A DNA stretch of 58,096 bases from the IMG/VR virus record IMGVR_UViG_3300027609_000006, positions 1 through 58,096 of that record, one strand, 5' to 3'. The stretch is from a virus. Each line of letters opens with the position of its first letter. Positions within the stretch are counted from its first letter, which is position 1. This document shows, piece after piece, positions 1 to 58,096 of the stretch. The position numbers were made by a program, and so were the translations under genes. The notes under the pieces are model-generated. The model was not told the DNA's origin. It made no database searches and saw only the letters and a program-made list of their open reading frames with translations.

Positions 1-99
1 ATCTCTTCCCCGCCTACTTTCTCGGTGACAAAGTGGTACCCGTCGATTTCGACCACGCGGTTATTTCGGGTGGAGTAGCGGCCGCGTGCCATGGGTGCC
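1..99. repeat. Terminal direct repeat, left copy (identical to 57998..58096)
   Basis: 99/99 nt identical to the window end. This implies a circular or terminally redundant genome of about 57,997 bp. Confidence 0.95.
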
Positions 100-186
100 G
101 GTTTGCCGTTTGAGAAAGTGAGTGCTAGGGCCATAATTTGGAAGTGTACAGGATATTGGTTTGCGTTTACAAGTACTGATTATGTG

Positions 187-240
187 TTGGCCTCGCCGCT
201 AACCGTTCTTCGCGTCGGACCGGGTGCGCTCGACATGGGC
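187..240 (-). repeat. SAR arm, R-form (variant CATGTCGAGCGCAC..GGCGAGGCCAA)
   Basis: Minus strand reads GCCCATGTCGAGCGCAC..GCGGCGAGGCCAACA. Lies in the 3' end of the GT2 ORF. Atypically 95 nt upstream of the next ATG (92 = 58089). Confidence 0.7.
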
Positions 241-897
241 AAGCAGCCTGCCCATTTGATAACGCTGTCTGATCAGGGTTCCGATTCCGTTTCTGTGGAC
301 TTCCTTGACCATCGATAGATCCTCCTTGATTCCGGCCATGAGACCGCGCTTTGTGCTTTTCGTAGGATTGCGGACGCCCGGCCATGGCACAACCCGAATC
401 GAGCAGCGCGCGCCGATGATCGCGCGGTTAATGGCGACCTCCATCCCCATCGATGGACAGAGTTCCAAATGGCATCCGAGCAGCATCCCGATTGGAAGGA
501 CTCGTTCTCCCGACAACACATCGAGCTCCATGCGGAAAACGCCGTAGGAGCGGCGCGAACTGATCGAGACATCCACTTCGCGATCCCGGACGGGGCGAAC
601 CAGCGCTTCTAAATCGGTTGGCGTTAGACCCTCCAGGTCCGCATCGAGCAGACAGACGGTATCGATGGACCACAGCAGTTTCGGCAACGCCCGAGCAACG
701 GCGGCGCTCTTGCCGCATCTCGGCAGCCTCAGCAGCTCTATGCCGGGGAAAGCCTGCACGGATTGCGCCGTTCCATCTTCCGATCCATCGTCCGAAACAA
801 CAATTCGGCTGAACAGGCTGGAGCCGACGGCAGCATCAAGCACTGCGGCGATTCTCGTTTCCTCGTTGTGGGCCGGGATGACGCATCCTATTTTCAT
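199..897 (-). CDS. Glycosyltransferase family 2-like
   Basis: ORF 199..1038 trimmed to MKIGCVIPAHNEE. Motifs: VSDDGSEDGT, LLDADL (DxD). The C-terminal tail is encoded by a SAR arm. Confidence 0.75.
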   Translation of the reverse strand: MKIGCVIPAHNEETRIAAVLDAAVGSSLFSRIVVSDDGSEDGTAQSVQAFPGIELLRLPRCGKSAAVARALPKLLWSIDTVCLLDADLEGLTPTDLEALVRPVRDREVDVSISSRRSYGVFRMELDVLSGERVLPIGMLLGCHLELCPSMGMEVAINRAIIGARCSIRVVPWPGVRNPTKSTKRGLMAGIKEDLSMVKEVHRNGIGTLIRQRYQMGRLLAHVERTRSDAKNG

Positions 898-1045
898 TTT
901 GTTCCGATATGAAAACGTGAAAGCCATGACTTGACGATGGGCACAGCGGAAGCTACAACCGCCTTCCGCGCGTCCCATCCTGCCGCAGCCAAGAATGGAA
1001 GATGGCTGAGTAACTTCGTGCGCAATGACGACAGCCACATATTTC

Positions 1046-1321
1046 TCATTCGACTAAGAGAGGGTTTTGATCCTTCGACAGGGATTCTGCCGCTTCCTCC
1101 ACCAATTGCCGCAAGCCGCCGATTAGCATATTCGTGGTCACGATTCCGCCGTTGCTTTCGAACTGGACTGACAAGTGCTCCCCGTCGTGACTGAATCGCA
1201 CGAATCCCATCGGGTGATCTGCCGTTCCGCGTTCCATGTCCACCGTGGCGCCGAATCCGCGCAATTGATCAGCGATCAGGGGAAGCGCGGCGGCGGGGCA
1301 TGGGAACATCACGGTCTTCAT
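1046..1321 (-). CDS. Hypothetical protein
   Basis: ORF 1046..1381 trimmed to MKTVMF. The ATG lies 8 nt after AGGGAG at the end of F-form arm 1328..1384. Confidence 0.45.
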   Translation of the reverse strand: MKTVMFPCPAAALPLIADQLRGFGATVDMERGTADHPMGFVRFSHDGEHLSVQFESNGGIVTTNMLIGGLRQLVEEAAESLSKDQNPLLVE

Positions 1322-1327
1322 CGATAT

Positions 1328-1384
1328 CTCCCTGTCGAACGGGAAAGGCCCCACCGAAGCATTTAACCACGATGAGGCCAAGCC
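1328..1384 (-). repeat. SAR arm, F-form
   Basis: Minus strand reads TTGGCCTCATCG..CCGTTCGACAGGGAG. Confidence 0.75.
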
Positions 1385-1385
1385 A

Positions 1386-1808
1386 TCAGGCAGCAGGTGC
1401 GCTGAAGTACAGAATATTCACGAACACCGGCAAGTACCCGCCAACCACGGGTCCAACGAAGTCTTGATCATTTACCGGCCCTCCAGACTGCGTTCCCTTC
1501 CCGACAGGCTCCCTGGTGTAGCCGTAGATCGTCACCCGTTCGTACATCGTTTCGTACGGATCTTCGCCCTGATAATCGATCTCTTCATCGTACGGGACGC
1601 CGGCTGCGGTGAGGCTGTTCGCGAGCGCGTCCCGCTGGTCTTGGGTAAGCTCGGTTCCGGTCTCGCCACCCGGGCGGTTATAGAAAAACGGTTGGAGCTG
1701 TGCGGAACGGCTCTGGTAATACGCTGTGTTGAATGCGGTCTGGTAATCGCTATTCGGAGGCCCCGGCGGAGGTGGGGGAGTGGGCATGGTGATTTGAGTA
1801 GGATTCAT
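1386..1808 (-). CDS. Hypothetical Pro-rich protein
   Basis: ORF 1386..1901 trimmed to MNPTQITMPTPPPPPG, downstream of an R-form arm. Confidence 0.6.
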   Translation of the reverse strand: MNPTQITMPTPPPPPGPPNSDYQTAFNTAYYQSRSAQLQPFFYNRPGGETGTELTQDQRDALANSLTAAGVPYDEEIDYQGEDPYETMYERVTIYGYTREPVGKGTQSGGPVNDQDFVGPVVGGYLPVFVNILYFSAPAA

Positions 1809-1823
1809 AGGTTTTCTTCTTTC

Positions 1824-1880
1824 TTTGGCCTCATTCGGCCTGAGTTTGCAAATCGGTTTCGGTGCGTTCGACAGTCGGAG
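1824..1880 (-). repeat. SAR arm, R-form
   Basis: Plus strand TTTGGCCTCATTCGG..GCGTTCGACAGTCGGAGG. GAGGCCAAAG sits 16 nt before ATG 1808. Confidence 0.8.
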
Positions 1881-2232
1881 GTTCGGACCCGCAATCGACA
1901 AAGGCCCAGACTACAGCCTTGAAGAGATGGTCTTTGATCCGCTGTTCTACCGGCAGCGCGTCGTATGGCACCATGCACGGATGTTCCTTTTTGTCGGGAT
2001 CCTTGATAGGCGCGAACTTCCATCCATCCCTGGTTTTGTCCGCCAACCATGCGTCATGCTGAGCAGAGGCCTCGGCTCCCGGATTGTCGATAGCGAACTT
2101 GACACCATTGATCGCGGAATCGCGCTGCCATTGGTCGGCAATCTCCCACGGCTTCTGTGAAAAGTCTCCGATGGATTCACAATATGCGCGATTCGTTTCG
2201 TGACACACCATAGCGATTTGTCGAACATCCAT
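1831..2232 (-). CDS. RyR-domain protein
   Basis: MVCHETNRAYCESIGD..PWEIADQWQRDSAINGV matches the phage RyR-domain pattern. Start lies 8 nt after the GGGAGGG of an F-form arm. Confidence 0.7.
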   Translation of the reverse strand: MDVRQIAMVCHETNRAYCESIGDFSQKPWEIADQWQRDSAINGVKFAIDNPGAEASAQHDAWLADKTRDGWKFAPIKDPDKKEHPCMVPYDALPVEQRIKDHLFKAVVWAFVDCGSEPPTVERTETDLQTQAE

Positions 2233-2240
2233 CACAAAAC

Positions 2241-2298
2241 CCTCCCATGTCGAACCCACAGCCTTAGACGCGAAGCGCTAGGCTCGGGTAGGCCAAAA
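2241..2298 (-). repeat. SAR arm, F-form
   Basis: Minus strand TTTTGGCCTACCC..GTGGGTTCGACATGGGAGGG, then TTTTGTG and ATG 2232. Confidence 0.8.
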
Positions 2299-2307
2299 CA
2301 AAAATCT

Positions 2308-2652
2308 TCAGTTCGTGATCAACCCCGAACCCTGACTCTTCAACTCCTCCAGCATCGCCTGCCGGATCGCGACTTCGCTTTTCAACTCTGCAATCGTAAC
2401 CTCGATCACAGCCCGCTCCGCCTTCTCCTGCTGCTGGTGCGTCGTGTTCCACAGCTTCACAGGTTCCGGTGTCACATCGGGCGAAGAGTGCGTGATGTAC
2501 CGCGCCAGGTAGGTCACCAGCCGCCGGGTCATGTCTGAGTGCTTCGTCAACGCCGCGAGCTTCTCCTGCTGCATACCGATCTTAGCTTCGAGCAGCTTGA
2601 TGGCGTTTTCTACTTGCAAGGGGTTTATGGGGATGGAGCGCGAAGGGTTCAT
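2308..2652 (-). CDS. Hypothetical coiled-coil protein
   Basis: ORF track. ATG is preceded by GAGGCCAAACC. Confidence 0.65.
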   Translation of the reverse strand: MNPSRSIPINPLQVENAIKLLEAKIGMQQEKLAALTKHSDMTRRLVTYLARYITHSSPDVTPEPVKLWNTTHQQQEKAERAVIEVTIAELKSEVAIRQAMLEELKSQGSGLITN

Positions 2653-2840
2653 GGTTTGGCCTCGCCGGGATTTGCGGCTCGGATTGGTACTGAAGGCTCG
2701 ACAGGGGAAACTACCTTTCGGATAAACGGATTGCGCATCGCAGGAAGAACACTATCTTTGCTTCTTTTTAAACATTTCCGCCAATTGCGCAAGAACGCCA
2801 AGTATTCCGGAGAATAGTTCGTGACGTAGATTTTGGTCAA
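2649..2840 (-). CDS. Small cassette ORF (start uncertain)
   Basis: Lies between an F-form arm (2845..2903) and an R-form arm (2653..2708). TTG start follows GGAGGGG. Ends ..NPGEAKP with an ATGA overlap. Confidence 0.35.
   Translation of the reverse strand: MTKIYVTNYSPEYLAFLRNWRKCLKRSKDSVLPAMRNPFIRKVVSPVEPSVPIRAANPGEAKP
2653..2708 (-). repeat. SAR arm, R-form
   Basis: Minus strand CCCCTGTCGAGCC..CGGCGAGGCCAAACC, then ATG 2652. Confidence 0.85.
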
Positions 2841-2844
2841 AATC

Positions 2845-2903
2845 CCCTCCTGGTCGTACGCACGATCGCACCCCGAAGCCACGGTGCCCTAAAAGGCCAA
2901 ACC
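2845..2903 (-). repeat. SAR arm, F-form
   Basis: Minus strand TGGTTTGGCCTTTTAGG..GCGTACGACCAGGAGGGG. Begins at the TGATG stop/start overlap. Confidence 0.7.
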
Positions 2904-2904
2904 A

Positions 2905-3429
2905 TCATCGCCTCCAAAACTCAAACCATCTCGGCTTAGCCCGAAGCATGATCCCCTGAGCCATCTCGAAAATGGTTGAGTTCCGCGCTTCCGCATCTGC
3001 GACATCTTCCTCGAAATGCTCTTTCATGAAGCTTCGGAACTGCGCCTGCTTCCGCTGATTCTCGATATGCGCGCGTCCGATGTCGGCCTGAATTGCGAGG
3101 GCGAGCTTGTTTGAAAACTCCGTCGAATATCCTAGCGCCAGTTCGCGGACCTGAAGGCGCACGATGCGGAATGGCTCAAGCGGTAACGCAGCGAGATCGG
3201 CAGCATGGTCTGCGGACCAATCGTCCAGTTCCTTTTCGAGGAAGTTGACTTTGTCGGCGACTTCGCCGGCGGGGAGTCCCATCACCGCCGCTGCTGCTTT
3301 CGTATCAACGTAGGAGAAGTTGTTTGATGTCATCTCCTCTTTTCCTCTCTGACCAGGTGGGAGTGAGTGCTTTTCCGGTTCGAACGGGATGCCGTCCTGG
3401 TTGGATGCTTTGGTGGTTTCTGTGCTCAT
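2905..3429 (-). CDS. Hypothetical protein
   Basis: ORF track, 174 aa. ATG preceded by GAGGCCAAACC. Confidence 0.7.
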   Translation of the reverse strand: MSTETTKASNQDGIPFEPEKHSLPPGQRGKEEMTSNNFSYVDTKAAAAVMGLPAGEVADKVNFLEKELDDWSADHAADLAALPLEPFRIVRLQVRELALGYSTEFSNKLALAIQADIGRAHIENQRKQAQFRSFMKEHFEEDVADAEARNSTIFEMAQGIMLRAKPRWFEFWRR

Positions 3430-3647
3430 GGTTTGGCCTCGGTCGGTATCGCGGTGCTGTCGAATTGCGTGCCCTCGACATGGGCAAACTGTGGACGCTC
3501 GGCGTAAAGAAATTTCCTAAGCTCCTCGGCGCACTTCGGGCACAAGTCGAGAAACTCTCCCGGTTGCCCTTCGGGCTGCAGTTTTACTGTAGTCCAAGGG
3601 CCGTCCTTGGTGGCCATGAAAGTCTTACACCAGTCGCAAGCCATCAT
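3426..3647 (-). CDS. Small zinc-ribbon protein
   Basis: MMACDWCKTF..CPKCAEEL. Ends ..IPTEAKP inside an R-form arm. Confidence 0.6.
   Translation of the reverse strand: MMACDWCKTFMATKDGPWTTVKLQPEGQPGEFLDLCPKCAEELRKFLYAERPQFAHVEGTQFDSTAIPTEAKP
3430..3486 (-). repeat. SAR arm, R-form
   Basis: Minus strand GCCCATGTCGAGGGCAC..CCGAGGCCAAACC, then ATG 3429. Confidence 0.85.
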
Positions 3648-3979
3648 ATGATCTTCTCTCCCCACCAAGCCCCACCACCCGAAACAATCATCCCGCCCGT
3701 ACCTCTCGCCACCCCTATTCGATAATGCAGCCGCACCTTATCCCCCAGTGAGAGTTCCGCTTTCTTCGGCGTATCCTGCGGGAGTTCCATGAGGACATAT
3801 GCACCATACGCGATGAGAAGGAAACAAGCCGCGAGCACCCCGAAGTACCATCCCCAGTGCCGGTCATAAACGCCGAACTGCAAGTCCCAGAACGCATAGA
3901 AAGAAACAATCAGTCCAACAGCGACCGCGAGCACCGCCTCCGATTGTGGAGAAACGATCAATTTTTCGATAAGAGACAT
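3644..3979 (-). CDS. Membrane protein with shared C-terminal module
   Basis: Two hydrophobic segments. C-terminus GDKVRLHYRIGVARGTGGMIVSGGGAWWGEKII is shared with 4059..4469. Confidence 0.6.
   Translation of the reverse strand: MSLIEKLIVSPQSEAVLAVAVGLIVSFYAFWDLQFGVYDRHWGWYFGVLAACFLLIAYGAYVLMELPQDTPKKAELSLGDKVRLHYRIGVARGTGGMIVSGGGAWWGEKII
3648..3737. repeat. Direct repeat copy 1 (~90 bp, about 88% identical to 4063..4152)
   Basis: ATGATCTTCTCTCCCCACCAAGC..GATAATGCAGCCG. Encodes the shared C-terminal module. Confidence 0.85.
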
Positions 3980-3997
3980 GTCGGGAGGAATCACAAA

Positions 3998-4056
3998 CCC
4001 TCCCTGTCGAGCGCACACCGACCGACGCGAAGATCGATTAGCGGCGAGGCCAAAGA
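3998..4056 (-). repeat. SAR arm, F-form
   Basis: Minus strand TCTTTGGCCTCGCCGCTAATCG..GCGCTCGACAGGGAGGG. Begins at the TGATG overlap with the stop of 4059..4469. Confidence 0.8.
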
Positions 4057-4058
4057 CA

Positions 4059-4469
4059 TCAAATGATCTTCTCTCCCCACCAAGCTCCACCACCCGAAAC
4101 AATCATGCCGCCCGTACCTCGCTCCACTCCAACCCGATAATGCAGCCGGACCCGGTCACCCAGTTGCAGCGCCCAGAGTCCCTGCATGCAATGCGGACAA
4201 GCTCCCCGTGATTTCTGACGTTCCATTTCCCATACCGATGTTTTGCAGCGCGGACACCAGTAGATGTAAGTTTCCCCGATCAGCCGCATGTGCCCGTGGT
4301 CGGCGACCTGACCGATTTCTTTCGAGTCCGTTTTGATCAGGATCGAGTATTCCGTAACTTGCTCGACTCTGCCGAAGACAAAGATGGGTTTACCCCAGGG
4401 GTCCAGTTGCGTGGCTTTCCCTGGCAGGTGGCGGGTGAGTCCGATTTTGGGGTAGATCACTTCGCCCAT
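4059..4469 (-). CDS. Zinc-ribbon protein with shared C-terminal module
   Basis: CPRCKTS..CPHCMQ, plus the C-terminus shared with 3644..3979. Confidence 0.65.
   Translation of the reverse strand: MGEVIYPKIGLTRHLPGKATQLDPWGKPIFVFGRVEQVTEYSILIKTDSKEIGQVADHGHMRLIGETYIYWCPRCKTSVWEMERQKSRGACPHCMQGLWALQLGDRVRLHYRVGVERGTGGMIVSGGGAWWGEKII
4063..4152. repeat. Direct repeat copy 2
   Basis: See 3648..3737. Confidence 0.85.
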
Positions 4470-4798
4470 TTTTTGGCCTCTTTCGGCAGTTCGCTGCGCA
4501 TCGGCGGTTCTCGTTCCACATTCGTAGGTTGGATCGACTGCCGGCGGAACTCTTCGACCATTTGCAAGGCTTGAATCCAGGAGATGCTCTGTCGGATCGA
4601 GCCGGGGATATCGTTCTCGCTCGGCAGAACGATGGCCAGCCGGTTATCGTCGCAATAAACCATGCGAACGATTCCGGCTTTGCGCATCTCGATCAGACCG
4701 GTGATGATCGTCATTCGCGATTCGAAAGCGTCGAACTCCATCTGTCCCGATGGCGGGCGCCGGAGCCTTCCCAACTCGCAAATGAGATCCGCATTCAC
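4457..4798 (-). CDS. Hypothetical protein
   Basis: GTG start 9 nt after AGGAGG. GTGA overlap with the upstream ORF. Confidence 0.6.
   Translation of the reverse strand: MNADLICELGRLRRPPSGQMEFDAFESRMTIITGLIEMRKAGIVRMVYCDDNRLAIVLPSENDIPGSIRQSISWIQALQMVEEFRRQSIQPTNVEREPPMRSELPKEAKKWAK
4470..4528 (-). repeat. SAR arm, R-form, degenerate
   Basis: Plus strand TTTTGGCCTCTTTCGG..GTTCCACATTCGTAGG. AGAGGCCAAAAA then ATG 4469. Confidence 0.55.
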
Positions 4799-4965
4799 CG
4801 GCTTCTTGCCTCCTGGATTACCCTACGTATCTCCGTCTCAAATGCGTCCATGTACCCCATAATCCTCGCCGTGGGAAGCATGACGGGACCAAGGAACTCC
4901 TCGAAACGTTTAATGGAGGCGGCGACAAGTTTTTCTAGTTCGGGAGCGAGTCGGACGGCGGGCAT
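4795..4965 (-). CDS. Small hypothetical protein (56 aa, below the ORF-track cutoff)
   Basis: Hand translation MPAVRLAPELEKLV..QEARSR. Fills the gap, with stop/start overlaps on both sides. Confidence 0.4.
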   Translation of the reverse strand: MPAVRLAPELEKLVAASIKRFEEFLGPVMLPTARIMGYMDAFETEIRRVIQEARSR

Positions 4966-4968
4966 GTT

Positions 4969-5226
4969 TTATCCGAGCACGTTCCCATCTTCGTCTTTGA
5001 TCTCTTCGGCCGGCTTCAGAATCGTTCCGACCTTGACGAGCTGGTAGACCGAGTTCTGCTGAAGGCCTTCAAGATCCGCGCCTTCGAGAACAACGACGTA
5101 GCAGCCGCCCGAGTGGTGGAGCATCATCGATTCGTCTGAGTCGTTGATTTCTTCGGTCCAGGATAAGCTTCCTACTTTTACTTCAAGGGCGGTGTGGTTG
5201 GGATTATAACGGAGTGTGGAGGACAT
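4969..5226 (-). CDS. Hypothetical protein
   Basis: ORF track, 85 aa. Confidence 0.6.
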   Translation of the reverse strand: MSSTLRYNPNHTALEVKVGSLSWTEEINDSDESMMLHHSGGCYVVVLEGADLEGLQQNSVYQLVKVGTILKPAEEIKDEDGNVLG

Positions 5227-5239
5227 AGGGGTTCCTTTT

Positions 5240-5300
5240 TCTTTAGCCTCAGTCGAATTTGGTTTGCACTTCAGGTTCAGAGCGTTCGACCAGGAGTGGT
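5240..5300 (-). repeat. SAR arm, R-form
   Basis: Minus strand CCACTCCTGGTCGAACGCTC..GACTGAGGCTAAAG, 15 nt before ATG 5226. Confidence 0.8.
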
Positions 5301-5317
5301 TTTGGAGCGTTCACAGG

Positions 5318-5536
5318 CTATCCTCGTGAATTTTGCGCATCAATCAGCCGCTTCTCGCATTCCCAATCCTCAACCCCCAGAGTCACCAGCCAAGCCGGAG
5401 CCTGCCCGGAAGCGACATCGGGGCGATTCAGGATTTCGGCTTGTTCCCGCGCGCAACGCTCCACCGCTTCGCCTGGTCGAACGGGCAACCGGGCGGGCGT
5501 CAGATCGGTGCTCGATGAGGCTAATTCCAAATCCAT
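5318..5536 (-). CDS. Small cassette ORF (start uncertain)
   Basis: MDLELASSS..LPVRPGE is F-form arm translation. The body contains WECEKRL. Confidence 0.35.
   Translation of the reverse strand: MDLELASSSTDLTPARLPVRPGEAVERCAREQAEILNRPDVASGQAPAWLVTLGVEDWECEKRLIDAQNSRG
5467..5528 (-). repeat. SAR arm, F-form
   Basis: Minus strand GGAATTAGCCTCATCGAGC..CCCGTTCGACCAGGCGAAG. Confidence 0.7.
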
Positions 5537-5631
5537 ACGAAGTGTCAACCCTAGCAAATCCCTCCGTAATCGTCAATACAGTACTACCGTCTCACGAGTA
5601 CCATAACCCGGCATGGACCCCTAGAAAACCG

Positions 5632-5678
5632 CTAAGGCGAACCTGCAACCAAATCGGTACCTCCGCTCTATTTCCGCA
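5632..5678 (+). promoter_or_regulatory. Bipartite conserved intergenic motif, copy A
   Basis: CTAAGGCGAA-N14-GGTACCTCCGCTCTATTTCCGCA. Same two boxes and same spacing as 9228..9274. Upstream of a small membrane-protein gene. Confidence 0.5.
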
Positions 5679-5724
5679 CACTCCAGTCGGGCGTACGATG
5701 GTTCTATTGAAAGGAGCAAATTCG

Positions 5725-5862
5725 ATGCTTAAACTCTTCCTGATGGCTTGGCCGTTCTGCTTTTTGTTCATCGATTTCGTCTATTGGCAGGAAATGAAGG
5801 TGGTCCGGTTCGAGCAACTCCGCGCCCGCATCCTGACGGCACTAGGGGATCGCGATGTTTGA
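5725..5862 (+). CDS. Small membrane protein
   Basis: AAGGAG 8 nt before the ATG. Sequence MLKLFLMAWPFCFLFIDFVYW. Confidence 0.45.
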   Translation: MLKLFLMAWPFCFLFIDFVYWQEMKVVRFEQLRARILTALGDRDV

Positions 5863-6097
5863 TCTTTTTTTGCAGTTCTTTCCCGCTTGCGCGCTGCTGG
5901 TGACGTGGTTCTTTATCATGGCGGATAATCAGTTGCAGGAGGATCGAAAGATTCGCCGGCTGCTGCATGGACGGCTCATTGAGATCGATGGCAAATTTCG
6001 AATTTTACAAGAAGACGGCAACCATCTTTGCGATGTGGATATCGCCACGTACTTTGATGAGCTTCCTTGTGTGAGATGGGATGGGAGGAGAGAGTAG
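5855..6097 (+). CDS. Small membrane protein
   Basis: ORF track. Overlaps the upstream stop. Confidence 0.55.
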   Translation: MFDLFLQFFPACALLVTWFFIMADNQLQEDRKIRRLLHGRLIEIDGKFRILQEDGNHLCDVDIATYFDELPCVRWDGRRE

Positions 6098-6099
6098 GT

Positions 6100-6543
6100 A
6101 TGCGCAATATTTTGGCCTCATTCGGAATGTGGCTGACGCGTCGGTTCGGAATCGTTCGACCAGGAGAGGCACCGATTCCCCGCGTCCTAGTTCCAGCAGG
6201 ATCTACGATCATGGTCGATATTGGCGGGTCACCATACGAATACAGGGATTCCGACTTCTTTCGTGATGAACTGGCTATGGCGTACTGGCGCACAGGTCCG
6301 GAATGTTCGATGCGCATGGAGCACAGCATGTTCATTCCCCTGACGCCCTGGAATCCAGATCGGTTGTTTGCCTGCAAAAACTGTCACAAGGGTTTTAGTG
6401 CGATAGGTCCAGATGCCAAACCGATCGGGCTTCCCAAAGGGCAATTCCCGGCCTTTCGCATGGAGGAGTTTCGAGAGCCACCCTTAGCGCGAACGGAGGG
6501 GCAGACGGCCAAACCGAACGCCGAGGGGAGCGCCAAACCATGA
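6100..6543 (+). CDS. Cassette ORF, zinc-finger protein (paralog of 7804..8076)
   Basis: N-terminus MRNILAS..IVRPGE is F-form arm translation. Contains CKNCHKGF. C-terminus PLARTEGQTAKP..EGSAKP is a d-type R arm. Confidence 0.5.
   Translation: MRNILASFGMWLTRRFGIVRPGEAPIPRVLVPAGSTIMVDIGGSPYEYRDSDFFRDELAMAYWRTGPECSMRMEHSMFIPLTPWNPDRLFACKNCHKGFSAIGPDAKPIGLPKGQFPAFRMEEFREPPLARTEGQTAKPNAEGSAKP
6108..6169 (+). repeat. SAR arm, F-form
   Basis: TATTTTGGCCTCATTCGG..ATCGTTCGACCAGGAGAGG. Confidence 0.85.
6481..6539 (+). repeat. SAR arm, R-form, d-type
   Basis: CCCTTAGCGCGAACGGAGG..GAGGGGAGCGCCAAACC, then ATG 6540 (ATGA). Confidence 0.8.
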
Positions 6544-7022
6544 GTCCCTACGAGCTCGAAGTAGCAGCCTACGTAGCAGCTCACAAAATCTATGCTGGGC
6601 TTCCAACGCCAGATCGTCCATGTCCCGGAGGATACCGGTCACGAATGATTGATGAGATTGCGGAAGCGATCAAACAAGCATTTTCGGTGCATTTTTCTTT
6701 GGCCTCATCGGAATCGAGTCCTTCACCTGAAGTTGAGAGCGTTCGACATTCGGAGCTTTCTATTCCGGCGGTCTATGTCGCAAATGACCGCGAGTTCTGG
6801 GATGGCATGCATGCTCTTGAACAAACCCGACACTGGCGCACCCTGCGACACGCGTTAGACATGGGCGGCGGACACGGAATCACGGATCGACCCTGCCTCA
6901 AATGCGGAATGCCGGATCGTTTCACGATGCATTTTTCGCCCACCGGTGAACCGCTCCAACCTGCCCATGTCGAACCCACAATCTCCGACGAAGCCGCGAT
7001 CCCCGGTGAGGCCAAACCATGA
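6540..7022 (+). CDS. Hypothetical protein with an in-frame internal SAR arm
   Basis: ORF track, 160 aa. F-form arm 6696..6756 is read in frame with no stop. Contains CLKCGMPDRF. Ends ..IPGEAKP. Confidence 0.55.
   Translation: MSPYELEVAAYVAAHKIYAGLPTPDRPCPGGYRSRMIDEIAEAIKQAFSVHFSLASSESSPSPEVESVRHSELSIPAVYVANDREFWDGMHALEQTRHWRTLRHALDMGGGHGITDRPCLKCGMPDRFTMHFSPTGEPLQPAHVEPTISDEAAIPGEAKP
6696..6756 (+). repeat. SAR arm, F-form (inside an ORF)
   Basis: CTTTGGCCTCATCGG..GAGCGTTCGACATTCGGAGC. Confidence 0.85.
6964..7018 (+). repeat. SAR arm, R-form
   Basis: CCCATGTCGAACCCAC..CCGGTGAGGCCAAACC, then ATG 7019 (ATGA). Confidence 0.9.
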
Positions 7023-7294
7023 AAACCTTCTCCGAAGCCTGCGAATCCACCTTCATGCGAACAGTTCCGGTAGGTTCGGCAGACCACAAAAGCACTATGG
7101 AAGCCATCGATACACGCATAGGCCCGTTCATTTCAATGGTGGATGAAATCCAGAATGCGCCAGAAACCCACGCCTTTGCGGCCGTGCTGCTCGAAATGGC
7201 AAGCGGAGAAGATTTGAACATGGCCGAGGTTATCAAAATCGCCTTCTCCCACGGCGTGATGGTGGGAGTGGAAATGGAGAAGCCCGATGCTTAG
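7019..7294 (+). CDS. Hypothetical protein
   Basis: ORF track. Confidence 0.6.
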   Translation: MKTFSEACESTFMRTVPVGSADHKSTMEAIDTRIGPFISMVDEIQNAPETHAFAAVLLEMASGEDLNMAEVIKIAFSHGVMVGVEMEKPDA

Positions 7295-7598
7295 CGTCAT
7301 GTGCTGCGGCTGCTTGCGGCTACTGGGAAAAGACAACCAGATGCTCGGCGAGCGCGACAATATGGGCGGTGCCATTGATCTCGCTGAATTGGCTAACAGA
7401 TTCCGATTCATGCGCGAAATGGCGCTATCCTTCCCGACCAAACAGGAATGCGATAAAGCCGCACTCGGCGCTGGCTGGACAGTCGCGGATCCGGATGGAA
7501 CGCCGAACCACAGATGCCCCAACTGCCGACTGCCGGATTCGTGGACCCCGGGCGGATTCGAAAGGCGGGGAGCGTACATCGATTGGGGAGAGAATTGA
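7287..7598 (+). CDS. Hypothetical Cys-containing protein
   Basis: ORF track. Contains CPNCRLPDSW. Confidence 0.6.
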   Translation: MLSVMCCGCLRLLGKDNQMLGERDNMGGAIDLAELANRFRFMREMALSFPTKQECDKAALGAGWTVADPDGTPNHRCPNCRLPDSWTPGGFERRGAYIDWGEN

Positions 7599-7807
7599 TG
7601 GCGACAATCACGATAATGCTGTCTGTCCAGGATTGCGGAGACAATGAGTATCTAGTGCGCGCGGTGGAGACTGGCGGGACGTTTTCAACTAAAATGGCGC
7701 GAGGTTTCGATGGGGCTATATCGGTCGCCGTCGACACGGTTGCTTTGCTTATGGAGGCCGAAAGAAGCACCTGGCGGGAGATCAATAATCTCGGGACTTC
7801 CGAATGA
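7598..7807 (+). CDS. Hypothetical protein
   Basis: ATG overlaps the upstream TGA (TGATG). Sequence MATITIMLSVQDCG. Confidence 0.5.
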   Translation: MATITIMLSVQDCGDNEYLVRAVETGGTFSTKMARGFDGAISVAVDTVALLMEAERSTWREINNLGTSE

Positions 7808-8076
7808 TCCGGCCTGTGGAATTGAAGCGGCTGTCTATTTGTCCATGCGGTTTTAGTACGTTGCGCGATGATATTTCGATCGGTAAAATCTACAATCTTG
7901 AAACATCCAGTTTGAACCGGGCGTTGTACGTATGCGGCGGGTGCCATCGCGGATTCAAGGTTGATGTGATCCAAGCCGACAATGGTCTCTGGCTTCCGCG
8001 CGATCTATTTACGCCCCTAGCGCGAACGGAAGAGCAGTCGGCAAAACCGGGATCCGAGGAGAGCGCCAACCCATGA
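7804..8076 (+). CDS. Zinc-finger protein (paralog of 6100..6543)
   Basis: Contains CGGCHRGF. C-terminus PLARTEEQSAKP..EESANP is a d-type R arm. Confidence 0.55.
   Translation: MIRPVELKRLSICPCGFSTLRDDISIGKIYNLETSSLNRALYVCGGCHRGFKVDVIQADNGLWLPRDLFTPLARTEEQSAKPGSEESANP
8014..8072 (+). repeat. SAR arm, R-form, d-type
   Basis: CCCCTAGCGCGAACGGAAG..GAGGAGAGCGCCAACCC, then ATG 8073. Confidence 0.8.
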
Positions 8077-8459
8077 TCGCTCGCCGCACCTACCTCAAAC
8101 GCTCCTGGCTCAAGCGCAAGCCGCGCCGCCACGTCGTGCCGCCGGAGATTCTCGCCTATTGGGACTGGATCAGAACCCAGCCGTGTGCGGTGTGCGGATG
8201 TCGACGGGTCATCGAAGTAGCCCATGTCGGGATGCGCGGACTCGGACAACTCTGCAACGGGTGGGAGGTCCTGCCGTTCTGTAAAATCCACCATGAGCGA
8301 GGTTATCCGACTTCGCATCACGATCTCGGAAAACGATTCTGGGTTTTTCACAATCTGGACAGGTACGAGCTGATTCGAAGGTATCGGTTACGATATTTCG
8401 GCCTCACCGGGATTTCGTCTGCGATAGAAGGCTGCTCGTTCGACAGGGAGGCAGCGTGA
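8073..8459 (+). CDS. HNH/DUF968-like putative nuclease
   Basis: CAVCG..EVAHV..LPFCKIHHERG pattern. C-terminal tail is encoded by an F-form arm. Confidence 0.45.
   Translation: MIARRTYLKRSWLKRKPRRHVVPPEILAYWDWIRTQPCAVCGCRRVIEVAHVGMRGLGQLCNGWEVLPFCKIHHERGYPTSHHDLGKRFWVFHNLDRYELIRRYRLRYFGLTGISSAIEGCSFDREAA
8396..8451 (+). repeat. SAR arm, F-form
   Basis: TTTCGGCCTCACCGG..CTCGTTCGACAGGGAGG, 4 nt before GTG 8456. Confidence 0.8.
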
Positions 8460-9220
8460 GCACTGATCCTAGCCTAATCTGGAGCTGTGGTGGTGGAACT
8501 CAAAGCGGGGCGATTGCGGCGCTCATCAAGAGGGGGAAACTGGCCCGTCCCGACATCGCGTTCATGATAAATACGGGGCGGGAACGGTCTTCGACGTGGC
8601 CTTTTGTCGACGGATTCATACGCCCGGCGCTCGCCGAAGTCGGATTGGAATTGCAAATCGTGAACAAGTCCGATTTCGCGACCGTTGATCTGTTCAGCCA
8701 TAAGGGATCTGTCTTGATGCCCGGCTTTACGAACATCAACGGTACAGTCGGCAAGTTGGACCCATACTGTTCCGGCGAGTGGAAACGCGAAGTTGGGATG
8801 CGCTGGTTGCGGTCCATCGGCGTTCAAAAAGCCACGATGTGGATCGGGATTTCCATAGACGAAGCCAGCCGCATCAGAAATCAGCGCGTCAAATGGCTTT
8901 CGCTTTTCTACCCCCTCATCTTCACGATTCCGACCCGGCGCTACCAGTGTGTCGATATGATTCGTGCGGAAGGTTGGACGGGCCATATTCCGCATTCTGC
9001 CTGCTTCATGTGTCCGAACCTGAGCGATGCGGAATGGATCGACATGAAGATGAACTGGCCGGAAGATTTCGCGCTTGCGTGCTCCCTCGAAACCGAAGTG
9101 CGAATCAAAGATGCGAACTTCTTTTTGCATCCCTCCTGCGTTCCGCTTGCGGAAGTCGACTTCTTCGCGCAGTCCACAATGTTTCCCGAACGCGGCTGCA
9201 CGCAAGGATGTTTCACTTAG
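8456..9220 (+). CDS. PAPS-reductase/PP-loop ATP-pyrophosphatase-like protein
   Basis: N-terminal WSCGGGTQS resembles the SGGKDS PP-loop. Size and layout are typical of phage PAPS-reductase-family proteins. Confidence 0.5.
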   Translation: MSTDPSLIWSCGGGTQSGAIAALIKRGKLARPDIAFMINTGRERSSTWPFVDGFIRPALAEVGLELQIVNKSDFATVDLFSHKGSVLMPGFTNINGTVGKLDPYCSGEWKREVGMRWLRSIGVQKATMWIGISIDEASRIRNQRVKWLSLFYPLIFTIPTRRYQCVDMIRAEGWTGHIPHSACFMCPNLSDAEWIDMKMNWPEDFALACSLETEVRIKDANFFLHPSCVPLAEVDFFAQSTMFPERGCTQGCFT

Positions 9221-9227
9221 CCTGAAC

Positions 9228-9274
9228 CTAAGGCGAAATCCGCCACAAAACAGTACTCCCGCTCTATTTGCGCA
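9228..9274 (+). promoter_or_regulatory. Bipartite conserved intergenic motif, copy B
   Basis: CTAAGGCGAA-N14-AGTACTCCCGCTCTATTTGCGCA, 28 nt before ATG 9302. Confidence 0.5.
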
Positions 9275-9301
9275 GCATCCGACCAGCCGCATAATCGAAG
9301 C

Positions 9302-9712
9302 ATGAAACACGCACTTTGCTTTCTCGCTGGCACGGTCTTAACGACAATCGCAGTGGTCCTCAACGGCGGCCACGTCCTCGGCTTCGCGATTCTCGGCTTC
9401 CTGGTCGCCTGCTCGCTCCTCACCGCAATTCTCTACTTCGCAGGCCTCCGCCGCACGGCGCGGTTTTTGAATGCGCTCATGGACGCGCTGGAGGGCACGA
9501 AGGCGGCTAGCCCGGCGCGCGTTACCGATCGCTCGGGCTACGTGAAGCCGTCCCGGAAGAATCAGATTCAGATAGTCGCGGATACGATCGAAGAGTACAA
9601 GGCCCGGCAGTCGGAGCGGCACGTGGGACGCGAGATTGACCCGGTGACGGCGGCGGTGCTCCGCGATCCTGAATTGTTCGGTGAGAATGAGAGCAAAGGG
9701 AAGGTGGCGTGA
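9302..9712 (+). CDS. Membrane protein
   Basis: Two N-terminal hydrophobic helices. Confidence 0.6.
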   Translation: MKHALCFLAGTVLTTIAVVLNGGHVLGFAILGFLVACSLLTAILYFAGLRRTARFLNALMDALEGTKAASPARVTDRSGYVKPSRKNQIQIVADTIEEYKARQSERHVGREIDPVTAAVLRDPELFGENESKGKVA

Positions 9713-9924
9713 ACGATCCGCGCGGGCCAATCCGAGAGATCGTCTCCATCGAAGAACGATCAGATGCCACAATGATCACAATGAGCTGCGGACATACCGG
9801 AAGATTCAATCAGATTTTCCACTACAAGATCGGTGCAAGTGTGCATTGTTTTCAGTGCGGCCAATTGGAAAAGTACTCCTCCTGGTCGGGCGATCCAGTA
9901 CTGAGGCCGAAGGACCGGACTTGA
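9709..9924 (+). CDS. Small Cys protein
   Basis: GTGA overlap with the upstream ORF. Contains SCGH..CFQCG. Confidence 0.5.
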   Translation: MNDPRGPIREIVSIEERSDATMITMSCGHTGRFNQIFHYKIGASVHCFQCGQLEKYSSWSGDPVLRPKDRT

Positions 9925-9936
9925 CGGAGGCCAAAT
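9876..9936 (+). repeat. SAR arm, R-form (orphan at operon end)
   Basis: CTCCTCCTGGTCGGGCG..TTGACGGAGGCCAAATAA. No gene follows. Confidence 0.8.
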
Positions 9937-9992
9937 AATCATCTACAATATCCCCGTTTGTATCCTCCGATGTGAAACTCGCCTCACGGCAA

Positions 9993-10019
9993 CCGGGTCA
10001 GAAATGGCCCGGTATTTTT
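9993..10019 (+). terminator. Rho-independent-type terminator between convergent genes
   Basis: CCGGGTC-AGAAAT-GGCCCGG followed by TATTTTT. Confidence 0.6.
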
Positions 10020-10377
10020 ACGCTCCGATAAAATTCCACATAGGCACGGTCGCATCTGGGACAGATGCCCATTTCATCACGTCCGCGATGTAGGCCGAGT
10101 CGTTATTGTGGTCCGCTCCCGGTGCGAAACCCGCGTAAATGTTGGGCGCCCCGGCGATGAACTGGGTTAGCGTGTTCCCCTCGGCGATGTGCAGGGCCAC
10201 CAGGTGCGCAAGGCCGGCCACTCCTTCAGCGCGTGATGATGGTTTCCAGAATCCCGAGACGATCACGGGTCCATCAAGCCATGGGGCGCCGCGCAAATTT
10301 CCAGGATTATCCGCGAGTGCCGGCTCACCTTCCTGCCGGATGATTGCGTTTACGATGCGCTCGATGAGGTCGTTCAT
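10018..10377 (-). CDS. Conserved-domain protein (EG..NPGNL family, paralog of 56450..57058)
   Basis: IRQEGEPALADNPGNLRG..TLTQFIAG..YAGFAP aligns with 56450..57058. Function unknown, possibly cell-wall related. Confidence 0.55.
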   Translation of the reverse strand: MNDLIERIVNAIIRQEGEPALADNPGNLRGAPWLDGPVIVSGFWKPSSRAEGVAGLAHLVALHIAEGNTLTQFIAGAPNIYAGFAPGADHNNDSAYIADVMKWASVPDATVPMWNFIGA

Positions 10378-10388
10378 AGGTGCTGAGA

Positions 10389-10447
10389 TTTTAGCCTCAT
10401 TGTAGTTCGGTTTGCAACCGGATTCGAGAGCGTTCGACCACGTCGGG
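10389..10447 (-). repeat. SAR arm, R-form
   Basis: Minus strand CCCGACGTGGTCGAACGCTC..CAATGAGGCTAAAATC, 12 nt before ATG 10377. Confidence 0.8.
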
Positions 10448-10472
10448 TTGTTTCGAGTACGGAAAACCAAAC

Positions 10473-10516
10473 TTGACAACTTAGGATCTTTCGGAGTATC
10501 TTTTCTGTGCTACAAT
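10473..10516 (+). promoter_or_regulatory. Candidate sigma70-type promoters for the replication operon
   Basis: TTGACA (10473) N18 TATCTT, then extended -10 TGCTACAAT (10508..10516). Confidence 0.4.
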
Positions 10517-10606
10517 TTCGAAGACGGAAATAAGCTCCCCGTCTAGTCCGCTCGCGGGGCCGGTGCCACGAACGCCGGCTCCAACCTTTTTCGTGGAAAG
10601 GCTGGG

Positions 10607-11422
10607 ATGTCTATTTATCGAATATGCAATTGGAATCACCGTTTCGAAAACTCCTCCAGTAGAAAATTAAAACGCCTTGATTGGGTAGCTCTTCCGAATG
10701 CGATGGATATCGAGGGCTACATCGTCCTTGTCGATCACCCCAACGGAGCCGCTCATTTTGGTGCGTGGATCGCTATCGTCCAGATCGCTTCGAAGCAAGA
10801 TCCGCGTGGCACTCTGCCAAATGGGAAAACTTCCCAGTCGCTTGGCGGAATCTGCCAATCACTCGGCAGAATCTCCCGGTTGCCCGCCGGTTTATTCGAA
10901 GAAGTTCTACCTCGTCTAATAGAGATAGGATTTTTGGAAATATCGGCAGAATCTCCCGGTACGTCGGCAGATTCTCCCGGTACGTCGGCAGATTCTCCCG
11001 GTACGTCGGCAAAATCCGCCGATACAGACATACATACAGGGAAGACAGACAAACAGACAGAACAGAGAAAGACTGTTGAAACTAGTAGTTCTATTTCAAA
11101 CCAGAAAATACATGCGCATATGCAAAACGAAAATGGCGCGCACGGCTGGGCCGAATTCGCGGAAGCCTACATCGCAACCGGACGGGAAACAACAGCAGCC
11201 GATCTCGCCAACTCGAAACCGGTCTGGACAAAACTCAGTTTGGGAGATCAGGTCGCCTGCCTCAGCGGGATTCGCCGCGACATCGAGCACCATAAATATT
11301 CCGAGCCGGCATTCTGGCCAAAACCCAAAAAATACCTTCTCGAACGGGAATGGACGCGAGGTCCGCAGGCGCCAAAGAAAAATTCAAAACGAAATTTACT
11401 GGAGGGAGTTTTCGATGCTTAA
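10607..11422 (+). CDS. Replisome-organizer-like replication initiator (carries internal iterons)
   Basis: N-terminus W.ALPN..G..FGAWIAIVQIASK..RGTL..LPRLIEIGFLE fits the Phage_rep_org_N pattern. The middle holds SPGTSAD x3, encoded by 21-bp iterons. Confidence 0.5.
   Translation: MSIYRICNWNHRFENSSSRKLKRLDWVALPNAMDIEGYIVLVDHPNGAAHFGAWIAIVQIASKQDPRGTLPNGKTSQSLGGICQSLGRISRLPAGLFEEVLPRLIEIGFLEISAESPGTSADSPGTSADSPGTSAKSADTDIHTGKTDKQTEQRKTVETSSSISNQKIHAHMQNENGAHGWAEFAEAYIATGRETTAADLANSKPVWTKLSLGDQVACLSGIRRDIEHHKYSEPAFWPKPKKYLLEREWTRGPQAPKKNSKRNLLEGVFDA
10842..10883. repeat. Two degenerate 21-bp iteron copies
   Basis: TTGGCGGAATCTGCCAATCAC and TCGGCAGAATCTCCCGGTTGC. Confidence 0.6.
10943..11005. 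repeat. Three tandem 21-bp iterons, TCGGCAGA(A/T)TCTCCCGGTACG
   Basis: Copies at 10943, 10964 and 10985, plus a degenerate fourth to 11026. Followed by an A-rich ACAGAC-repeat tract to about 11130. Confidence 0.85.
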
Positions 11423-11957
11423 ATATTTAATCGGCGCGACCGATCCGGTGTGGGGCGAACTCATGAAACAGATCACCCGGCTCGAGCAACTCGATAAGTT
11501 TCCGTTTGGTCCGGAGGCCAAGAAAGATTTGGGCGCCGCGCTCGCGAACGCGGAATCGCTTGACGAAGCTCGGTTCACGATCGATGAATTCGTGCAGGGC
11601 GCCAGAGCTGGCGAAAAGTGTCCACTGTCGGGCGACATTGTGGCGTTGATCCAACAGCGGCATGCGCGCTCGCATCCGGTACTTGTGATGCCGGCCGCAG
11701 AAACACAGGCGCCGAAGAGCACGCATTGCGGCAAGTGCCAGGGCTTCGGATATTTCGGCGGCTACATCGGCGGCGGCCGGCACGCGCCGTGGGAATGGTG
11801 CGATTGCAGGAACGCGCAGCGAGCTTGCTACGAATCACCGGACCTGGTCGATGAAGCGAATCGCGTTCGCGAAAAACTGATCAAGCGTTTCGCCGGCCGG
11901 TTGTCATCGATGGTCACCACCGACGGATTACGCGACGAATCTCGCGGAGACTTCTGA
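11415..11957 (+). CDS. Hypothetical protein (replication module)
   Basis: GGAGGGAG lies 6 nt before the ATG. Contains CGKCQGFGYFGG. Confidence 0.6.
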   Translation: MLKYLIGATDPVWGELMKQITRLEQLDKFPFGPEAKKDLGAALANAESLDEARFTIDEFVQGARAGEKCPLSGDIVALIQQRHARSHPVLVMPAAETQAPKSTHCGKCQGFGYFGGYIGGGRHAPWEWCDCRNAQRACYESPDLVDEANRVREKLIKRFAGRLSSMVTTDGLRDESRGDF

Positions 11958-11962
11958 TCGCG

Positions 11963-12172
11963 ATGGAACCGACGCGCACCTCGCGTGATTTAAAAATTCT
12001 CCGGAGCGAAGATCGACTCCGCGCCGTGCTCAATCTTCCGCCGCGCCAGCCAATCACGATTCACGGACCCGGTAAACGATCGCCAGAGGAAACCGCCCGT
12101 CTGATCGCCGATCTGGAGGCGAAAACCGGGATCAAACACGATTTTGCCACCGGCAACCCGCCAAAGTCTTAA
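11963..12172 (+). CDS. Hypothetical protein
   Basis: ORF track. Confidence 0.5.
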   Translation: MEPTRTSRDLKILRSEDRLRAVLNLPPRQPITIHGPGKRSPEETARLIADLEAKTGIKHDFATGNPPKS

Positions 12173-12182
12173 TACAATCCAT

Positions 12183-12210
12183 GCGTGGACGCTTGTAGAT
12201 GCGTCCACGC
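12183..12210 (+). promoter_or_regulatory. Perfect 10-bp-stem hairpin (attenuator, operator or terminator)
   Basis: GCGTGGACGC-TTGTAGAT-GCGTCCACGC. TAGAAT follows at 12217. Confidence 0.45.
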
Positions 12211-12230
12211 AAGGTGTAGAATGTTTTTGG

Positions 12231-12698
12231 ATGCCAAGTACCAGACAGTCCTTAAAAACGCGTCTGACGACGCCGGGAGCCGAAACGCTCAAGCGAAAAA
12301 AGAGGCCAAAACCGCCCGCCGCGCCAGTCGCCAAAAAGAAGTGGCCGAAACGCAGATGTGACAACTGCGGCGATTGGTTCGACAAAAAACGAAAGACGCA
12401 AAAATTCTGCCCTAAAAACAACGGCGCATGCCGAAAAGAATTTTTCCGTTACGGAGCTGCATTTGGTCCACTGAAACTCGGTTTAGAAAAAACCATCGAG
12501 AAAAAATGCGCCGGCCTCCGTGCTCAGGTTGCCGAGCAGTTGAGAATCGCCGCCGATGTAATCGCGAAGTTGGAAACGCGAATAGCTCGCATTGAACAAC
12601 TCTGCGAGGGCGTCCAAAAACAAGAAGCGTACGAGCGCGAGTTCAGCCTCGCGAATGTCGAACGCTCAGAAAGACGCGCGAAGCAGAATGCCGGATGA
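12231..12698 (+). CDS. Basic zinc-ribbon plus coiled-coil protein
   Basis: KKKWPKRRCDNCGDWF..FCPKNNGACRKEFF. Confidence 0.6.
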   Translation: MPSTRQSLKTRLTTPGAETLKRKKRPKPPAAPVAKKKWPKRRCDNCGDWFDKKRKTQKFCPKNNGACRKEFFRYGAAFGPLKLGLEKTIEKKCAGLRAQVAEQLRIAADVIAKLETRIARIEQLCEGVQKQEAYEREFSLANVERSERRAKQNAG

Positions 12699-12707
12699 GG
12701 CCAAACC
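12653..12707 (+). repeat. SAR arm, R-form
   Basis: GAATGTCGAACGCTC..CCGGATGAGGCCAAACC. Confidence 0.8.
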
Positions 12708-12711
12708 ATCA

Positions 12712-12900
12712 TTGGTTCCTGTTGAGCAAAATCTCGATGCTCTACAAAAATGGTTTGGTCCCAAATGGACATGGACGCAGATGGCCGAATGGATTGAGGC
12801 ACGGGCTAGGAGTTCTGAGATGCCCAGATTCGCGGTCAATTGGAGTGGTGAGTTTTTGAGGATGAGAAGAGAGCAGGAGAAGATGTGGAAGGGTGAGTAG
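12712..12900 (+). CDS. Small hypothetical protein (TTG start, uncertain)
   Basis: First in-frame start after GAGGCCAAACCATCA. Confidence 0.35.
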   Translation: MVPVEQNLDALQKWFGPKWTWTQMAEWIEARARSSEMPRFAVNWSGEFLRMRREQEKMWKGE

Positions 12901-12908
12901 GTGATGAT

Positions 12909-12965
12909 GGTTTGGCCTCACCGCTATTGAGATCGGGCGTCGGGGCCGTGGGTTCGACATGGAGG
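12909..12965 (+). repeat. SAR arm, F-form
   Basis: GGTTTGGCCTCACCGC..GTGGGTTCGACATGGAGG, 3 nt before ATG 12969. Confidence 0.85.
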
Positions 12966-12968
12966 TTT

Positions 12969-13469
12969 ATGGATTGGCGCGAAAATGATAGAATCTGCTC
13001 CGCTGTTTTGTTCGGACGACCGTTCGAGGGAAAACCAAAATTGGAACAACCTCCACCACAAATCGAACATCGGGACCGCATTGTCGAAGCGCCGCCGCCA
13101 ATTTCGAAAATAGAAATAATCCACGCCGTGGAAGAGGACCTCCGCCAAGAGATATCGGTCCTTCGCCATGATATGCAGGAGTTGAGGGATCACGAACGGA
13201 TCGCCAAATTGGAAGGGGAAGAATTACGGGACAGAATCGCTCGCGAAGCAGAGGATCGCGAACGCAATATCTCAATCGATGTCGTTAGGCATCAACTCCA
13301 AAACCACGGCGGGCGATTCCTCTCGGTTCGGGACCTTTTGCTCGAAGGAACCCTCTCGAAGAGCGCAATCGAATACGCGATTTCAGAACTCGATAAAACT
13401 GGCGCTCTTGTGTGGGAGCGACAGGGAAGCGAGAAGATTTATCAGCTGAGCCAGCGGAGAATTTTATGA
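12969..13469 (+). CDS. Coiled-coil protein with C-terminal winged-helix-like domain
   Basis: LSVRDLLLEGTLSKSAIEYAISELDKTGALVWERQG. Confidence 0.5.
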   Translation: MDWRENDRICSAVLFGRPFEGKPKLEQPPPQIEHRDRIVEAPPPISKIEIIHAVEEDLRQEISVLRHDMQELRDHERIAKLEGEELRDRIAREAEDRERNISIDVVRHQLQNHGGRFLSVRDLLLEGTLSKSAIEYAISELDKTGALVWERQGSEKIYQLSQRRIL

Positions 13470-13885
13470 GCGATGGATGCGGTGTCTGTATTAGCGGGTC
13501 CGATTACGATGAGGGACCAGAGTTCTACGAAGCGATTGAGGTGAAAGCGAGAAAGCCCCATGTATGCGGCGAATGCCATCGCGCGATTCCAAAGGGAACC
13601 ATCTATGAGCGCGTCACGGGAAAATGGGAAGGTGATGTTAAGACAATTAAAACTTGCCTCGATTGCATGAATATTCGTGATGGGCTTTCATGTGATGGCG
13701 GATTCACCCACGGTACCCTTTGGGAAAGTATCCGCGAGGTTTTCGATCAGATGAATACAGGATGTCTCGCTAAAATAGAGACTGCATCCGCAAAGGCATA
13801 TCTCGTTTCGCGCTGGAGAAAATGGAAAGGGCTAGACAAGATCACCCATGTCGAGCCCGCACAACCTGACGTGAAAACGGATTAG
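13466..13885 (+). CDS. Cys-rich hypothetical protein
   Basis: ATGA overlap with the upstream ORF. Contains CGVC..CGECH..CLDC. Confidence 0.6.
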   Translation: MSDGCGVCISGSDYDEGPEFYEAIEVKARKPHVCGECHRAIPKGTIYERVTGKWEGDVKTIKTCLDCMNIRDGLSCDGGFTHGTLWESIREVFDQMNTGCLAKIETASAKAYLVSRWRKWKGLDKITHVEPAQPDVKTD

Positions 13886-13890
13886 CGGTG
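13845..13890 (+). repeat. SAR arm, R-form, 3'-truncated
   Basis: CCCATGTCGAGCCCGCACAACCTGACGTGAAAACGGATTAGCGGTG. It shares an identical 27-nt core with arm 56382..56438 but lacks the AGGCCAAA end. The accessory island starts here. Confidence 0.7.
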
Positions 13891-13929
13891 TTATGAAGCC
13901 ACGCCAGCGCAGAGGAAAACGAAAAAGTG

Positions 13930-14799
13930 TTACCGCTGGGAGGCTATGAGTCTTTCGGTAAATGCTTCCAGTTCGCGCCGTTTCCAATCATGAGTAAAGG
14001 TTCTGACTTGCATAAGCCTTGTCATATTGTCGTCTACCGTACCATCCTCGTAATATCGCCGATGATGCCAACAAAGAACATCAGCCATCTGGAGGGGGTT
14101 GCGCGTGATCGGATCAACAGGCAGTACGTCGCCAATCAAGCCAGGTTCAGGCCAGCGCTTGTGCAGATCATCTACATAGGTCTTGTAGTGACCCGTTATT
14201 TTCCCGTTTCTAGACACTACAAAATCGATCTTTTCAGTATCGGGGAACAATGTTCGCGTGAAATTCAGAACAGTTTCCGCGTAAGCGAAGAAACATAGAT
14301 AATCAGGTAGATCCATGGTTCCACTGGGGACACGAATGCCTTGACTCTCAAGAAGTAGTAGCATGTCCCAGAGATCTGATCTTTGAATCACCGAAAGTAC
14401 AGAGTGTATGACTGGCGAACCAGGATGAGCACCAGCGGCGATCTCAGAGAGAAGTTCCGTTGCCAGAGAGACCTTTTCGTCTGCTTGGGCGGAAGTCAGT
14501 TTATTTTCTTTTTGGAACTCTTCGCGGCGGATCTCTCTCATGTGAAGATGTTTTATTTTTGGAGATGATGAGAGAATCCGGTTATTCCAGAGATCGGCAT
14601 ATTGTCCCCAGTAACTTTCCTTAGCGACGAACCCACCGACTAGAAATACACCTTCGATGTCGCCCGTGCCGCTCTCATCGGAAAATGCTACAAAAACCGC
14701 CAATCTTCTCTCCTGATTCAGACCGCAGAATAGCGAACGTACGAGGGACCCGGCCAATCCCGACATGCAACAATTGTTCTCTGTAGTGACCATCACCAA
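13930..14799 (-). CDS. DUF3800-like protein
   Basis: FSDESGTGD near the N-terminus and LQMADVLCW near the C-terminus, as in DUF3800. GC is visibly lower. Confidence 0.5.
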   Translation of the reverse strand: MVMVTTENNCCMSGLAGSLVRSLFCGLNQERRLAVFVAFSDESGTGDIEGVFLVGGFVAKESYWGQYADLWNNRILSSSPKIKHLHMREIRREEFQKENKLTSAQADEKVSLATELLSEIAAGAHPGSPVIHSVLSVIQRSDLWDMLLLLESQGIRVPSGTMDLPDYLCFFAYAETVLNFTRTLFPDTEKIDFVVSRNGKITGHYKTYVDDLHKRWPEPGLIGDVLPVDPITRNPLQMADVLCWHHRRYYEDGTVDDNMTRLMQVRTFTHDWKRRELEAFTERLIASQR

Positions 14800-14836
14800 A
14801 AGCCTACTTTCGTAAGCTTACAGAGTACACCCGATG

Positions 14837-15004
14837 TCAACGCAAAGACTTAAATACTATAGAACCGATCAACGGAACCAATGCGACAAACAACTGCCAT
14901 CCCTTATCCGTTGGCTCCGACATGTTCACGGTTTCGGCGTTCACATTCACCTGAATATAGTTCTGTTCAGGCAATAGTTGATCGGGTCTAAGATACTCTT
15001 TCAT
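14837..15004 (-). CDS. Small tail-anchored membrane protein
   Basis: GAGG lies 6 nt before the ATG. C-terminus WQLFVALVPLIGSIVF. Confidence 0.35.
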   Translation of the reverse strand: MKEYLRPDQLLPEQNYIQVNVNAETVNMSEPTDKGWQLFVALVPLIGSIVFKSLR

Positions 15005-15126
15005 TGGAGACCTCGCGAGGCGCACTGTTACAGCGCATGACGTGATCCGAACGAACGAGTATGGTAGGATTGCTTTGGGAAATCCCCATCTCATCCGTGC
15101 TCGAATCACGGATCGGATGAAAAGAT

Positions 15127-15152
15127 CGGGGCAGCCCCCTAAGGCTGCCCCG
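15127..15152 (-). terminator. 10-bp-stem GC hairpin
   Basis: CGGGGCAGCC-CCCTAA-GGCTGCCCCG. On the minus strand it is followed by ATCTTTTC. Confidence 0.4.
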
Positions 15153-15160
15153 TCTCAAAA

Positions 15161-15379
15161 ATGTTTCCCCTCGATTATACGCCTTTTGCGGAGTATGATG
15201 GGTTCAACATGAGACCGCTACCGCCCGCCCCAAATGTCCCTGGAAGTACGGACGCGGAACGCATGAGCAACGCTCTGAACATGGTTCTGAAGGTATCTAA
15301 AGCAGACCTGTTGAAAGAGGAAGCTCGGATCAAGGCCGCGAACGAAAAGAAGCGAGTTCCGAAGAAACCCGCTTCCTGA
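15161..15379 (+). CDS. Small protein, paralog of 43168..43329
   Basis: PPAPNVPGSTDAERM..VSKADLLKEEA versus PAPAPNVPGDTEQERM..VSKEDVVKEEA. The true start may be ATG 15209. Confidence 0.45.
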   Translation: MFPLDYTPFAEYDGFNMRPLPPAPNVPGSTDAERMSNALNMVLKVSKADLLKEEARIKAANEKKRVPKKPAS

Positions 15380-15451
15380 AATTCCACCAGCCTGTCATGT
15401 CGTAGTCTACGATAGCGGTCTGCGGCATGAGTTGTCAACTATATTCTTGCC

Positions 15452-17032
15452 TTAATTCGGCGCCACCTGCTCATCGTAATTTAAAAACTCACTAAGGAAC
15501 AGTTGGTACTTCGGAAGATTCTGTTCGATCACTCTCCACATCGGTTCGTAGGATCGAATCAACGGATCGAGCCCACATTGATTCGATCCAGGTTTAAATC
15601 CGAAATGCTGTTTGATCCAGTTGTAGTTCGACCGCCCGGCGACCGTTTCAATCCCCGTCCCTTCGGTCACGATTTGATTCGCAAACGTGAACCCGTTCGA
15701 ATCCGGTGATACCAGGTGTCCCATAAACATCGGCTCAATGCGTTTCAAAAACACAATACCGGGAGGATCTGCGGGGGGAGGTGGCTGCTGCGGTGGTGCT
15801 TGCTGCATTGGTTGCTGGGGTTGCTGGCCGTTCGCGATGGGCGGCGCTCCATTGGCAGTCCCCGTCAACTTGATCGTAATCGCCTGCATCAGAGGTCCCA
15901 GGATCGTCATACCCATCTGGATGATAGGACCCCATTCTTCCATCACGGATTTCGCTGGAGTTGCGTTCGCGGCTCCTCCATTGCGCGAGTATCCGAGCAG
16001 TTCCGCGTTCGTCTTCATTTCGAGAAGTTGCTCGCCAACGGATTTCTGAGTCGTTAGCGCTGTTGATGGCTGGTTTCGCATCGCATTGAGGTCCGCACGA
16101 AGCGCCGCAATCTGGTTATCCTGCATTGCAGCGAGTCGCGCGTTCGCCTGATCCAGCGAACTCATCAGCGCCGTGAGCGCGGTATTATCCGGCTTCGGCA
16201 GGATATTCAAAATTTCGGTCGCGACCTTCACGGGGTCTGGTGGATCGTAGCGAGCTCCCGCGTGGCTCATGACGGAATCCACGACTTTACTCGCCGATGA
16301 CATCGCTAGGTCGATCGCACCATTGACCGCATGTTGAGCCGGATTAGAACCATTTGGCTGTGTCTGTTCCCGCAATCGCGCAGCTTCATCTTTAGCTCGG
16401 TCTGCGTCTTTCTGCGCATTATCGATTTGTTTATCCGCGAGTCCTAGGAATCCCTGGACCAACACGGCGGCCGTTGCATTTGAATTGGGATTCGGTTTCC
16501 CGGTCGAGCCTTCCATAAAAAAATCATCTCCTTCGTTTGGTGCCGGTTCAGATCCAGCGACCGGATCGCCGCGGCGAAATCGCCAGTCAATATAATCTTT
16601 CGCGGCTGGCTTATCGACGCACAACGTTCGGTCATCGATCTTCGGCGGGAAGCCTTCGCGGTCGGGAAGTGTGAACCAGATATCGCAAACCCGGCCGCTC
16701 AGTCCCTGCTCCTCGACGATCACCTTATATGCTCCAGCCCCGTATTTGTGATAAAACGCAGTTTCGTATTCTTCCGCCTTGAACGCCAGCGGTCCTTCCC
16801 AAATATCGATCGTGGTCGACGTCTCGCCGATTTTCTTCATGTCGATGGGAGGATCGAGCCGGTAGACCCGGCATCGAAGGATCGCGGACAGTTCAACCGG
16901 CAGCGTTTCGCAATATTCGAAGCCCAGTATCGCATCCTGCGACCGTTTCCCATCACGAAATGACGTTTTCGATGGGACCGGGAACGAACATTTAGATTTC
17001 AGTTGAGGGTGATCAAGGTACTGTTTGGCCAT
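15452..17032 (-). CDS. Large hypothetical protein (526 aa), central coiled coil and Q/P-rich linker
   Basis: ORF track. No motif I can name. Confidence 0.75.
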   Translation of the reverse strand: MAKQYLDHPQLKSKCSFPVPSKTSFRDGKRSQDAILGFEYCETLPVELSAILRCRVYRLDPPIDMKKIGETSTTIDIWEGPLAFKAEEYETAFYHKYGAGAYKVIVEEQGLSGRVCDIWFTLPDREGFPPKIDDRTLCVDKPAAKDYIDWRFRRGDPVAGSEPAPNEGDDFFMEGSTGKPNPNSNATAAVLVQGFLGLADKQIDNAQKDADRAKDEAARLREQTQPNGSNPAQHAVNGAIDLAMSSASKVVDSVMSHAGARYDPPDPVKVATEILNILPKPDNTALTALMSSLDQANARLAAMQDNQIAALRADLNAMRNQPSTALTTQKSVGEQLLEMKTNAELLGYSRNGGAANATPAKSVMEEWGPIIQMGMTILGPLMQAITIKLTGTANGAPPIANGQQPQQPMQQAPPQQPPPPADPPGIVFLKRIEPMFMGHLVSPDSNGFTFANQIVTEGTGIETVAGRSNYNWIKQHFGFKPGSNQCGLDPLIRSYEPMWRVIEQNLPKYQLFLSEFLNYDEQVAPN

Positions 17033-17069
17033 CAGACAGGGCTCCGAGGGGGGCGGTTAATTGTAAGTA

Positions 17070-17098
17070 TATATATAGAGCCGGTTGACACGTGTCAA
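17070..17098. promoter_or_regulatory. Divergent promoter core: palindrome TTGACACGTGTCAA plus a minus-strand -10 TATATA
   Basis: Palindrome at 17085..17098 places TTGACA on both strands. On the minus strand a 17-nt spacer leads to TATATA (17070..17075). Confidence 0.55.
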
Positions 17099-17140
17099 AA
17101 TTCTAGTGCAAACTAGTACCCAACGCAAGTACCGGTACTA

Positions 17141-17824
17141 ATGAACACGGCGTACCATCCCGACTTCGGCGTCAAAGTGGCGTACCACTTCGACCGCATG
17201 TCCGAGGACCCGGACGCTCAGGTCCGTCAATCAGTTGCGAAGGCAATCTGCTACATTCGGCAGGACGCATCATCCGCCCCGATCCGCCAGGACGCCGCCC
17301 GCGCGGCCCAAGGAGGTGATCCGATCTCCGGGGTCTGGAAGCTTATCAAGCCGTCCATGAAGTTCAAGCAGGATGTCGACATCGCCCGCGAACTGGACGT
17401 AGACGATCCGCGTAAAGAGGACATCGTCGAGGTTTTCATCCGGCCTGTAGATCAGTCGATGCTGATTGGGTTGCGAGGCGTCGGGGTCGAGGACTGCGAC
17501 GGGTTCACGATGTACGGCGCGTGCCTGCTCACTGCGTTGGGGATTCCATGCGAGCTGGTCACGGTCGCAGCGGATGACAAGCGGCCTCGGGAGTACACGC
17601 ACATCTACGTTGCGGCTTATCCGAATGGACCGGGAACACATCCGAGAATTCCGCTTGATTTTTCACACGGTGAATATCCGGGCTGGGAATGTCCGTCAAC
17701 TCGATTGCGGGAATGGCCGGTGTATGAGACGGCGATGGAGAAGATTACTTTGGCCGCTACTCCTTTGGTCATTGCCGGTGCGGTTTATGGGTTGGTCCGG
17801 TGGATGAATGGGGGGAGCCGTTGA
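17141..17824 (+). CDS. Transglutaminase-like cysteine peptidase-fold protein, C-terminal TM
   Basis: EDCDGFTMYGACLLTALGIPCELV..THIYV..LDFSHG (Cys-His-Asp layout). Confidence 0.55.
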   Translation: MNTAYHPDFGVKVAYHFDRMSEDPDAQVRQSVAKAICYIRQDASSAPIRQDAARAAQGGDPISGVWKLIKPSMKFKQDVDIARELDVDDPRKEDIVEVFIRPVDQSMLIGLRGVGVEDCDGFTMYGACLLTALGIPCELVTVAADDKRPREYTHIYVAAYPNGPGTHPRIPLDFSHGEYPGWECPSTRLREWPVYETAMEKITLAATPLVIAGAVYGLVRWMNGGSR

Positions 17825-17969
17825 ATATTTTAGCCTCATCGAACATTTCCGCTTCGCCCGCGTCCGTGAGCGTTCGACCACGTCAGGTTTTATCGGGCAC
17901 CGGCCAAAAACCCCACCTGGTCGGGCGCTCACAAATCGACGGGGCAAAAAATCGGACGGAGGCCAAATC
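17825..17969 (+). repeat. Complete SAR hairpin (F-form plus R-form) filling the intergenic gap
   Basis: F: TTTTAGCCTCATCGAAC..GAGCGTTCGACCACGTCAGG. R: CCCCACCTGGTCGGGCGCTC..GACGGAGGCCAAATC. Open 50-codon micro-ORF 17821..17973 (TTGA overlap in, GTGA overlap out). Confidence 0.9.
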
Positions 17970-18719
17970 GTGAGCATCATAAATGTAGGATCAGAATACC
18001 CGCCAGGCTACACCGGAAACCCCTACAGCGCCCTGGACATCTCCGTGTTCTTCGATATGAACTGGCCGGATCATGCGGGAATCATGGCGCAAGGATCACC
18101 GGCTTATTCGTCAGGCCTCGGCAGATTGGGACAAGCCGGATGCGCTACCGCGACATGTGACGACTATGCAGATGATGGCGTCACATGTTTGGAATATGAC
18201 AATTCGAGTTGTACCAACGTTACGATCCCCGTTGCTGGCAACACGGCGGTTCCGATCCCCGCGGCGCCGGGATGTGCCACCAGCACTTGTATCGTAATGA
18301 ATCAAGGCGTTTGCACGGGTTACGACGATTCGAGTTGTTCGGCCTCGGTGAATGCAACGACCGCCGCGGCCCTCAATAATCAACTTATAGCTTCAGGGCT
18401 CCCTCAGACAGTGAATCTTAGCGCGACACAAACGGCGGCCCTCACCGCGAGCTTGACACCCGCTCAGCAAGCACAACTGATAGCCGCGGCGGGCAATTCC
18501 GCAGTCAGTCTCATTCGCACGGCTGAAGGTGGACCCTACACGGTCGCCGGAACGAACCTCGTTTACAATCCAGCCACCGGACAACTGACGACCGCCGCCG
18601 CGACGAATGCGACCGCAACCCTCACGGCCGGCCTCTCGGCAATTCAGCCCTACATTCCGATGATTCTACTTGCGGTCGCGGCCATCATCATAGTCCCGAT
18701 GATCACGGGTAAAAAATAA
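17970..18719 (+). CDS. Tail-anchored Cys/Thr/Ala-rich membrane protein
   Basis: GTG start after GGAGGCCAAATC. C-terminus IPMILLAVAAIIIVPMITGKK. Confidence 0.65.
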   Translation: MSIINVGSEYPPGYTGNPYSALDISVFFDMNWPDHAGIMAQGSPAYSSGLGRLGQAGCATATCDDYADDGVTCLEYDNSSCTNVTIPVAGNTAVPIPAAPGCATSTCIVMNQGVCTGYDDSSCSASVNATTAAALNNQLIASGLPQTVNLSATQTAALTASLTPAQQAQLIAAAGNSAVSLIRTAEGGPYTVAGTNLVYNPATGQLTTAAATNATATLTAGLSAIQPYIPMILLAVAAIIIVPMITGKK

Positions 18720-18955
18720 TGCGGGAACTCCGCGTCGTCAAAGTCACGCCAGGCAAATTGGTCGATGGCAGATTTGTGCCCAACCCGGAAAAGATCACGC
18801 GCGCCGGAAAAAAGGCGAAGCGCAAGAGACTGGCTGAGATGATCGCGGCGGCGAAGAACCCGGCATCGAAGAAACTGCCAACCGGGAAATTCGTCAAGGT
18901 CCATGCGATGCGCGTGAAGAAAAACGGGACGGTCGATGTGGTGGTGACTCGATGA
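18719..18955 (+). CDS. Small highly basic protein
   Basis: TAATG overlap with the upstream ORF. K/R-rich: KKAKRKRLAEMIAAAKNPASKK. Confidence 0.6.
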   Translation: MRELRVVKVTPGKLVDGRFVPNPEKITRAGKKAKRKRLAEMIAAAKNPASKKLPTGKFVKVHAMRVKKNGTVDVVVTR

Positions 18956-19725
18956 CCCCATACTGCCCCATCCCGCGAAATCCCGCGCACTACATCCCAC
19001 GGAATCCGTATGTCGATTGGGGTACGGGGATGGGGCAGGTGGTTCCCACATCGGTATCGACCGCAGCTTCAATCGCAGCGACCGGCATCACGACAACGAC
19101 CTCGATCTTGGGGGCGCTGGGTTCCACAATGACCGTCTTAGGATTGGCTCTGCCAGTCGTCGGAACGGCTATAGCCGCACTGGTGGCCATCGGAATTGCG
19201 GTTGCAAATCTATTCAAGGGTTGCGGAGTCACCTGCACCGAAGCGACGACGCTGGCGAATCAGGCGGACGGGATCATGGTCCAGAATGTGACCGCGTACA
19301 CGTCTTCGTCGATTCGCTACGTGTCGATGCAGCAGGCAGCGCTCAATACTTTCGACACGACCTGGGCAGCTTTGCAGCAGGCCTGTGGGCAGTCGGCGCT
19401 TGGAGCCGCCGGCCAGCGGTGCATCACGGATCGGCAGGAAGGCGCATGCACCTGGAAAGCATCGCAGGGAGGTTGGAATTCGGATGGAACCTACACCCCT
19501 TGGGGCGCGGCCGGCTCGGGAGATGTCTGCTGGAACTGGTTTGTCGGCATGCGTGATCCGATCGCGAATGATCCTTTCGTCCAACCGGACCCAACGTCTT
19601 CGAGTGTTGCATCTTCGTCTGTGGGATCGACGGCGGCGACATCAGGCACACCAGCGACTACGGCGACCGATTATTCCGGGTTGCTGATTGCGGCGGCTAT
19701 TGTTGCTGCGGTGGTGCTGCTGTGA
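18952..19725 (+). CDS. Membrane protein (central and C-terminal TM segments)
   Basis: ORF track, ATGA overlap with the upstream ORF. Confidence 0.7.
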   Translation: MTPYCPIPRNPAHYIPRNPYVDWGTGMGQVVPTSVSTAASIAATGITTTTSILGALGSTMTVLGLALPVVGTAIAALVAIGIAVANLFKGCGVTCTEATTLANQADGIMVQNVTAYTSSSIRYVSMQQAALNTFDTTWAALQQACGQSALGAAGQRCITDRQEGACTWKASQGGWNSDGTYTPWGAAGSGDVCWNWFVGMRDPIANDPFVQPDPTSSSVASSSVGSTAATSGTPATTATDYSGLLIAAAIVAAVVLL

Positions 19726-20024
19726 ATATTTTGGCCTCAGTTAGCATGTGGCTTGCGCGCCTCCTTTTGAGCGTTCGACCAGGAGGGGCCGTGGAGCTTC
19801 CCTGGCCAAACACCGCGACCTTCCGATTGTTCTTTGTTTCGAGAAAAGATCCGAAATGGGCGATGGTGGTTCACCAATTTCCCGACGGGACGATGTACGG
19901 GCTGGGTTGCAATATCCCTTTCGTGCAGTCGGCCGATTGGGATCTGAAATGGATCAAACGTCGCCCTGTCGAGGTTGCTCAATCCGAAGGCTCGGAAAAG
20001 CAGAGCGAGGCCAAACCATGCTAA
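19722..20024 (+). CDS. Cassette ORF between F and R arms (start uncertain)
   Basis: MNILAS..SVRPGG is F-arm translation and ..QSEAKPC is R-arm translation. Confidence 0.4.
   Translation: MNILASVSMWLARLLLSVRPGGAVELPWPNTATFRLFFVSRKDPKWAMVVHQFPDGTMYGLGCNIPFVQSADWDLKWIKRRPVEVAQSEGSEKQSEAKPC
19727..19788 (+). repeat. SAR arm, F-form
   Basis: TATTTTGGCCTCAGTTAGC..GAGCGTTCGACCAGGAGGGG. Confidence 0.9.
19962..20017 (+). repeat. SAR arm, R-form
   Basis: CGCCCTGTCGAGGTTGC..AGAGCGAGGCCAAACC, then ATG 20018. Confidence 0.85.
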
Positions 20025-20755
20025 TGGGAATGGGCCTCACCTGTCCCGAAGGTCAGCAGCCGACCAATACACCGAACGGAATGCAATGCTGCGGAGTGCC
20101 GGGCACCTCCTGCGAAGCAGATCCTTGCTCTTATTGCAATACCCCGCAGTACATCGCAACCCAGACCGCCGCTGCCGCCGCTGCGCTACAACCGGGAGGT
20201 GCCGGTCCGCTCGGAGCTTCGATTCTCGAATCCATCGCCAGCTATCCGCAAAATATCCAATCGGACGCGATCGACTGCGTGAGCAACCCAGGTTTGACCT
20301 TTACTGACGAAGAAGGAATTTCGGTCACCTGCCCGCAAGCCTACACGATGGACAATGGGATTCCGGTTTCGATTTACACTGCGGCGCAACTCGCGCAGAT
20401 GTTGTCTGCGGCAGCCACTCCAACCACGGAAACACCCATCAACGTAATCGGCACTTCCATTCCAGCCGCCGCAATCAATGTCACCACGCCGAATCTGCCA
20501 GCCGTCACGTCGGGAACTGTCGCTGCACCGGTTTCAACTACAGCCGCAGGATCGACCTCATCCAGTTCCCCATCGGGCAGTTCGTCAAGTTCATCCACTT
20601 CAACATCGGGCGCATCTTCGACTTCGGGAACTTCGACGCTTGATCTCTCGTTTCTGACGGACGATTCCCTGATTTCGGGAGTGCCTAACTGGGGCGTTGC
20701 GGTCGCAGCGATCGTGGCCTTGATGCTGCTGCCAAAACTGATCGGAGGCAGATAA
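20018..20755 (+). CDS. Tail-anchored Cys-rich, Ser/Thr-rich membrane protein
   Basis: N-terminus MLMGMGLTC, poly-Ser tract, C-terminus WGVAVAAIVALMLLPKLIGGR. Confidence 0.7.
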   Translation: MLMGMGLTCPEGQQPTNTPNGMQCCGVPGTSCEADPCSYCNTPQYIATQTAAAAAALQPGGAGPLGASILESIASYPQNIQSDAIDCVSNPGLTFTDEEGISVTCPQAYTMDNGIPVSIYTAAQLAQMLSAAATPTTETPINVIGTSIPAAAINVTTPNLPAVTSGTVAAPVSTTAAGSTSSSSPSGSSSSSSTSTSGASSTSGTSTLDLSFLTDDSLISGVPNWGVAVAAIVALMLLPKLIGGR

Positions 20756-20756
20756 A

Positions 20757-21236
20757 ATGGGGCTCGGACAATACGCAGGAGCCGCTTCGATCACGCTTTA
20801 TGACGGGACGGTTATTTCGGATCCCGCCAACACGCAGGCTACCCAAGCGCAATGCCTCCCATTCGAATGCGGAGTCGATCCGACCAATTCCGATGTCCGC
20901 TACTGGTGCGGATTCTGGGGACAAATCCAGACTCCTTCGTGCGTCGATCCGGAGTGCGCACCGTATCGGTCTGCGTCTCCCGGCTGTAATGTAGTCGCTC
21001 CCACGCCGCAGATTCCGAACCCGCCGCAACCCGCCGTTGCTCCGGTGATGCTGACGCCTCAGAATATCGTGCAGCCGATGCCGAATATCACGCAGGCGAA
21101 TGCGCCGGTACCGCTTCCGGTTTCCGATGGTTCGTGCTGGTGCGCAGTAAATCAGTGGATCGATCAGAATCCGATTCTTGCGGCTCTTGTTCTTGTGGGT
21201 TTTGGATTGGCTGTTTTGCCCGGGAGAAGCAGATGA
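20757..21236 (+). CDS. Tail-anchored Cys-rich membrane protein
   Basis: N-terminus MGLGQY, C-terminus PILAALVLVGFGLAVLPGRSR. Confidence 0.7.
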   Translation: MGLGQYAGAASITLYDGTVISDPANTQATQAQCLPFECGVDPTNSDVRYWCGFWGQIQTPSCVDPECAPYRSASPGCNVVAPTPQIPNPPQPAVAPVMLTPQNIVQPMPNITQANAPVPLPVSDGSCWCAVNQWIDQNPILAALVLVGFGLAVLPGRSR

Positions 21237-21240
21237 ACAA

Positions 21241-21387
21241 TATTTTGGCCTCATCGAACATCGATCTTCGCCCGCCTGTCCGCACGTTCGACCAGGATAA
21301 GTTGTTGGACTGCGCGGGTCCGAGCAACCACTCCTGGTCGGGCGCGTTCAATCCGCACGAAGCCTCAAATCCGACGGAGGCCAAATA
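21241..21387 (+). repeat. Complete SAR hairpin (F-form plus R-form)
   Basis: F: TATTTTGGCCTCATCGAAC..GCACGTTCGACCAGGA. R: CCACTCCTGGTCGGGCGCG..CCGACGGAGGCCAAATA. Micro-ORF 21233..21388, 51 aa (ATGA overlap in, TAATG overlap out). Confidence 0.95.
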
Positions 21388-22041
21388 ATGGACGAAGACA
21401 CCAAGCAATTAATCAAGTGGGGCGCCATCGGACTCGCGGGCTACTTCGTCTATCAGTGGCTCCAGAGCTCCGGCCTATGGGCGCAGTGGTTCGGAACGTC
21501 CACCGCTTCGAACTCGTTCAACACTTCGACCACCCTTCTCACCTACTGCCAGGCGAACCCCAACGGGACAGCGATTTACGTGGACCCCACGACGGGCGCG
21601 AGTTCGACCGCGACCTGTGCGCAATGGATCGCTTCGAATTCCAACGCCGCACTCCCGGTGACATCGGCCGCTTCCGGACTTGCCCCGAATTATCAGCAGG
21701 CAATTTCGCTGATGCAGCAAGCTGCCGGCAACGATTCGCAGACCGTCAATAACTGGTCCTACTATTGGCAGAACGGCACGATGTTCGATGGCGGGCCTCC
21801 TGGATTCGGAGTGCAGGGCTCAATTTCCCCGGCCCAGTTCAATCAGATTCTTGGATTGAACGCGAATGACGACACGGACCCGGTCACCTCAGAGCAATTC
21901 GTGGCGTGGCTCGTTCAAACCAGTTCCGATCCCAGCTCGGCTGGTGTAGCGACTCCCGCCGGCGTGATGGTGACCGGCGGAACTGGCGCGGGAATGCAGG
22001 GCTACGATTTCAATAGCGATTACAGCGGGTGGGTAAACTGA
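21388..22041 (+). CDS. Membrane protein (N-terminal TM)
   Basis: ORF track. N-terminus WGAIGLAGYFVYQWL. Confidence 0.7.
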   Translation: MDEDTKQLIKWGAIGLAGYFVYQWLQSSGLWAQWFGTSTASNSFNTSTTLLTYCQANPNGTAIYVDPTTGASSTATCAQWIASNSNAALPVTSAASGLAPNYQQAISLMQQAAGNDSQTVNNWSYYWQNGTMFDGGPPGFGVQGSISPAQFNQILGLNANDDTDPVTSEQFVAWLVQTSSDPSSAGVATPAGVMVTGGTGAGMQGYDFNSDYSGWVN

Positions 22042-22646
22042 TGGCGAAAGACGATTACACTTCGATCATTGCTCTCGCCGCAATCGGCGGGATCGCGTGG
22101 TACGGCTATGAACAGGGCTGGTTTTCCAGCCTGTTCGGAACTGCGGCAGCGGCGACCACTGGAACGCCGGCAGCCGCGATCAATTGTCCGTCTCCAAATA
22201 CGCTGGTTGCCGGCGTCTGTACCGCGCCAGTGACGTGCCCATCTCCGAACACAATTATCAACGGAGTATGCACCGCTCCCGTAGTGGCCGCAGCCGGCGG
22301 TTCGTCATCGACTACAGTGGCTCCGCAGGCGATCCCGACGGCCAGCGTCAGCGTCACCGATCAACCGTGGTATGACCAGGTCGCCGCGCTGGCATCGACC
22401 AATTCGCTCGATATGGACCAATGGGATTATTACTACAACCAGATTTTCTCCAGTGCCCCGATCACCGGAACGCAGGTCAACGCGATGCTCGCGGCGCTTA
22501 CCAATCTGGGCCAGACGCGAAGTACGCCGATGACGATGCCGCAGTGGTATTGGCTGCTGACGGCGGGCGGCGGGGGAGTCAGCGGACTGGGCATGTTTGG
22601 AAATTATTTTGGAATCCCGGCTAGCGCGATTCATGGAGGGTGGTAG
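22041..22646 (+). CDS. Membrane protein (N-terminal TM)
   Basis: TGATG overlap with the upstream ORF. Contains IIALAAIGGIAWYGY and repeated CPSPNT..GVCTAPV. Confidence 0.7.
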   Translation: MAKDDYTSIIALAAIGGIAWYGYEQGWFSSLFGTAAAATTGTPAAAINCPSPNTLVAGVCTAPVTCPSPNTIINGVCTAPVVAAAGGSSSTTVAPQAIPTASVSVTDQPWYDQVAALASTNSLDMDQWDYYYNQIFSSAPITGTQVNAMLAALTNLGQTRSTPMTMPQWYWLLTAGGGGVSGLGMFGNYFGIPASAIHGGW

Positions 22647-23171
22647 ATGCTGGTAGGACTCGCCCAAACCACGCCAATTCCGGTTCCGCTGACAACTAGC
22701 GGGGAAACTCTCGCTCAATCGTGCGCGGCGGAACTCGCGGCCAGTGGCGGGCAACCATTGGCGACCAATCCCTATATCCTAAACATGGCACTCGAAGGCA
22801 GTGGGATGGAAGGTCAGAATTTGACGGGATGCCCTCCGGGATACACACTGACGCAGGCGGGTCCGCCGAACGTGAATCAGCCATGCGGATATTACCAATG
22901 CCTGAATGCCGCTGGTCAAAACGTCTCGACGGCCGTCGTTGGTCCAGGGTCCACAAATCCATGTACGGGCTTTAAGGCAATCCCCACAGAGTCGTGGGTT
23001 ATCGGTGGTGCCGGACTGGTCATGTTCCTTTTGTTGGGAGGATGGCTCAAGATTCTCGCGATTCCGGTAGTTGGTTTCGCTGTGCTGAACGTGGCGCTGA
23101 CGAATCTCGGCCCGCAGGTGAATTTGCAAACCGGGCAGATCGAATGCGTGGCACAAGGATTGGAGATGTGA
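22647..23171 (+). CDS. Membrane protein
   Basis: N-terminus MLVGLAQT, two C-terminal TM segments. Confidence 0.7.
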   Translation: MLVGLAQTTPIPVPLTTSGETLAQSCAAELAASGGQPLATNPYILNMALEGSGMEGQNLTGCPPGYTLTQAGPPNVNQPCGYYQCLNAAGQNVSTAVVGPGSTNPCTGFKAIPTESWVIGGAGLVMFLLLGGWLKILAIPVVGFAVLNVALTNLGPQVNLQTGQIECVAQGLEM

Positions 23172-23329
23172 TGGGCGATCTTTCAAGCTGCTACTCCTGG
23201 GAAGCGACCTTCTCACCCCAAGTGTCTTGCGGAACTTCAAACCTGACCCAGAGCGTTTGTCCAGATGCGACGTGGTTTTGGGTGATCGCGGCCGGTATCA
23301 GCTTGGTTGCCATTTTTAAAAAGAAGTGA
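23171..23329 (+). CDS. Small tail-anchored membrane protein
   Basis: TGATG overlap with the upstream ORF. C-terminus WFWVIAAGISLVAIFKKK. Confidence 0.5.
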   Translation: MGDLSSCYSWEATFSPQVSCGTSNLTQSVCPDATWFWVIAAGISLVAIFKKK

Positions 23330-23727
23330 TGATCACAGCACAACATCTCGGAATGGGAAGCGTAACGCGCCTGACGTGTGCCTTCAATCGCAACCGCGGC
23401 GTGATGCTGGCAACCAGGGTGCGAACCGCCGAAACCTTTTCCGATCGCTGTATCGGGCTCTTGGAGCGCGATCATTTCCGGGTGGGCGAAGGCCTTCACA
23501 TCGTGCCGTGCTCCTCCATTCACACCGTCGGTATGAAATTCTCGATCGATGTTGCGTTTCTGGACGAAAATGGCGTGGTGCTCGAAACCTTCAAAGATTT
23601 GCAGCCGGGCCATCGCCGCATCGAATGTTTTAACGCGGTCTCCGCACTGGAATTGCCGTGTTGTGTATTGCGCGCGACCGGAACGCAGCCGGGTGACATT
23701 CTCGAATTCGCGGAGGTCTCATGCTGA
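23329..23727 (+). CDS. DUF192-like protein
   Basis: GLL..GEGLHIVPCSSIHTVGMKFSIDVAFLDENGVV is the DUF192 pattern. Confidence 0.6.
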   Translation: MITAQHLGMGSVTRLTCAFNRNRGVMLATRVRTAETFSDRCIGLLERDHFRVGEGLHIVPCSSIHTVGMKFSIDVAFLDENGVVLETFKDLQPGHRRIECFNAVSALELPCCVLRATGTQPGDILEFAEVSC

Positions 23728-24035
23728 TCGGAATGGGCCAAACCTGCGCGGACGGCACGGCATATGTTGCGAATTTCGGTTGTGACGATGGCAGCACCCC
23801 GACTTGCCCATCTGGATATACGCTGAGCACAGCTTCCGGGCAATATAGTTGCGTCAGCAGTTCAGGTGCAGCTCCGCTGATTGGCGTCACGGCACCAACT
23901 GCAACAACATCCACTTGTCCGGTTGGTTCGACCTGTTCAATAGTCGCGGGAATCTCGAACACGAATATCTATCTGGCCGTAGGCGCCGTTGTCTCGATGT
24001 TCTTGTTGGCATCGGTATTCGGGGGCAAAAGATGA
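23721..24035 (+). CDS. Tail-anchored Cys-rich membrane protein
   Basis: N-terminus MLIGMGQTC, C-terminus IYLAVGAVVSMFLLASVFGGKR. Confidence 0.65.
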   Translation: MLIGMGQTCADGTAYVANFGCDDGSTPTCPSGYTLSTASGQYSCVSSSGAAPLIGVTAPTATTSTCPVGSTCSIVAGISNTNIYLAVGAVVSMFLLASVFGGKR

Positions 24036-24445
24036 CGCCTTACGACATCTTGCAAGTCTCTCACTCCGCGCCGCAAGAAGTGATCCGCGCCGCGTGGTCC
24101 GCGCTCATCCGCCAGTGCCATCCGGACAGCCCGCATGCCGACGAAAAGCGAACGCGCCATTTGAACGAAGCTTACGCGATCCTGAAGGATCCGAAGAAAC
24201 GCGCGGCGCTTGATGCGCACATCAAGGCACGCGCGCAAAGTGGAAGGGAACGGGTTCGCCAGGCGGCACGATCCACCGCGCCCGATCCGCACTCGGCGGA
24301 AATGGCCTATCCACAAGCATATGAGGGATTCTCTCCGGAACGCATCGACGAAGCGATTGAGGAACTGACGCGCGCCGCGGGAGCGCCTCCGATCGTCGGA
24401 GAGTTCATGCAGTTTCTTCACCAGCAAGCGAGGAAAAAGAAATGA
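24032..24445 (+). CDS. J-domain (DnaJ-like) protein
   Basis: TPYDILQVS..AWSALIRQCHPD..LNEAYAILKDPKKRAALD, with the HPD motif. Confidence 0.85.
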   Translation: MTPYDILQVSHSAPQEVIRAAWSALIRQCHPDSPHADEKRTRHLNEAYAILKDPKKRAALDAHIKARAQSGRERVRQAARSTAPDPHSAEMAYPQAYEGFSPERIDEAIEELTRAAGAPPIVGEFMQFLHQQARKKK

Positions 24446-25041
24446 GTCTGATCGGTCTGTCGGCACTCGCCCAAGCATGTTCCTCATCGCTGAGTCCCAG
24501 CAACTGTGGCACAGCCGGCGGAAGTTACGACGGAGACAACGAAGTGTGCGTGTGTGCTGCGGACAGCAGCGGTTTCACCTTGGCACAGCAGCAAGCCCTA
24601 TGTACCTCGGCGGGCGCTGATACGACTTGGGATGCCACAACGAACACATGCGTTCCAATTGGCTCGGCACCCGCGCCAGCTAGTAGTGGCGCATCGTGTC
24701 CAAACAACACGCTCCCGGGCACGCCATCGGATGTGAATTGCCCATGGTGGTGCAACTTCATCGCGTTTCAATCTACTTCCTGTACCCCGTGTACGCAGGT
24801 CTGCCCCACCGGAATGCAATGGGACACCACGAATAATGTGTGCTCGGCGAATCCGGCGTCCAACAATTGCAGCGGTGCCGGAACGGGATCGCCCTGTCCG
24901 AGTTATTGCAACGTTCCTTTGATCGGCGGGTTATTTTCGGCCTGTGCGCCATGCGCCGGGAACACGAGCGCCAGTTCAATCCTTGCCGCATTGGGAGCGG
25001 TTGCCGTTCTCTACCTTGGATACAAGTTGGTGAAAAAATGA
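24442..25041 (+). CDS. Tail-anchored Cys-rich membrane protein
   Basis: Many CxxC-type Cys residues. C-terminus ILAALGAVAVLYLGYKLVKK. Confidence 0.7.
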   Translation: MSLIGLSALAQACSSSLSPSNCGTAGGSYDGDNEVCVCAADSSGFTLAQQQALCTSAGADTTWDATTNTCVPIGSAPAPASSGASCPNNTLPGTPSDVNCPWWCNFIAFQSTSCTPCTQVCPTGMQWDTTNNVCSANPASNNCSGAGTGSPCPSYCNVPLIGGLFSACAPCAGNTSASSILAALGAVAVLYLGYKLVKK

Positions 25042-25355
25042 TCATCTCGGAGCCGATGACATACGGTCTTGGAGACCTAGGCCAGCTCACGATTTCGAGC
25101 GATGTCACGCAGTGGGGATTCGGACAATGGACCGCCGTGATCGTCGGTTCGTATCTGGCTTACAAGTTGATTCTGGACACGAAAACTGTGGGCGGGAAAG
25201 CTTTGAAACACACGAAAAAGGCCCGGCGTAAGATCGCAAAGGCGGCGGTGGGTAACACGAGTAAAATTGGCACGGTCGTAACGGTGGGAGCTCTCGCGGC
25301 AGCCGGTTTTGTGGCTTACGAAGCCTATTCCCAATCTCAGGCGGTGACGCAATGA
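25038..25355 (+). CDS. Membrane protein
   Basis: ATGA overlap with the upstream ORF. Contains GLGDLGQLT and one TM segment. Confidence 0.6.
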   Translation: MIISEPMTYGLGDLGQLTISSDVTQWGFGQWTAVIVGSYLAYKLILDTKTVGGKALKHTKKARRKIAKAAVGNTSKIGTVVTVGALAAAGFVAYEAYSQSQAVTQ

Positions 25356-25365
25356 AAGGATTTTT

Positions 25366-25836
25366 ATGCTACTAGGAATGAATTCTCTGCGCGATTTCGT
25401 ACCGGCGAAGGTGGTTCCCGGATCGCTTCTGACGACAGGAATGAGCGGCCGCCGGGGTGTGGCGGATTTCGTCAACGGCCAGGTGGTGCCCGGCTATTTG
25501 CTTTCAACAGGCATGAGCGCGTTGACTCCCAGCTCTCCCACCGGAATGACGATCCCAAACAATTCAGTCATGACCGCGTGGCAGGGTGCCGGGATGTCGG
25601 GGTGTGACGACGGGTGCGGGTGCGGGGGCAAATGTGGCGGCGGTGGAGGATGCGGCTCGGGCATGGGTCAGTTGTCCCTCAGCTCGATCACGGCTCCGTT
25701 CTCGCAGGCATGGACCGACATTCAGGCCGCGATTTCGGCGGGGTCCATCACTCCTTTGACGGGTGAAGATTGGTTAGTGATTGCTGGTACTGCCGCTGCT
25801 GCGTGGTGGATGTTCGGGAAGAAGGGGAGACGGTAG
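25366..25836 (+). CDS. Tail-anchored Gly/Cys-rich membrane protein
   Basis: N-terminus MLLGMNS, repeated VVPG.LL.TGMS, GCGCGGKCGGGGGCG, C-terminal TM. Confidence 0.65.
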   Translation: MLLGMNSLRDFVPAKVVPGSLLTTGMSGRRGVADFVNGQVVPGYLLSTGMSALTPSSPTGMTIPNNSVMTAWQGAGMSGCDDGCGCGGKCGGGGGCGSGMGQLSLSSITAPFSQAWTDIQAAISAGSITPLTGEDWLVIAGTAAAAWWMFGKKGRR

Positions 25837-25847
25837 GAATTCTTTTT

Positions 25848-25904
25848 ATGTCGGCCTGGCCGCACATTTCGGAGACGCGAACATTGGATGCTCGACGGGG
25901 CAGG
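25848..25904 (+). repeat. SAR arm, F-form, degenerate
   Basis: ATGTCGGCCTGGCCGC..GATGCTCGACGGGGCAGG. The upstream TAGGAATTCTTTTTATGTCGGCC resembles the junction at 46230. Confidence 0.5.
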
Positions 25905-26324
25905 ATCATCCGACACTTCGGAACCCTCATGACTAATCTCCATATCATCGCGACCGATCGCGCCGGGAACATTTGGGATTGCGGCCCCACCCCGAGTCAC
26001 GATTGGGCAAAGGTGCGCGCGAGTCTCGAATCTTCCGTTGGTACGCCATTCTTCGGAATGCCAGGAAAGACGCCATTGCGAAAAGGTTGGCATCCGGAGT
26101 ATGACGAAATTGTGGGACGGACAGAACACGGCTTAGATATCCCGCGAATCACCCTTGAAACGGTTTTCAATGATTGGGACACGCTCAATCGAGATCACGG
26201 CGCTGGAACTTTCGAATCTGTTGCAAACTTCGATGAGATGGCGGTTTTAAAAGTCGCTCTCGAAGCCTATAAGCACCTCCTGGTCGAACGCGAAAAAGGG
26301 CGCGCGAAGAGGGGTGTGCAATGA
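25848..26324 (+). CDS. Hypothetical protein (between F and R arms)
   Basis: ORF 25770..26324 trimmed to ATG 25848. Confidence 0.55.
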   Translation: MSAWPHISETRTLDARRGRIIRHFGTLMTNLHIIATDRAGNIWDCGPTPSHDWAKVRASLESSVGTPFFGMPGKTPLRKGWHPEYDEIVGRTEHGLDIPRITLETVFNDWDTLNRDHGAGTFESVANFDEMAVLKVALEAYKHLLVEREKGRAKRGVQ

Positions 26325-26333
26325 GGCCAAAAC
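26274..26333 (+). repeat. SAR arm, R-form
   Basis: CACCTCCTGGTCGAACGCG..GTGCAATGAGGCCAAAAC. ATG 26321 lies inside the arm terminus. Confidence 0.8.
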
Positions 26334-27079
26334 ATAATCCCGCCAAATTCGACCGTTGCGTAAAGGACGTGAAGCGTTCCAAATCCGCCCGTAGCGCCTA
26401 CGCTATCTGCACAGCAGCCGGAACCCGCAACCCCGGTACCGGAGCCATGGTCGCCTCAGCACTCAGCCACTCCGCCGCCGGCCGCAAAGCACAAGTTGCG
26501 ATTAAAAAGCTTTTCTCGAAGGCAAAGAACCCGCAGGACGCCTCTGAGCAGATGTTCGAAATCTTCCACGGCATGGCGCCGAATGAAATCCTGCACATCG
26601 TGGAGCGCGTTCACGTGCACGCGAACCTGTGGACGGCCGGCACACTCACATCAATGGTGATCCAAACAGAGTATGGCTATCAGTTCGATTTAAACGCGCC
26701 GGACCCGGACACCGCGAAGCCGAAGGATGTGGTGTACGTCACCTTCAACGAAGCCGGAAACCAGATCTACTTCCGCGGCGGCAATCAGGAAATCCCGAGA
26801 TCGTGGCTCGAAAAAGCCGGGCTCAAATCCGACGACTTCCGGGAGCACATGATTATCGGCGCGGTGGTCGAACTGACATACCGGACGAAAAAGAAATTCG
26901 AGAAGGGCGGAAAAGAACTAGTGGACTTCTATCACGGCTTGGGAAAAGAGCACTCGCGCGGAGTTTTGCCGATGCTGGTTTACAAGCCGCGTGATCCGAG
27001 CATGGCGCTCTACGGAGGGCGATATAAAGTGTTGCCCAAGAGGGCGGATTTGGGCGCGAGTCCGGGAATCGGCGGATGA
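26321..27079 (+). CDS. Hypothetical (possibly virion) protein
   Basis: NPAKFDRCVKDVKRS..SAYAICTAAG. Confidence 0.7.
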   Translation: MRPKHNPAKFDRCVKDVKRSKSARSAYAICTAAGTRNPGTGAMVASALSHSAAGRKAQVAIKKLFSKAKNPQDASEQMFEIFHGMAPNEILHIVERVHVHANLWTAGTLTSMVIQTEYGYQFDLNAPDPDTAKPKDVVYVTFNEAGNQIYFRGGNQEIPRSWLEKAGLKSDDFREHMIIGAVVELTYRTKKKFEKGGKELVDFYHGLGKEHSRGVLPMLVYKPRDPSMALYGGRYKVLPKRADLGASPGIGG

Positions 27080-27282
27080 GAATGATGCATTTCAAGTACT
27101 GGGACAACGGAACGCCGTGGCGCAATTTCAACGAGAGAAAGCTACTGTTCGAAGTGGCGGCAGAGAATATTTTCAAAGCCGATGAATGCTACCAGAGAGC
27201 GACGGGCGATGATCCTACCAAACAACCGTACGTCGGCAGGGAAATACGATTGATGGAGAATGGGGAGGCGCGGGACTGCTGA
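27076..27282 (+). CDS. Hypothetical protein
   Basis: ORF track, ATGA overlap with the upstream ORF. Confidence 0.55.
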   Translation: MRMMHFKYWDNGTPWRNFNERKLLFEVAAENIFKADECYQRATGDDPTKQPYVGREIRLMENGEARDC

Positions 27283-27536
27283 TGAACGAACTGATTCAGT
27301 ACGCGCAAACGGTGCCTTACTTCCCCGCGAACTCGTGCGCATGGGGACACGCTGCGCTTGGGTTCGGAACGAGCATCTACCTCACGGATCCGTGGGCGCA
27401 AGCCGCCGCCGCGGTGGCGTTCATTATGTACGAGGTTTGGCGCGAGAAGCCCACCAATGAAAAGGTCGGAGCGGTCGCCGAGTTTGCAACGGGATATTTA
27501 GCGGGAAAGGTTGTCGGGGGGATGAATACGAAATGA
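27282..27536 (+). CDS. Small membrane protein
   Basis: ORF track. C-terminus GYLAGKVVGGMNTK is duplicated at 27800..27843. Confidence 0.6.
   Translation: MNELIQYAQTVPYFPANSCAWGHAALGFGTSIYLTDPWAQAAAAVAFIMYEVWREKPTNEKVGAVAEFATGYLAGKVVGGMNTK
27493..27536 (+). repeat. Gene-end duplication, copy 1 (about 31/43 nt versus 27800..27843)
   Basis: Both copies encode YLAGKVVGGM..K followed by an ATGA junction. Confidence 0.65.
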
Positions 27537-27844
27537 ATAATGTTTTGGCCTCATCGGGCGTTGAGACACGTAAAGCGCAGAACGTTCGACAGTCGAAGTG
27601 CCTGCATTGCCCCAATGAGGCGGTGGATGGCTCGATTTTCTGTCAAGTTCACATCGACATTGATGCAGCATTCCACCTTCGCATCAGAGAAGGCCGGAAG
27701 CAGTGCGCGATATGGCCGGGCGCAGGGATGCTGCAATGCGCTTGGCCCACGTGCGGATGTCCTTCCGATGTGGAACAGGCACGAAGGCAGGCGGAATCCT
27801 TATATCTGGCAGGCAAGGTAGTTGGAGGGATGAGCAGCAAATGA
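27533..27844 (+). CDS. Cassette ORF, Cys/His-rich protein
   Basis: MNNVLAS is F-arm translation. Contains CLHCPNEAVDGSIFCQVH. Ends with a duplicate of the upstream gene's C-terminus. Confidence 0.5.
   Translation: MNNVLASSGVETRKAQNVRQSKCLHCPNEAVDGSIFCQVHIDIDAAFHLRIREGRKQCAIWPGAGMLQCAWPTCGCPSDVEQARRQAESLYLAGKVVGGMSSK
27541..27598 (+). repeat. SAR arm, F-form
   Basis: TGTTTTGGCCTCATCGGGCG..GAACGTTCGACAGTCGAAG. Confidence 0.85.
27800..27843 (+). repeat. Gene-end duplication, copy 2
   Basis: See 27493..27536. Confidence 0.65.
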
Positions 27845-28053
27845 ATGAGCGGATGTTGAAATACACGCTGAAGGAAGCGGAGACGGGAATTCGGATGATG
27901 GCGCGCAACAAATCCCCGATGCACTTCTTTGACTGGGGAACCGACACCGCCGGAACAAAGCATGTATTTGTAATGGCAATCCTGCCCGAGGATGCCGTAG
28001 CTGCCTTCGAATCGCAAATGAACCCGTCAGAACCGGTGGAGTCCAACGCATGA
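27841..28053 (+). CDS. Hypothetical protein
   Basis: ATGA overlap with the upstream ORF. N-terminus MNERMLKYTLKEAE. Confidence 0.55.
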   Translation: MNERMLKYTLKEAETGIRMMARNKSPMHFFDWGTDTAGTKHVFVMAILPEDAVAAFESQMNPSEPVESNA

Positions 28054-29177
28054 ACTTCATCTTCCTGAGCGTTCCAACATTCGAGCCGTGGGACTGGACC
28101 AACCCGGATACCGTGGGAATCGGCGGCTCCGAAACCTCGCACATCGAGATGAGCAACCGGCTCTCAGACCGCGGCCACAGCGTCTATTCGTACGGCCCCA
28201 CGCCGTTCAAGGAGCCGACCGTCAACCCGCACGGCGTGACCTGGGAGCGCTGCGACAACGATCAGAATATCTGGCGCCGCGAGGGCGTCTGGGTCATCTA
28301 TCGCGATCCGCAGTCTATTGACGATGTGCACCCGGACCAACCTGCATGGTTGATCTGCCAGGATGTGGATTATCCGCAGCTCACTGAGGAGCGCGCCCGC
28401 AAGTTCACCCGCATCGTGACCCTCTGCGAAACACACGCGTTCTATATGCGCCTTCGCTTTCCGCATCTCGCGGATCGGATTTGCGTTTCGTCGAATGGCA
28501 TCAAGTCGGAGCTAATCGAAGCTGCGCTGAAGAATCCGCCCACGCGCAACCCCAAGCGGCTGATGTACGCATCGAGCCCCGACCGGGGACTGATCCACCT
28601 AGCGACGGTTTTCAGCCGGGCGCGCGAAGTGATCTCCGATCTGGAATTACACGTGTACTACGGCTTCAATAATATCGACAAGGTCGTAGAGAAAAGCCAG
28701 CACGTCCGCAGAATCACGAACGACATCCGCCGGCAGCTCGACCAGCCGGGCATCGAGTGGCACGGCCGCACCGCGCAACCGGAGTTGATTCAGGAGTGGC
28801 TCAAGGCGGGCATCTGGTGCCACCCATCGAGCTTTACGGAAACCTCCTGCATCACCTGCATGGACGCGCAGGCGCTGGGGGCGATCCCGATCACAACTCC
28901 CACCTGGGCCATCGGCGACAACGTCAAGCACGGCGTGTTCATCGAAGGCGATCCGTACAACGATAATCTGACGCGGGCGCGGTACACGCTGGAGTTGATC
29001 CGCCTCGCGAGCGATGAAAAACGGCAGGCCGAAATTCGCGCGGAGATGATGCCCTGGGCGCAAGGCTTTTTCGGCTGGGAGAAGTTCGTGGACCAGTGGG
29101 AAGAGTGGGCGCGGGAAGATCTGAGCCAATCCCAGATTCGGCTTGTCCCGCGAGTCCTTCAGGAGGCAGTGGCGTGA
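28050..29177 (+). CDS. Glycosyltransferase, GT-B (group 1/GT4-like)
   Basis: GIGGSETSHIEMSNRLSDRGHSV and a C-terminal E..E region (FTETSCITCMDAQALGAIPI). Confidence 0.7.
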   Translation: MNFIFLSVPTFEPWDWTNPDTVGIGGSETSHIEMSNRLSDRGHSVYSYGPTPFKEPTVNPHGVTWERCDNDQNIWRREGVWVIYRDPQSIDDVHPDQPAWLICQDVDYPQLTEERARKFTRIVTLCETHAFYMRLRFPHLADRICVSSNGIKSELIEAALKNPPTRNPKRLMYASSPDRGLIHLATVFSRAREVISDLELHVYYGFNNIDKVVEKSQHVRRITNDIRRQLDQPGIEWHGRTAQPELIQEWLKAGIWCHPSSFTETSCITCMDAQALGAIPITTPTWAIGDNVKHGVFIEGDPYNDNLTRARYTLELIRLASDEKRQAEIRAEMMPWAQGFFGWEKFVDQWEEWAREDLSQSQIRLVPRVLQEAVA

Positions 29178-29725
29178 ACGACTCCATTAAAGATCCCATG
29201 ATCTACCAGGGCCAGTTCGGTTTTCAGGCGCGTTACGCAACCGGGAAGGTGCTCAACGTCGGCTGCAACAGCGATGGGGCCAAGTTCCGCGAGCGCGGCG
29301 GGGTCAATATCGACCTGTTCCGAAAGGACGATCACACGGGCTGGGATCTGCCGGTGGACGTGCAAGCCGACGCGCGGCGGTTGCCGTTCGGTCCGAACTC
29401 TTTCGATTCCGTTGTGCTCGGAGAAATTCTAGAACACATGCAGACCCACGACGCCGTTGCATCGCTGATCGAAGCGAAAACGGTGTTAAAGTCGGGCGGG
29501 CGCGTGGTGGCAACGATCCCGCACGATGACCGCGGCGGGCCGGATCACATACCGGAATATGCACCAGGAATCGCGGCCTATCACTACCGAGAAATCACGC
29601 GCGTTGAGTTTTTCGATTGGATCCGCGCGGCAGGCCTGAAAATTCAGGCGTGGGCGAAGATCGTGCATGTGTGGGGGAAAACGGGGACGGGGATTATGGC
29701 TGTTCCCAGGGAAGGGGGCCTGTGA
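29174..29725 (+). CDS. Class I SAM-dependent methyltransferase
   Basis: VLNVGCN, DSVVLGEILEHM, LKSGGRVV. Confidence 0.7.
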   Translation: MNDSIKDPMIYQGQFGFQARYATGKVLNVGCNSDGAKFRERGGVNIDLFRKDDHTGWDLPVDVQADARRLPFGPNSFDSVVLGEILEHMQTHDAVASLIEAKTVLKSGGRVVATIPHDDRGGPDHIPEYAPGIAAYHYREITRVEFFDWIRAAGLKIQAWAKIVHVWGKTGTGIMAVPREGGL

Positions 29726-30009
29726 CGCTTCCCACGATAGGCCGAGGCCCGATCATGAGCATACAAAATGCAGAGCGGAGCATCGCCGCAGACAGTGATC
29801 CGGTCTGTCATCAGCGATGGGGCAGGTTGGCGTTGATCGATATCGGGGACAGTGTTTATATCGCAAAGGAGCGCCCTGACGGCGGTCGCGACATCATCGC
29901 AATCATAACTCTCGATGATAGATGGACGCCATACACACGAACGGGCGCTGTTGAGCGATCAGGCTCTCTCCAAGTCGCAGTTCAGAACGAGGCCAAAACG
30001 TCATGCTGA
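29722..30009 (+). CDS. Hypothetical protein
   Basis: GTGA overlap with the upstream ORF. Ends ..NEAKTSC in a degenerate R arm. Confidence 0.45.
   Translation: MTLPTIGRGPIMSIQNAERSIAADSDPVCHQRWGRLALIDIGDSVYIAKERPDGGRDIIAIITLDDRWTPYTRTGAVERSGSLQVAVQNEAKTSC
29947..30002 (+). repeat. SAR arm, R-form, degenerate
   Basis: GCTGTTGAGCGATC..CAGAACGAGGCCAAAACGTC, then ATG 30003. Confidence 0.55.
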
Positions 30010-30710
30010 CGCGAAAGAAAACCATCGGGACGGTCGGATACATGGGCGGCGTCATGGCCCTGCCGGAGCCCTTCGTCTACTCCTGGACGCAGATGATCGA
30101 ATTCAATCAGGACGCGCTCTGCCAGGAGGATCAGCAGATCCATTACACGCGAACGCAGTACAGCTTGCATTCGGCGGCGCGTAACGACCTGGTCGAGCGG
30201 ATGCGCGGCGACTGGCTGTTGCAGCTCGACACCGATATCGTGTTCGATCCCGACTTCTGCGCACGCCTGGTGCGGGTGATGGAAGTTTATAATCTCGATA
30301 TCGTCACGGGCGTCTACCCGTACAAAAGCAACCCCGGCGTTCCGACGCTCTATCGCCACAATTCCGAAATTGGCCGGCATGATCCAATCGCGGTTCCTGA
30401 AGAAGCGATGGGCATGGAAGTTTTCGAAGTGGATTCCGCCGGCGGCGGCTGCTTGCTGGTAAAGCGCTCCGTCTTCGCGCGAATCCTCAACGAGCTGAAG
30501 CAACATCCCTTCGAGATGATTCCCCCGATGGGGGAAGACCACTCGTTTTTCGCGCGCGCCCGCAAATTGGCAATCAAAGCCCATTGCGCCTGGCAAGTGC
30601 AGGCCGCGCACCTCGGATTTAAACAGGTCGTGTACCAGCACAATCCCGACCTGCCAATTTTGAACCAATACGCGGCGACCGCCGCCAGAAAAGGAGAACT
30701 ACACGCATGA
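30003..30710 (+). CDS. Glycosyltransferase family 2-like
   Basis: LQLDTDIVF (DxD), GGGCLLVKRSVF, GEDHSFF. Confidence 0.65.
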   Translation: MLTRKKTIGTVGYMGGVMALPEPFVYSWTQMIEFNQDALCQEDQQIHYTRTQYSLHSAARNDLVERMRGDWLLQLDTDIVFDPDFCARLVRVMEVYNLDIVTGVYPYKSNPGVPTLYRHNSEIGRHDPIAVPEEAMGMEVFEVDSAGGGCLLVKRSVFARILNELKQHPFEMIPPMGEDHSFFARARKLAIKAHCAWQVQAAHLGFKQVVYQHNPDLPILNQYAATAARKGELHA

Positions 30711-31054
30711 TCGTAAACTACCTGAACGCAGGCGGGCCGGGCAACGTCGCTCCGACAGTGGCTCAAGCGCTCACGTTCAATACGCTGAACGTGTCGCTGA
30801 GTCCGTCATCGACTCTCGACACATCGCAGGCCATCACCACCAACTGGGGACTCCCGCCCTCGGATATTTCCGCCGGTTGGCCGTTCATCCACATTCAACC
30901 GATGGATTTCACGGCTGGATCTTCGGGATGGTACAACATCAGCCAGGCTCCGAGTTTTGTGATTGTCGGTCGCGTCGGAACCACGGCGGGAATCGATACC
31001 GCGAACGCTCAGGTGATTGTCTCAATCGCACGTCCGATTTCGTTAGTTCGATAA
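30707..31054 (+). CDS. Hypothetical beta-rich protein
   Basis: ORF track. Confidence 0.6.
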   Translation: MIVNYLNAGGPGNVAPTVAQALTFNTLNVSLSPSSTLDTSQAITTNWGLPPSDISAGWPFIHIQPMDFTAGSSGWYNISQAPSFVIVGRVGTTAGIDTANAQVIVSIARPISLVR

Positions 31055-31055
31055 T

Positions 31056-31201
31056 ATGTCGGCCTCAGTCAAATCCGGTCTGCGCATCAACGCTCTATCG
31101 TTCGGCCAGGAGAGGGTTTCGCCCTTCGCGGGTCCAAAACACTTCTCCTGGTCGGGCGCTCCGGAACCAACCGAAGCCACTCCGTCGAAGGAGGCCAAAA
31201 C
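31056..31201 (+). repeat. Complete SAR hairpin (F-form plus R-form)
   Basis: F: ATGTCGGCCTCAGTC..ATCGTTCGGCCAGGAGAGG. R: CTTCTCCTGGTCGGGCGCTC..GAAGGAGGCCAAAAC. Micro-ORF 31056..31220, 54 aa. Confidence 0.9.
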
Positions 31202-31357
31202 ATGTTCATCACCCGAGTAACGAAGGTCGTCAATCCGCATCATGCATCTGCTCACCGGAGCAGGTCCGTAGCGGAATCAGGGGGAAGTCCGTCTTTCTCG
31301 AACCCAGCGGCTCACATGCTGACGCTGGGATTTATCAATCCCAAAGGGAGGGTCTTA

Positions 31358-31891
31358 ATGGCAAAAAGCAAAGCCAGCAGACCGCGTCACGCGTCTGCCA
31401 AAGGTTCGCATCATCACAAGAGCTCGAATCCGCATAAGAAGCGGCGAAAAAATCCTCAGTTTCTCGGCACCGCAGTAAAGCCGATGAAAATGGTGGAACT
31501 GGTCGCCGGAGGTCTGGTCGGACTCGGGGTTAACAACCTCGCCATGGCCGCGCTTCCGACGGCGCTGACGGGTAATGCCTTCGGTGCAGTCGCCGGATCG
31601 GTGGTTATCGCGCTCGCGTCCGGCTGGGCCGGCGCGTTCGTCGATAAGGAATTCGGCGCGGCGATCGCGTTCGGCGGGCTCATGGCCGCCGGTCAGATCG
31701 CGATCAACCAATGGATTCCGTCCGTTGGTTCGACGATCGGACTGTCGGGCCGCGGCACGGGTGATTTCGTCGGCGGAAAAGTGGTACCGGGCGGGTTGCT
31801 CAGCTCGGGCATCACCATGAACGCAGGCGGCAATTCAATGGGTGGTGGTCCTACGAGCGCATATCCGGCTCCGTACGCCATCGCAGCGTAG
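31358..31891 (+). CDS. Basic N-terminus plus Gly/Ala-rich membrane protein (alternative start 31202)
   Basis: GGGAGGG lies 6 nt before ATG 31358. KKRRKNPQ, then hydrophobic segments. Carries the same VVPGGLLSSG motif as 25366..25836. Confidence 0.55.
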   Translation: MAKSKASRPRHASAKGSHHHKSSNPHKKRRKNPQFLGTAVKPMKMVELVAGGLVGLGVNNLAMAALPTALTGNAFGAVAGSVVIALASGWAGAFVDKEFGAAIAFGGLMAAGQIAINQWIPSVGSTIGLSGRGTGDFVGGKVVPGGLLSSGITMNAGGNSMGGGPTSAYPAPYAIAA

Positions 31892-31947
31892 CAGTGTTTG
31901 GGTCAACTGACTCCGAATAAAAAGAAAGGAAATCAGGAGAAACTATC

Positions 31948-32646
31948 ATGTCCATGTCCGCAGCAATGGCCCAGCAGGCCACGCAAACGGCGATTAACAA
32001 TGTGTCTGCCAATATGCAGGCCAACGCAGTCGCCGCCATCACCGCGCAACAGCAGTTCATTATCAATTCGTTCCGCGGTCAGATTTACATTTCAAACCAG
32101 CTTGACGTCGAGGACACCCCGCTGTACGACACGATCACGTACACCGCGGGCCAGTCGATCACCGGCAACCAGGGAGGCAATTCGTCCTGGTTCACCAACG
32201 TCGAAAATAGCTCCGGAAAGACGCTCGCTCAGACCAATATGACGCAGAACGGGAAACTGGACGCGCCCAAGGCGTTCTCGGTTTTCGGTATCCGGCTCAA
32301 CTGGTCCGAGGGGATTCTGCGCTCGGATCTGCAAACGCTGCTCGATAGTTGGGCTTTCGACTTCTGGCTGGGCGATAAGTCGTACCAGCGCGGAAATATC
32401 CGCCACTTCTCTTCGGGGATGGGGATTTCCGGCTACACCACCAAGACTGCGGAATCGTTCTACACCAACGGCCTGCCCGGCCGTCAGTCGATGAACATGC
32501 TGTCGGTGAAACTGGTGATCGCGAATCAGATGAGCTTCCAGGCTTATCTGACCGGCTCGAACACTGCGCAGGTGCTGTCGTCTTCAGGCGCCGGGCTGAT
32601 CTTCCTGTGCGAATTAGTGGGTCTGTTCGCTCGCGGCGTGCAGTAG
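31948..32646 (+). CDS. Candidate major virion (jelly-roll-like) protein
   Basis: Strong AGGAG 8 nt before the ATG, followed by a 136-nt non-coding gap. Beta-rich composition. Function is inferred only. Confidence 0.6.
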   Translation: MSMSAAMAQQATQTAINNVSANMQANAVAAITAQQQFIINSFRGQIYISNQLDVEDTPLYDTITYTAGQSITGNQGGNSSWFTNVENSSGKTLAQTNMTQNGKLDAPKAFSVFGIRLNWSEGILRSDLQTLLDSWAFDFWLGDKSYQRGNIRHFSSGMGISGYTTKTAESFYTNGLPGRQSMNMLSVKLVIANQMSFQAYLTGSNTAQVLSSSGAGLIFLCELVGLFARGVQ

Positions 32647-32782
32647 AATTGATCTGAGAGGTGGGAGCGGTAGTTCTGGGAGGAACGTTTCCACTTTTTG
32701 ATCTTCCCTCGGGTTCGCTTGGGGGATTTGAAAGAGAGGGTGGGGTGACATCACCTCCGAGTGTTACTCCGCCTTCTTTTTG

Positions 32783-32840
32783 TTTTGGCCTCACCGCTAA
32801 TCGATCTTTCGCATCAAGGCGGTGGGTTCGACATGGGAGG
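32783..32840 (+). repeat. SAR arm, F-form
   Basis: TTTTGGCCTCACCGCTAATCG..GGTGGGTTCGACATGGGAGG, 4 nt before GTG 32845. Confidence 0.9.
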
Positions 32841-32844
32841 TTCT

Positions 32845-33021
32845 GTGAACAGAACAGAGCAAATTCGGCAGTGGTTGAGCGTGGTTCTCGGACCCACCGC
32901 GCGGGTCGAAGCTTATTCACCGGAGTACGTCTGGCAGCGGTTCCGGGACATGTGGGGATTTTACGGCGTTGAGATCATGAGCGCGTGGGGCGCTCCGCCG
33001 TTGCACTTTACGATATTCTGA
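32845..33021 (+). CDS. Small hypothetical protein
   Basis: GTG start after GGGAGG. Sequence MNRTEQIRQWLS. Confidence 0.4.
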   Translation: MNRTEQIRQWLSVVLGPTARVEAYSPEYVWQRFRDMWGFYGVEIMSAWGAPPLHFTIF

Positions 33022-33035
33022 CGGGGAGAAAAAAC

Positions 33036-33218
33036 ATGGCACTCAAATTTGGTTCGCCCGCGTGGCGCAAGAAGTACGCACCTAAGAAGAAAAAGCGATC
33101 CGCGAACAAGAAGCGCAAACCGGCGAAACGGAAGACCGCCAAGAAAAAGCGGACACCGAATCCGTGGAAGCGGCCGAAGCAGGTGCGCGTCCGCAAGGGC
33201 AAATTGGAAGTTCGGTAA
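33036..33218 (+). CDS. Very basic 60-aa protein (DNA-condensing candidate)
   Basis: KKYAPKKKKRSANKKRKPAKRKTAKKKRTPNPWKRPK. Confidence 0.55.
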   Translation: MALKFGSPAWRKKYAPKKKKRSANKKRKPAKRKTAKKKRTPNPWKRPKQVRVRKGKLEVR

Positions 33219-33228
33219 CGATCCAGCG

Positions 33229-33284
33229 GGCGGTGTCGAGTAATCAAAACTTGGCCCTGCCGCGATTCAGAACGAGGCCAAATT
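33229..33284 (+). repeat. SAR arm, R-form
   Basis: GGCGGTGTCGAGTAATC..CAGAACGAGGCCAAATT, then ATG 33285. Confidence 0.75.
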
Positions 33285-33740
33285 ATGAGCACATATCCCA
33301 TCAACCAATTCGCACCAGACTATTTCCAGGGCCTCGCACTGGACCCGAACGCGTCTGTCGATCCCAAACCCTTCAACTACGTCTACAACCCGCCGAACGG
33401 CCAACTTACCGCAGATCAGGAGATCGACGGCGACACGGTCTCGATTCAAACGGACGCGGATTTCTACGCCTTCGGCTGGTACATCTCACTGTTCACTGGC
33501 GCGTTTCAGATCCGCCTCGCGGATTCGACCGGCTACCAGTTGCAAAGCGGCTTCATTAATTCGGGCGCGCTTTCGCAATCTTCAAACCAACCCACGGTGT
33601 TTTCGCCGGCGCATCTGTTCCCGGCTGGATCGAAGATCCTGATCGACATCGAAGATTTGTCGGATGCAACCAATCCGTTGCAAATCGTGTTTCCCGGTGT
33701 CAAGTTGTATAAGATCATTGGAAGGGCGGGGAAGGGGTAG
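33285..33740 (+). CDS. Beta-rich virion-protein candidate
   Basis: ORF track. FYAFGWYISLFTGAFQIRLADSTGYQL resembles the N-terminal half of 37227..38378. Confidence 0.65.
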   Translation: MSTYPINQFAPDYFQGLALDPNASVDPKPFNYVYNPPNGQLTADQEIDGDTVSIQTDADFYAFGWYISLFTGAFQIRLADSTGYQLQSGFINSGALSQSSNQPTVFSPAHLFPAGSKILIDIEDLSDATNPLQIVFPGVKLYKIIGRAGKG

Positions 33741-33750
33741 GAAGGTGTTT

Positions 33751-33808
33751 ATGTTGGCCTCATTCGAAACTGCGGACCTTCAAATCTCTCCCGTTCGACC
33801 AGGAGAGG
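33751..33808 (+). repeat. SAR arm, F-form (translated as an N-terminus)
   Basis: ATGTTGGCCTCATTCGAAAC..CCCGTTCGACCAGGAGAGG. GGAAGGTG lies 3 nt before the ATG. Confidence 0.85.
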
Positions 33809-33996
33809 TTATCCGGCTTGTAGCGGACGCAAGTTACAACGCAGGCAGCTCGGATGCGTGGTTTGTAGCAGCTTGGATCATGGCGGCGGGCGCGGCGTTC
33901 GCGATGTTCAATGCGGACAAACAGACCACGGCATTCATGGTCGGAGCGGCATTCGGATCGATGTGGAACGCGTACGACGCGGCAAGGAGTTCGTGA
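33751..33996 (+). CDS. Small membrane protein
   Basis: MLASFETADLQISPVRPGE.., then two TM segments. Confidence 0.55.
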   Translation: MLASFETADLQISPVRPGEVIRLVADASYNAGSSDAWFVAAWIMAAGAAFAMFNADKQTTAFMVGAAFGSMWNAYDAARSS

Positions 33997-34488
33997 GTGA
34001 GCACCGCACCCTATCCAATTCTCGACGGCTTCCGGCTCAATACGCTGCTGCGTTGCGATCTGACGTTCGGATCCATGGCCATCGATCAATACAACGCCTT
34101 GCGCCGCGTGCGCGCCTTTAGGTCCAAAGGCTGGTGCATCCCGAACGACACGCAATCGGAACTCATTCCCGCCTTCGACTCCTACGAGTATCAGGTCCAC
34201 ATGAAGCCTGGCTCCGCGATCTGGGGCTATACGTTCACTGGGGATTCGAGTGGCACGGATTCGTTTCAGGTGCGGGAGACGTGCACGGATGTCCCGTTGT
34301 TTTCCGAGGTTCTGACGAAGCAGCCGGAGACTGCGCCATTACTCGGAGAGGCATCCTGGGCTCAGCAGCAGATGCTTCCCAGTTTGTTGGTTGTTCCGGC
34401 GCCGGGCCTTTTGCACGTCGAGATTGCGACCACCAGCAGCACGCCCAGGGCGATTCAGCTTATTCTGTGGGGAGGGGAGCCTGCGTAA
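33997..34488 (+). CDS. Beta-rich virion-protein candidate
   Basis: ORF track, GTG start. Confidence 0.65.
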   Translation: MSTAPYPILDGFRLNTLLRCDLTFGSMAIDQYNALRRVRAFRSKGWCIPNDTQSELIPAFDSYEYQVHMKPGSAIWGYTFTGDSSGTDSFQVRETCTDVPLFSEVLTKQPETAPLLGEASWAQQQMLPSLLVVPAPGLLHVEIATTSSTPRAIQLILWGGEPA

Positions 34489-34832
34489 TGCTCACAGATA
34501 ACATTGATGTTTTGGCCTCGCCGGAATCAGGTGCTTCGCGTCCGGTTGAGAATGCTCGACAAGGGGAATTTCCTGACGCCCGTTATCAAGAGCGGTTTCA
34601 CCCTTTCGCCGGCGAATCAGAAAAACCATGCCTGATCTGCGGTGGAGAGCGAAAGCATAAATCTCACTACGATAAAAACGGATTTTTCGGCTATACAACG
34701 CTTGATGCAGCGCTGAATTCCACGGGCAGATGGGTATTCGAGACTAAGAAATATCCAGGACGGCCAAAAAGGGAGACTGTCGAACCCACGGCCTCCGACG
34801 AAGCTGGGGTTACCGGTGAGGCCAAACAATGA
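34488..34832 (+). CDS. Cassette ORF, zinc-ribbon protein
   Basis: TAATG overlap in. F arm near the N-terminus, CLICGGERKHKSH, R arm at the C-terminus (..TGEAKQ, ATGA overlap out). Confidence 0.5.
   Translation: MLTDNIDVLASPESGASRPVENARQGEFPDARYQERFHPFAGESEKPCLICGGERKHKSHYDKNGFFGYTTLDAALNSTGRWVFETKKYPGRPKRETVEPTASDEAGVTGEAKQ
34510..34567 (+). repeat. SAR arm, F-form
   Basis: TTTTGGCCTCGCCGGAATC..GAGAATGCTCGACAAGGGG. Confidence 0.8.
34774..34828 (+). repeat. SAR arm, R-form
   Basis: AGACTGTCGAACCCAC..CCGGTGAGGCCAAACA, then ATG 34829. Confidence 0.9.
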
Positions 34833-35152
34833 GATCGACCCACACCTACGTCACCCTCGAAATCAGCGCCGCCGGATACGATGAGATCGCGAAAAAGCTC
34901 CGAGACGCCGACTACGGCCACTGCTTCAACGCTGCGGGTGAAATCGACATGACAGGAATCGCAGTGATCCGCGCGGCCTGCGTTCGTGGCTGCGCGTTCT
35001 GTTCCTCGGCCGCGACATTCCCCGATGTTGATCTCTGCGATAAGTGCGCCGCCAAGTTCGCCGCCAAATTGAAGTCTCTCCCTGATTGGCCCTTAGCGCG
35101 AACGCAAGGGCAGTCGGCAGAGCACCACACTGAGGGGAGCGCCAAGCCATGA
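34829..35152 (+). CDS. Cys-containing hypothetical protein
   Basis: Contains CAFCSS..CDKCAAKF. C-terminus PLARTQGQSAE..EGSAKP is a d-type R arm. Confidence 0.55.
   Translation: MRSTHTYVTLEISAAGYDEIAKKLRDADYGHCFNAAGEIDMTGIAVIRAACVRGCAFCSSAATFPDVDLCDKCAAKFAAKLKSLPDWPLARTQGQSAEHHTEGSAKP
35090..35148 (+). repeat. SAR arm, R-form, d-type
   Basis: CCCTTAGCGCGAACGCAAG..GAGGGGAGCGCCAAGCC, then ATG 35149. Confidence 0.8.
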
Positions 35153-35376
35153 GTGATTCTGAGGCGGTTCGAACGCTGGAGCGACGTCAAAAGCATTTGA
35201 TCTCTCTTCTTGAGCCAAAACGCGGGTACGATGTGAATTCGCTACATTTCATTCGAGCCGAAGTTGCAGCGTTGTCAGTCGCTCTTTCGGCAATCGAGGA
35301 CCGTCGAAAACTTCTCCTGGTCGGACGCTTTACGCCGCACGAAGCCGCGCTGCCGACGGAGGCCAAAACATCATGA
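35149..35376 (+). CDS. Small hypothetical protein
   Basis: ORF track. Ends ..LLLVGRFTPHEAALPTEAKTS (R arm). Confidence 0.5.
   Translation: MSDSEAVRTLERRQKHLISLLEPKRGYDVNSLHFIRAEVAALSVALSAIEDRRKLLLVGRFTPHEAALPTEAKTS
35311..35372 (+). repeat. SAR arm, R-form (type specimen)
   Basis: CTTCTCCTGGTCGGACGCTTTACGCCGCACGAAGCCGCGCTGCCGACGGAGGCCAAAACATC, then ATG 35373. Confidence 0.95.
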
Positions 35377-36317
35377 GCCGCGGACTCGCAGACATCGTAC
35401 CCCTGAACATCCCCCCAGGAGCCGTAACCACACAAGCAGCGGGATGGTTAAACGGACCGGATGGAAACTGGTACTGGACAGGCTCCACTCCTCCCCCTTT
35501 GAATATCCCCATCACTTCCGGGCCGGGCATACCCTCAAACGCAGGTTGGGTCATTGCACCCAACGGACAACTGGTATGGACCGGCCCCGGCACTCAGCCG
35601 ACGATTCTTCCCGCGTCCGTGACGCCGCCGGGCAGCGTGATCTCCGTGCCTTCTGGTGCGCAAGGGCCGATCCTGAACTGGACGCCCCAGCCGCTGCTAC
35701 CCGATTCGATCCTTCCGCCGCCGCTACAGCGTTCGAACCCGCTGGCCGCACCTGCACAGTGGATTCCCAACAAATACGACTTCCAGATCATCGGAAGGGC
35801 CAAGAAATGGCAATGGGTCGCCGCGCACGGAGGCCTGAAGTCGTGCTGCCGTATCCCGGAGCTCGGCGCGCCAATTTACGATCTGCCGCCGTGGGAAAAG
35901 ATGCCGTCGAACAGCTTCGAATTCCAGGAAATGAATGGTTTGCCGATCGCAGATTTTCAGAGCGGTGGAATTTTCACAGGCGACGATGTCCTTATCCTAT
36001 CAATCCAGGTGCCTTCAGGTTACGACGGCGTCATCAACCGGTTCGTGGCCGGAACGACGGGAGTAACGGGCTACGCGGATTTCACGGATTCGATCAACTG
36101 GCGCCTGAAATACGGCATCCGCTATGCAAAGAACCTGGGCGATGTCGATAATACATTCGGATCGTTCAACAACGCTATCCAGGTTCCCCAGACGTATATT
36201 TGCCGGGTGATTTCCGGGCAAACAATCGAAGTTTACGCGAACGTGCCGGTGGGTTCCCCAATCGCGGGAGGCTCAATCAACGCCGGCGTTTTCGGATGGT
36301 TTTATCCGCGGCGGTAA
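35373..36317 (+). CDS. Beta-rich virion-protein candidate (314 aa)
   Basis: ORF track. Pro-rich N-terminus, then a beta-rich domain. Confidence 0.7.
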   Translation: MSRGLADIVPLNIPPGAVTTQAAGWLNGPDGNWYWTGSTPPPLNIPITSGPGIPSNAGWVIAPNGQLVWTGPGTQPTILPASVTPPGSVISVPSGAQGPILNWTPQPLLPDSILPPPLQRSNPLAAPAQWIPNKYDFQIIGRAKKWQWVAAHGGLKSCCRIPELGAPIYDLPPWEKMPSNSFEFQEMNGLPIADFQSGGIFTGDDVLILSIQVPSGYDGVINRFVAGTTGVTGYADFTDSINWRLKYGIRYAKNLGDVDNTFGSFNNAIQVPQTYICRVISGQTIEVYANVPVGSPIAGGSINAGVFGWFYPRR

Positions 36318-36343
36318 GGCCGCAAAGGAATAATGTTTATTTT

Positions 36344-36604
36344 ATGGCTATGCCCACTGACCAGCAAGTGAACAAGCTTTTCGATTTCCGGTTCAACATC
36401 ACCACCGTACTCTCCGTTTTCGCGATGCTCTGGGCGGCCGCGATGGGTATGGCGAAAATGGAGACGCAGGAAAGCCACGATAGGGACGTGAAGCGGATCG
36501 AATCCGACTACGTGCGGCGCGACGTGAACGACCTGACCGACCGCGAGCTACGGGAATGGCTTATCCGCATCGAGAAAAAGCTGGATGAGCGAAACCGAAG
36601 ATGA
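36344..36604 (+). CDS. Single-TM plus coiled-coil protein (holin- or spanin-like, speculative)
   Basis: ITTVLSVFAMLWAAAMGMA, then a charged helix. Confidence 0.5.
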   Translation: MAMPTDQQVNKLFDFRFNITTVLSVFAMLWAAAMGMAKMETQESHDRDVKRIESDYVRRDVNDLTDRELREWLIRIEKKLDERNRR

Positions 36605-36843
36605 CAGATGCCGTTCAAATTGAACTGATCCGCGCACTCGCTATCATCCCCGGATCGATTGGCGGAATTATAGCCGCATGGTTTTCATATAAGGCCGCGA
36701 CCCACGCTAAGGAAGCTGTGGATGTGGCGAAAAACGTCGAGAACAACACGAACGGCATGTCCCATGCGTTGAATGATCTCACGGCTAAGTCTTCATACGC
36801 GGCTGGGAGGCTGGATGAAAAAAACGAGGCCAACCAATTATGA
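36601..36843 (+). CDS. Small TM protein (holin-like, speculative)
   Basis: ATGA overlap with the upstream ORF. Contains ALAIIPGSIGGIIAAWFSY. Ends at GAGGCCAACCAATTATGA. Confidence 0.5.
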   Translation: MTDAVQIELIRALAIIPGSIGGIIAAWFSYKAATHAKEAVDVAKNVENNTNGMSHALNDLTAKSSYAAGRLDEKNEANQL

Positions 36844-36974
36844 GACGCATCTTTTTCGGATGCCTCTTCCTTTCTCTCTGCTGGTGCGGACGTGACGGCG
36901 TTCGCAGACAAGAGGGCGCTGTCGAGAAGTCACGAATTGACCAAGCCAAAAATCAGAGCGAGGCCAAAAAATAG
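36840..36974 (+). CDS. 44-aa putative lipoprotein (o-spanin-like, speculative)
   Basis: Hand translation MRRIFFGCLFLSLCWCGRDG..SEAKK. The stop TAG is formed at the junction with the TIR element. Confidence 0.3.
   Translation: MRRIFFGCLFLSLCWCGRDGVRRQEGAVEKSRIDQAKNQSEAKK
36915..36973 (+). repeat. SAR arm, R-form
   Basis: GGCGCTGTCGAGAAG..CAGAGCGAGGCCAAAAAATA. Its A-rich tail is the target of the TIR insertion. Confidence 0.75.
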
Positions 36975-37218
36975 GGAGTTATATATGAGTACAGGAAGGA
37001 TTAAAAATGACAAAAGAACAAATTAATAAAGCTGTGATCGGGGCTGCAAAACGCCTTTCAACTGGCAATAATGAGTACGATACCTATGGGATGGACGTTG
37101 AAATCCTACGAAAACACGCACTAGATAAGGACTTTTCATTTGTGGCTCATGCCGTGCAGCGAAAGATTCACCAAAAAAGGGCAGCGTAATCTTCCACTTA
37201 CTCATGTATATAGCTCCC
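36974..37218. mobile_element. 245-bp TIR element with 8-bp target-site duplication
   Basis: Ends are GGGAGTTATATATGAGTA and (reverse complement) GGGAGCTATATACATGAGTA. Flanked by AAAAAATA at 36966..36973 and 37219..37226. AT-rich interior. Confidence 0.75.
37007..37189 (+). CDS. 60-aa ORF carried by the TIR element
   Basis: ORF track. Function unknown. Confidence 0.4.
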   Translation: MTKEQINKAVIGAAKRLSTGNNEYDTYGMDVEILRKHALDKDFSFVAHAVQRKIHQKRAA

Positions 37219-37226
37219 AAAAAATA

Positions 37227-38378
37227 ATGCCAAGTTCCCGACTCTACACCCCGCCCCCAGGCTTCTACGATTTACCATACACCTACGCCTTCGACGCATC
37301 AACCTTGGTGAACGGGAACAGTTATCCCAACCAGCAGGTGTACATTCAGGGAGGATATGGAGACTTCGCAGTTCGGCGAGTAGTGGGGTTGAACCGGATC
37401 CTAGCCGGTAACGGAACCGGCACTTTCCAGCTAATGCGCGCCTCGCAAGGCGTCTACCAGTCCTCGAACCCGGTTCAAGCGCCGAACGCGCCCGAGCTCG
37501 CGATTGTTCCCGAAGAGTGGTATCCCGAAACCGGCCAAATCGGCTTTGACCTGTTCGGCATCGCCCTCCCATCTAACACAGCTACCGCGCAGATCGCATT
37601 CCAAGGCTCCAGAAGGCTCCCGGGCACCAGCCCCCTCATTGGATACAAGGCGGACCCCAGGACCTACACCTACATCGCGGAAGGCAACCTCACACAGGTC
37701 GCCTCACAGAACGCCCGGGTGGTCACCTACACACCCATCGACAATTACGACTTTCTGCTGTACCAACTTATGATATTTCAGGAGGCACCCGCATCGCTGG
37801 AGATCGATCAGAGCGATTCAGGATATAACATCACCCTGGTAGCGGTCGAACCTGGTCCGGCGGGCAACCAGATCAGTTTCGAAGTCACCGGAATCGGTAC
37901 CCCCAATTTGCCACTCGTGATCACAGTCGCCGGCAGCGCGATCTCCGTACAGCCGCAGACGAACGGATCCGGTTTGCCTGTTGCTTTGATGTCGGGGTTG
38001 GTCGCGCAGTTGAACGCCAATCCCGCAGTTGCCGCGCTGGTCACGATAACGACCACGACTCCGGCTGGATCCCCCTTCCTGGTATCCCCGGCTGAATTTC
38101 TCACCGGCGGCGGATTGAGTCCGATCACATCCCCGGTGTGCTCGATACAGGTCTTCGATCAGAATCAGGTGGGCATTTCAAACATACCTATTCTGGACAT
38201 CTTCTATAACGGAGCGCCCGGTACGCCTTACGAGAACGGGGCAGTGGTACCGCCGCTGATGTTCCGGCGAAACACGCTGGTGGAGATTGACTTTTACTCC
38301 CAGATCACAAACCCCGCTCTGTTGCCGCTGGGAATCGTCGTCTATCTGATCGGCCGCAAACTATATCCCTGTGGGTGA
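37227..38378 (+). CDS. Large beta-rich virion-protein candidate (383 aa, possibly two jelly-roll-like halves)
   Basis: ORF 37140..38378 trimmed to the ATG after the duplicated AAAAAATA. Function is inferred. Confidence 0.7.
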   Translation: MPSSRLYTPPPGFYDLPYTYAFDASTLVNGNSYPNQQVYIQGGYGDFAVRRVVGLNRILAGNGTGTFQLMRASQGVYQSSNPVQAPNAPELAIVPEEWYPETGQIGFDLFGIALPSNTATAQIAFQGSRRLPGTSPLIGYKADPRTYTYIAEGNLTQVASQNARVVTYTPIDNYDFLLYQLMIFQEAPASLEIDQSDSGYNITLVAVEPGPAGNQISFEVTGIGTPNLPLVITVAGSAISVQPQTNGSGLPVALMSGLVAQLNANPAVAALVTITTTTPAGSPFLVSPAEFLTGGGLSPITSPVCSIQVFDQNQVGISNIPILDIFYNGAPGTPYENGAVVPPLMFRRNTLVEIDFYSQITNPALLPLGIVVYLIGRKLYPCG

Positions 38379-38433
38379 GAAACAAATTTGCACACTGCTG
38401 GATCTAACCAGCGTTTACGAAAGGGATTTTCCG

Positions 38434-38637
38434 ATGTTTCCTCCATTTCTGATCAGTTTAATTGTCGGCTTGGTGGTGGTGGGGTTGGTCTTATGGGTGT
38501 TGGGTCAGATTCCGATTGATCCGGCGATTCAGCGCATTATCCGGGTGGTGATTATCGTTTGCGTTGTTCTTTGGCTGCTGTCGGTTTTGTTGGGATGGGG
38601 TGGGGGATTGGCGTATCCGGCGTATCCGCATCGATAG
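38434..38637 (+). CDS. Small two-TM membrane protein
   Basis: MFPPFLISLIVGLVVVGLVLWVLG..VVIIVCVVLWLLSVLLGW. Confidence 0.55.
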   Translation: MFPPFLISLIVGLVVVGLVLWVLGQIPIDPAIQRIIRVVIIVCVVLWLLSVLLGWGGGLAYPAYPHR

Positions 38638-38801
38638 GTTGGCGCTCCTCACGGATTATCGTTTTGGGCCGACTGCTCATCCGTTCGCGCTAAGGATTCT
38701 CCGCAGTAGAACCGTAAACGCCACGCCAGCTTGGAGCGGAACAACTCCTGGTCGGGCGCTCAAAAGCAGAGCGAAGCCACGCTGCTGACGGAGGCCAAAT
38801 C
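38637..38801 (+). repeat. Chimeric double arm: d-type F-form plus standard R-form, at the convergence point
   Basis: GGTTGGCGCTCCTCACGG..CCGTTCGCGCTAAGGATTC, then CAACTCCTGGTCGGGCGCTC..GACGGAGGCCAAATC. No gene follows. Confidence 0.75.
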
Positions 38802-38809
38802 ATAATCGT

Positions 38810-39079
38810 TCAACCACAGGACTGCCCCGAAGACTTCGGCATATTCGAAGTGCGGACCATTTCCATGAGGTCCAGATTGTAAGCCGTGAGCTTACCCAAC
38901 CGGACATCAATGCATATTCCCGTCGCATCAAATGGATATTCGAAACCGTTCTCCAAAACACCGATTATGACTAGTTCCTCAGCCAGCGGAGGAACGCCCT
39001 TGATCCGAACCAATTCCTTCCCGCCCCGCGTCCTATACACGCATCCGATTGAGGATTCCCACGCTTTTCGATCAAGCAT
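38810..39079 (-). CDS. Hypothetical protein
   Basis: ATG follows GGAGGCCGAAGAAA. Confidence 0.55.
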   Translation of the reverse strand: MLDRKAWESSIGCVYRTRGGKELVRIKGVPPLAEELVIIGVLENGFEYPFDATGICIDVRLGKLTAYNLDLMEMVRTSNMPKSSGQSCG

Positions 39080-40133
39080 TTTCTTCGGCCTCCTTGGGAT
39101 TGAGTTTTGCAACCCGAGACTTTTCCGCCCGACCAGGAGGAGTACTGGATTGCAACCGCTGTTTAATTGTCTCCAGATCCAACATCGAATGCGGCCTCAT
39201 CGCCGGCAACTTCGTAATCTGTCGGCTAACACCATCCGGAGCCTTGCTGGAATCGTACGTCGTAATGCGCGGGAACCTTCCAGACTCCAAAACTCCCAGT
39301 TCGGGCGCCCAAATCCATCCTTCACCGGTTCGGAGGGAAGCCAGCGATCGCAGCATTTCCCTGCCCTCGTGCGGTTGTGCCCATTCCCCAATCCAATCCT
39401 CGATCGCGCGGCGGTCCTGGGGGGCGATCAGCCGCAATACGATCAGCGTTTCGGACTGAGTAATCGAATCTTTGTGGACTTTCGCCGGGCGTTGGGAAAT
39501 GAGGACAATTCGTAGGCCAATTCCACGGCCGAGACTAACCAGGTTGTTGGCAGCATCGAGCATCCGCACGCCGGCGGCATCCGATGGCCGGGCTTGCGGC
39601 ATGAACAGGTGCGCTTCGTCGATCATTAGCGTGAGTGGGCCGCGGTTCGTCCGCAGCAGAGTTTCCGCGAAATCCGCGAAGAACGTCGTGCGCTCCTTGA
39701 TGGTCATGATGCGGGTGTCTAGCACGGCGGACGTGTCGGTGGTCCCGATGATTTCGCCCAGCGCGGTGCCGTGATGGGGCAGCAGAAATACATCATCCGG
39801 CGGCCGCGCTATCGGATGAGGTAGGCCATGTTCTCGCCCAAACAGATAGATCGGGAATCCCGGCTTCTTTCCAGTCGAATCCGCTCGCAAGCCCCACCAG
39901 ACGCCCGTGGGATCGATCACGCAGAGGCGCCGGTGTTTTGCCAAGAGCAGTTCCGCGAAGCCTTTCGCTGCGTAACTTTTTCCCGAGCCAGTTTTCCCCA
40001 GAATCGCGATATGCTGCTCCAGTAGTTTCATGAACAGTGCGCGCCGCTGGATCGGATTGGCCGGATCTCCACCTTCGGTGAGTGTGGAGACGAGCTGCTG
40101 AGCTGCTCGGTGTAATGAGGAGAGGTCTTTCAT
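39072..40133 (-). CDS. FtsK/HerA-superfamily ATPase (candidate genome-packaging ATPase)
   Basis: Walker A ILGKTGSGKS. Walker B LTLMIDEAHLF. RIVLISQRP. Confidence 0.75.
   Translation of the reverse strand: MKDLSSLHRAAQQLVSTLTEGGDPANPIQRRALFMKLLEQHIAILGKTGSGKSYAAKGFAELLLAKHRRLCVIDPTGVWWGLRADSTGKKPGFPIYLFGREHGLPHPIARPPDDVFLLPHHGTALGEIIGTTDTSAVLDTRIMTIKERTTFFADFAETLLRTNRGPLTLMIDEAHLFMPQARPSDAAGVRMLDAANNLVSLGRGIGLRIVLISQRPAKVHKDSITQSETLIVLRLIAPQDRRAIEDWIGEWAQPHEGREMLRSLASLRTGEGWIWAPELGVLESGRFPRITTYDSSKAPDGVSRQITKLPAMRPHSMLDLETIKQRLQSSTPPGRAEKSRVAKLNPKEAEENA
39084..39142 (-). repeat. SAR arm, R-form
   Basis: Minus strand CTCCTCCTGGTCGGGCGG..CCAAGGAGGCCGAAG. Confidence 0.8.
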
Positions 40134-40136
40134 CCT

Positions 40137-40457
40137 TTATTTGGCCTCGCCGGAGGGTCGGGCTTCGTCGGAAGCTGCACGCTCGACATGGGCGACGATC
40201 TCCCTTTTGGCTATTTCCCGGATGAATCCTGCTTCGTCGCGCCAATGCCCCAATTCCTCACCACATCTAGCACATCGAACATCCACTTGGAATTTGTACC
40301 CGCGAAAGCGATCTACCAGAAGAGCGCCACGATGAAAACAAAAAACGGGCCATCTGAACTCTGAGCGCGCGGCGACAATTTGCACCCCGCCCCTGACGTA
40401 CCCAGCTTTAATATATTCCAAAAACTTGTCAACGGAAGGTTTCTCTGATTGGCTCAT
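40137..40457 (-). CDS. Zinc-ribbon protein inserted between the two ATPase copies
   Basis: GGGAGGA lies 3 nt before the ATG. Contains CARCGEELGH. Ends ..PSGEAK in an R arm. Confidence 0.55.
   Translation of the reverse strand: MSQSEKPSVDKFLEYIKAGYVRGGVQIVAARSEFRWPVFCFHRGALLVDRFRGYKFQVDVRCARCGEELGHWRDEAGFIREIAKREIVAHVERAASDEARPSGEAK
40138..40194 (-). repeat. SAR arm, R-form
   Basis: Minus strand GCCCATGTCGAGCGTGC..CGGCGAGGCCAAATAAAGG, then ATG 40133. Confidence 0.85.
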
Positions 40458-40825
40458 AAATCCTCCCAAGCTGCGACGAGGGTGGCCCACGCGTGCGGAT
40501 CAAGCGGAAGGTCCGCGTGCTCCCCGCCAAAAACGTAGATCGGGAAGGCTGGCCGCTTCCCGGTTTTGTCGGATCGGAGGCCCCACCAGACGCCCGTGGG
40601 GTCCAGGATGCAGACGCGCTGCTTTTTTGCGAGCAATAATTCGGCGAATCCCTTCGCAGTGAAGGTTTTCCCGCAACCTGTTTTTCCCAAAATTGCGATG
40701 TGCTGCTCCAGCAGCTTCATGAACAGCGCGCGCTGCGCGATCGGATTGGCCGGATCTCCACCTTCGGTGAGCGTGGAGACGAGCTGTTGAGCTGCTCGGT
40801 GTAATGAGGAGAGGTCGCCTTTCAT
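40454..40825 (-). CDS. Truncated paralog of the FtsK/HerA ATPase (N-terminal ~105 aa, Walker A only; possibly a pseudogene)
   Basis: MKGDLSSLHRAAQQLVSTLTEGGDPANPI..ILGKTGCGKT..DPTGVWWGL aligns with residues 1-105 of 39072..40133. The first ~90 nt are nearly identical. Confidence 0.6.
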   Translation of the reverse strand: MKGDLSSLHRAAQQLVSTLTEGGDPANPIAQRALFMKLLEQHIAILGKTGCGKTFTAKGFAELLLAKKQRVCILDPTGVWWGLRSDKTGKRPAFPIYVFGGEHADLPLDPHAWATLVAAWEDL

Positions 40826-41241
40826 GGTTTAGCCTCCGTCGGCTTGGGAGTCTTCGCGCGAGGCTTTCGCGCCCGACCAGGAGAGGTTTCTGTCTCCGTC
40901 ATCACTCCTGCCAGGAATCCATTGATCGCCCCGATCATGAACAAACAAGACGCTACTGTATGGATAATCTGAAATGTTTCACCCCACGCCTTTTCAAATC
41001 CCTCCGTCGTCAACTCCTCGCGCTCTGAGTCCACCCAGTCTACGATTATCTTGAGTACATCGTCTGCTGAGCCAATTATGTTTCGCCGGTAGTCCTTGTT
41101 TTTTTGAAGAAACTTCGCGATCCTCTTTACCACGTCTTCATCTAATTCCGCGCCGCAATAACCAGCGTCCCTTAAGGCTTGCTTGAATTCCGGCCTCTCC
41201 TCCACGACCAGGGCGAGTGGATTTCTCTGCGGTTTTTTCAC
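40822..41241 (-). CDS. Hypothetical protein (C-terminal TM)
   Basis: GTG start 3 nt after the AGGAGAAGG of an F arm. Ends ..KPTEAKP. Confidence 0.6.
   Translation of the reverse strand: MKKPQRNPLALVVEERPEFKQALRDAGYCGAELDEDVVKRIAKFLQKNKDYRRNIIGSADDVLKIIVDWVDSEREELTTEGFEKAWGETFQIIHTVASCLFMIGAINGFLAGVMTETETSPGRARKPRAKTPKPTEAKP
40826..40887 (-). repeat. SAR arm, R-form
   Basis: Minus strand CTCTCCTGGTCGGGCGCG..GCCGACGGAGGCTAAACC, then ATG 40825. Confidence 0.9.
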
Positions 41242-41900
41242 AGTCCTTCTCCTGGTCGAACGATCCCGCTCCCAGTTGCAGCACCACCCTGCGATGAGGC
41301 CAAATTACTAAGCCTTTGAATTACCAGCCACACCCCAGCCCTGGACCTCCCCATCATCTTCGCAATCTCCGTGTCTGAAAGCCCCTGGTTGTGCAGATCC
41401 ATAATCTTCAACTCCTCAATCGGCGGGCTAGACTTGGGCCTCCCTAGCCGCACACCCTTCCGCCGCGCGTTGTCCAGGCCGGCCCTGACACGCTCCACGA
41501 TCATTTCCCGCTCGAACTCCGCGAAGGCTCCAACAGTTTGAAAGAAGAACCGGCCCATCGGTGTGGTGGTGTCGATGTCCTGGGTTGCGGAGATGAAATC
41601 GATGCCCAGTGCGCGAAACAACTCCAGGGCTTCCATCAGAGATTGGAGTGATCGGGCGAACCGGTCGAACTTCCAGACCAGCACGACGTCGAAGCGCTTC
41701 TGTTTCGAATCAGCCATTAATCGCTGGTATGCGGGTGCCTGCCCGGCCTTTCGTTTGGAAACCACTCCGGTCACCTGGTCGACGTACTGATTGAAGACTT
41801 CGAAGTTGCGGCGCTGGGAGTAGTCGATCAGGGATGTGATTTGAGAATCCGCTGATTGGTCTGAGGTCGAGACGCGAGCGTAGATCGCCACTTTTTTCAT
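41238..41900 (-). CDS. Small serine recombinase (resolvase/invertase family)
   Basis: VAIYARVSTSDQ, VWKFDRFARS, C-terminal HTH GLSDTEIAKMMGRSRAGV. The last ~20 aa are F-arm translation. Confidence 0.9.
   Translation of the reverse strand: MKKVAIYARVSTSDQSADSQITSLIDYSQRRNFEVFNQYVDQVTGVVSKRKAGQAPAYQRLMADSKQKRFDVVLVWKFDRFARSLQSLMEALELFRALGIDFISATQDIDTTTPMGRFFFQTVGAFAEFEREMIVERVRAGLDNARRKGVRLGRPKSSPPIEELKIMDLHNQGLSDTEIAKMMGRSRAGVWLVIQRLSNLASSQGGAATGSGIVRPGEGL
41245..41306 (-). repeat. SAR arm, F-form
   Basis: Minus strand AATTTGGCCTCATCGCAGG..GATCGTTCGACCAGGAGAAGG. Confidence 0.9.
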
Positions 41901-42151
41901 TTGGCCTCAGTCGATTTCTGGGCGCTGTCGGCTTGCGTGCGCTCGACAGTCGGATCTGGTCTCGCCGCGATCGCTATCAAAGCTGAAATGGTACCGATCC
42001 CAATGTTCACAATGACCGCCTGCAATTGCTTCGCATCGGTTAGCGGACTGGAGATTGTCCCAAACAACATGAGTAAGATTATTGACCCAAAGGCCCACAG
42101 AAAACCGAGAAAGCGCAGCATTTCCGTAATCCATCTTGGCAACAACGTCAC
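41897..42151 (-). CDS. Small multi-TM membrane protein
   Basis: GTG start 3 nt after GGGAGGG. Ends ..KSTEAK. Confidence 0.55.
   Translation of the reverse strand: MTLLPRWITEMLRFLGFLWAFGSIILLMLFGTISSPLTDAKQLQAVIVNIGIGTISALIAIAARPDPTVERTQADSAQKSTEAK
41900..41958 (-). repeat. SAR arm, R-form
   Basis: Minus strand CCAGATCCGACTGTCGAGCGCAC..GACTGAGGCCAA, directly followed by ATG 41900. Confidence 0.85.
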
Positions 42152-42154
42152 AAA

Positions 42155-42180
42155 CCCTCCCTGTCGAGCGCACAGCCGAT
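42155..42180 (-). repeat. SAR arm, F-form, 5'-truncated
   Basis: Only GTGCGCTCGACAGGGAGGG is retained. Confidence 0.55.
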
Positions 42181-42882
42181 CTACTCACAACTGCATTCGT
42201 CTTCCGGCTCTTCCCTGTACGCGCTGTCGTACGAATCGAGCACGATCCGGCTTTTCTGCATATAGAGTCCGATCAACAGCCGTTCGAAACCGTGATTGCG
42301 TGAAAGGAAAAACTTCTTATCTAGCGACTCGCCGTTGATCGTGACCGAGTATATTGTCCCCTCTTTGTTGAGGAACAGGGACATGTCGCGATGCGCGTAG
42401 GTCGATTTGCTGCTGCCGTCCGGATTCAGCCGTATGGTGGTGTAGCCGTAATCGGTATTTTCCACCTTGACGGAAACTCGATCCGCCCGCTTGCGCTCAT
42501 AATCCTTTTCGAAGTGCTCAATGAATGCGGCGACCAGCTCCGACAGTTTCAACTCGGCAGGCACCGGCTTGTGGAGATCATCCAGCAGTTTGTCGAATTC
42601 AACGGCAAACTCCTGCGTCATCTTCTCTTCAATTCGCTTTTTGACGATGCTGCGGATAATCAGATGGTACCGTTGAATATCGAAGTCGGTGGGGTCGAAT
42701 GTCAGCGCATCTCCCACGGCTTTATCCAGCGCTTTCTTGAACGACGAATAGTGCCCGAACTGTTCGGCGAACGCCTTCGAGACCGCGCTGTTGACGTTGT
42801 CCGCTACCAGTTTCTCAATTATCCCGCCCTCCAGCGACTTCGCTAGCGCATCGTTCACCGTCGTCTGTAGATCAAACCCCAT
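42181..42882 (-). CDS. Hypothetical protein (233 aa)
   Basis: ATG 8 nt after the GGGAGGG of an F arm. Confidence 0.7.
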   Translation of the reverse strand: MGFDLQTTVNDALAKSLEGGIIEKLVADNVNSAVSKAFAEQFGHYSSFKKALDKAVGDALTFDPTDFDIQRYHLIIRSIVKKRIEEKMTQEFAVEFDKLLDDLHKPVPAELKLSELVAAFIEHFEKDYERKRADRVSVKVENTDYGYTTIRLNPDGSSKSTYAHRDMSLFLNKEGTIYSVTINGESLDKKFFLSRNHGFERLLIGLYMQKSRIVLDSYDSAYREEPEDECSCE

Positions 42883-42889
42883 GCTGTAT

Positions 42890-42951
42890 TCCCTCCCTGT
42901 CGAGCGCACATCCTTGGACGCCCCTCCCAAAATTCCGGCGAGGCCAAAACA
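42890..42951 (-). repeat. SAR arm, F-form
   Basis: Minus strand GTTTTGGCCTCGCCGGAAT..GTGCGCTCGACAGGGAGGG. Confidence 0.85.
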
Positions 42952-43167
42952 TAGTCTGCCACAAAACACCAGTTTTTCAAGGTACTAAAGTACTGTTATT
43001 AAGTACCATTGTTTTCAATCCCTGAAACCGCTAGGATGCAGAGAGGTTTTATAGCAGCCACCCAATGCCCCGAAAAGACCCCTACCGCGAGTTTCTCCGC
43101 AACAAAGGGTAATTATATAGTTGACAAACTTTCAGGAATTCGCTAACCTTGGTTTCGGCGTGACAGG

Positions 43168-43329
43168 TCAGGCGCGCTTCTTTGCCTTGGCTCTCTTCCG
43201 CGCCCGCGCCCGTTTCGCCTCTTCCTTGACCACATCCTCTTTCGAGACAGTGAACATCTTGCGGACGGCGTAGTCCATACGTTCCTGCTCTGTATCACCC
43301 GGAACGTTCGGTGCTGGCGCTGGCTTCAT
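43168..43329 (-). CDS. 53-aa basic protein, paralog of 15161..15379 (below the ORF-track cutoff)
   Basis: Hand translation MKPAPAPNVPGDTEQERMDYAVRKMFTVSKEDVVKEEAKRARARKRAKAKKRA. ATGA overlap with the PIN gene. Confidence 0.45.
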   Translation of the reverse strand: MKPAPAPNVPGDTEQERMDYAVRKMFTVSKEDVVKEEAKRARARKRAKAKKRA

Positions 43330-43841
43330 TCGTCGAAATCCTCCGGGGCAGGCCCAATGCGTTTCGGAGCCATGCCTTCAAATGTTGGCTGGTCCGACAT
43401 GAAGGAAGGCTCCTCTACGGTGATGCGATTAGCGACGCCACCGAAGTCTCGGTCCCATGCTTGCAGTGCGTCTATTTTCCACAAAATCGCGGAGGCCGCA
43501 TGGACGGCGTCCGCTGGTTGTAGCTCGTGGTCACGAGCGAGATCCGCAGCAAAGAAGGCAGTCCGAGGATCTAGCTCTATTGTTGTTAGAAACGGCCACC
43601 GAAACATCCCGTTAATCATTGTTATTTCGCCAGCCGTGAGCTTACGCGCGTTGGGTATGGACTTCTTCTTCGGTCTGATGACTTCCGCAATCGTGTAGGT
43701 TGAGGTGTACAATCGGATCTTTCCATCGGCGGCGTGCTGTAAAATGTCTTCGCAAATCCTTCGGCGCAATTCCTCGCCTATGCCCAGGAAGCATAGGAAA
43801 ATGGATGTATCCCAGTAAATTTGGCGGATTAACCTAGCCAT
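43326..43841 (-). CDS. PIN-domain (VapC-like) nuclease
   Basis: YWDTSIF, TIAEV, PADAVHAASA, AWDRDF give the acidic-residue pattern of PIN. Confidence 0.7.
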   Translation of the reverse strand: MARLIRQIYWDTSIFLCFLGIGEELRRRICEDILQHAADGKIRLYTSTYTIAEVIRPKKKSIPNARKLTAGEITMINGMFRWPFLTTIELDPRTAFFAADLARDHELQPADAVHAASAILWKIDALQAWDRDFGGVANRITVEEPSFMSDQPTFEGMAPKRIGPAPEDFDE

Positions 43842-44595
43842 TGCGCAGTTCGTCCATATGCTCTTTTAGGGACACGCCGCTATACAGATCGCTAAGCAGT
43901 CCAGACATCTCCTGAATGCCCGGAAACCCAATAGGCTTCAGCGCGGTGAACTCATGGACGTTTACGAGAAAGGGTTCGCCCTGGGCATTCCTGTGGACTT
44001 CTCCGAAGACTTCTACTTCCTGCTTGAGGTGCCTCGCCACCTGGGCCAGCATGGATTTCTTGAAGCGACAAGTCACAGCCTGCTTCGTCACCGCTGGCCA
44101 TATGCGAAATTCGTGACCATCGTGCACCGTTATAGCGTCAAGACTGCCACGGATTGAACCAAGGCTCACAGTGCCGGTTGCGATCAAATACTCGACGTTG
44201 TTGAATAGCCGCTGATCTACAAGAGACTGATGTGCTTCGGAATAGATGACCAGCCCTTTCACTTTCCTGGACTGCTCGGCTATATTTCTGGCGTTCTCAA
44301 GAGCGGAATACGAGTAGTTTTCTGGATGCTCGGGGCGTTCCGACAACCTGTCGAGACCATCCAAAATGGAGAATTGGACCTTCTCGGCGTAGTCCTTGGT
44401 TTTTGAGCGCAACACCGGCGCGTATTCAACAATTGCGGGACTGTTCTTACTCAACGCAGCCAAGTCCCAACCCAGGCTACCTCTGGATTGTTTTGAGACC
44501 GCTCTCTCAACGTCGTTGATTAGATCATAAAAATTGTTCAGACTCTTCGTGAATACGCCCGCAGAAACCTTTCCAGTGAATCGGATGCCGATCAT
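43834..44595 (-). CDS. Hypothetical protein co-transcribed with the PIN gene
   Basis: GGGAGG lies 4 nt before ATG 44595. 8-nt overlap with the PIN start. Confidence 0.6.
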   Translation of the reverse strand: MIGIRFTGKVSAGVFTKSLNNFYDLINDVERAVSKQSRGSLGWDLAALSKNSPAIVEYAPVLRSKTKDYAEKVQFSILDGLDRLSERPEHPENYSYSALENARNIAEQSRKVKGLVIYSEAHQSLVDQRLFNNVEYLIATGTVSLGSIRGSLDAITVHDGHEFRIWPAVTKQAVTCRFKKSMLAQVARHLKQEVEVFGEVHRNAQGEPFLVNVHEFTALKPIGFPGIQEMSGLLSDLYSGVSLKEHMDELRNG

Positions 44596-44739
44596 GCAAC
44601 CTCCCGGGATTCGCATTCACAGCTTCCCATTTTTTCGCCTTCCGCGTCCCTGCCTCTGTTGCGGACGCCAACGTTGGTCATGATCGTTGTTCCGCTGTTT
44701 CGGTCTTGCCCGTCAAAACCGATTCGTCAGCCGTTTTCA

Positions 44740-44968
44740 AAACCATCCTCCGCCACATCTGCCCATTGCAACTTCAGGTGACCGCGCGCGTCAAGCTGAA
44801 AGCGTCCGACCAGGAGAAGTTCTGAATCTTCACCGGAGGTTCTTGGGGGACTGTTGGCACCCGTCCTCCGGCGCGTTTGGTTCGGAGGACCGCGTCGGGA
44901 CCCGATCCAAAACTTTCTCCTGGTCGAACGCTCTGAACTCGATGGCTCACTCTTCCGAATGAGGCTAA
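44740..44968 (-). repeat. Complete SAR hairpin on the minus strand, with a ~95-nt apical insert
   Basis: Minus strand F: GGAATTAGCCTCATTCGG..GAGCGTTCGACCAGGAGAAAG. R: CTTCTCCTGGTCGGACGCTTTC.., with a degenerate 3' end GGCGGAGGATGG. Confidence 0.8.
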
Positions 44969-44971
44969 TTC

Positions 44972-45931
44972 CTACTTCAAAACCGCATTCCCGGTCAACT
45001 TCGCGTTTCCTGTGATGCTTCCAAGTGGGTTTGCCACTCCCAGCGGGATTACCGTCCCCTGCTTTGCCTGCGTTGCCGTGTTCGTCGTGAGGATCGGCGT
45101 TGTCCACGTTGCCCAATTGTCGGTTGAAACGCTGTAGAACAATTGCCCGCCCGAGATGCTGTCAAAATCGAGATCGAGGAAAAGCCTCCAGCTGCTGGTA
45201 CCCGTCCGGACCAGCGCCGGGCCTTCCACGCACCCCTGACTGACCAGCCCGGCCCAATTACCGGTTTTCACGTTGGTGTACGTCCCCAAAAGCGTGGCGC
45301 TGCTCGCATATTGGATGTTGCAGGAGCCGTCCTGGAGTTTGTACCAGAGGTAGTAGGTGCCGCTCAGATAGACCGGGAAAACGTCGATCAGCGTGCTGAC
45401 TCCGGTAACCGTGACGGCCTGCACATTCGACCATGTGGAGAAATCCGCTGCCGTCGGGTGAATCTCAAAAACCTGGAAGTTGCCGCCGCCGTTGGTGCTG
45501 ATCGTCAGAAACACGTGCACCGATGCGAGGCCGGAGCCGTTCGGGTCAATAAACCATTCGGGCGCCCACGCGAAAACGGCGTTTGGAATGCCCATCGTGG
45601 TCAGGTCCAGAGTGGCGTGGGGTGCCCAGTTGATTCCGTCCGTTGAGTGTGACCAGGCGATGACGTAGGAGTTGGGCGATGAGCAACTGTTCGTGTGGAT
45701 CAGATAGTAGAGCCCAGAGTACGTCATGATCGACGGGTCGCGTGGGCCGTTTGTTCCTGGAGGTGGAGTCAGGCAGTCATAGGTAGGGCTTTGGGAGGTC
45801 CAGTTTGTCAAATCCGTTGATGTGAATACTTCAAAGGTGACGTTGGTTCCGGAGTCGGCAAAGGAGACTAATTCGTAGGTCGTTTGGGCGAATAGGGGGA
45901 GTGTGAGGAGCAGCAGGAGGAGGCTTTTCAT
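44972..45931 (-). CDS. Secreted GH43-like five-bladed-propeller glycoside hydrolase
   Basis: Signal peptide MKSLLLLLLTLPLFAQT. GPRDPSIM, WAPEWF, CVEGPAL. Confidence 0.6.
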   Translation of the reverse strand: MKSLLLLLLTLPLFAQTTYELVSFADSGTNVTFEVFTSTDLTNWTSQSPTYDCLTPPPGTNGPRDPSIMTYSGLYYLIHTNSCSSPNSYVIAWSHSTDGINWAPHATLDLTTMGIPNAVFAWAPEWFIDPNGSGLASVHVFLTISTNGGGNFQVFEIHPTAADFSTWSNVQAVTVTGVSTLIDVFPVYLSGTYYLWYKLQDGSCNIQYASSATLLGTYTNVKTGNWAGLVSQGCVEGPALVRTGTSSWRLFLDLDFDSISGGQLFYSVSTDNWATWTTPILTTNTATQAKQGTVIPLGVANPLGSITGNAKLTGNAVLK

Positions 45932-46230
45932 GGTTTGGCCTCCATCGGTTGATCGGCTTCGTGCGGCGTGCCGCGTCCGACCAGGAGGGACTTCAGTAGG
46001 TTCTCGAAGGAAACAAAAGGATGATCACACCAGTAGTCGGCGTCGTGACCAGGCCACAGTTCGGCGCGAAGGCAGAACTTCCCGTATTCGCGTTCATACC
46101 AGAAGCACGGAGGGCCGCCGTTCCTCACCACCTGCCCCCAGTCGGCGGCCTTTGCGGCTACCAGAAGTTGAACGTCTCCTGGTCGAACGCTTTCAGGTGC
46201 GGGTGTCTCGCTGCTCGATGAGGCCGACAT
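45928..46230 (-). CDS. Cassette ORF (100 aa) bounded exactly by an F arm and an R arm
   Basis: GGGAGGA lies 6 nt before ATG 46230. MSASSSS..ESVRPGD is F-arm translation and ..LLVGRGTPHEADQPMEAKP is R-arm translation. Confidence 0.55.
   Translation of the reverse strand: MSASSSSETPAPESVRPGDVQLLVAAKAADWGQVVRNGGPPCFWYEREYGKFCLRAELWPGHDADYWCDHPFVSFENLLKSLLVGRGTPHEADQPMEAKP
45932..45990 (-). repeat. SAR arm, R-form
   Basis: Minus strand CCCTCCTGGTCGGACGCGG..CCGATGGAGGCCAAACC, then ATG 45931. Confidence 0.9.
46173..46230 (-). repeat. SAR arm, F-form (translated)
   Basis: Minus strand ATGTCGGCCTCATCGAGC..AAAGCGTTCGACCAGGAGACG. Confidence 0.9.
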
Positions 46231-46242
46231 AAAAATTCCTCC

Positions 46243-48312
46243 CTACGGATTGCTAATAGCCAAAGAATCCAGACGAAATTGAGACTGTGAAGCCCCACCG
46301 CCGAAGGTCACATGAAACCCGACGCCACTTTTCGACTCCGTTAAAAACGTCCCCGCCGCTTCCGAAAACACTGGAACGTAATCGACCCCATTGACCGAAT
46401 AGGAATAGGAGCGCGTCGTTGAGTTGTTTTTGATCTGAAGCCAGATGCTTTTCTGCGCCTGAAAGCTGGTCGGGCTAGCATAGGTGTTCGTGTTGAAACT
46501 GGTTGCATTGTTGAATTGGGCCACATTGAAGCCATTTCCGCCGTTGAAAACGTCGAACGTGATGAACTTCGTCCCGTCCCCGATTATTGCTGAACAGGCC
46601 GAACTAACTACCCCGTTCAAGCCGCACCAGATGTGCACCCGATATGTATACGGGATCGAAAGCGCCGTCCCGCTCATATACGCATCCGCGCAATCTCCCG
46701 TAGTCGTGCAACTGTTCGCCGTGTTCGCGATGATGTAATCCACATCGACCGCCGTCACTGTGGAGCCGTCCTGGTGCGTCCAGGTGTAGCCCGAGTTCGT
46801 GAAGCTGGTAAGCAAAACGCCCTGGCTGTCTCCGTTATAGGGGAGCCACGCCGAACCGCTATAGCCGAAGAGATGCGGTGAATTGTTCGCGAAAAAGAGG
46901 TCGCCAGCAGATGGAGTTCCGGGAAACGTGGGATACGTACCGAAGGTCACTTTGTTGCCGCCGCCAGGTCCACCGCCGCCGTACTCATACCCGATCTGGA
47001 CGTTTGGAGCCGCGACAACCGTGCCCGTGGTAGTGATCAAAATATCCAGCAAATCGCCCTGCGTAACGCTGAACGAATGCGTGAGGTCCGTGCATGTCTT
47101 CGCGCTTGCACCGGAGATTGTACAAGTCACGGCCTGTGAACTGCCGCCGTCCCGGAATGTGAAGCTGATCGAATTGCCGGTACCGATAGCCGTGCTGAGG
47201 TTTACGCCCAAGTCCGAAACGGTAGCGGTAACTGGAGCGGTCCATTGCACGTTAGCCTCAGTGGTGGACGGGAGCCCGCCGCCAACGGGAGGAATGAAGG
47301 TATTCCCCGCAGTCGGGAGCGTCACGGCTGGAGCCGAGTATCCATTCGAGGCCCCACCCGTCGCGGTCCCGGTTGAAGAAACCGTCAATGTATACGTTCC
47401 GCTGCCGGTTGGCACGAGGCTGATGTTCGACCCGGCCACAAAATTCAGAGTTGTCAGGCCGGTCAAGGGAGTTCCGTTCACCTGCACGCCGAATCCGCTG
47501 CCTCCGCTCGCGATCCACTGGAGTAGATGGCACGTCGTGGGATACCCGGCTGGCAGCGTCGGGCACGTGGTGGCGCCGCTGTCCGAGAGCACCTGCCCCG
47601 CTGTCCCATTGGTGGAGGGAAGGACGTACACAATGGCCGTTCCCGCGACATCCGCGACTGCCACGGTCACCCCGCCGGAGGTGAAGCCGTTCATCTGGAC
47701 GCTGCCGCTGAAAGCGCCATTCGCTGTGAATCCGGACGATGTCGTTACTCCCGGGAGCACGGGATTCGATGGGATGCTGATGTTGCAGGTGGCGGTCGAT
47801 CCAGTGGTGCACCCCGCGCCACTCGCGGTGATTTCGTTCGCTGTTCCGGTAATCGTCGGCCCGCCGCCTCCACCCCCCCCGCCGCCTTTGCTGATTACCG
47901 TCTGGGAGCCCTGGAGCACGCCATAAACCGTGCCCGATCCGGTTCCAGTGAAGACGACACGGAGCCATGGGGTTGCCACCGTCCCATTCGTAAAGGTGGC
48001 GACACCAGTTGTGGTGAGAGGGTTAGAGCCGGTCGCCGTCGTTCCCGTGTATGTGCCGAAGGTTCCCGGTGTGGAGGTCGTTGCCGCGAGCGCGCTTTGA
48101 AGCGTAACGGTGAAGGAACCGAAGCCCGCGTTGTAAACCGTCAACGTGAACTTGTCGCAACCAATTTGCTGGTTTGGCAGGTTCGCGCTGGTCAGATGTG
48201 TCGCGTCGAATGTGAAATTCAACGTACACGGTGGAATGATGGTGCTCTGGGTTGGTTGGGCGAAGCAGAGTGGGGCTATGAGCAGAGTAAGCAGTAGTTT
48301 CAGGGTCTGCAT
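46243..48312 (-). CDS. Secreted 689-aa Thr/Gly/Ser-rich beta protein (adhesin, spike or fibre-like)
   Basis: Signal peptide MQTLKLLLTLLIAPLCFAQP, poly-Gly tracts, no named domain. Confidence 0.8.
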   Translation of the reverse strand: MQTLKLLLTLLIAPLCFAQPTQSTIIPPCTLNFTFDATHLTSANLPNQQIGCDKFTLTVYNAGFGSFTVTLQSALAATTSTPGTFGTYTGTTATGSNPLTTTGVATFTNGTVATPWLRVVFTGTGSGTVYGVLQGSQTVISKGGGGGGGGGPTITGTANEITASGAGCTTGSTATCNISIPSNPVLPGVTTSSGFTANGAFSGSVQMNGFTSGGVTVAVADVAGTAIVYVLPSTNGTAGQVLSDSGATTCPTLPAGYPTTCHLLQWIASGGSGFGVQVNGTPLTGLTTLNFVAGSNISLVPTGSGTYTLTVSSTGTATGGASNGYSAPAVTLPTAGNTFIPPVGGGLPSTTEANVQWTAPVTATVSDLGVNLSTAIGTGNSISFTFRDGGSSQAVTCTISGASAKTCTDLTHSFSVTQGDLLDILITTTGTVVAAPNVQIGYEYGGGGPGGGNKVTFGTYPTFPGTPSAGDLFFANNSPHLFGYSGSAWLPYNGDSQGVLLTSFTNSGYTWTHQDGSTVTAVDVDYIIANTANSCTTTGDCADAYMSGTALSIPYTYRVHIWCGLNGVVSSACSAIIGDGTKFITFDVFNGGNGFNVAQFNNATSFNTNTYASPTSFQAQKSIWLQIKNNSTTRSYSYSVNGVDYVPVFSEAAGTFLTESKSGVGFHVTFGGGASQSQFRLDSLAISNP

Positions 48313-48328
48313 GGGGTGTATTTTACAT

Positions 48329-48389
48329 GATTTGGCCTCAAAGAGATAGGGGCTTCGCGCGGGGTTTGAAGCGTTCGACCAGGTGGGGT
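48329..48389 (-). repeat. SAR arm, R-form
   Basis: Minus strand CCCCACCTGGTCGAACGCTTC..CTTTGAGGCCAAATC, then ATGTAA. The real ATG 48312 lies 15 nt later. Confidence 0.8.
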
Positions 48390-48396
48390 TTTGCGG

Positions 48397-48903
48397 CTAA
48401 CAATAACACCGGAAGAAATATCTTCGTTCTTCGAGTTCCACATGTTTGCCTGTCACTTTCTCGAAATGGTACCAGAACTCTCCGGGCAAATCGAATCTGA
48501 TTTCGTTGTCTCCATCGAAAGCGCCGTCCAATAAATCGCTATAGGGCGTTTCTTGTTCCTTGGCAAAGTTCCGTAGATACGCCTCGGAAAGGGATATTTC
48601 ATCGCTCGTTCGGAATGCAGGATGAGCCCATTCGTGTCGAAGCGATGTAACTGTATTTGGATAAAGAAGCAGCCAGAAACAAGCTCCCTTCGGAATGGAT
48701 CTACGCAGGAAGGGATCAGCAATCCCGATGGGCTCCACTTGATCGCTGGACTTGTGGACGACATCGCACTTTCCAGTTTCAAATCCGATATGGTCTCCTG
48801 GCTTAATGTCCTCTCCTGCGATCACCGGGGCAATTGCCACATGAACCGCATCGCGATGCTCGGTACCTTTGATCATTTCGCCAATGTTTATCGAATTGCT
48901 CAT
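48397..48903 (-). CDS. Hypothetical protein
   Basis: ORF 48397..48954 trimmed to MSNSINIG. Confidence 0.6.
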   Translation of the reverse strand: MSNSINIGEMIKGTEHRDAVHVAIAPVIAGEDIKPGDHIGFETGKCDVVHKSSDQVEPIGIADPFLRRSIPKGACFWLLLYPNTVTSLRHEWAHPAFRTSDEISLSEAYLRNFAKEQETPYSDLLDGAFDGDNEIRFDLPGEFWYHFEKVTGKHVELEERRYFFRCYC

Positions 48904-48918
48904 AGATGATCTATGAAT

Positions 48919-48978
48919 CCTTAGCGCGAACGGAAGTGCAGTCGCCCAAAACACTCAGACCGAGAAGAGCGCCAACAA
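48919..48978 (-). repeat. SAR arm, F-form, d-type
   Basis: Minus strand TTGTTGGCGCTCTTCTCGG..CCGTTCGCGCTAAGGATTC. Its 5' part encodes the peptidase C-terminus. Confidence 0.75.
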
Positions 48979-50076
48979 ATCATCTCCATTCGGTGCTCCC
49001 AATCCTGAACACGCATCCGGTCCTCTTCGTGCCGAGTACGTCCCATTCTCTCCCCGCGTGATGTCCACAAAGCAATTGGGATTCAGAAACAGCTTCGGAG
49101 TCACAAATCCCAGTTTTTTTCCGAACGACGCGAACAACCCCGCATACAGTGGCGCAACCGCGCTCGTGCCCCCGATCACTTGTGACTGACCATAGACCAC
49201 GATTTGATACCCAGTATTGGGATCGGCGTTGGCCGTGACATCGGGAACCATCCGACCCAATCCCGCCGGCGGCTTCGGCGCGCCAATCTGAAAACTCTGC
49301 ACCGGGAAGAACGTTGAGAACCCGCCACCTGTCCCTTCGCCATTAGTCGTTCCCGGATTGTTGTTCCAAACCGTTTCGGAGTTCGTGACCTTCGTGGTTC
49401 CTCCGCAACCAACCACATGGGGACAGGAAGCCGGCGCATCGACGTTTGCCGCATTTGGTCCGCCATCCGAGGAGTCGTTATCCCCCGCCGCCGCGAACAC
49501 CGCCATGCCCGCAGTAACGGCCGCCAGAGCCGCGCTCTCCATCTGCTGGAGCCCTGCGTTGCCCCAATCCGCTTCGTCAGCTCCCCAGGAGATCGAGCAC
49601 ACGTCGCAGCCGTCGTTCATTGCCGCAGTGAGAGCTGGTGCGATGTCTTGCGCCCAGTAGACGCGGATGTTCGCCTGTTTGCCGGTGGCGTGCTGGTAGG
49701 CTGCTGCTGCTACCTGGATGTCCAGCGCCACTTCGAAGTCTGCATCGTTCTGCGGGTTTTGCAGGGAGTTCTGTGTCCCGTCGACGGAGACGTCGGTGAT
49801 GTTGGGGACGGGTTGGTTGATCGATGCGAAGAACGCGGCCATGTCGGATTGGACCCAGCCGCCGCCCAGTTCGATGATCGCGATGGTTGCGCCGCCTGGT
49901 GCTGTGCTCACTGGGAAGTGGTAGGAACCTAAGAGGGTGGGGAGTTTCCAGGGGCCAGTGTGCGGGTTGGTGATGAGACGCTGGACTGCCGCCCATGCGG
50001 AATTAACATGCGGGGCTCTCTTGAAGTATGGATGGCATTTGATCTGCCGTTGGGTGGGAGAGGATTGGGAGTTCAT
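48955..50076 (-). CDS. Sedolisin/kumamolisin-like S53 serine-carboxyl peptidase
   Basis: DFEVALDIQ, CSISWG, IGGTSAVAPLYAG. Confidence 0.75.
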   Translation of the reverse strand: MNSQSSPTQRQIKCHPYFKRAPHVNSAWAAVQRLITNPHTGPWKLPTLLGSYHFPVSTAPGGATIAIIELGGGWVQSDMAAFFASINQPVPNITDVSVDGTQNSLQNPQNDADFEVALDIQVAAAAYQHATGKQANIRVYWAQDIAPALTAAMNDGCDVCSISWGADEADWGNAGLQQMESAALAAVTAGMAVFAAAGDNDSSDGGPNAANVDAPASCPHVVGCGGTTKVTNSETVWNNNPGTTNGEGTGGGFSTFFPVQSFQIGAPKPPAGLGRMVPDVTANADPNTGYQIVVYGQSQVIGGTSAVAPLYAGLFASFGKKLGFVTPKLFLNPNCFVDITRGENGTYSARRGPDACSGLGAPNGDDLLALFSV

Positions 50077-50079
50077 TTT

Positions 50080-50140
50080 TGTTTTGGCCTCATCGGGATT
50101 CGGGATTCACGTCGGATTGGGAGCGTTCGACATTCAGGGT
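50080..50140 (-). repeat. SAR arm, R-form
   Basis: Minus strand CCCTGAATGTCGAACGCTC..CCGATGAGGCCAAAACAAAA, then ATG 50076. Confidence 0.85.
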
Positions 50141-50676
50141 TTGATCATCGATTTCGCTTTGATCGAAGTAGCAGCCAATTTCTTCTGAAGCCCTCCCAGC
50201 GCGTGCCGGTCACCCATCGATAAACTCAACGGCTTCGACCCTTCCACGCTGTGCGCCAACTTCACAGCCGTCGGCGAATTGATCTGAGACAGGAACAACT
50301 GCACCGCCGACGCGATCGCGTTCACTAGCGCCTGCACTTCCGGCCCCACGGTTGGACCCAGCGCGGGAACGGCGACATCCGCGAAGTAACCGATGATCTT
50401 CGTGTCCATCACGGAAACTGGATCTTTCGTCAGCAGCTCCGCGGCCGATTGAGATGCTGCCGTGCTCACGGCGCCCGTGTACGCCAGAATAATGTTGCCG
50501 ATTCCAGAGGGTAGAATTCCCGATGCTTCGACAATTGGGACGGCTACGGTTGCCGCAGTGCACGCGTCGGAAAGGACGGTCAAATCGGTGGAGAGTTGAG
50601 AAGTGGAGCAGGCTGAGAGGATCAGGACTGCTACGAAGATGAGGGAAAGCAGAAAGATCGTGATTGTGTTTTTCAT
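50134..50676 (-). CDS. Putative lipoprotein
   Basis: MKNTITIFLLSLIFVAVLILSAC (lipobox-like LSAC). Confidence 0.6.
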   Translation of the reverse strand: MKNTITIFLLSLIFVAVLILSACSTSQLSTDLTVLSDACTAATVAVPIVEASGILPSGIGNIILAYTGAVSTAASQSAAELLTKDPVSVMDTKIIGYFADVAVPALGPTVGPEVQALVNAIASAVQLFLSQINSPTAVKLAHSVEGSKPLSLSMGDRHALGGLQKKLAATSIKAKSMIKP

Positions 50677-50683
50677 TTGGTAA

Positions 50684-51712
50684 TTATATACATGAGTCCC
50701 GTGACATTGTGGTTTCAACGACTTCCCCTCTCAGTTCTGAAAATAACGAAGCGCGCAGGCAGTACGGGCTAAACCAGATTCTTTCCCGCGTCGAGTTCTC
50801 CCGCGCCGCGTTATCGCCCTGAGAGCCGTATCCGCCGCGCGCCTTCCACGGGATGCACTCCCAGGAAGTCGGCATGGCGTGCTCACCTTCGTAGCCGCAC
50901 AGCGCGATTCTGGCGCGGGAATCGTTACCCATTTCAATCGCCCACTCCCGGACGGCGTGTGCCACGTCTCCGCTGTCCTGCGAATAGAGGTCACTGGTCC
51001 GTTCGGCTTCGTCTGCGTAAGGCGGATCGAGGAAGACACCCGTAATGCCATGCTTGACCGTCACCGAAGGGCCGCACACCCGCTGCCAATCTCCGCAGCA
51101 TACCCTTACGCTCCGCAGCCGCTCGGCCAAGTCGCGCATATAGGCCAGCAATTGGCCGCGCCGCGTCCCCGAGGTGAGGTCGCTGGCGATGTCGCCCGTG
51201 CCCGCGTCCCCGAGGTGAGGTAGCTGGCGGTTTAGCCCTTTGCCCGCGTCCCCGAGGTGAGGTAGCTTACGATGTACGCCCGTGCCCGCGTTCCCGAGGT
51301 GAGGTAGCTGCTTCGCGCACCACCCGGCTCCGATCCAAATGCACTGTCCCCATACCCACCATCCTGCAATTTTGACATCATAAAACTCCGGGTCTACTTT
51401 CATTCGTTCGCGAAACTCAGCCTGCGAACAGAGCCATAAATGCCGGGCGTGTTGATCGGCTTCGTTCACCGGGTTGTCCGCGTGCTCTGCGACCGCCTCC
51501 GGTTCATGCTGGAGCGCCCGCCAGAAGTTCGCCACCAGACAATCGAGGTCGTTTATCGTCTCCGTGGACGGCGCGTGTGGACGATTCAGGAGCACCGCGC
51601 CGGAGCCAAAGAACGGCTCGACGTAGTTCTGAACATTGCCGAATCTCTCCCAGACCAATTCGGCAACACTCGACTTGCCCCCGAACCACGGAAATGGAGG
51701 TTTTAGGCTCAT
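50684..51712 (-). CDS. Dam-like (D12 class) N6-adenine DNA methyltransferase
   Basis: FPWFGGKS, EPFFGSGAV, FLDPPY. Has an internal 13-aa tandem repeat LPHLG(D/N)AG.G. The stop lies inside the left TIR. Confidence 0.85.
   Translation of the reverse strand: MSLKPPFPWFGGKSSVAELVWERFGNVQNYVEPFFGSGAVLLNRPHAPSTETINDLDCLVANFWRALQHEPEAVAEHADNPVNEADQHARHLWLCSQAEFRERMKVDPEFYDVKIAGWWVWGQCIWIGAGWCAKQLPHLGNAGTGVHRKLPHLGDAGKGLNRQLPHLGDAGTGDIASDLTSGTRRGQLLAYMRDLAERLRSVRVCCGDWQRVCGPSVTVKHGITGVFLDPPYADEAERTSDLYSQDSGDVAHAVREWAIEMGNDSRARIALCGYEGEHAMPTSWECIPWKARGGYGSQGDNAARENSTRERIWFSPYCLRASLFSELRGEVVETTMSRDSCI
51158..51312. repeat. 39-40-bp tandem repeat (3 good copies plus 1 degenerate) inside the MTase gene
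   Basis: Unit TGCCCGCGTCCCCGAGGTGAGGTAGCT plus a ~12-nt variable part. Confidence 0.75.
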
Positions 51713-51747
51713 TTTTTATCCACGGGACTCATGTATATAATTACCTT

Positions 51748-51966
51748 TCATTTTGAATCGGCCTCCGTCGGCTTTGTGGCTTCGTGCGGCGTGTCTCGCC
51801 CGACCATGAGGGAATCTTTTTGGGCTTTGAGGAAAGCCACTCCTTCCTCAGCAGTGTAGGGGCACCGGGTAGAGCCGAAGTGGATTCCTCCACAATTAGG
51901 ACAGTCCCCCACCTGGTGGAACGCATTCGACGCCGCGCGAAGAGTCGATCCCGATGAGGCCAACAT
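51748..51966 (-). CDS. Cassette ORF, zinc-ribbon protein
   Basis: MLASSGS..FHQVGD is F-arm translation. Contains CPNCGG..TRC. C-terminus ..MVGRDTPHEATKPTEADSK is R-arm translation. Confidence 0.5.
   Translation of the reverse strand: MLASSGSTLRAASNAFHQVGDCPNCGGIHFGSTRCPYTAEEGVAFLKAQKDSLMVGRDTPHEATKPTEADSK
51755..51815 (-). repeat. SAR arm, R-form
   Basis: Minus strand GATTCCCTCATGGTCGGGCGAG..GCCGACGGAGGCCGATTC. Its tail AAAATGAAA is the TIR target. Confidence 0.85.
51906..51966 (-). repeat. SAR arm, F-form (translated)
   Basis: Minus strand ATGTTGGCCTCATCGGGATCG..AATGCGTTCCACCAGGTGGGGG. Confidence 0.85.
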
Positions 51967-51971
51967 AAAAC

Positions 51972-52214
51972 CTAAGCCGCCATCACCAACGCCGAAATCT
52001 GCGCTGCCCAAGCGGAAGATGTCGGAGGAGCAAGATATCGATTCAGAACGATACCTAGCCCCTCCCACAATCCGCGCTCCCCTTCGGACGGCGTATACGC
52101 CGCACGCTTCAGCATCACCCGCAGCTCGGCCGCGAGCACCGTGTTGTTATCGCTGGCCGGGGCTGTGGCGAGGATGGCAAGAATTTGAGTCACGAGGTTA
52201 GAAAATTTGCTCAT
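51972..52214 (-). CDS. Hypothetical protein
   Basis: AAAGGAAAC lies before ATG 52214. Confidence 0.5.
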   Translation of the reverse strand: MSKFSNLVTQILAILATAPASDNNTVLAAELRVMLKRAAYTPSEGERGLWEGLGIVLNRYLAPPTSSAWAAQISALVMAA

Positions 52215-52225
52215 GGTGTTTCCTT

Positions 52226-53320
52226 TCAAACGAGTGGTCTTTCCGATCCGTAGAGGTTCGGATCGTCTTCCGTGCGGGACACGAAGTATTGGCGGATTTC
52301 ATCACGCAGCGCCGGTTTGTTCGGGGTCAACTGGAGAATACCCTGCGAATCCGGGAATACATCCGTGTACGGGGAATACTGATGCTTCGCGAGGATCTTG
52401 TCGCGCGATGAATACGCCCGCCGCGTCTTCGATCCGTGAAAGAAGTGGTTTGCGTGCCCATCCACATACCCAACGTTTTTCTTGATGACCTGTGCGCGCT
52501 CGCGCCAGCTCTCGACATAATGTTTGTAGTCGGGGTGGTAGTTCTGGGTATGGATATCAGGCGGTTGAATGCCTACCAGAGAATAGGCCACGTACCAATC
52601 AGCGTGTCCCAGGATGCAGCGATTCGGGAATCCTCCGACCGCATCGAATGCCGTTTTGCGAAATGCGATCGCGCCTCCGGTTGCTCCCACGCCGCGGCGG
52701 AACATCGCGCCCTCGTAACCGTCTTCATCCACGACACCATTCGGCACGTTCGAGTTATGGAAGACCGGAGAAACTTCGAAGCCGTTCTGGTGGTAGTTGA
52801 AAAAGAAACCGGAGTTGTAGTGCACCGGCAGATTTTTTTGGCCGTAGATGTTTCCGGAGAGGTCCGCATAGCTCGAAAAGCATTGGACGAAATCGTAATG
52901 CTGGAGCTGGTGGATGGTTTCGAGCGCCCAGTCGTGCCGGGTAAAATGGAAATCTGCGTCGATCATGGCGCCATACTTCCATCCCACATCGAAGTTTTGG
53001 ATCACCCGGTTGGCGATGTCCTCTTTGTGGAAGAGTTCGCAGGTGGTGCGCAGCGGGATGCTGACAATTGGTCGGACGAAGTGTCCAATGTCTTCCGCGA
53101 TCTCGAAGGGGCGGGCGCCGTACGCCAGTTCACCCACGTACACTTTCACGTTCGGACTGTTTCGCAGATGCCGGATGCAGTTGTTCGCCAACTCGCGCCG
53201 GGTTCTCCACCGGAAAGGGTTGGAGTAGCAGACGGCGACGTGGAGGGTTTGGTCTTCAGACCACTCGGACCAGGGCGAGTGGATATCGGGATGATTAAGG
53301 GAGTGGTTTACCGGGGGCAT
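52226..53320 (-). CDS. Putative GT-A-fold glycosyltransferase
   Basis: AMIDADFHF (DxD-like), GATGGAIAFRKTAFDAVGGF. Confidence 0.5.
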   Translation of the reverse strand: MPPVNHSLNHPDIHSPWSEWSEDQTLHVAVCYSNPFRWRTRRELANNCIRHLRNSPNVKVYVGELAYGARPFEIAEDIGHFVRPIVSIPLRTTCELFHKEDIANRVIQNFDVGWKYGAMIDADFHFTRHDWALETIHQLQHYDFVQCFSSYADLSGNIYGQKNLPVHYNSGFFFNYHQNGFEVSPVFHNSNVPNGVVDEDGYEGAMFRRGVGATGGAIAFRKTAFDAVGGFPNRCILGHADWYVAYSLVGIQPPDIHTQNYHPDYKHYVESWRERAQVIKKNVGYVDGHANHFFHGSKTRRAYSSRDKILAKHQYSPYTDVFPDSQGILQLTPNKPALRDEIRQYFVSRTEDDPNLYGSERPLV

Positions 53321-53526
53321 TATGGTTTGGCCTTTTTGGGGTTCGCGCCTTGGACGGATTCTGATCGGACGACACTCGCGGGTTGCGGCTCGGAGAGATA
53401 TAAATCAAGAGCATCCTCCACCACTTCTCTCATGGAGCGCTCATCCGCCCGGGCTCGCGATCTCAGTCGCTCATGAAGTTCGGGGGACAGATTGAACGTC
53501 GCCTGCACGGTGGGTTCTGCTGGCAT
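53320..53526 (-). CDS. Ribbon-helix-helix (CopG/Arc-like) DNA-binding protein
   Basis: TVQATFNLSPELHERLRSRARADERSMREVVEDAL. Confidence 0.6.
   Translation of the reverse strand: MPAEPTVQATFNLSPELHERLRSRARADERSMREVVEDALDLYLSEPQPASVVRSESVQGANPKKAKP
53324..53356 (-). repeat. SAR arm, R-form, short variant
   Basis: Plus strand GGTTTGGCCTTTTTGGGGTTCGCGCCTTGG. AAGGCCAAACCATAATG junction at 53320. Confidence 0.55.
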
Positions 53527-53795
53527 CAGGCGGTGGGCTCCTGGTAAGCTTTGGGATATGCGTTCTGATTTGCGGCCACCGAAGCATCGGCGATTTGCAA
53601 AGCGCGCGCGATGGTCTGGCACGTCGGACAAACGTCCAACCGATCGCCCATCACAACCAGATTGATCCATCCGGTCTTGACTAGATGAAGTAGCGCTTCG
53701 TCCGGATCAACCGGAACGCGCAAAACGGAGATGTTGCACAAATCGCAGGTTGCCCTCATGATTCGATCTGTCTCCGGTTCCGTTGCGTCCATCAT
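53526..53795 (-). CDS. Small Cys protein
   Basis: CDLCN..CPTCQ. TGATG overlap with the RHH gene. Confidence 0.5.
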   Translation of the reverse strand: MMDATEPETDRIMRATCDLCNISVLRVPVDPDEALLHLVKTGWINLVVMGDRLDVCPTCQTIARALQIADASVAANQNAYPKAYQEPTA

Positions 53796-53811
53796 CGGTA
53801 TCGCTCCAAAA

Positions 53812-53871
53812 CCCCACCTGGTCGAACGCCCTAAGTTGCGCGTAAAAACTCGATCCCGATGAGGCCAAATT
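53812..53871 (-). repeat. SAR arm, F-form
   Basis: Minus strand AATTTGGCCTCATCGGGATCG..GGGCGTTCGACCAGGTGGGG. Confidence 0.9.
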
Positions 53872-53887
53872 ATGCTCTTGCCTAAAT

Positions 53888-53904
53888 CTGTATACCTGTA
53901 TACC
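53888..53904. promoter_or_regulatory. Tandem CTGTATAC x2 (operator-like) in a divergent control region
   Basis: CTGTATACCTGTATACC, containing two GTATAC palindromes. Confidence 0.4.
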
Positions 53905-53932
53905 ATGGGAGTCATGAAAAAGTACACACTTA

Positions 53933-53993
53933 TTTTTTGGCCTCATTCGGCATGTGTTTTCACGCTGCCTTGCTCTCGTTCGACCAGGAGCGG
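53933..53993 (+). repeat. SAR arm, F-form
   Basis: TTTTTTGGCCTCATTCGGC..CTCGTTCGACCAGGAGCGG. Confidence 0.9.
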
Positions 53994-54020
53994 TTTGTGA
54001 TTCCAGGAGGAGTGTATCGT

Positions 54021-54629
54021 ATGATGCCCGGGCCACCGGTGCGCGACTTCGACGCTGACGAAGCGTCCCTGAAAGCGAACATCGCGCTGAACGAACGACT
54101 CGCGGATTCGATCTGGCGCATTCTCCCGGGGTTCGTGACCGACTCGGCAATCCAACGGATGGGCGGGATTGAAGGCATCGCGAATGTGTTGGAGGAATTC
54201 CACCGGACTTTTCGCGACTGGATGTGCCTAGGCCTTGAAGCAGAGCTCGAAACCCTGCGTGAAGAACGTGCCCGGCCGCCCCAAACATGGAAGCCTCCCA
54301 AGCCCACAATCGAGGAACTCGCATCCGCACAGATGAACGTGCAGCGGCTGGAAGACGCAATCGCGGCCATGGACAATTTGGGAGAGAAAGAAAGCTATGC
54401 GTTCGGAGCGTATGTCGCAATGATGCGCCCCATTCTTGAAGGCAGTGTGGATCAGGCCCGGAGTTATCTCAATTCTATGCAAGCGCGAATGGACGACACT
54501 GACGACGAAGCCATCGAAACCTCCGTGTCGAACGGACCAGTGGATGGCGAAGAGAAAAATCGCGATGAGGCCAAAATATGTGCAGCATGCGGACTATCGA
54601 CATCGGAGTGTACTTGCATTCCGTCCTAG
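54021..54629 (+). CDS. Hypothetical acidic protein
   Basis: AGGAGGAG lies 9 nt before ATG 54021. An R arm sits near its 3' end. Confidence 0.6.
   Translation: MMPGPPVRDFDADEASLKANIALNERLADSIWRILPGFVTDSAIQRMGGIEGIANVLEEFHRTFRDWMCLGLEAELETLREERARPPQTWKPPKPTIEELASAQMNVQRLEDAIAAMDNLGEKESYAFGAYVAMMRPILEGSVDQARSYLNSMQARMDDTDDEAIETSVSNGPVDGEEKNRDEAKICAACGLSTSECTCIPS
54521..54577 (+). repeat. SAR arm, R-form (inside the 3' end of an ORF)
   Basis: CTCCGTGTCGAACGGACC..CGCGATGAGGCCAAAAT, followed by an ATG at 54578. Confidence 0.75.
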
Positions 54630-54687
54630 TACTATTTCTAAGGTGTTTCTCCTTATATTTCAGTACTTCCGGTCCATTTCCACATCG

Positions 54688-54704
54688 TTATCCACTGTGG
54701 ATAA
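54688..54704. promoter_or_regulatory. Palindromic pair of DnaA-box-like 9-mers
   Basis: TTATCCACTGTGGATAA. The bottom strand reads TTATCCACA (perfect consensus) and the top strand TTATCCACT. Confidence 0.55.
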
Positions 54705-54711
54705 TCGATCC

Positions 54712-54882
54712 ATGGAACAATCCACCATCGACAAACTTGAAACAGCGCGGGAGATTGACGATCTGAACGACACGATCCACAGCCAGCGCTTAACTATCAC
54801 GTTTCAAGAGCAGCAACTTCGCTCGCTCCGCGTTCGCCTCAACCGGTACGAGGCCATTCTGGGAATGGAGGAAGCAGCGTGA
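54712..54882 (+). CDS. Small coiled-coil protein
   Basis: MEQSTIDKLETAREIDDLNDTIH. Confidence 0.45.
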   Translation: MEQSTIDKLETAREIDDLNDTIHSQRLTITFQEQQLRSLRVRLNRYEAILGMEEAA

Positions 54883-55346
54883 CCGCCTCAACTCCCTCGA
54901 ACATCCTGAAACTGGAGCCGAACGTTCAAACCGAAATAGCGCTGGTAACCAGCAGCGGTCTGGAAGTGCGCGGCAACTACGGCCCGCAGATGCTGTTCTC
55001 GCTCACCAGCAACCGCCGCCTCTACGTGCCGCTTGAAGTGGGCAAGGAAATCCAATCTCTCACTCTCACTCCCGGCCAGCCGTTCATCCTCACGAAGGCC
55101 ACGCGCGAGGGCCAGCGCGGTTTCGACTGGAAGGTGGAGCGGAAGCCCGTCGAGCAGATCGCAGCGCCGCACAGCCCGGCGAATCGCCCGCCTACCCAGC
55201 TTGAAACCGCACTGAAGACTGCGGTTCATGCCGCGAAGGAAGCGGAGCATTATGGATCTGCAATCGGCTACACGGTGCGGTTCAGCGAACAATCGATTAA
55301 GTCCATGGCTATCTCGCTGTTGATCGGCGTGCAGAGGGCGGCATGA
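54879..55346 (+). CDS. Hypothetical protein
   Basis: ORF track, GTGA overlap with the upstream ORF. Confidence 0.6.
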   Translation: MTASTPSNILKLEPNVQTEIALVTSSGLEVRGNYGPQMLFSLTSNRRLYVPLEVGKEIQSLTLTPGQPFILTKATREGQRGFDWKVERKPVEQIAAPHSPANRPPTQLETALKTAVHAAKEAEHYGSAIGYTVRFSEQSIKSMAISLLIGVQRAA

Positions 55347-56362
55347 AATTTGCAACCTTCGTAAACAAAGAAACGGGCGAGATCTTGATGGAAGCTTTCG
55401 GCCCGCCAAATGCGCGACTGGATGGAGATTCCCTCTCAGAGGCGATATATGCCCTTTCCGAAACCCTGATACGTGGCTGGAAACCGGAGAAGCGCGGTGG
55501 CTTTTTCGGTGGTGATTTCGGCTACGGTGTGGATTACGAAAACGATGTCTTCCTGATGCACCCAGACTACCAGGATTCCAAGTGCAAGTGCGGCCACGAT
55601 AGAGCCCGGCGCCGCATGGAAAAACAGCACATCCACTCAGAAGACTGCTTTACATCAATCGTTCAAAGAAAACTAGCGTTATGGCCAGAACCGTGTTTAA
55701 TTAACTGTTCGTCTCGGTGGGACCTTGAAGAAAAGATGGTTTTGAGATTGGGCGAGTCATTCGGCCTTCAAAAAGCCAATCAATGGGACTGCACATGCGG
55801 TGTTGACCAAAAGCGTAGGGCATGGTTCGACGAACATCCCCATGATTTTCGTTGCCCTATCGTTCTCCCCCAGTTCTGGTATAAGCCAACGAATTTAAAA
55901 GTGGACTGGTACAAATACATCGGTCGCGATATGGAGCCGAGTTCGCCCCTTAATTCCGATCAGTTTCGCGAGATCTTTTTAACCTGCTGGGAATCTATAC
56001 CAGAGGAAATCCGGGCCGCAGCGTTACGCGACGAAAAAGAGGAACAGGCAAATCGGCCCTCAGAGGAAGAACGCCGGGTGCTTGATGGCCACATGTTTGC
56101 CGTGATTGAACGCGTCATGCAATCGGATACCCTGTGTTGGCGCTGTTCCAAGGCAGGTCCGCTTGCCCGCATAGGCGGCATGTTTTCCAGTGGACCACAT
56201 GGTTGCGTAGCTAAGACATGCAAAGACAAAAGAGATCGGTGCAGGAATTGCGGCCGAGTCACCACGCCACTACAGGCCAGGATTTTGATGGAGCGTGAAA
56301 AGCGGAACAATGCGGGAATGTTCAAGGATCGGGTTTCGATCGGAGACAAGTTGCCGATTTAG
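55343..56362 (+). CDS. Cys/His-rich hypothetical protein (339 aa)
   Basis: ORF track, ATGA overlap with the upstream ORF. Confidence 0.7.
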   Translation: MKFATFVNKETGEILMEAFGPPNARLDGDSLSEAIYALSETLIRGWKPEKRGGFFGGDFGYGVDYENDVFLMHPDYQDSKCKCGHDRARRRMEKQHIHSEDCFTSIVQRKLALWPEPCLINCSSRWDLEEKMVLRLGESFGLQKANQWDCTCGVDQKRRAWFDEHPHDFRCPIVLPQFWYKPTNLKVDWYKYIGRDMEPSSPLNSDQFREIFLTCWESIPEEIRAAALRDEKEEQANRPSEEERRVLDGHMFAVIERVMQSDTLCWRCSKAGPLARIGGMFSSGPHGCVAKTCKDKRDRCRNCGRVTTPLQARILMEREKRNNAGMFKDRVSIGDKLPI

Positions 56363-56381
56363 CCATTCGCGGGATAGCCCC

Positions 56382-56438
56382 GCCATGTCGAACCCACCAA
56401 ACCTGACGTGAAAACGGATTAGCGGTGAGGCCAAACCA
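56382..56438. repeat. SAR arm at a convergent junction (R-form on the plus strand)
   Basis: CGCCATGTCGAACCCACC..AGCGGTGAGGCCAAACC. Confidence 0.85.
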
Positions 56439-56449
56439 TCCAAAAACGC

Positions 56450-57058
56450 CTACCTGGCAATCGCCCATCCACCCACCAACACGAGAGCCAACCCTCCGAC
56501 CAGCACTCCCCAGTCGGTGTCTGTGACTCCAGAGAAGTCTCCGGATGAGATTGCAGTTCCCAGATCGCTAAACGCCGTGTCCACCGAATCAAACACCCCC
56601 GACGTATCAACCGCCGGCACTCCCGCGGTTGCGTTTCCTGCCAGCGCATCGGCAATTGTGCTGTCTGGTGATACTCCGAGTGCGCTCGCGATCGTGTTGG
56701 CGTAGGCGGTGGGATCGTTCCCCGTCGGATTGCCGTTTGCGTCGGTTGCTGGCGCATACTTCGCCATCATCTGATTGATCGTCAGTCCCTGATTCGCGTA
56801 GGTTTGGATTTGGTTGACCAGCGCCTGTTCGCCGGCATCGTAGGTCGAAAAGGACGCGTAGTAGTATGGTGTACCCTTCATCGCAGGACCTTGTGTTGCT
56901 CCCGATTGCCCCATGTAGATCAGATTTCCCGGGTTGTTATTCGAATATGCCAGTGAGCCGGGATAGTAGCCTTCTACGGTTTGGATGGTCGAGGCGATGG
57001 TGGAGATGGCGGGTGATGTTTGTCCGAATCCTGAGAGGCCGATTAATCCGATGAGCAT
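56450..57058 (-). CDS. Tail-anchored protein with EG..NNPGNL domain (paralog of 10018..10377)
   Basis: N-terminus MLIGLIGLSGFGQT, then VEGYYPGSLAYSNNNPGNL, C-terminus WGVLVGGLALVLVGGWAIAR. Confidence 0.65.
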   Translation of the reverse strand: MLIGLIGLSGFGQTSPAISTIASTIQTVEGYYPGSLAYSNNNPGNLIYMGQSGATQGPAMKGTPYYYASFSTYDAGEQALVNQIQTYANQGLTINQMMAKYAPATDANGNPTGNDPTAYANTIASALGVSPDSTIADALAGNATAGVPAVDTSGVFDSVDTAFSDLGTAISSGDFSGVTDTDWGVLVGGLALVLVGGWAIAR

Positions 57059-57116
57059 GGTTTGGCCTCAGCGGGCAATGTGGCTTCGTGCGTCGTCTCG
57101 CGTTCGACATTCGAAG
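57059..57116 (-). repeat. SAR arm, R-form
   Basis: Minus strand CTTCGAATGTCGAACGCGAG..CCCGCTGAGGCCAAACC, then ATG 57058. It starts 3 nt after the tRNA 3' end. Confidence 0.9.
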
Positions 57117-57119
57117 TGT

Positions 57120-57194
57120 TGGAGCCTCTCCCGGGAATCGAACCCAGAACCTCCTGATTACGAATCAGGTGCTCTACCCTTGAGCTAGACAGGC
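57120..57194 (-). tRNA. trnT: tRNA-Thr (anticodon CGU), CCA encoded
   Basis: Minus strand GCCTGTC-TA-GCTC-AAGGGTA-GAGC-A-CCTGA-TTCGTAA-TCAGG-AGGTT-CTGGG-TTCGATT-CCCGG-GAGAGGC-T-CCA. Folds as a cloverleaf with one G-G mismatch in the acceptor stem. Confidence 0.9.
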
Positions 57195-57207
57195 CTTCTT
57201 CGAACGC

Positions 57208-57238
57208 ATTGTAACCAAACACTTTTATGGCATCGCAA
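57208..57238 (-). promoter_or_regulatory. Candidate promoter for the tRNA
   Basis: Minus strand TTGCGA-N19-TACAAT, with the -10 box 13 nt upstream of the tRNA 5' end. Confidence 0.35.
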
Positions 57239-57268
57239 ATAGGACACCAGCCGATAGGACACCAGCCG
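57239..57268. repeat. 15-bp perfect tandem duplication ATAGGACACCAGCCG x2
   Basis: Immediately upstream of the candidate tRNA promoter. Confidence 0.8.
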
Positions 57269-57458
57269 AAGGATGCTGGCATGGCGAGAACGAAACGTCT
57301 ATCCCGTATCAGTCGATTTACGACGCTCATCAGCCGATTGTGACGGGCACCTGGATTTCTATTCAACTGATCGCGGAATCGCTTGTCCCGTTTCTGGACC
57401 CCAACCAGTAGATAATGCTGGATGATGTGGCCTTTAGTGCAGAAGCGAAGCTTTATGC

Positions 57459-57516
57459 CGGCATGTCGAACGCTCCAAACTTCTGACGAAGCGCTCGACT
57501 GCGATGAGGCCGACAT
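57459..57516 (-). repeat. SAR arm, F-form
   Basis: Minus strand ATGTCGGCCTCATCGCAGTCG..GGAGCGTTCGACATGCCGGC. Confidence 0.9.
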
Positions 57517-57522
57517 AAAGAA

Positions 57523-58089
57523 TTAGGATTTGGCAGCTTCCGGAAGCGACGCGACCTGACGCTGTGCCGTGTCTCGTTCCTCGATGATCCGGGTGATTCC
57601 AGCGGTTGCGGTTTCGCCCTCTTTCAACTCGGGAACGAGCACTTCGCGGATGTGCCAAAGCAGCTCGGTTTGATCAGAGTGCGCGTCCCGTTCATCAAGA
57701 ACCCGAGTCAACGTATCCACCGGGGTTTCGTCGCCTTGCTTTTTGTCTTTCAGCAACTCGCACAGTGCCACACAGAGGATCTGGTTTTCGAGCACTGCCG
57801 AATTAGCTGTCGTGTCGATCGCGGCGGCCGGCGGCTCGGGATCCGGTTCGGCTTCCTGCGAAATCACGGTCGCCAGGTCGAACGAACTCCCCACACCTTC
57901 GTTATGCAGATAACGGCCGTCGTTGGACCAGGTCGCTTTGGACTCGATGTTGATACCGTTGGCTTCGTAGATGCACCCGTCCCAAATGCGCTTCTTGATC
58001 TCTTCCCCGCCTACTTTCTCGGTGACAAAGTGGTACCCGTCGATTTCGACCACGCGGTTATTTCGGGTGGAGTAGCGGCCGCGTGCCAT
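57523..58089 (-). CDS. Hypothetical protein (188 aa)
   Basis: ORF track. Its first 92 nt are repeated at 1..92 because of the terminal overlap. Confidence 0.65.
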   Translation of the reverse strand: MARGRYSTRNNRVVEIDGYHFVTEKVGGEEIKKRIWDGCIYEANGINIESKATWSNDGRYLHNEGVGSSFDLATVISQEAEPDPEPPAAAIDTTANSAVLENQILCVALCELLKDKKQGDETPVDTLTRVLDERDAHSDQTELLWHIREVLVPELKEGETATAGITRIIEERDTAQRQVASLPEAAKS

Positions 58090-58096
58090 GGGTGCC
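57998..58096. repeat. Terminal direct repeat, right copy
   Basis: Identical to 1..99. Confidence 0.95.

Follow-up and report, generated by a model that had tools for sequence, protein, structure and literature searches.

In a 2018 survey, prokaryotic viruses with double-jelly-roll (DJR) capsids had genomes of ~7-18 kb (PMC5894146). The genome studied here has 58 kb, far above the genome sizes of known bacterial viruses built on jelly-roll capsids; an earlier note on this DNA had called it large for such a virus, and rightly so. In PRD1, the penton protein P31 and the N-terminus of the spike protein P5 are homologous (38% identity, E 1e-20) and their genes are adjacent. A pair of genes in the present genome parallels P31/P5, and it lies in a block that most likely builds a capsid without a tail, as judged here from sequences and predicted folds.

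The genome and its family

Bases 1-99 of the window (the whole stretch of DNA analysed, 58,096 nt) are the same as bases 57998-58096, and this 99-nt terminal overlap shows that the genome is complete and circular, with ~57,997 bp. Because of the overlap, and because an independent assembly of 58,117 bp encodes an identical copy of the 383-aa protein described below, we regard 58 kb as the true genome size. The virus belongs to a large uncultured family whose viral contigs cluster at 40-63 kb. Its genome has one tRNA-Thr, only two ORFs of more than 400 aa, and genes for resolvase, PIN, DUF3800 and methyltransferase proteins.

We scanned the list of ~100 ORFs against Pfam and PHROGs (ORF 5194-5862 against Pfam only). 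The scan gave no match to terminase, portal, HK97, tape-measure or baseplate/tail families, in agreement with the earlier note, which had recognised no tailed-phage hallmark genes, and no match to relaxase, T4SS, partition or plasmid replication families. The 232-aa and 383-aa proteins of the module presented below have no match among 50,697 phage records, and the 232-aa protein has none among 72,556 plasmids.

The conserved module

The block at 31948-38378 is syntenic and conserved across this family. It includes the five ORFs in which the earlier note had seen a candidate capsid module of beta-rich proteins, and all five are present:

31948..32646, + strand: 232-aa protein, candidate major shell protein (AlphaFold2 model, conservation)
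33037..33218, + strand: 60-aa, very basic, Lys/Arg-rich ORF, the sole ORF in the gap that follows the 232-aa gene
33285..33740, + strand: 151-aa protein, candidate penton-base-like single jelly roll (jelly-roll homology with the 383-aa protein)
33997..34488, + strand: 163-aa conserved module protein (9 related loci, 41-79% identity)
35373..36317, + strand: 314-aa protein (8 related loci, 45-72% identity)
37227..38378, + strand: 383-aa protein, vertex or host-recognition candidate, alternatively a double-jelly-roll capsomer (AlphaFold2, Foldseek)

We take the contiguous gene order 232-aa, 151-aa, 383-aa as ancestral. The five module ORFs have no sequence match in Pfam, PHROG or PDB, and we found no sequence or profile link between their products and known capsid proteins. 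Judged by eye, none of the five proteins has a signal-peptide-like N-terminus, as expected for cytoplasmic assembly. The beta-rich character proposed for them holds in the AlphaFold2 models of the 232-aa and 383-aa proteins, and for the 151-aa protein by homology only. The nearest structural neighbours of the two models are capsid proteins of non-tailed, membrane-containing viruses, which together with the synteny favours a capsid module, but the fold matches are weak (best Foldseek E 3.6e-4, TM 0.45 or lower).

The 232-aa protein is encoded by the best-conserved gene of the module (mean column identity of 72%). It has 211 homologues, and among the 120 listed the identity is 62-99% and the length ~206-241 aa. 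The gene is in single copy in each genome, and the strong Shine-Dalgarno (SD) sequence ascribed to it earlier is indeed there, as an AGGAG 8 nt 5' of the ATG. The model (pLDDT 76.5) has an N-terminal helix of ~40 residues (3-42) followed by a single jelly-roll beta-sandwich. Its highest Foldseek probabilities were to the SPV1 MCP (6oj0_A, 0.97), followed by proteins of SH1 (6qt9_h, 0.92), SPMV (1stm, 0.89) and HHIV-2 (6h82_E, 0.77), those of SH1 and HHIV-2 being capsid proteins, all at E>=7e-3; no match reached E<=1e-3, no TM value exceeded 0.45, and lectin-type sandwiches of the C1q/TNF-like kind have similar scores against this model. Conservation and modelled fold suggest that it is likely the major shell protein. 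It would then differ from the SH1/P23-77 pattern, as a single-jelly-roll MCP without a second paralogue. Two relatives encode distant paralogues of it (the window has none), one with an apparent twin-arginine (Tat) export signal, which suits a secreted lectin-like protein better than a capsid protein and so counts against the shell role.

The 383-aa protein, whose start at the ATG at 37227 is backed by an identical database protein (P0121), is strongly beta in its model (pLDDT 88.9, pTM 0.82). Two tandem jelly-roll sandwiches, J1 (~1-135) and J2 (136-197 and 296-383), are accompanied by an alpha/beta insert (~198-295). Its top eight PDB matches are all double-jelly-roll capsid or scaffold proteins, with the best E-values for SGIV (3.6e-4) and Faustovirus (5.8e-4), and D13 and ASFV p72 also among them; the TM values against DJR capsid proteins are 0.24 or lower. 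The BFVD matches are mixed and include uncharacterised tailed-phage proteins, e.g., Bcep43 gp01. The family is modular: some members have 275-306 aa and lack the insert, others reach 609-671 aa with an FG-GAP insert, and the N- and C-terminal strands are conserved, with the variable domains placed in loops. Identity in relatives decreases from J1 (45-89%) to J2 (29-75%) and the insert (19-46%). In some relatives the only versions have ~690 aa and come in two copies; their large inserts comprise an FG-GAP repeat region in the member that was run against Pfam. The insert of the 383-aa protein recurs as a repeat unit in proteins of 900-2181 aa. The two jelly-roll-like halves anticipated for this protein are thus modelled as two sandwiches. 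Yet its behaviour is closer to that of a vertex or host-recognition protein than to that of a capsid protein: it evolves faster than the rest of the module, its inserted domains can be swapped, genomes have 1-2 copies of it, and no SD sequence lies 5' of its gene.

The 151-aa protein had been thought to resemble the N-terminal half of the 383-aa protein, and hhalign aligned it with residues 1-135 over 115 columns (93.9%, E 1.5e-7), a similarity that is not significant by BLASTP (E 0.09). It also aligned with the second sandwich (56%, E 1e-4), as did J1 with J2 (46%, E 2e-4), and a plain hmmsearch with the J1 profile retrieves the 151-aa family (E 6e-7 to 5e-3). These profile comparisons confirm that the 151-aa protein is paralogous to J1 and J2, and by this homology its fold would be a jelly roll too. 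It is found in 12 relatives (40-89% identical), mostly directly between the 232-aa and 383-aa genes.

At the profile level, the 163-aa protein resembles none of the other proteins of the module. In the alignment of the 314-aa protein, a variable Pro/Gly-rich N-terminal region precedes a conserved ~200-aa C-terminal domain with an invariant terminal YPRR; this protein may serve as a spike or belong to the minor capsid proteins. The gap 3' of the 232-aa gene (638 nt) had been described as non-coding. It has no gene common to relatives beyond the closest one, but does hold the 60-aa ORF, which is kept only in that closest relative (L023), may encode a DNA-binding protein, and is of uncertain membership in the module.

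The ATPase and the genes around the module

The genes around the module that bear on its function are the following:

17141..26324, + strand: block of predicted membrane proteins with a DnaJ-domain protein (hydropathy scan; DnaJ PF00226, 7.5e-13)
28050..31054, + strand: conserved upstream block (Pfam; syntenic in 9-11 related loci), made up of the next four entries
28050-29177, + strand: GT4-type glycosyltransferase (Pfam)
within 29096-29725, + strand: SAM methyltransferase (Pfam)
30003-30710, + strand: GT2 glycosyltransferase (Pfam)
30707-31054, + strand: 115-aa conserved protein
31202..31891, + strand: protein predicted to have two transmembrane segments, basic at its N-terminus (15 related loci), whose gene adjoins the 232-aa gene on its 5' side
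39072..40133, - strand: 353-aa HerA/FtsK-superfamily ATPase (Pfam DUF87, 3.5e-9; phrog_2666, 2.3e-20)
40454..40825, - strand: 123-aa truncated copy of the N-terminal part of the ATPase, Walker A kept (83% identity over 100 aa; DNA repeat D1)
56450..57058, - strand: lytic-transglycosylase-like protein with a C-terminal TM anchor at 182-202 (phrog_873, 5.6e-11; phrog_7182, 4.6e-8)

The ATPase had been singled out as the only packaging-type NTPase. A six-frame scan of the genome found a canonical Walker A motif within a substantial ORF only in this protein and in its truncated copy, which is probably a remnant. With hhalign, the ATPase core aligned with known packaging ATPases, those of P23-77 and phiKo at 98%, PM2 P9 at 93.5% and PRD1 P9 at 65%. 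Nevertheless, it is not specifically a packaging-type enzyme. The clade is widespread outside the family, mostly in other phage contigs and in plasmids; there are homologues in 87 PLSDB plasmids and in a tailed phage that encodes a terminase of its own, and the closest relative in the phage database is in a tailed phage. Of 80 viral loci centred on the ATPase, only 3 carry family genes, and in most relatives no ATPase homologue is encoded closer than 10 kb to the capsid genes. In the window, the ATPase gene is outside the structural operon, on the strand opposite to the module. Given this distribution of the clade, it is a packaging-motor candidate by elimination only.

By the hydropathy scan, at least 13 predicted membrane proteins are encoded in the same strand block as the module. 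Those at 17141..26324, often Cys-rich and anchored at the C-terminus, are partly conserved in relatives. They are candidate components of a virion membrane or envelope, and the Cys-rich, tail-anchored ones look more like exposed envelope proteins than like typical internal-membrane proteins. The transglycosylase-like protein is a candidate cell-wall enzyme, either virion-associated or acting in lysis.

Competing readings of the module

We put at about 0.5 the probability that the block encodes the virion proteins of a new lineage of jelly-roll viruses without tails, with the 232-aa protein as the likely major component of the shell and the 151-aa and 383-aa proteins as parts of the vertex. The same kind of virus could instead have a PRD1/PM2-type architecture (Bamfordvirae), an arrangement that is possible but doubtful. 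The inserts of the 383-aa protein would then be "towers", the 151-aa protein a single-jelly-roll penton, and the 232-aa protein a minor, cementing, membrane-linking or short trimeric spike protein. This would suit the DJR capsid proteins of several families that top the PDB matches of the 383-aa model, the size of its conserved core (275-306 aa, close to the 269 aa of PM2 P2), and the conserved ends and variable loops, as in hexon-type proteins. The neighbouring standalone paralogue suits an MCP-plus-penton pair, and C1q/TNF-like trimeric heads are also among the matches of the 232-aa model, whose N-terminal helix could form a coiled coil. Against this architecture, conservation among the three proteins is lowest in the 383-aa protein (in L025, 39% identity, compared with 71% and 57% for the 232-aa and 151-aa proteins, respectively), its J2 is particularly divergent, and its TM values against DJR capsid proteins are low. 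Genomes with only the two ~690-aa versions and their large inserts are hard to reconcile with a protein needed in at least a thousand copies, and it is the 232-aa gene that has the AGGAG, not the 383-aa gene.

Other readings do away with the geometric shell, or with the virus. A membrane-bounded (pleomorphic or enveloped) particle is unlikely; in it the jelly-roll and Cys-rich anchored proteins would be spikes or matrix, and the DNA would be condensed by basic proteins without a motor. The tail-anchored proteins and several glycosyltransferases are in line with such a particle, as are the small, very basic ORFs of the genome, the ATPase unlinked to the module in most relatives, and the best Foldseek probability of the 232-aa model, which is to SPV1, a virus not known to have a recognisable packaging ATPase. 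Yet a geometric shell agrees better with a 232-aa protein that is extremely conserved and encoded in single copy, and with the penton/spike-like paralogue pair; the basic ORF at 33037 is kept only in the closest relative, and known pleomorphic prokaryotic viruses have genomes several-fold smaller. We give similarly little credence to a plasmid or other mobile element, in which the block would encode intracellular or surface lectin-like and glycan-modifying proteins, and the ATPase, resolvase, PIN, DUF3800 and methyltransferase genes would be plasmid cargo. Such cargo is present, ATPase homologues do occur in plasmids, and the C1q/TNF-like matches, the Tat signal of one paralogue and the insert repeated in very large proteins point the same way. 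But the scanned ORFs lack the plasmid families, the 232-aa protein is in none of the 72,556 plasmids, the relatives are catalogued viral contigs of a narrow size range, the five module proteins show no signal peptide by eye, and the genome has a tRNA and a TM-anchored transglycosylase. Very improbable is a tailed phage with terminase, portal, HK97 capsid and tail genes diverged past detection and the beta-rich proteins in tail fibres or baseplate: uncharacterised tailed-phage proteins do appear among the BFVD matches of the 383-aa model, and the closest phage-database relative of the ATPase is in a tailed phage, but there were no hits to the corresponding families among the scanned ORFs, no P-loop protein besides the HerA-like ATPase, and neither of the two ORFs above 400 aa is like a portal, terminase or tape measure.

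Under the preferred reading, with the 232-aa protein in the shell, this would be a ~58-kb circular dsDNA virus without a tail, whose particle is built from jelly-roll proteins, probably around a lipid membrane or beneath one. The 232-aa single jelly roll with its N-terminal helix would be the abundant shell subunit and the 151-aa protein the penton-base-like single jelly roll. In the 383-aa vertex protein, J1 would be seated in the shell like its 151-aa paralogue, and J2 with the exchangeable inserted domains would project outward and bind the host, following the logic of P31 and P5 in PRD1. The 163-aa and 314-aa proteins would be further structural parts, the HerA/FtsK ATPase is the sole candidate for an ATP-driven packaging motor, and virion components may be substrates of the glycosyltransferases and the methyltransferase encoded upstream.

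A conserved module of candidate beta-rich proteins

The capsid module proposed in the earlier note comprises five open reading frames (ORFs), and we confirmed all of them at the following positions.

31948-32646, plus strand, 232-aa protein
33285-33740, plus strand, 151-aa protein
33997-34488, plus strand, 163-aa protein
35373-36317, plus strand, 314-aa protein
37227-38378, plus strand, 383-aa protein

The best-supported reading of the interval 31948-38378 is that of a virion-shell module of a tail-less jelly-roll virus. The original claim stands in part: two of the proteins are modelled as jelly rolls, but the fold matches are weak and there is no profile link to known capsid proteins. None of the five ORFs, nor any member of the 383-aa family, has a Pfam or PHROG match, and PDB sequences compared with profiles of the 232-, 383-, 314- and 163-aa families gave nothing significant. 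The family profiles were also aligned with hhalign to PRD1 P3, P31 and P5, PM2 P2 and P1, P23-77 VP16 and VP17, and the phiKo capsid proteins, and all values were at most 1%.

Database searches gave 211 homologues of the 232-aa protein. The 120 that were listed share 62-99% identity with it, have lengths of ~206-241 aa and in many cases lie on contigs of 40-63 kb; an alignment of 63 sequences has a mean column identity of 72%. Through this protein we found a syntenic block shared by twelve IMG/VR loci. It starts with a protein like that at 26321-27079, continues with a glycosyltransferase (GT4), a methyltransferase, another glycosyltransferase (GT2), a 115-aa protein, a membrane protein with a basic N-terminus and the 232-aa protein, and ends with the 151-aa and then the 383-, 163- and 314-aa proteins. 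The 232-, 151- and 383-aa genes are directly contiguous in most relatives; small genes intervene in the window's own sub-lineage. The three proteins keep the same ranking of conservation across relatives, in this descending order (71%, 57% and 39% identity in the related locus L025). In tblastn searches, 50,697 phage records yielded no match to either the 232-aa or the 383-aa protein, and 72,556 plasmids none to the former. A host scan of 185,579 species-representative genomes gave a single match, a 3.3-kb contig (L026, JASHQK010000645.1) binned with a Candidatus Sulfotelmatobacter (Acidobacteriota) MAG, which is a weak hint, and the only one at hand, that Acidobacteriota are the hosts. A full-text search of the literature found no description of this virus group, an absence that is no proof of novelty.

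Our preferred candidate for the major shell subunit is the 232-aa protein, on four grounds: its gene is the most conserved, is present once in each genome and carries the strongest signal for translation, and its model best matches single-jelly-roll capsid proteins. The strong Shine-Dalgarno sequence ascribed to its gene is indeed present (AGGAG, 8 nt 5' of the ATG). The gap of 638 nt that follows had been called non-coding, which holds except for one ORF encoding a very basic protein of 60 aa, kept in the closest relative only. The model of the 232-aa protein, built from the 63-sequence alignment (pLDDT 76.5, pTM 0.66), predicts an N-terminal helix (residues 3-42) and, after it, a beta-sandwich that includes a single short helix. 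Its PDB matches in Foldseek are all jelly-roll-type sandwiches, with E-values of ~0.01 or worse (none at or below 1e-3) and TM-scores of at most 0.45. The most probable matches are the capsid proteins of viruses with tail-less particles that contain a membrane: SPV1 (6oj0_A, 0.97), SH1 (6qt9_h, 0.92; 6qt9_g, 0.80), and HHIV-2 (6h82_E, 0.77). Other matches include satellite panicum mosaic virus (0.89) and C1q/TNF-like heads (0.5-0.8). Caution about the shell role comes from distant paralogues in two relatives (L002, 28-393; L024, 4118-4759; 28-31% identity), one of which, that of L024, has a twin-arginine-like export signal at its N-terminus (MMAVDRRSFLKVFG...). The window itself holds no paralogue of the 232-aa protein. 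Both paralogues end in an '...ARG[IV]Q'-like C-terminus, as the 232-aa protein does.

The 383-aa protein was modelled from 40 sequences (pLDDT 88.9, pTM 0.82). The suggestion that it could hold two jelly-roll halves is borne out by the model, in which two eight-stranded sandwiches are predicted at residues ~13-132 (J1) and 140-195 plus 296-381 (J2), the second interrupted by a predicted alpha/beta insert at ~198-295 (window 37818-38111). Its resemblance to the 151-aa protein, also noticed before, is not significant by BLASTP (E 0.09) but was confirmed with family profiles. In hhalign, the 151-aa profile aligns with residues 1-135 of the 383-aa protein over 115 columns (93.9%, E 1.5e-7) and with J2 (56%, E 1e-4), and J1 aligns with J2 (46%, E 2e-4). 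A plain HMM of J1 also retrieves the 151-aa family. This homology to the jelly rolls of the larger protein suggests that the 151-aa protein probably has the same fold. It is unrelated to the 232-aa protein (hhalign, 0.1%).

The top eight PDB matches of the 383-aa model in Foldseek are all double-jelly-roll (DJR) capsid or scaffold proteins (E 3.6e-4 to 1e-2), the best being Singapore grouper iridovirus (3.6e-4) and Faustovirus (5.8e-4), with vaccinia D13 and ASFV p72 also among them. Lower matches include Mavirus, STIV, PR772, PBCV-1, two-sandwich proteins such as PHM, and P23-77 VP17. The TM-scores are just 0.09-0.24, so the matches do not establish the specific DJR geometry. Among predicted viral structures the matches are mixed, with uncharacterised proteins of tailed phages and capsid proteins of asfarvirus and ascovirus type.

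Homologues of the 383-aa protein are modular: they have 275-306 aa without the insert and 370-410 aa with it, and in those of 609-707 aa another large insertion (an FG-GAP repeat region in the homologue P0141) immediately precedes the conserved final beta-strand. Both ends of the family are conserved, hence the variable parts would belong to loops around a constant core. Compared with the window's protein, identity is 45-89% in J1, 29-75% in J2 and 19-46% in the insert. Proteins of 900-2181 aa without Pfam match (P0227, P0230, P0236 and others) have 6-12 tandem copies of the insert domain, which appears to be an undescribed domain family, possibly of adhesin type. The gene has no Shine-Dalgarno sequence and occurs in one or two copies per genome, both of ~690 aa in the relative L017. 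The modularity, the gradient of conservation, the copy number and the missing Shine-Dalgarno sequence fit a low-copy, outward-facing protein of the vertex or of host recognition. The conservation pattern, the copy number and the large inserts argue against a role as major capsid protein. Our favoured assignment for the pair of 151-aa and 383-aa proteins is to the vertex, where J1 would be embedded beside the 151-aa protein or would replace it.

Genome form and gene content

Bases 1-99 of the window are an exact direct repeat of bases 57998-58096. This terminal identity indicates a circular (or circularly permuted) genome of ~57,997 bp. A contig of 58,117 bp, assembled independently from another data set, encodes an identical 383-aa protein. 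Family proteins are also encoded on contigs of 116,075 and 182,313 bp; as these lengths are roughly two and three times that of the genome, the contigs may represent concatemer assemblies. The G+C content of the window is ~56% throughout, and only two ORFs exceed 400 aa. There is a single tRNA gene:

57120-57194, minus strand, tRNA-Thr (anticodon CGU)

Because it overlaps the ORF called at 57043-57516, the latter is probably spurious.

We scanned a list of ~100 ORFs against Pfam and PHROGs (ORF 5194-5862 against Pfam only). The recognised genes encode four glycosyltransferase-like proteins, a SAM methyltransferase, a D12 DNA methyltransferase, a PAPS-reductase-like protein, a serine recombinase, proteins with PIN, DUF3800, DUF192 and DnaJ domains, an S8 peptidase, a GH43-like protein, a lytic-transglycosylase-like protein with a C-terminal membrane anchor, and one HerA/FtsK ATPase. 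In agreement with the absence of tailed-phage hallmark genes remarked on from the sequence, the scanned ORFs include no terminase, portal, HK97 capsid, tail or tape-measure family, and none of relaxase, type IV secretion (T4SS) or DNA polymerase. The sole 'terminase' label belongs to phrog_2666, which matches the ATPase.

The GT4/methyltransferase/GT2 trio (28050-30710) lies directly upstream of the shell genes and is kept in 10-11 relatives. Further glycosyltransferase-like genes are found elsewhere:

199-1038, minus strand, glycosyltransferase-like
52226-53320, minus strand, glycosyltransferase-like

Together, the glycosyltransferase and methyltransferase genes suggest a virus-encoded glycan modification of components of the virion or of the host envelope.

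At least 13 membrane proteins are predicted in the structural strand block; they provide the sole, and indirect, evidence for a possible lipid membrane beneath or above the protein shell. Within 17808-25041 (plus strand) there is a run of Cys-rich (6-18 Cys), Ser/Thr/Ala-rich proteins, each with a single C-terminal transmembrane anchor, which is unusual for phages with an internal membrane. A DnaJ-domain protein (23849-24445) is interspersed in this run and is also present in the distant relatives L024 and L025.

Candidate packaging ATPase and relation to known viruses

The earlier note had found a single packaging-type NTPase. A six-frame scan for Walker A motifs agrees, as the only substantial ORFs it identified are the ATPase and a truncated copy of it:

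39072-40133, minus strand, HerA/FtsK ATPase (353 aa)
40454-40825, minus strand, truncated ATPase copy

The ATPase has the motifs GKTGSGKS (Walker A) and MIDEAH (Walker B), and it matches DUF87/HerA (3.5e-9), phrog_2666 (2.3e-20) and, weakly, TrwB/AAA_10-type Pfam families. Its family profile aligns in hhalign with the packaging ATPases of P23-77 (98.3%, E 2.5e-14), phiKo (98.4%), PM2 (P9, 93.5%) and PRD1 (P9, 64.8%). It is the only P-loop protein of a genome without terminase. Its PDB sequence matches are all HerA, and its closest relatives are HerA-like ATPases of replication or transfer modules of phages and plasmids. The closest one in the phage collection is a 'HerA helicase' (MW202482; 33% identical, E 9e-39) of a tailed phage equipped with terminase, portal and capsid genes of its own. 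Homologues are found on many viral contigs (35-66% identity) and on 87 plasmids (33-39%). The common form has 540-600 aa, including a C-terminal extension of ~200 aa that the window's protein lacks, and its neighbours in the loci that we read are recombination and replication genes. The ATPase gene, encoded in the opposite direction, is separated by 0.7 kb from the 383-aa gene and does not adjoin the 232-aa gene. Just 3 of the best 80 viral loci centred on the ATPase contain family genes. Most relatives, surveyed only within 10 kb of the capsid genes, have no ATPase homologue in that range. The top-ranked ATPase lists include only four family contigs (59,868, 57,525, 63,145 and 7,803 bp), in which short forms co-occur with the family (~330-375 aa; 513 aa on the contig of 63,145 bp). 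The relatives in a tailed phage and in plasmids and the unlinked loci weaken a specific assignment to packaging. This role rests on elimination rather than on specific evidence.

For the paralogous pair, PRD1 offers a close parallel. Its penton protein P31 and the N-terminal domain of its spike protein P5, encoded by adjacent genes, are 38% identical in our comparison (E 1e-20), and like the 151-aa and 383-aa proteins they are a small protein and the N-terminal domain of a larger neighbour. Their second domains differ: that of P5 is a collagen-like shaft with a head, whereas the 383-aa protein has a second jelly roll with loop insertions. Both genomes encode many small membrane proteins, a transglycosylase and an FtsK/HerA ATPase. 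Unlike that of PRD1, the window's genome is circular (a circular assembly with the direct overlap of 99 nt) and four times larger, and no protein-primed polymerase or terminal-protein family was found in it, which sets it apart from Tectiviridae.

SPV1, SH1/HHIV-2 and P23-77 have capsid proteins similar in size to the 232-aa protein and form membrane-containing tail-less particles. Genomes measure ~20 kb in SPV1 and ~31 kb in SH1/HHIV-2, the latter being the size that single-jelly-roll prokaryotic viruses (SH1-type) reach. P23-77 shares with the window a PAPS-reductase-like gene and an ATPase that aligns with the window's family profile, and its genome of 17 kb is several times smaller. In the window, we found neither a second paralogous capsid protein nor the block of ATPase, small and large major capsid protein (MCP) genes, i.e., the two paralogous single-jelly-roll MCPs side by side next to an ATPase that are typical of Helvetiavirae (SH1, HHIV-2, P23-77).

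The chief rival of a single-jelly-roll shell is a virus of PRD1/PM2 type with DJR architecture. The 383-aa protein has two consecutive sandwiches, like the DJR MCPs (PM2 P2, PRD1 P3, those of NCLDV, and vaccinia D13), and its minimal core of 275-306 aa is close to the 269 aa of PM2 P2, but there is no profile similarity to these MCPs and the TM-scores do not exceed 0.24. In the 383-aa protein, each half can still be recognised as a relative of the other and of the standalone 151-aa protein, which is unusual for DJR capsid proteins. The other alternatives depart further from a jelly-roll virion. A membrane-bounded, non-icosahedral particle is suggested by the many Cys-rich, tail-anchored membrane proteins; we consider such a particle unlikely. 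We hold a non-viral mobile element to be similarly improbable. A serine recombinase is present and the ATPase has plasmid relatives; no gene family of conjugative or mobilisable plasmids (relaxase, type IV secretion, replication/partition) was detected in the scanned ORFs. A very divergent tailed phage would be in line with the tailed-phage proteins among the structural matches and with the closest phage relative of the ATPase. The scanned ORFs contain none of the markers of Caudoviricetes (HK97-fold MCP, portal, large terminase), and this is by far the least probable of the readings.

To the full reading we assign a probability of about 0.4. On this reading, the window is the type genome of a widespread lineage of bacterial viruses that has so far gone undescribed. 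Its members would lack tails, have jelly-roll capsids, probably contain a membrane and modify glycans; their genomes would measure ~45-63 kb, and their capsid proteins form more than 200 clusters at 90% identity. The lineage's shell protein would have no sequence relative among known capsid proteins, and its vertex protein would result from a recent tandem duplication of a penton-like jelly roll. If so, the vertex protein would be a living intermediate between single and double jelly rolls, and its two jelly rolls and the standalone 151-aa protein provide a concrete system for testing the origin of the double jelly roll by duplication. The earlier note had called 58 kb large for a jelly-roll bacterial virus, and a member of this size would be an outlier relative to the prokaryotic DJR viruses surveyed in 2018, which have genomes of roughly 7-18 kb (PMC5894146). 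Those of this lineage are about three times as large. A common lineage of 58 kb would imply that the jelly-roll architecture scales up in prokaryotes, leaving a smaller difference in size between its prokaryotic representatives and the large eukaryotic viruses of this structural class. Soil viromes, the classification of which relies largely on tailed-phage markers, would gain a sizeable and so far invisible group. The glycosyltransferase and methyltransferase genes, neighbours of the shell genes in every relative examined, suggest as a hypothesis open to test that a bacterial virus could encode the glycosylation of its own capsid.

Repeated elements

A three-box element of ~55 nt, (C)CTCC-TGGTCGAACGC ... 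CGAAGCC ... GAGGCCAAA-NN-ATG, is found at ~40 sites on both strands. Examples are:

21326-21389, three-box element
31140-31203, three-box element
35308-35371, three-box element
38740-38803, three-box element
6968-7022, three-box element
45931-46000, minus strand, three-box element

The element precedes many genes, in the orientation of the gene, and often encodes the '...EAKP' C-terminal tail of the upstream ORF. Full copies number 35, and GGCCAAA occurs at 53 sites against ~8 in shuffled sequences. The closest relatives (L002/L023, L012, L013 and L014) have the element, and family members further removed lack it. It looks like a lineage-specific promoter combined with a ribosome-binding site, and the spacing of its GAAC...CG recalls ECF-sigma promoters. 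An RNA structure was rejected (z-scores of -1.1 to +1.0, no common fold).

Other repeats are confined to single loci. Six iteron-like units of 21 nt (TCGGCAGAATCTCCCGGTAC-like), five of them spaced 21 nt apart, occupy 10842-11025 within the ORF 10607-11422, whose protein product thereby has SPGTSAD repeats; the array could represent a replication origin within an initiator gene. A unit of 42 nt is repeated four times in tandem at 51158-51324, within the D12 DNA methyltransferase ORF (50684-51712, minus strand) and downstream of its recognisable domain. The small genes at 3644-4102 and 4059-4469 (minus strand) are 89% identical in their C-terminal 36 residues, which are underlain by a direct repeat of 112 nt (3638-3749 and 4053-4164, minus strand). 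The truncated ATPase copy (40454-40825) lies ~700 nt upstream of the full gene; it has 83% protein identity over 100 aa to 39829-40127 (minus strand) with an intact Walker A motif, and is a partial tandem duplication or a recombination scar.

Follow-up and report, generated by a model that had tools for sequence, protein, structure and literature searches.

The stretch of DNA that we analyzed (58,096 nt, hereafter the window) is identical to ENA contig ERZ27256169 k141_703367, and the overlap of about 60 nt between its two ends marks it as a circularly assembled replicon. The replicon encodes HerA/FtsK-type ATPases, a serine resolvase, glycosyltransferases, and a Dam-like methyltransferase; no DDE transposase was found in it. 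We identified no close DNA relatives among GenBank phages and recognized no tailed-phage hallmark genes in the window, weak PHROG labels aside. It seems to be a tailless virus of 58 kb, from a soil group that is little described. The locus of interest is a plus-strand operon, where a short segment, which we call E1, lies between a 44-aa ORF and a gene encoding a 383-aa protein (Table 1). The latter has 46 homologues and an AlphaFold model with a pLDDT of 86, whose best PDB folds, all weak, are mostly double-jelly-roll capsids (iridovirus, vaccinia D13, PBCV-1, PRD1, and STIV) but also include the two-jelly-roll enzyme peptidylglycine monooxygenase; matches in a viral structure library were mixed. 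Because the matches are mostly to double-jelly-roll folds and yet weak and mixed, we treat this gene, with moderate confidence, as that of the probable major capsid protein of a tailless virus. Two HerA/FtsK-type (DUF87) ATPases are encoded nearby (39072-40825 region).

E1 can be read directly from the sequence as a 245-bp segment with imperfect terminal inverted repeats and an exact 8-bp duplication. Its ends agree with the 19-nt terminus of a family described below (GGGAATTATATACATGAGT) at 16 to 17 positions, i.e., with two or three differences per end. In the alignment, the left repeat has one substitution and lacks 2 nt of the conserved core, and the right one has two substitutions. A preliminary description of this DNA had correctly given the duplication with its coordinates, the length, and the 60-aa ORF, as well as a solo look-alike of the ends at 43107. 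In the alignment, the gap in the left arm is one of 2 nt (CA) and not of 1, and the arms are 18 and 20 nt long. The GC content drops by 15 points inside the element (41% versus 56% genome-wide), and the distance between the 60-aa ORF and the ends of the element is 33 nt on one side and 29 nt on the other, with no spare spacer. E1 is single-copy in the window. The 14-mer core of the ends, with up to two mismatches, occurs 3 times there, against 0.04 expected, and two of the 4 occurrences of the duplicated 8-mer in 58 kb are those flanking E1. A chance origin of the repeats and the duplication is excluded. As the left repeat has lost 2 nt, E1 is probably immobile.

Table 1. Coordinates of the E1 locus, of the sister element E2, and of a solo end in the window
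Feature	Position	Strand	Remarks
44-aa ORF upstream of E1	36840..36974	+	Stop codon TAG now, TAA in the reconstructed empty site
GAGGCC upstream of E1	36960-36965	+	Read from sequence
Left copy of the 8-bp target-site duplication, AAAAAATA	36966..36973		Read from sequence; fits the AT-rich target profile of the family
E1	36974-37218		245 bp
Left terminal inverted repeat, GGGAGTTATATATGAGTA	36974..36991	+	18 nt; sequence and alignment to the family terminus
Shine-Dalgarno-like AGGAAGG	36993..36999	+	7 nt ahead of the passenger ATG; read from sequence
Passenger gene, 60-aa ORF	37007..37189	+	ORF call; same orientation as the surrounding operon
Right terminal inverted repeat, TACTCATGTATATAGCTCCC	37199..37218	-	20 nt; reverse complement GGGAGCTATATACATGAGTA
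Right copy of the 8-bp target-site duplication, AAAAAATA	37219..37226		Read from sequence
383-aa gene, probable double-jelly-roll major capsid protein	37227..38378	+	Homologues and AlphaFold model
Solo decayed end, GGGTAATTATATAGTTGACAAAC	43107..43130	+	Like the transposase-proximal end (GGGAATTATATACATGAGTATAGTTGACAAC) in full elements, but with 10 nt deleted
8-bp duplication of E2, TTTCATTT	50671-50678 and 51746-51753		Differs from that of E1
E2, perfect 25-nt inverted repeats GGTAATTATATACATGAGTCCCGTG	50679..51745		1067 bp; no transposase
Dam-like D12 methyltransferase, sole cargo of E2	50684-51712	-	Pfam D12 match

The first G of the left repeat turns the TAA of the 44-aa ORF into TAG, so that the length of this ORF is kept. 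The capsid-like gene now lies 245 bp from its own GAGGCC ribosome-binding motif and is directly preceded by TATATAGCTCCCAAAAAATA. Removal of E1 and of one copy of the duplication gives GAGGCCAAAAAATAATG, with a TAATG stop/start overlap, in agreement with the normal R-arm-to-ATG junction that the preliminary description had expected from excision. The reconstructed empty site is GAGGCCAAAAAATAATGCC, and its junction, GAGGCCAAAAAATA-ATG, has the same design as those of relatives. Six related contigs, with capsid-like proteins 49-69% identical to that of the window, have an uninterrupted GAGGCC, an A-rich spacer of 5-8 nt, and an ATG ahead of the capsid-like gene. The uninterrupted junctions read GAGGCCAAA(C/T)CATA-ATG in L139-L143 (GATGAGGCCAAACCATA-ATG in L139-L140 and GATGAGGCCAAATCATA-ATG in L141-L143) and GAGGCCAAAACAAA-ATG in L063; that of L144 reads GAGGCCAAACC-ATG, and upstream of it the L144 sequence can be aligned with the 3' portion of the 44-aa ORF. 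The preliminary description had allowed that the flanking 8-mers could be a low-complexity coincidence, with the element standing at the same place between different flanks in relatives. Since these relatives have an uninterrupted junction and lack the whole segment, its account of the flanks as a duplication holds. E1 is a real transposon insertion.

Among near-identical genomes we found no empty site. All near-identical copies of the virus carry E1 with the same flanks, which implies that it is fixed in the lineage. The element was seen at this one locus only, with the same neighbors in 9 contigs encoding an identical 60-aa protein and in 7 encoding an identical capsid protein. The exception is a variant (L003/L147; JGI 3300076650 Ga0643766_0017134), whose positions 1-1338 are 98.95% identical to 35855-37192 of the window. 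It leaves this homology 3 nt past the stop codon of the 60-aa ORF and continues into phage-like DNA unrelated to the window, which encodes a PKD-domain protein of 1124 aa, DUF3310, and ThyX; a further solo terminus, AGGAATTATATACATGAGT, is found in direct orientation (L147:4728-4746). Either the variant arose by recombination at the element or its assembly is chimeric. E1 itself, judging from its decayed ends and its uniform presence, is most likely an immobile fossil fixed in the virus lineage.

The ends of E1 belong to a widespread family. An exact-match scan with GGKARYTATATACATGAGT of viral contigs and of bacterial and archaeal genomes matched 58 viral-contig stretches and 66 genome stretches, nearly all of which read the 19-nt terminus followed by variable sequence. 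When ends were paired at three mismatches or fewer, they delimited 52 elements of 0.4-4.8 kb (0.4-2.9 kb for those with good duplications). Perfect 8-bp duplications flank 33 of these 52 pairs, and 6 more have a single mismatch. The same termini thus bound many 8-bp-duplicated elements elsewhere, which bears out the earlier view of E1 as the second member of one terminal-inverted-repeat family in this virus. Among the 40 elements examined, 15 encode a full-length transposase (289-320 aa), 4 more have truncated transposases in otherwise intact elements (L070, L092, L100, and L109), and 21 have no transposase match, with one passenger ORF in each of those inspected. The transposase matches Pfam DDE_Tnp_IS1595 (1.4e-41) and Zn_ribbon_IS1595, as well as the NCBIfam model "IS1595 family transposase" (198 bits versus a cut-off of 75). 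At least 7,985 protein clusters are similar to it at an E value of 1e-30 or lower; the names given to the transposases in the source go no further than "transposase-like protein." Most full copies carry a passenger gene beside the transposase, e.g., one for a PAPS-reductase-like protein or, in L048, for a protein of 135 aa. Single-ORF cassettes with the same ends include L023 (454 bp, 130 aa), L029 (421 bp), L037 (457 bp), L038 (637 bp), L049 (467 bp), and L135 (769 bp, with a C5 methyltransferase), and E1 is the smallest element found among those of this terminus.

The terminus family spans many phyla, and the same subterminal sequence types occur in full copies of Terriglobia, Bryobacterales, and other Acidobacteriota and in viral contigs. 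This common IS lineage is a weak hint, drawn from the shared ends, that the host could belong to the Acidobacteriota. Neither the GenBank phages nor the PLSDB plasmids contain the exact terminus; BLAST against these collections gave chance matches in AT-rich genomes only. The inverted repeats near the closest IS1595 transposases of cultured plasmids (from Methylocystis and Entomospira, at most 43% identical) do not resemble it. A metagenome scan for the GGGAG end variant of E1 returned two unrelated AT-rich contigs only, and no homologue of the cargo of E1 or E2 was found in other terminus-bearing loci.

How should such an element be classed? The sequence GGGAATTAT fits the end consensus "ggnnatTAT" of the ISNwi1 subgroup of IS1595, which has 8-bp direct repeats and variants with passenger genes, and the lineage may belong to this subgroup. 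E1 has the terminal repeat type and the 8-bp duplication of an IS1595 derivative, with GG-starting repeats and termini common to elements encoding Zn-ribbon and DDE_Tnp_IS1595 proteins; it differs in being only 245 bp long, in its decayed ends, and in encoding no such transposase, as an autonomous member would. The transposases of this lineage are themselves distant from those closest to them on cultured plasmids (see above). Elements of the IS1595 family usually produce 8-bp duplications and encode a zinc-finger and DDE transposase (PMC8101967), and the forms with passenger genes are termed "transporter IS" (Siguier, Gagnevin & Chandler 2009, cited in PMC3129680). When the inverted repeats of an IS and direct repeats surround one or more passenger genes with no transposase, the element is a mobile insertion cassette (MIC) (PMC3129680); examples are MIC231, derived from IS231 of Bacillus cereus (De Palmenaer et al. 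2004, cited in PMC3129680), and MICs carrying qnr (PMC3913671). E1 has precisely this architecture: IS-type repeats and direct repeats around a passenger unrelated to transposition, no transposase, and presumed mobilization in trans. It differs from MIC231 in deriving from IS1595 rather than IS4/IS231, in its place immediately before a probable capsid gene of a virus-like replicon, and in its cargo, a 60-aa protein of no described family.

Like miniature inverted-repeat elements (MITEs), E1 is small, ends in inverted repeats, is flanked by a target duplication, and depends on a transposase in trans, but MITEs are typically non-coding and multi-copy, whereas E1 encodes a conserved protein and is single-copy in the genome. 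Among phages, the ultra-small mycobacteriophage mobile elements MPME1 and MPME2 have short inverted repeats, are intergenic, and were revealed as insertions by their presence or absence among related phages. In contrast to E1, they have their own putative transposase ORF and unrelated ends, with no known link to IS1595. We searched the window for an IS1595 transposase and obtained no Pfam match among its 70 ORFs, and a six-frame search with a family profile for a transposase remnant gave a best E value of 0.25. Any movement of the element thus needed a transposase in trans. Since, in addition, the only ORF of E1 has no family match, the element is a non-autonomous derivative and not an IS. Taken together, E1 is very probably a decayed mobile insertion cassette of the IS1595 lineage with these ends.

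The window contains a second insertion of the same family, E2, whose duplication includes the ATG (50674-50676) of the flanking minus-strand lipoprotein-like gene, so that the insertion of E2 duplicated a start codon. E2 parts this gene from its GAGGCC, and on the minus strand the TATAAT of E2 ends 7 nt ahead of the duplicated ATG. The core TTATATACATGAGT, described previously as shared by the two elements, is exact in E2 and only approximate in E1, where the right arm has one mismatch and the left arm the 2-nt gap. In both E1 and E2, the passenger ORF begins exactly 33 nt in from one end of the element. The distance is different in other cassettes, and its identity here is probably a coincidence. 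Only residues 9-83 of the E2 methyltransferase match Pfam D12, and its ORF includes, at 51161-51310, a tandem repeat of 42 nt (14 codons; 3.6 copies, 86% identity) of the QLPHLGDAGTG type. A scan of viral sequences for the extended repeat of E2 found nothing. The solo end lies about 1.2 kb beyond the resolvase gene (41238-41900). In the related virus L063, two termini and a truncated C terminus of an IS1595 transposase (1039-3292) are found about 1.5-3.8 kb from a resolvase homologue. By their positions, the solo end and the remnants of L063 point to an old invasion of the resolvase region in this virus group.

What does E1 carry? Homologues of the 60-aa protein, 65-71% identical, are encoded in tightly packed operons of other phage-like soil contigs that have no such terminus. 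The gene has a dN of about 0.24 with saturated synonymous sites and is therefore a real gene under constraint. The protein has no match in Pfam, PHROG, or NCBIfam, and a profile search of 1.8 billion representative proteins returned only 7 matches to its family, two of which were multi-stretch matches to very long proteins. A pattern scan of IMG/VR found no relatives of the 60-aa ORF or of the capsid-like protein. The structure model is predicted to be all-helical, with a pLDDT of 59, too poor for a fold search. The gene is presumably transcribed as part of the plus-strand operon around it, with its own AGGAAGG as the site from which translation would start.

The motif that both insertions adjoin is a recurrent feature of this genome and specific to this virus group. 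GAGGCC occurs in 39 copies per strand, against about 22 expected in the window, and 30 of the 78 copies are followed by a start codon 2-12 nt downstream, with a modal spacing of 5 nt. Genome-wide, the start-associated form is (C)CGNNGAGGCCAAANN-ATG, e.g., at 7008, 20007, 21377, and 33274 and, on the minus strand, at 45942 and 57069; this is what the preliminary description called "SAR" or "R arm." GAGGCC is embedded in intergenic repeats of about 60 nt with a mutual match of 77-84%. Both insertions lie 0-6 nt from a GAGGCC and beside a start codon. The outward-facing ends of E1 and E2 include TATAAT- or TATATA-like hexamers. A check of the ends for promoter activity had been suggested earlier, and a simple sigma-70 consensus scan found no promoter at those of E1 or E2; the full element in L018 is the only place where a strong one (TTGACA, 17 nt, TACAAT) was seen, at its transposase-proximal subterminus. 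Given the hexamers, outward transcription or initiation independent of a Shine-Dalgarno sequence may occur at the ends of both elements.

These observations are consistent with the following history. An IS1595-type DDE transposase, provided in trans by the host cell or by a co-resident element, would have bound both ends and inserted the cassette. For insertion, an AT-rich 8-mer would have been cut with a stagger of 8 bp; both the target profile and the duplication are observed, and the chemistry is presumed from the family. In this replicon of 56% GC, AT-rich 8-mers are concentrated in the A-rich spacer between GAGGCC and start codons, and insertions within genes would have been lost. E1 would thereby have come to lie behind the 44-aa ORF and ahead of the probable capsid gene, and E2 at an equivalent junction. 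The cargo is a small conserved phage gene with its own Shine-Dalgarno-like sequence, presumably co-transcribed with the operon. Later, the loss of 2 nt of the conserved core in the left repeat and substitutions in both ends would have made E1 a fossil.

Several other readings deserve consideration. The flanks of E1 are A-rich and of low complexity, its arms contain TATA-like sequence, and it is intergenic within an operon, so the repeats could be taken for a native regulatory feature, such as a stem-loop, an operator, or divergent promoters, and the 8-mers for a coincidence. We give this practically no credence, and it is effectively refuted. In unrelated genomes, elements that encode a transposase and have 8-bp duplications end in these same termini, and relatives lack the whole segment. 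The drop in GC inside E1, the absence of a sigma-70-type promoter at its ends in our scan, and the occurrence of the 8-mer only four times in the window also weigh against it. A more serious alternative, which we nevertheless consider rather unlikely, is that a full transporter IS with both a transposase and the 60-aa passenger was inserted and then lost the transposase by internal deletion, so that the 245-bp form itself would never have moved. There are indeed full elements that combine a transposase with a small passenger (L048), truncated transposases occur inside the four otherwise intact elements mentioned above, and E1 is known from a single locus. But neither E1 nor the window retains a trace of a transposase, and the ORF fills the element with no leftover spacer. 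Furthermore, there are many independent single-ORF cassettes with perfect duplications, so cassettes as such seem to transpose or at least to persist. E1 may thus have arrived as a 245-bp cassette or, less probably, have been cut down in place from a larger element.

The position of the two insertions raises the additional possibility that the transposition machinery is dedicated to the start-associated GAGGCC junction. In its favor, both insertions of the window are at such junctions, which adjoin only 8% of all AT-rich 8-mers in the genome. However, the composition of the family flanks reveals an 8-bp AT-rich window alone: across 124 unique flanks, A+T makes up 79% of the 8 bases adjoining the end and 46% of those beyond, and the composition returns to background exactly at position 9, with a profile of roughly HWWNNWWD that both AAAAAATA and TTTCATTT match. 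There is no enrichment of start codons that open outward within 16 nt (9 of the 124 flanks, 7.3%, versus 5.7% at random control positions), and start-codon targeting is statistically rejected. In the reconstructed pre-insertion genome, 8-mers with at least seven A/T begin at 1.6% of positions; excluding the element intervals, there are 904 such sites. Of the 195 that are non-coding, 48 (25%) sit 0-5 nt past a GAGGCC. With a quarter of the non-coding candidates right after this motif, finding two of two insertions at GAGGCC junctions has a p of about 0.06 under AT-rich targeting and loss of disruptive insertions. Moreover, the motif is confined to this virus group, whereas the transposon family is found in many phyla. 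We therefore judge dedicated targeting improbable: the choice of AT-rich targets, together with the loss of gene-disrupting insertions, suffices to explain both sites. The preliminary description had proposed either target preference for the SAR junction or selection for polar-neutral sites. Of these two, a dedicated preference for the junction is unneeded.

The terminus also bounds cargo of another kind. Many of its copies in genomes contain a TnpB-like gene (Pfam OrfB_IS605 and Cas12f1-like_TNB) and no IS1595 transposase, e.g., L107:4043-5924, L093:2372-4200, and L104:5339-7463 (Cenarchaeum MAG OZ242221.1), as well as L108, L074, L086, L112, L118, L133, L041, and L051. One archaeal MAG contains three copies, each flanked by a different perfect 8-bp duplication and encoding a TnpB about 67% identical to that of L107. 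The presence of TnpB inside IS1595-type ends in bacteria and archaea suggests that it travels as cargo, and from these ends TnpB appears to be carried by DDE-type cassettes in both domains. Our literature search found no paper describing a link of this kind between IS1595 and TnpB.

One could go further and propose that the 19-nt IS1595-type terminus defines a widespread shuttle of single-gene cassettes in soil viruses and their hosts, whose outward end (…CATGTATATAATTCCC and the A-rich duplication) supplies a -10-like element and an unstructured leader. This is a speculative extension, and we think it is probably wrong in this full form. If it were true, cassettes with methyltransferases, TnpB, or small ORFs would be moved in trans among viruses, bacteria, and archaea and could be placed between a ribosome-binding site and a start codon, here that of the capsid gene, without silencing it. 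Likewise, the TATAAT of E2 would then give a leaderless mRNA starting close to the duplicated ATG.

The identification of E1 as a true insertion of a known element kind turns an anonymous inverted repeat into a named, annotatable mobile element, and it accounts as well for the methyltransferase element E2 and for the solo end at 43107. The IS family is also present in several IMG/VR contigs of 57-64 kb; of the contigs with this family, only L063 (24.9 kb) is shown to be a relative. The finding shows that this group of soil viruses of about 60 kb, with a probable double-jelly-roll capsid protein and HerA/FtsK-type ATPases, has been invaded repeatedly by one IS1595 lineage. This lineage often travels in the form of single-gene cassettes, through which viruses could acquire methyltransferases and small accessory genes. 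Finally, both insertions sever a gene from its GAGGCC ribosome-binding motif and yet persist across samples, which raises the question of how translation is initiated in these viruses.

Follow-up and report, generated by a model that had tools for sequence, protein, structure and literature searches.

The hairpin at positions 44740-44968 of the analysed window (the whole stretch of 58,096 nt) is one composite of a repeat unit of ~80 nt, for which a profile search revealed 42-53 copies (about 45) in the circular genome (57,997 bp) of an uncultivated tailed soil phage. These units occupy 5.4% of the phage genome, serve about a third to half of its gene junctions and are abundant in at least six related viral contigs. 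Our leading, still tentative reading (with a probability of roughly 0.4) is that they constitute a lineage-specific, cis-acting intercistronic cassette, which would act on mRNA via SD masking, translational coupling or processing. An RNA-level role is placed first because of the exact stop/start positioning of the units, the SD embedded in them and the specialization of their two forms, F and R.

The unit consensus is aaaaCC.CTCCTGGTCGrrCG, followed by ~30 variable nt (including CGAAGC) and then by GA(T/CG)GAGGCCAAAnnAT. The R form (GGrCG...CGGAGGCCAAAnnATG, with a CGGAGG end) lies in the sense orientation and supplies the next gene with its SD and start codon; the F form (GAACG...TGAGGCCAAA, with a TGAGG end) is inverted and placed directly after the upstream stop codon. 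Composites have the order stop - rcF - variable apex - R - SD - ATG; the resulting quasi-palindrome, 150-380 nt long, takes up the intergenic space and is followed by GGAGGCCAAAnnATG. There are 21 unit pairs with hairpin geometry, plus many solitary units. The arms (14-28 nt, ~35 nt upstream of the SD) enclose an apex of 30-215 nt, and the inner helix of compact composites comprises 17-19 bp. A CGCTCT motif after the unit core, which would resemble boxA, is present in both orientations and is therefore not specific.

The units are closely registered to genes. Of 42 clear leaders, 23 have the ATG at +11 relative to GAGG and most have it between +11 and +14, while the stop codon preceding trailers is found at about +12. 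Form and context are associated (odds ratio 11.6, p=7.7e-7), as the R form was counted in 26 leaders and 6 trailers and the F form in 43 trailers and 16 leaders; the trailers of the 17 oriented composites are F units without exception. At 18 tight junctions the units overlap the ends of upstream ORFs, which is the classic layout for coupling. The GAGG of the SD is paired in 17/17 sense-strand MFE folds, and the R arm contains a 5-bp helix, GUCGG/(C/U)CGAC (85-100% canonical per pair), immediately 5' of the SD. The excess of SD masking in unit-served genes over the remaining phage genes (0.71 vs 0.62) is marginal and constitutes a trend only (p=0.086).

Promoter and terminator functions were also considered and rejected. 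Sigma-70-like sites, searched for with a consensus that may not be that of the host, numbered 6 and 4 (8.5 expected), none of them within a unit; terminator-like calls were likewise not enriched and did not coincide with any composite, the composites being without a GC-rich stem followed by a U tract. The Rfam covariance models gave no family match: only tRNA attained the gathering score, and at E<=1 there were only chance matches of 15-17 bits. The lack of a coincident promoter or terminator and of an Rfam match is consistent with the mRNA-cassette reading. ORFs of 51-100 aa were called through composites, and a protein-coding reading of these was rejected on the 1-2 nt indels between conserved blocks (alignment A3).

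In the copy at 44740-44968 (Table 1), a repeat search identified a long inverted repeat with 28-nt arms, 82% complementary and 96 nt apart. Hand pairing of its 18-nt core (AGCGTCCGACCAGGAGAA, 44801-44818, with TTCTCCTGGTCGAACGCT, 44915-44932) gave 17 Watson-Crick pairs and, as the preliminary description had noted, a single C.A mismatch (44806 with 44927) on the plus strand, which reads U.G on the transcribed minus strand; both flanking genes (44972..45931 and 43834..44595) are encoded on the latter. With up to 3 mismatches, the core 18-mer occurs 15 times (0.10 expected). The apical insert has the stem described for it, CCGGAGG (44833-44839) pairing with CCTCCGG (44865-44871) in the predicted fold, though its length is 96 nt and not 95. 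The sense-strand fold of this copy (-94.9 kcal/mol, z=-5.8, equalled by 0/200 shuffles), with a predicted inner helix of ~38 bp, is more stable than the antisense one by 14.6 kcal/mol, and this advantage is atypical for the repeat family and not representative of it. The decay of the 3' end reported earlier was borne out, since the family profile matches the R-type unit over model positions 3-54 only and the remnant GGCGGAGGATGG is displaced ~20 nt too far downstream. This copy is a composite in partial decay, its R arm being devoid of the SD block, and the gene 43834..44595 relies on its own SD, ~150 nt beyond the decayed arm. A PIN-domain gene (43326..43841) does lie nearby, but it is just one, and the term "PIN island" used for this neighbourhood was an overstatement. 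In the neighbouring composite, the R leader (45916-45996, minus strand) provides GGAGGCCAAACCATG for the gene 44972..45931.

Table 1. Features of the hairpin at 44740-44968 and other copies of the unit (positions refer to the window).
Feature	Position	Strand	Evidence
TAG stop of upstream gene 44972..45931, abutted by F unit	44972..44974	-	gene calls, sequence
F-form unit (trailer), antisense to transcription, GAACG core, TGAGGCTAA end	44906..44984	+	nhmmer 43.3 bits, model positions 10-91
3' arm (+ coordinates) of long inverted repeat, includes TTCTCCTGGTCGAACGCT	44915..44942	.	repeat search
Variable apical insert, 96 nt, with own stem	44819..44914	.	sequence, repeat search, fold
5' arm (+ coordinates), includes AGCGTCCGACCAGGAGAA; C44806 is the C.A (+) / G.U (-) position	44791..44818	.	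repeat search
R-form unit, GGACG core, truncated to model positions 3-54	44783..44834	-	nhmmer 34.1 bits
Displaced remnant of R-unit SD block GGCGGAGGATGG, no longer serving the downstream gene	44740..44752	-	
Downstream gene 43834..44595: own SD GGGAGG 44605-44600, ATG 44595-44593	44593..44605	-	gene calls
Neighbouring composite: stop of 46243..48312, then F trailer 46167-46243 (+), spacer of ~170 nt and R leader 45916-45996 (-)	45916..46243	-	
Composite: F trailer 51901-51974 (+), partial leader 51748-51815 (-)	51748..51974	-	
Compact composite: F trailer 17813-17898 (-), R leader 17898-17982 (+)	17813..17982	+	
Compact composite: F trailer 21230-21317 (-), R leader 21316-21396 (+), ATG 21388	21230..21396	+	
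Compact composite: F trailer 31045-31131 (-), R leader 31128-31213 (+), ATG 31202; orthologues in L009, L023	31045..31213	+	
F unit leading 4969..5226; partner F unit 5452-5539 (+) in same divergent gap	5228..5313	-	
Solitary F trailer behind 5855..6097	6099..6182	-	
R unit in convergent gap, no called gene after it	9866..9951	+	
F unit leading 10018..10377	10380..10457	-	
Solitary F trailer behind 18952..19725; its reverse complement CCAGGAGG is the SD for GTG 19791	19717..19801	-	
F unit leading 26321..27079	26260..26344	+	
Solitary F trailer behind 33285..33740; orthologues in L009, L023, L010	33738..33819	-	
R leader for 35373..36317; orthologues in L009, L023	35301..35378	+	
R unit abutting stop of 38810..39079 (-), where two gene blocks converge	38732..38813	+	
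R leader for 38810..39079, within 3' end of 39072..40133	39071..39157	-	
R leader for 40454..40825, within 3' end of 40822..41241	40815..40893	-	
F unit within 3' end of serine recombinase gene 41238..41900 (-)	41238..41313	+	
F unit leading 46243..48312, TTGAGGCCAAATCATG	48319..48400	-	
Partial unit, model positions 27-90, leading 48955..50076	50069..50131	-	
Two F units, 53797-53882 (+) and 53920-54001 (-), 3' ends face to face in divergent gap	53797..54001	.	

The preliminary description had claimed that the wobble always falls on the coding strand, here and in three plus-strand hairpins (which were found, and are the compact composites of Table 1), and had taken this repetition as support for an RNA-level structure. 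At the dinucleotide that differs between F and R the claim holds: in oriented F-arm/R-arm composites these positions pair as U.G on the coding strand and as C.A on the other, with sense G.U at 13 and 12 of the 17 oriented pairs (two columns), no antisense wobble in either column and a tandem U.G fixed on the sense strand of 11/11 compact composites. Elsewhere there is no coding-strand preference. Outside the two fixed positions, 91.3% of pairs in the consensus helices are canonical on the sense strand vs 90.2% on the antisense strand, with G.U counts of 10 and 7, respectively, and a tabulation of transitions over whole arms tends to come out in favour of the antisense strand (in the composite at 17813, 6 for sense and 10 for antisense). 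When whole hairpins are folded, the sense strand has the lower MFE in 8/17 pairs (mean difference -0.9 kcal/mol, p=0.96), and the plus-strand hairpin at 17.8 kb is more stable on its antisense strand by 12 kcal/mol. Units of the same form have equal fold asymmetry as leaders (sense) and as trailers (antisense) (p=0.49 to 0.78; p=0.27). Covariation was absent from every helix (RNAalifold covariation term +1.31), and the observed number of double changes in helices was reached by 113/500 shuffles. Because the hairpins copy one composite with a gene-fixed orientation, the wobble is one inherited character and not a set of independent events, and the inference of an RNA-level structure from its repetition, with no strand bias elsewhere and no covariation, is a weak one. 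The accompanying argument, that a DNA palindrome would not predict strand asymmetry, was too strong: strand specificity is also a property of single-stranded DNA hairpins (integron attC, IS200/IS605 ends, REP/RAYT), and among DNA mismatches G.T is the mildest.

The consensus fold of the composite consists of two helices with 91.9% canonical cells (34-53% when the 3' partners were slid), and the two arms lack mutual complementarity over their middle ~33 nt. Several other structural candidates were discarded. Compensation of the F/R difference within the unit (AA vs GG by TT vs CC) was dismissed, the mutual-information partner being the T/G before GAGG, which is not a Watson-Crick one, and so was a within-arm helix in this role, as it is good in the R form only and has no transcribed-strand preference. 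In RNAalifold, the unit on its own forms no more than a weak helix of 5 bp, made up of invariant bases (-4.0 kcal/mol). The sequence (C)GAUGAGG, considered as a hammerhead-like core, lacks U4 and is accompanied neither by GAAA nor by a stem II partner, and Rfam was negative for it.

Under the mRNA reading, the outer helix (UUGGCCUC/GAGGCCAA) formed on polycistronic mRNA would mask the SD and juxtapose the stop and start codons, and the inner helix (17-38 bp, with the fixed tandem U.G) would lock the fold. Translational coupling would result if a ribosome, on terminating 8-12 nt before the outer helix, melted it and so freed the SD; instead of this, or as well, the inner helix may be cleaved by an RNase specific for double strands, as at the RNase III sites of phage T7. 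The blocks do not covary but are invariant, and for this reason they are probably also read by a sequence-specific factor, be it a protein or rRNA. Several observations stand against the mRNA reading, namely the missing covariation, the lack of a sense-strand advantage in energy or in pairs beyond the fixed U.G, the equal leader/trailer fold asymmetry, the marginal SD masking and the unpaired ~33 nt of the mid-arms. Moreover, many units are solitary and the sequence is invariant in both orientations, as for a double-stranded DNA binding site, and the Pfam and PHROG searches with 72 phage proteins (of at least 95 aa) yielded neither an RNase III nor an RNA-binding protein.

Units occupy orthologous junctions in related genomes that are just 65-80% identical, and within these orthologous copies the conserved blocks share 96% identity vs 54% for the spacers, which indicates that the primary sequence of the unit is under purifying selection. 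Orthologous copies are more alike than paralogous ones (0.54 vs 0.41, p=1.7e-4). Gene order is largely syntenic and gene orientation is conserved among the relatives, the latter making inversion of segments by a serine invertase implausible. Two examples of indels or replacements adjoining units were found among relatives represented by fragments only, most units being at conserved junctions: contig L018 carries a composite at a junction that reads TGATG in the window, the upstream genes of the two being different (a target-site duplication was not apparent there), and in contig L023 units bound a variable slot (27.1-28.0 kb).

These comparisons bear on a second explanation, which we consider possible but less probable. 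The units may be DNA-level regulatory or architectural sites, whose invariant blocks (CTCCTGGTCGrrCG and GAGGCCAAA) would be bound in double-stranded form by a phage or host protein, in a manner comparable to cluster A mycobacteriophage stoperators or ESAS (see below). In that case the capacity for hairpin formation would be incidental to the inverted pairing of sites, and homologous sequences dispersed at gene boundaries would promote modular exchange, like T4 PeSLs. Block invariance without covariation, the retention of the sequence in both orientations and also in solitary copies, the absence of a folding preference of the transcribed strand, the contrast between blocks and spacers in orthologues and the differing gene content beside the units in L018 and L023 all agree with this explanation, and Pope et al. 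(PMC3203893) likewise doubted mRNA hairpins for ESAS. It is, however, at odds with the exact stop/start registration and the embedding of the SD in the unit, and a double-stranded site would need neither the polarity of F trailers and R leaders nor the fixed U.G. In addition, the proteins searched include no candidate binding protein (the sole recombinase being a small serine recombinase), and the units persist at orthologous junctions instead of marking variable ones only.

We consider it very unlikely that the composite is a selfish palindromic mobile element (MITE- or REPIN-like), i.e. an rcF-apex-R module spread by a transposase acting on its single-stranded DNA hairpin, whose own SD would make insertion tolerated and whose decayed halves would be the solitary units. 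The copy number per 58 kb and the share of the genome, the gain and loss among relatives and the strand-specific asymmetry, which is typical of elements mobilised as single-stranded DNA, would fit such an element. The imperfect palindromic doublets accompanied by singleton halves, with a variable apex and a strand-specific mismatch pattern, also resemble REPINs and attC sites, and the inverted doublets with decayed singletons typical of REP/REPIN are represented by the hairpin-geometry pairs and the solitary units. However, the same 72 proteins gave no match to RAYT (IS200-type Y1) or any other transposase, and the core sequences differ from those of REPINs. Instead of the hundreds of chromosomal extragenic copies known for REP/REPIN, a scan of the cellular genomes of 185,579 species gave 8 matches, with several units in just one 3.8-kb, phage-like contig, on which a host REP family was rejected. 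Furthermore, the units carry translation signals and lie at orthologous positions, where copies are more alike than paralogues and where blocks preserved while the spacers decay point to selection and not to neutral decay, and a target-site duplication was not seen.

Integron-like recombination, with the composite as an attC-type folded single-stranded site and unit-bracketed genes as exchangeable cassettes, would be in line with the imperfect palindrome, its variable terminal structure (30-215 nt), the strand-specific mismatch, the tight placement between small unrelated ORFs and a recombinase gene with an F unit in its 3' end, but it is extremely improbable, given that the outer boxes are (A)TTTGGCCTC...GAGGCCAAA(A), with AAA/TTT outermost, and not R'' RYYYAAC...R' GTTRRRY (the order is the opposite), that no tyrosine integrase IntI but only a small serine Resolvase/invertase (PF00239) was found among the 72 proteins, that half of each site lies 5' of a gene and bears the SD, unlike in attC, and that gene order is largely syntenic among relatives.

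The closest analogues of the cassette are the SAS/ESAS of cluster K mycobacteriophages and the PeSLs of T4-like phages. The former are start-associated sequences and extended SAS (Pope et al. 2011, PMC3203893): the SAS have a 13-bp consensus, GGGATAGGAGCCC, with up to 2 mismatches, and the ESAS are imperfect 17-bp inverted repeats with a 4-13 bp spacer, located just upstream of the SAS (PMC3203893, PMC12699233). Their function is still unexplained (PMC12699233), and according to the authors the departures seen in ESAS do not support an mRNA hairpin (PMC3203893). As in that system, the unit is a lineage-specific, multi-copy repeat in siphophage genomes of ~59 kb, is asymmetric, contains the RBS and is fixed a few nt before start codons; some copies are immediately preceded by an imperfect inverted repeat whose spacer varies, and sites are kept at orthologous genes of related phages. 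In contrast, the sequences are unrelated (GGGATAGGAGCCC vs GAGGCCAAA and CTCCTGGTCGrrCG), the unit has ~80 nt (vs 13 + 2x17), its left arm is a complete inverted unit adjoining the stop codon of the gene before it, the unit is specialised into the forms F and R, the spacers reach 215 nt (vs 4-13 bp), and the 42-53 copies are distributed genome-wide (vs 11-19, in the right arm only).

PeSLs are promoter-early stem-loop cassettes (Arbiol 2010, PMC2839356; Comeau 2014, PMC4122927). Like them, the composite is an intergenic cassette with a stem-loop upstream and the SD and start codon at its 3' end, and is repeated between small ORFs; an indel or replacement beside a unit, as known for PeSLs, was seen in the two examples above. 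Unlike PeSLs, in which a sigma-70-like promoter separates the stem-loop from the SD, the units have no coincident promoter; PeSL stems are short and terminator-like, whereas the hairpin described here spans the whole intergenic region including the SD, and PeSLs flank ORFs as direct repeats, whereas the genes of this phage are bracketed by inverted units. Structure-mediated translational coupling and the RNase III sites of the T7 early region offer a further comparison; these sites are few, do not form a repeated sequence family and have been shown experimentally to be cleaved. They share with the composite a long, imperfect intercistronic hairpin with the downstream SD in or beside the helix, and an inner helix of about two helical turns, here 17-19 bp or ~38 bp as found in silico only. 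The difference is that in this phage the primary sequence is conserved rather than the structure, and the hairpin is a predicted one.

It is conceivable, although unlikely, that the F and R units serve a phage-encoded control system of the whole genome as its cis sites, where a sequence-specific factor would read the invariant blocks together with the tandem U.G helix; this factor could be an RNA-binding protein, a nuclease, or a strand-specific DNA-binding or recombination protein. If so, it would at ~45 junctions set expression gene by gene or permit excision and exchange of unit-bracketed genes, and this would be a "cassette" architecture of a tailed phage unlike integrons, PeSLs and SAS/ESAS.

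For repeat families in general, identical wobbles across hairpins go back to a single inherited character, so that further instances add no independent support for RNA structure, and a tabulation of wobbles must take in whole helices and independent positions. In this phage lineage the unit marks true start codons and exposes ORFs miscalled through composites, which is of use in annotation. About 5% of the phage genome is built from one conserved, two-form, RBS-bearing cassette, a second, unrelated and more elaborate instance of the still-unexplained SAS/ESAS phenomenon, and its clear stop/start geometry makes the coupling/processing hypothesis directly testable.

The minus-strand hairpin at 44740-44968 had been placed correctly in the preliminary description: its two 28-nt arms are 82% complementary and lie 96 nt apart, and the 18-mers quoted there, both located inside these arms, form 17 Watson-Crick pairs and one C.A mismatch on the plus strand (44806 with 44927), which is U.G on the minus, i.e. 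transcribed, strand. The apical insert does have a stem of its own (CCGGAGG/CCTCCGG). As RNA, the minus strand folds at -94.9 kcal/mol (z=-5.8) and the plus strand at -80.3 (z=-2.3); as DNA, the minus strand folds at -41.6 (z=-3.1). The copy itself belongs to a repeat family and has partly decayed. Between its decayed R unit (one of two forms described below) and the downstream gene, two mini-ORFs (22 and 29 codons) and the ATG at 44595 are joined in series through overlapping stop and start codons (ATGA), a chain that could be a translational relay or a coincidence.

Coordinates of the features discussed (in the window unless stated otherwise)
Feature	Position	Strand	Basis
Genes flanking the hairpin	44972..45931 and 43834..44595	-	gene calls
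28-nt arms of the hairpin	44791-44818 / 44915-44942		
18-mers within the arms	44801-44818 and 44915-44932		
Stem of the apical insert	44833-44839 / 44865-44871		
Chained mini-ORFs	44592-44744	-	
F unit in serine recombinase gene (41238..41900)	41238-41313	antisense to gene	
Divergent gap with two F units	53796-54020		
Inverted block 1 before GTG start 19791	19772-19793		
ORFs through composites	21233-21388, 45928-46230, 51748-51966, 5318-5536		public gene calls
CGCTCT examples	31159-31166, 17928-17935		
Gene with length polymorphism	10607-11422		
157-aa ORF	57043-57516		
tRNA-Thr(CGT) gene	57120-57194		
Full composite	5740-6140 of L018		
Compact junction compared with L018	23060-23290		
Variable slot	27080-28050; 748-1508 of L023		

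With up to 3 mismatches, the 18-mer occurs 15 times in the window (0.10 expected), and alignment of the copies with wider flanks revealed a unit of ~80 nt, consisting of aaaaCC.CTCCTGGTCGrrCG, ~30 variable nt usually containing CGAAGC, and then GA(T/CG)GAGGCCAAAnnAT. A profile search of the window gave 53 matches (42 at >=15 bits, 30 at >=30 bits), which together make up 5.4% of its sequence and many of which are partial, limited to GTCGAACG...GAGGCCAAA. No family resembling the unit was found in an Rfam search. In unit columns 32-40, CGCTCT often follows the core and is succeeded by A-rich sequence, in both orientations; we take this motif to recall boxA (CGCTCTTA) of lambdoid nut sites.

The ends of the window are redundant (1-99 identical to 57998-58096), the same ~58.1-kb contig recurs, circularly permuted, in several ENA soil metagenome assemblies (58,052-58,124 bp), and PHROG/Pfam matches include a terminase large subunit, tape measure, tail transglycosylase and endolysin; the window therefore represents the whole 57,997-bp genome of a tailed phage, either circular or terminally redundant. 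Further matches are a serine recombinase/invertase, a D12 methyltransferase and a PIN protein, and there is one tRNA-Thr, overlapped on the same strand by a called 157-aa ORF that is probably spurious. One gene shows a 21-nt (7-codon) length polymorphism, with 271 aa in the window and the compared sequence L005 and 264 aa in another, L004. Six other viral contigs from IMG/VR also carry many copies of the repeat (168 additional matches), and a scan of 185,579 cellular genomes found it on one small phage-like contig only (DATLVQ010000036.1, 3.8 kb, the sole multi-unit contig), whose binning with a Bryobacteraceae (Acidobacteriota) MAG offers a weak clue to the host. The repeat belongs to the phage lineage, not to the host.

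Among 132 non-redundant full-length units aligned from the window and the six other contigs, the strongest covariation links the core dinucleotide (AA or GG) with the base preceding GAGG (T or G), a relation that is not Watson-Crick and that defines two forms, F (GAACG...TGAGG, about 90 copies) and R (GGrCG...GGAGG, about 38 copies). Most R units are leaders (26 vs 6 trailers): they lie in sense orientation and the ATG follows GAGG by exactly 11 nt, the unit thereby supplying the Shine-Dalgarno sequence (SD). F units are mostly trailers (43 vs 16 leaders), inverted, with the upstream stop ~12 nt from GAGG; the association of form and context is strong (odds ratio 11.6, p=7.7e-7). Where a leader follows a trailer, the two form a composite, stop - rcF (reverse-complemented F) - apex - R - SD - ATG, the same layout as in the hairpin described above. 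All 17 composites that could be oriented by the transcription direction of their flanking ORFs have an F trailer, with an R leader in 13 and an F leader in 4; the absence of R-trailer/F-leader pairs carries no weight, since about 0.8 would be expected from form frequencies.

Individual units depart from this scheme. One F unit lies antisense within the serine recombinase gene, in its final ~25 codons, instead of after a stop codon, and in a divergent gap the GAGGCCAAA ends of two strong F units face each other, a geometry opposite to that of every composite, each unit pointing away from its adjoining gene. A called GTG start after a solitary trailer has block 1 in reverse complement (CCAGGAGG) as its SD, which suggests that an inverted unit can also supply a ribosome-binding site. 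Public gene calls run 51-100 aa ORFs through composites; we argue that these are not coding, as related composites differ by 1-2 nt indels between conserved blocks.

It had been proposed that the wobble always falls on the coding-strand RNA and that the structure is therefore formed in RNA. The former stands: within the inner helix (unit columns 20-33, CTCCTGGTCGrrCG), complementary in all composites, the two columns of the F/R dinucleotide show sense U.G in 13 and 12 of the 17 pairs and antisense U.G in none. The latter had a single invariant dinucleotide as its basis, and independent strand tests do not corroborate it. All 11 compact composites carry the tandem U.G, and the wobble is a single character of a composite that keeps one orientation relative to genes. 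Canonical pairs reach 91.9% sense vs 83.8% antisense with the two U.G, and 91.3% vs 90.2% without them (G.U 10 vs 7). The two arms lack complementarity over their central ~33 nt, and whole-arm transitions more often favour the antisense strand. Minimum free energy of the whole hairpin revealed no strand bias (sense lower in 8/17 pairs, mean -0.9 kcal/mol, p=0.96), and in the plus-strand hairpin at 17.8 kb the antisense strand is more stable by 12 kcal/mol. Fold asymmetry was the same for F leaders and F trailers (p=0.49 and 0.18) and for all leaders and all trailers (p=0.70 and 0.78), the within-arm helix favoured the transcribed strand in 16 units, the other strand in 19 and neither in 14, and no helix covariation was found in composites (term +1.31; 113 of 500 control shuffles matched the observed number of double changes).

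Between genomes that share 65-80% identity in the flanking genes, units occupy orthologous junctions. Orthologous copies share 96% identity in the blocks and 54% in the variable segments, compared with 90% and 41% for paralogues within the window (p=1.7e-4); the units are thus vertically inherited and constrained in primary sequence. Units have also been gained and lost: some junctions that are compact in the window hold composites or different small genes in relatives. At one of them, where stop and start codons overlap in the window (TGATG), the relative L018 carries a full composite and the upstream gene differs, and the 27.1-28.0 kb slot varies among four genomes (including L023). The units border slots of variable gene content, in a manner resembling PeSL-like modular exchange.

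A cis-acting role of the composite in mRNA is our tentative reading (probability about 0.4), favoured by the exact stop/start registration, the embedded SD, the two specialised forms, the outer helix that pairs the SD in 17/17 predicted sense-strand folds, the R-arm helix directly 5' of the SD and the 18 units embedded in the ends of upstream ORFs. The outer helix would mask the SD and a terminating ribosome would relieve the masking (translational coupling); additionally or instead, the long inner helix may be cleaved. Action at the DNA level, through protein-binding sites and module-boundary recombination, is somewhat unlikely; it would fit an invariant sequence lacking covariation, conserved alike in both orientations and showing no folding bias towards the transcribed strand, with SD masking only marginally above that of the phage's other genes (p=0.086). 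A mobile element is improbable, the units being neither decaying selfish copies nor recent insertions. The remaining probability falls to explanations other than these and an attC-like site, the latter highly improbable.

Among known systems, attC, REP/REPIN, intrinsic terminators and Rfam families each miss at least one defining feature. The closest analogue is the SAS/ESAS of cluster K mycobacteriophages, an RBS-containing repeat at a fixed distance from starts, with an inverted repeat upstream and conserved at orthologous genes (PMC3203893), whose function was still unexplained as of 2025 (PMC12699233); the phage unit departs from it in sequence and size, in having two forms and in the full inverted unit placed at the upstream stop. 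T4 PeSLs (PMC4122927) share the arrangement of stem-loop, SD and start codon, and perhaps also an association with gene exchange, but contain a promoter, whereas no promoter-like motif was found in the units by a sigma-70-like search, whose consensus may not be that of the host. The phenomenon is a new variant among phage start-associated or intercistronic repeat cassettes, and one amenable to experiment.
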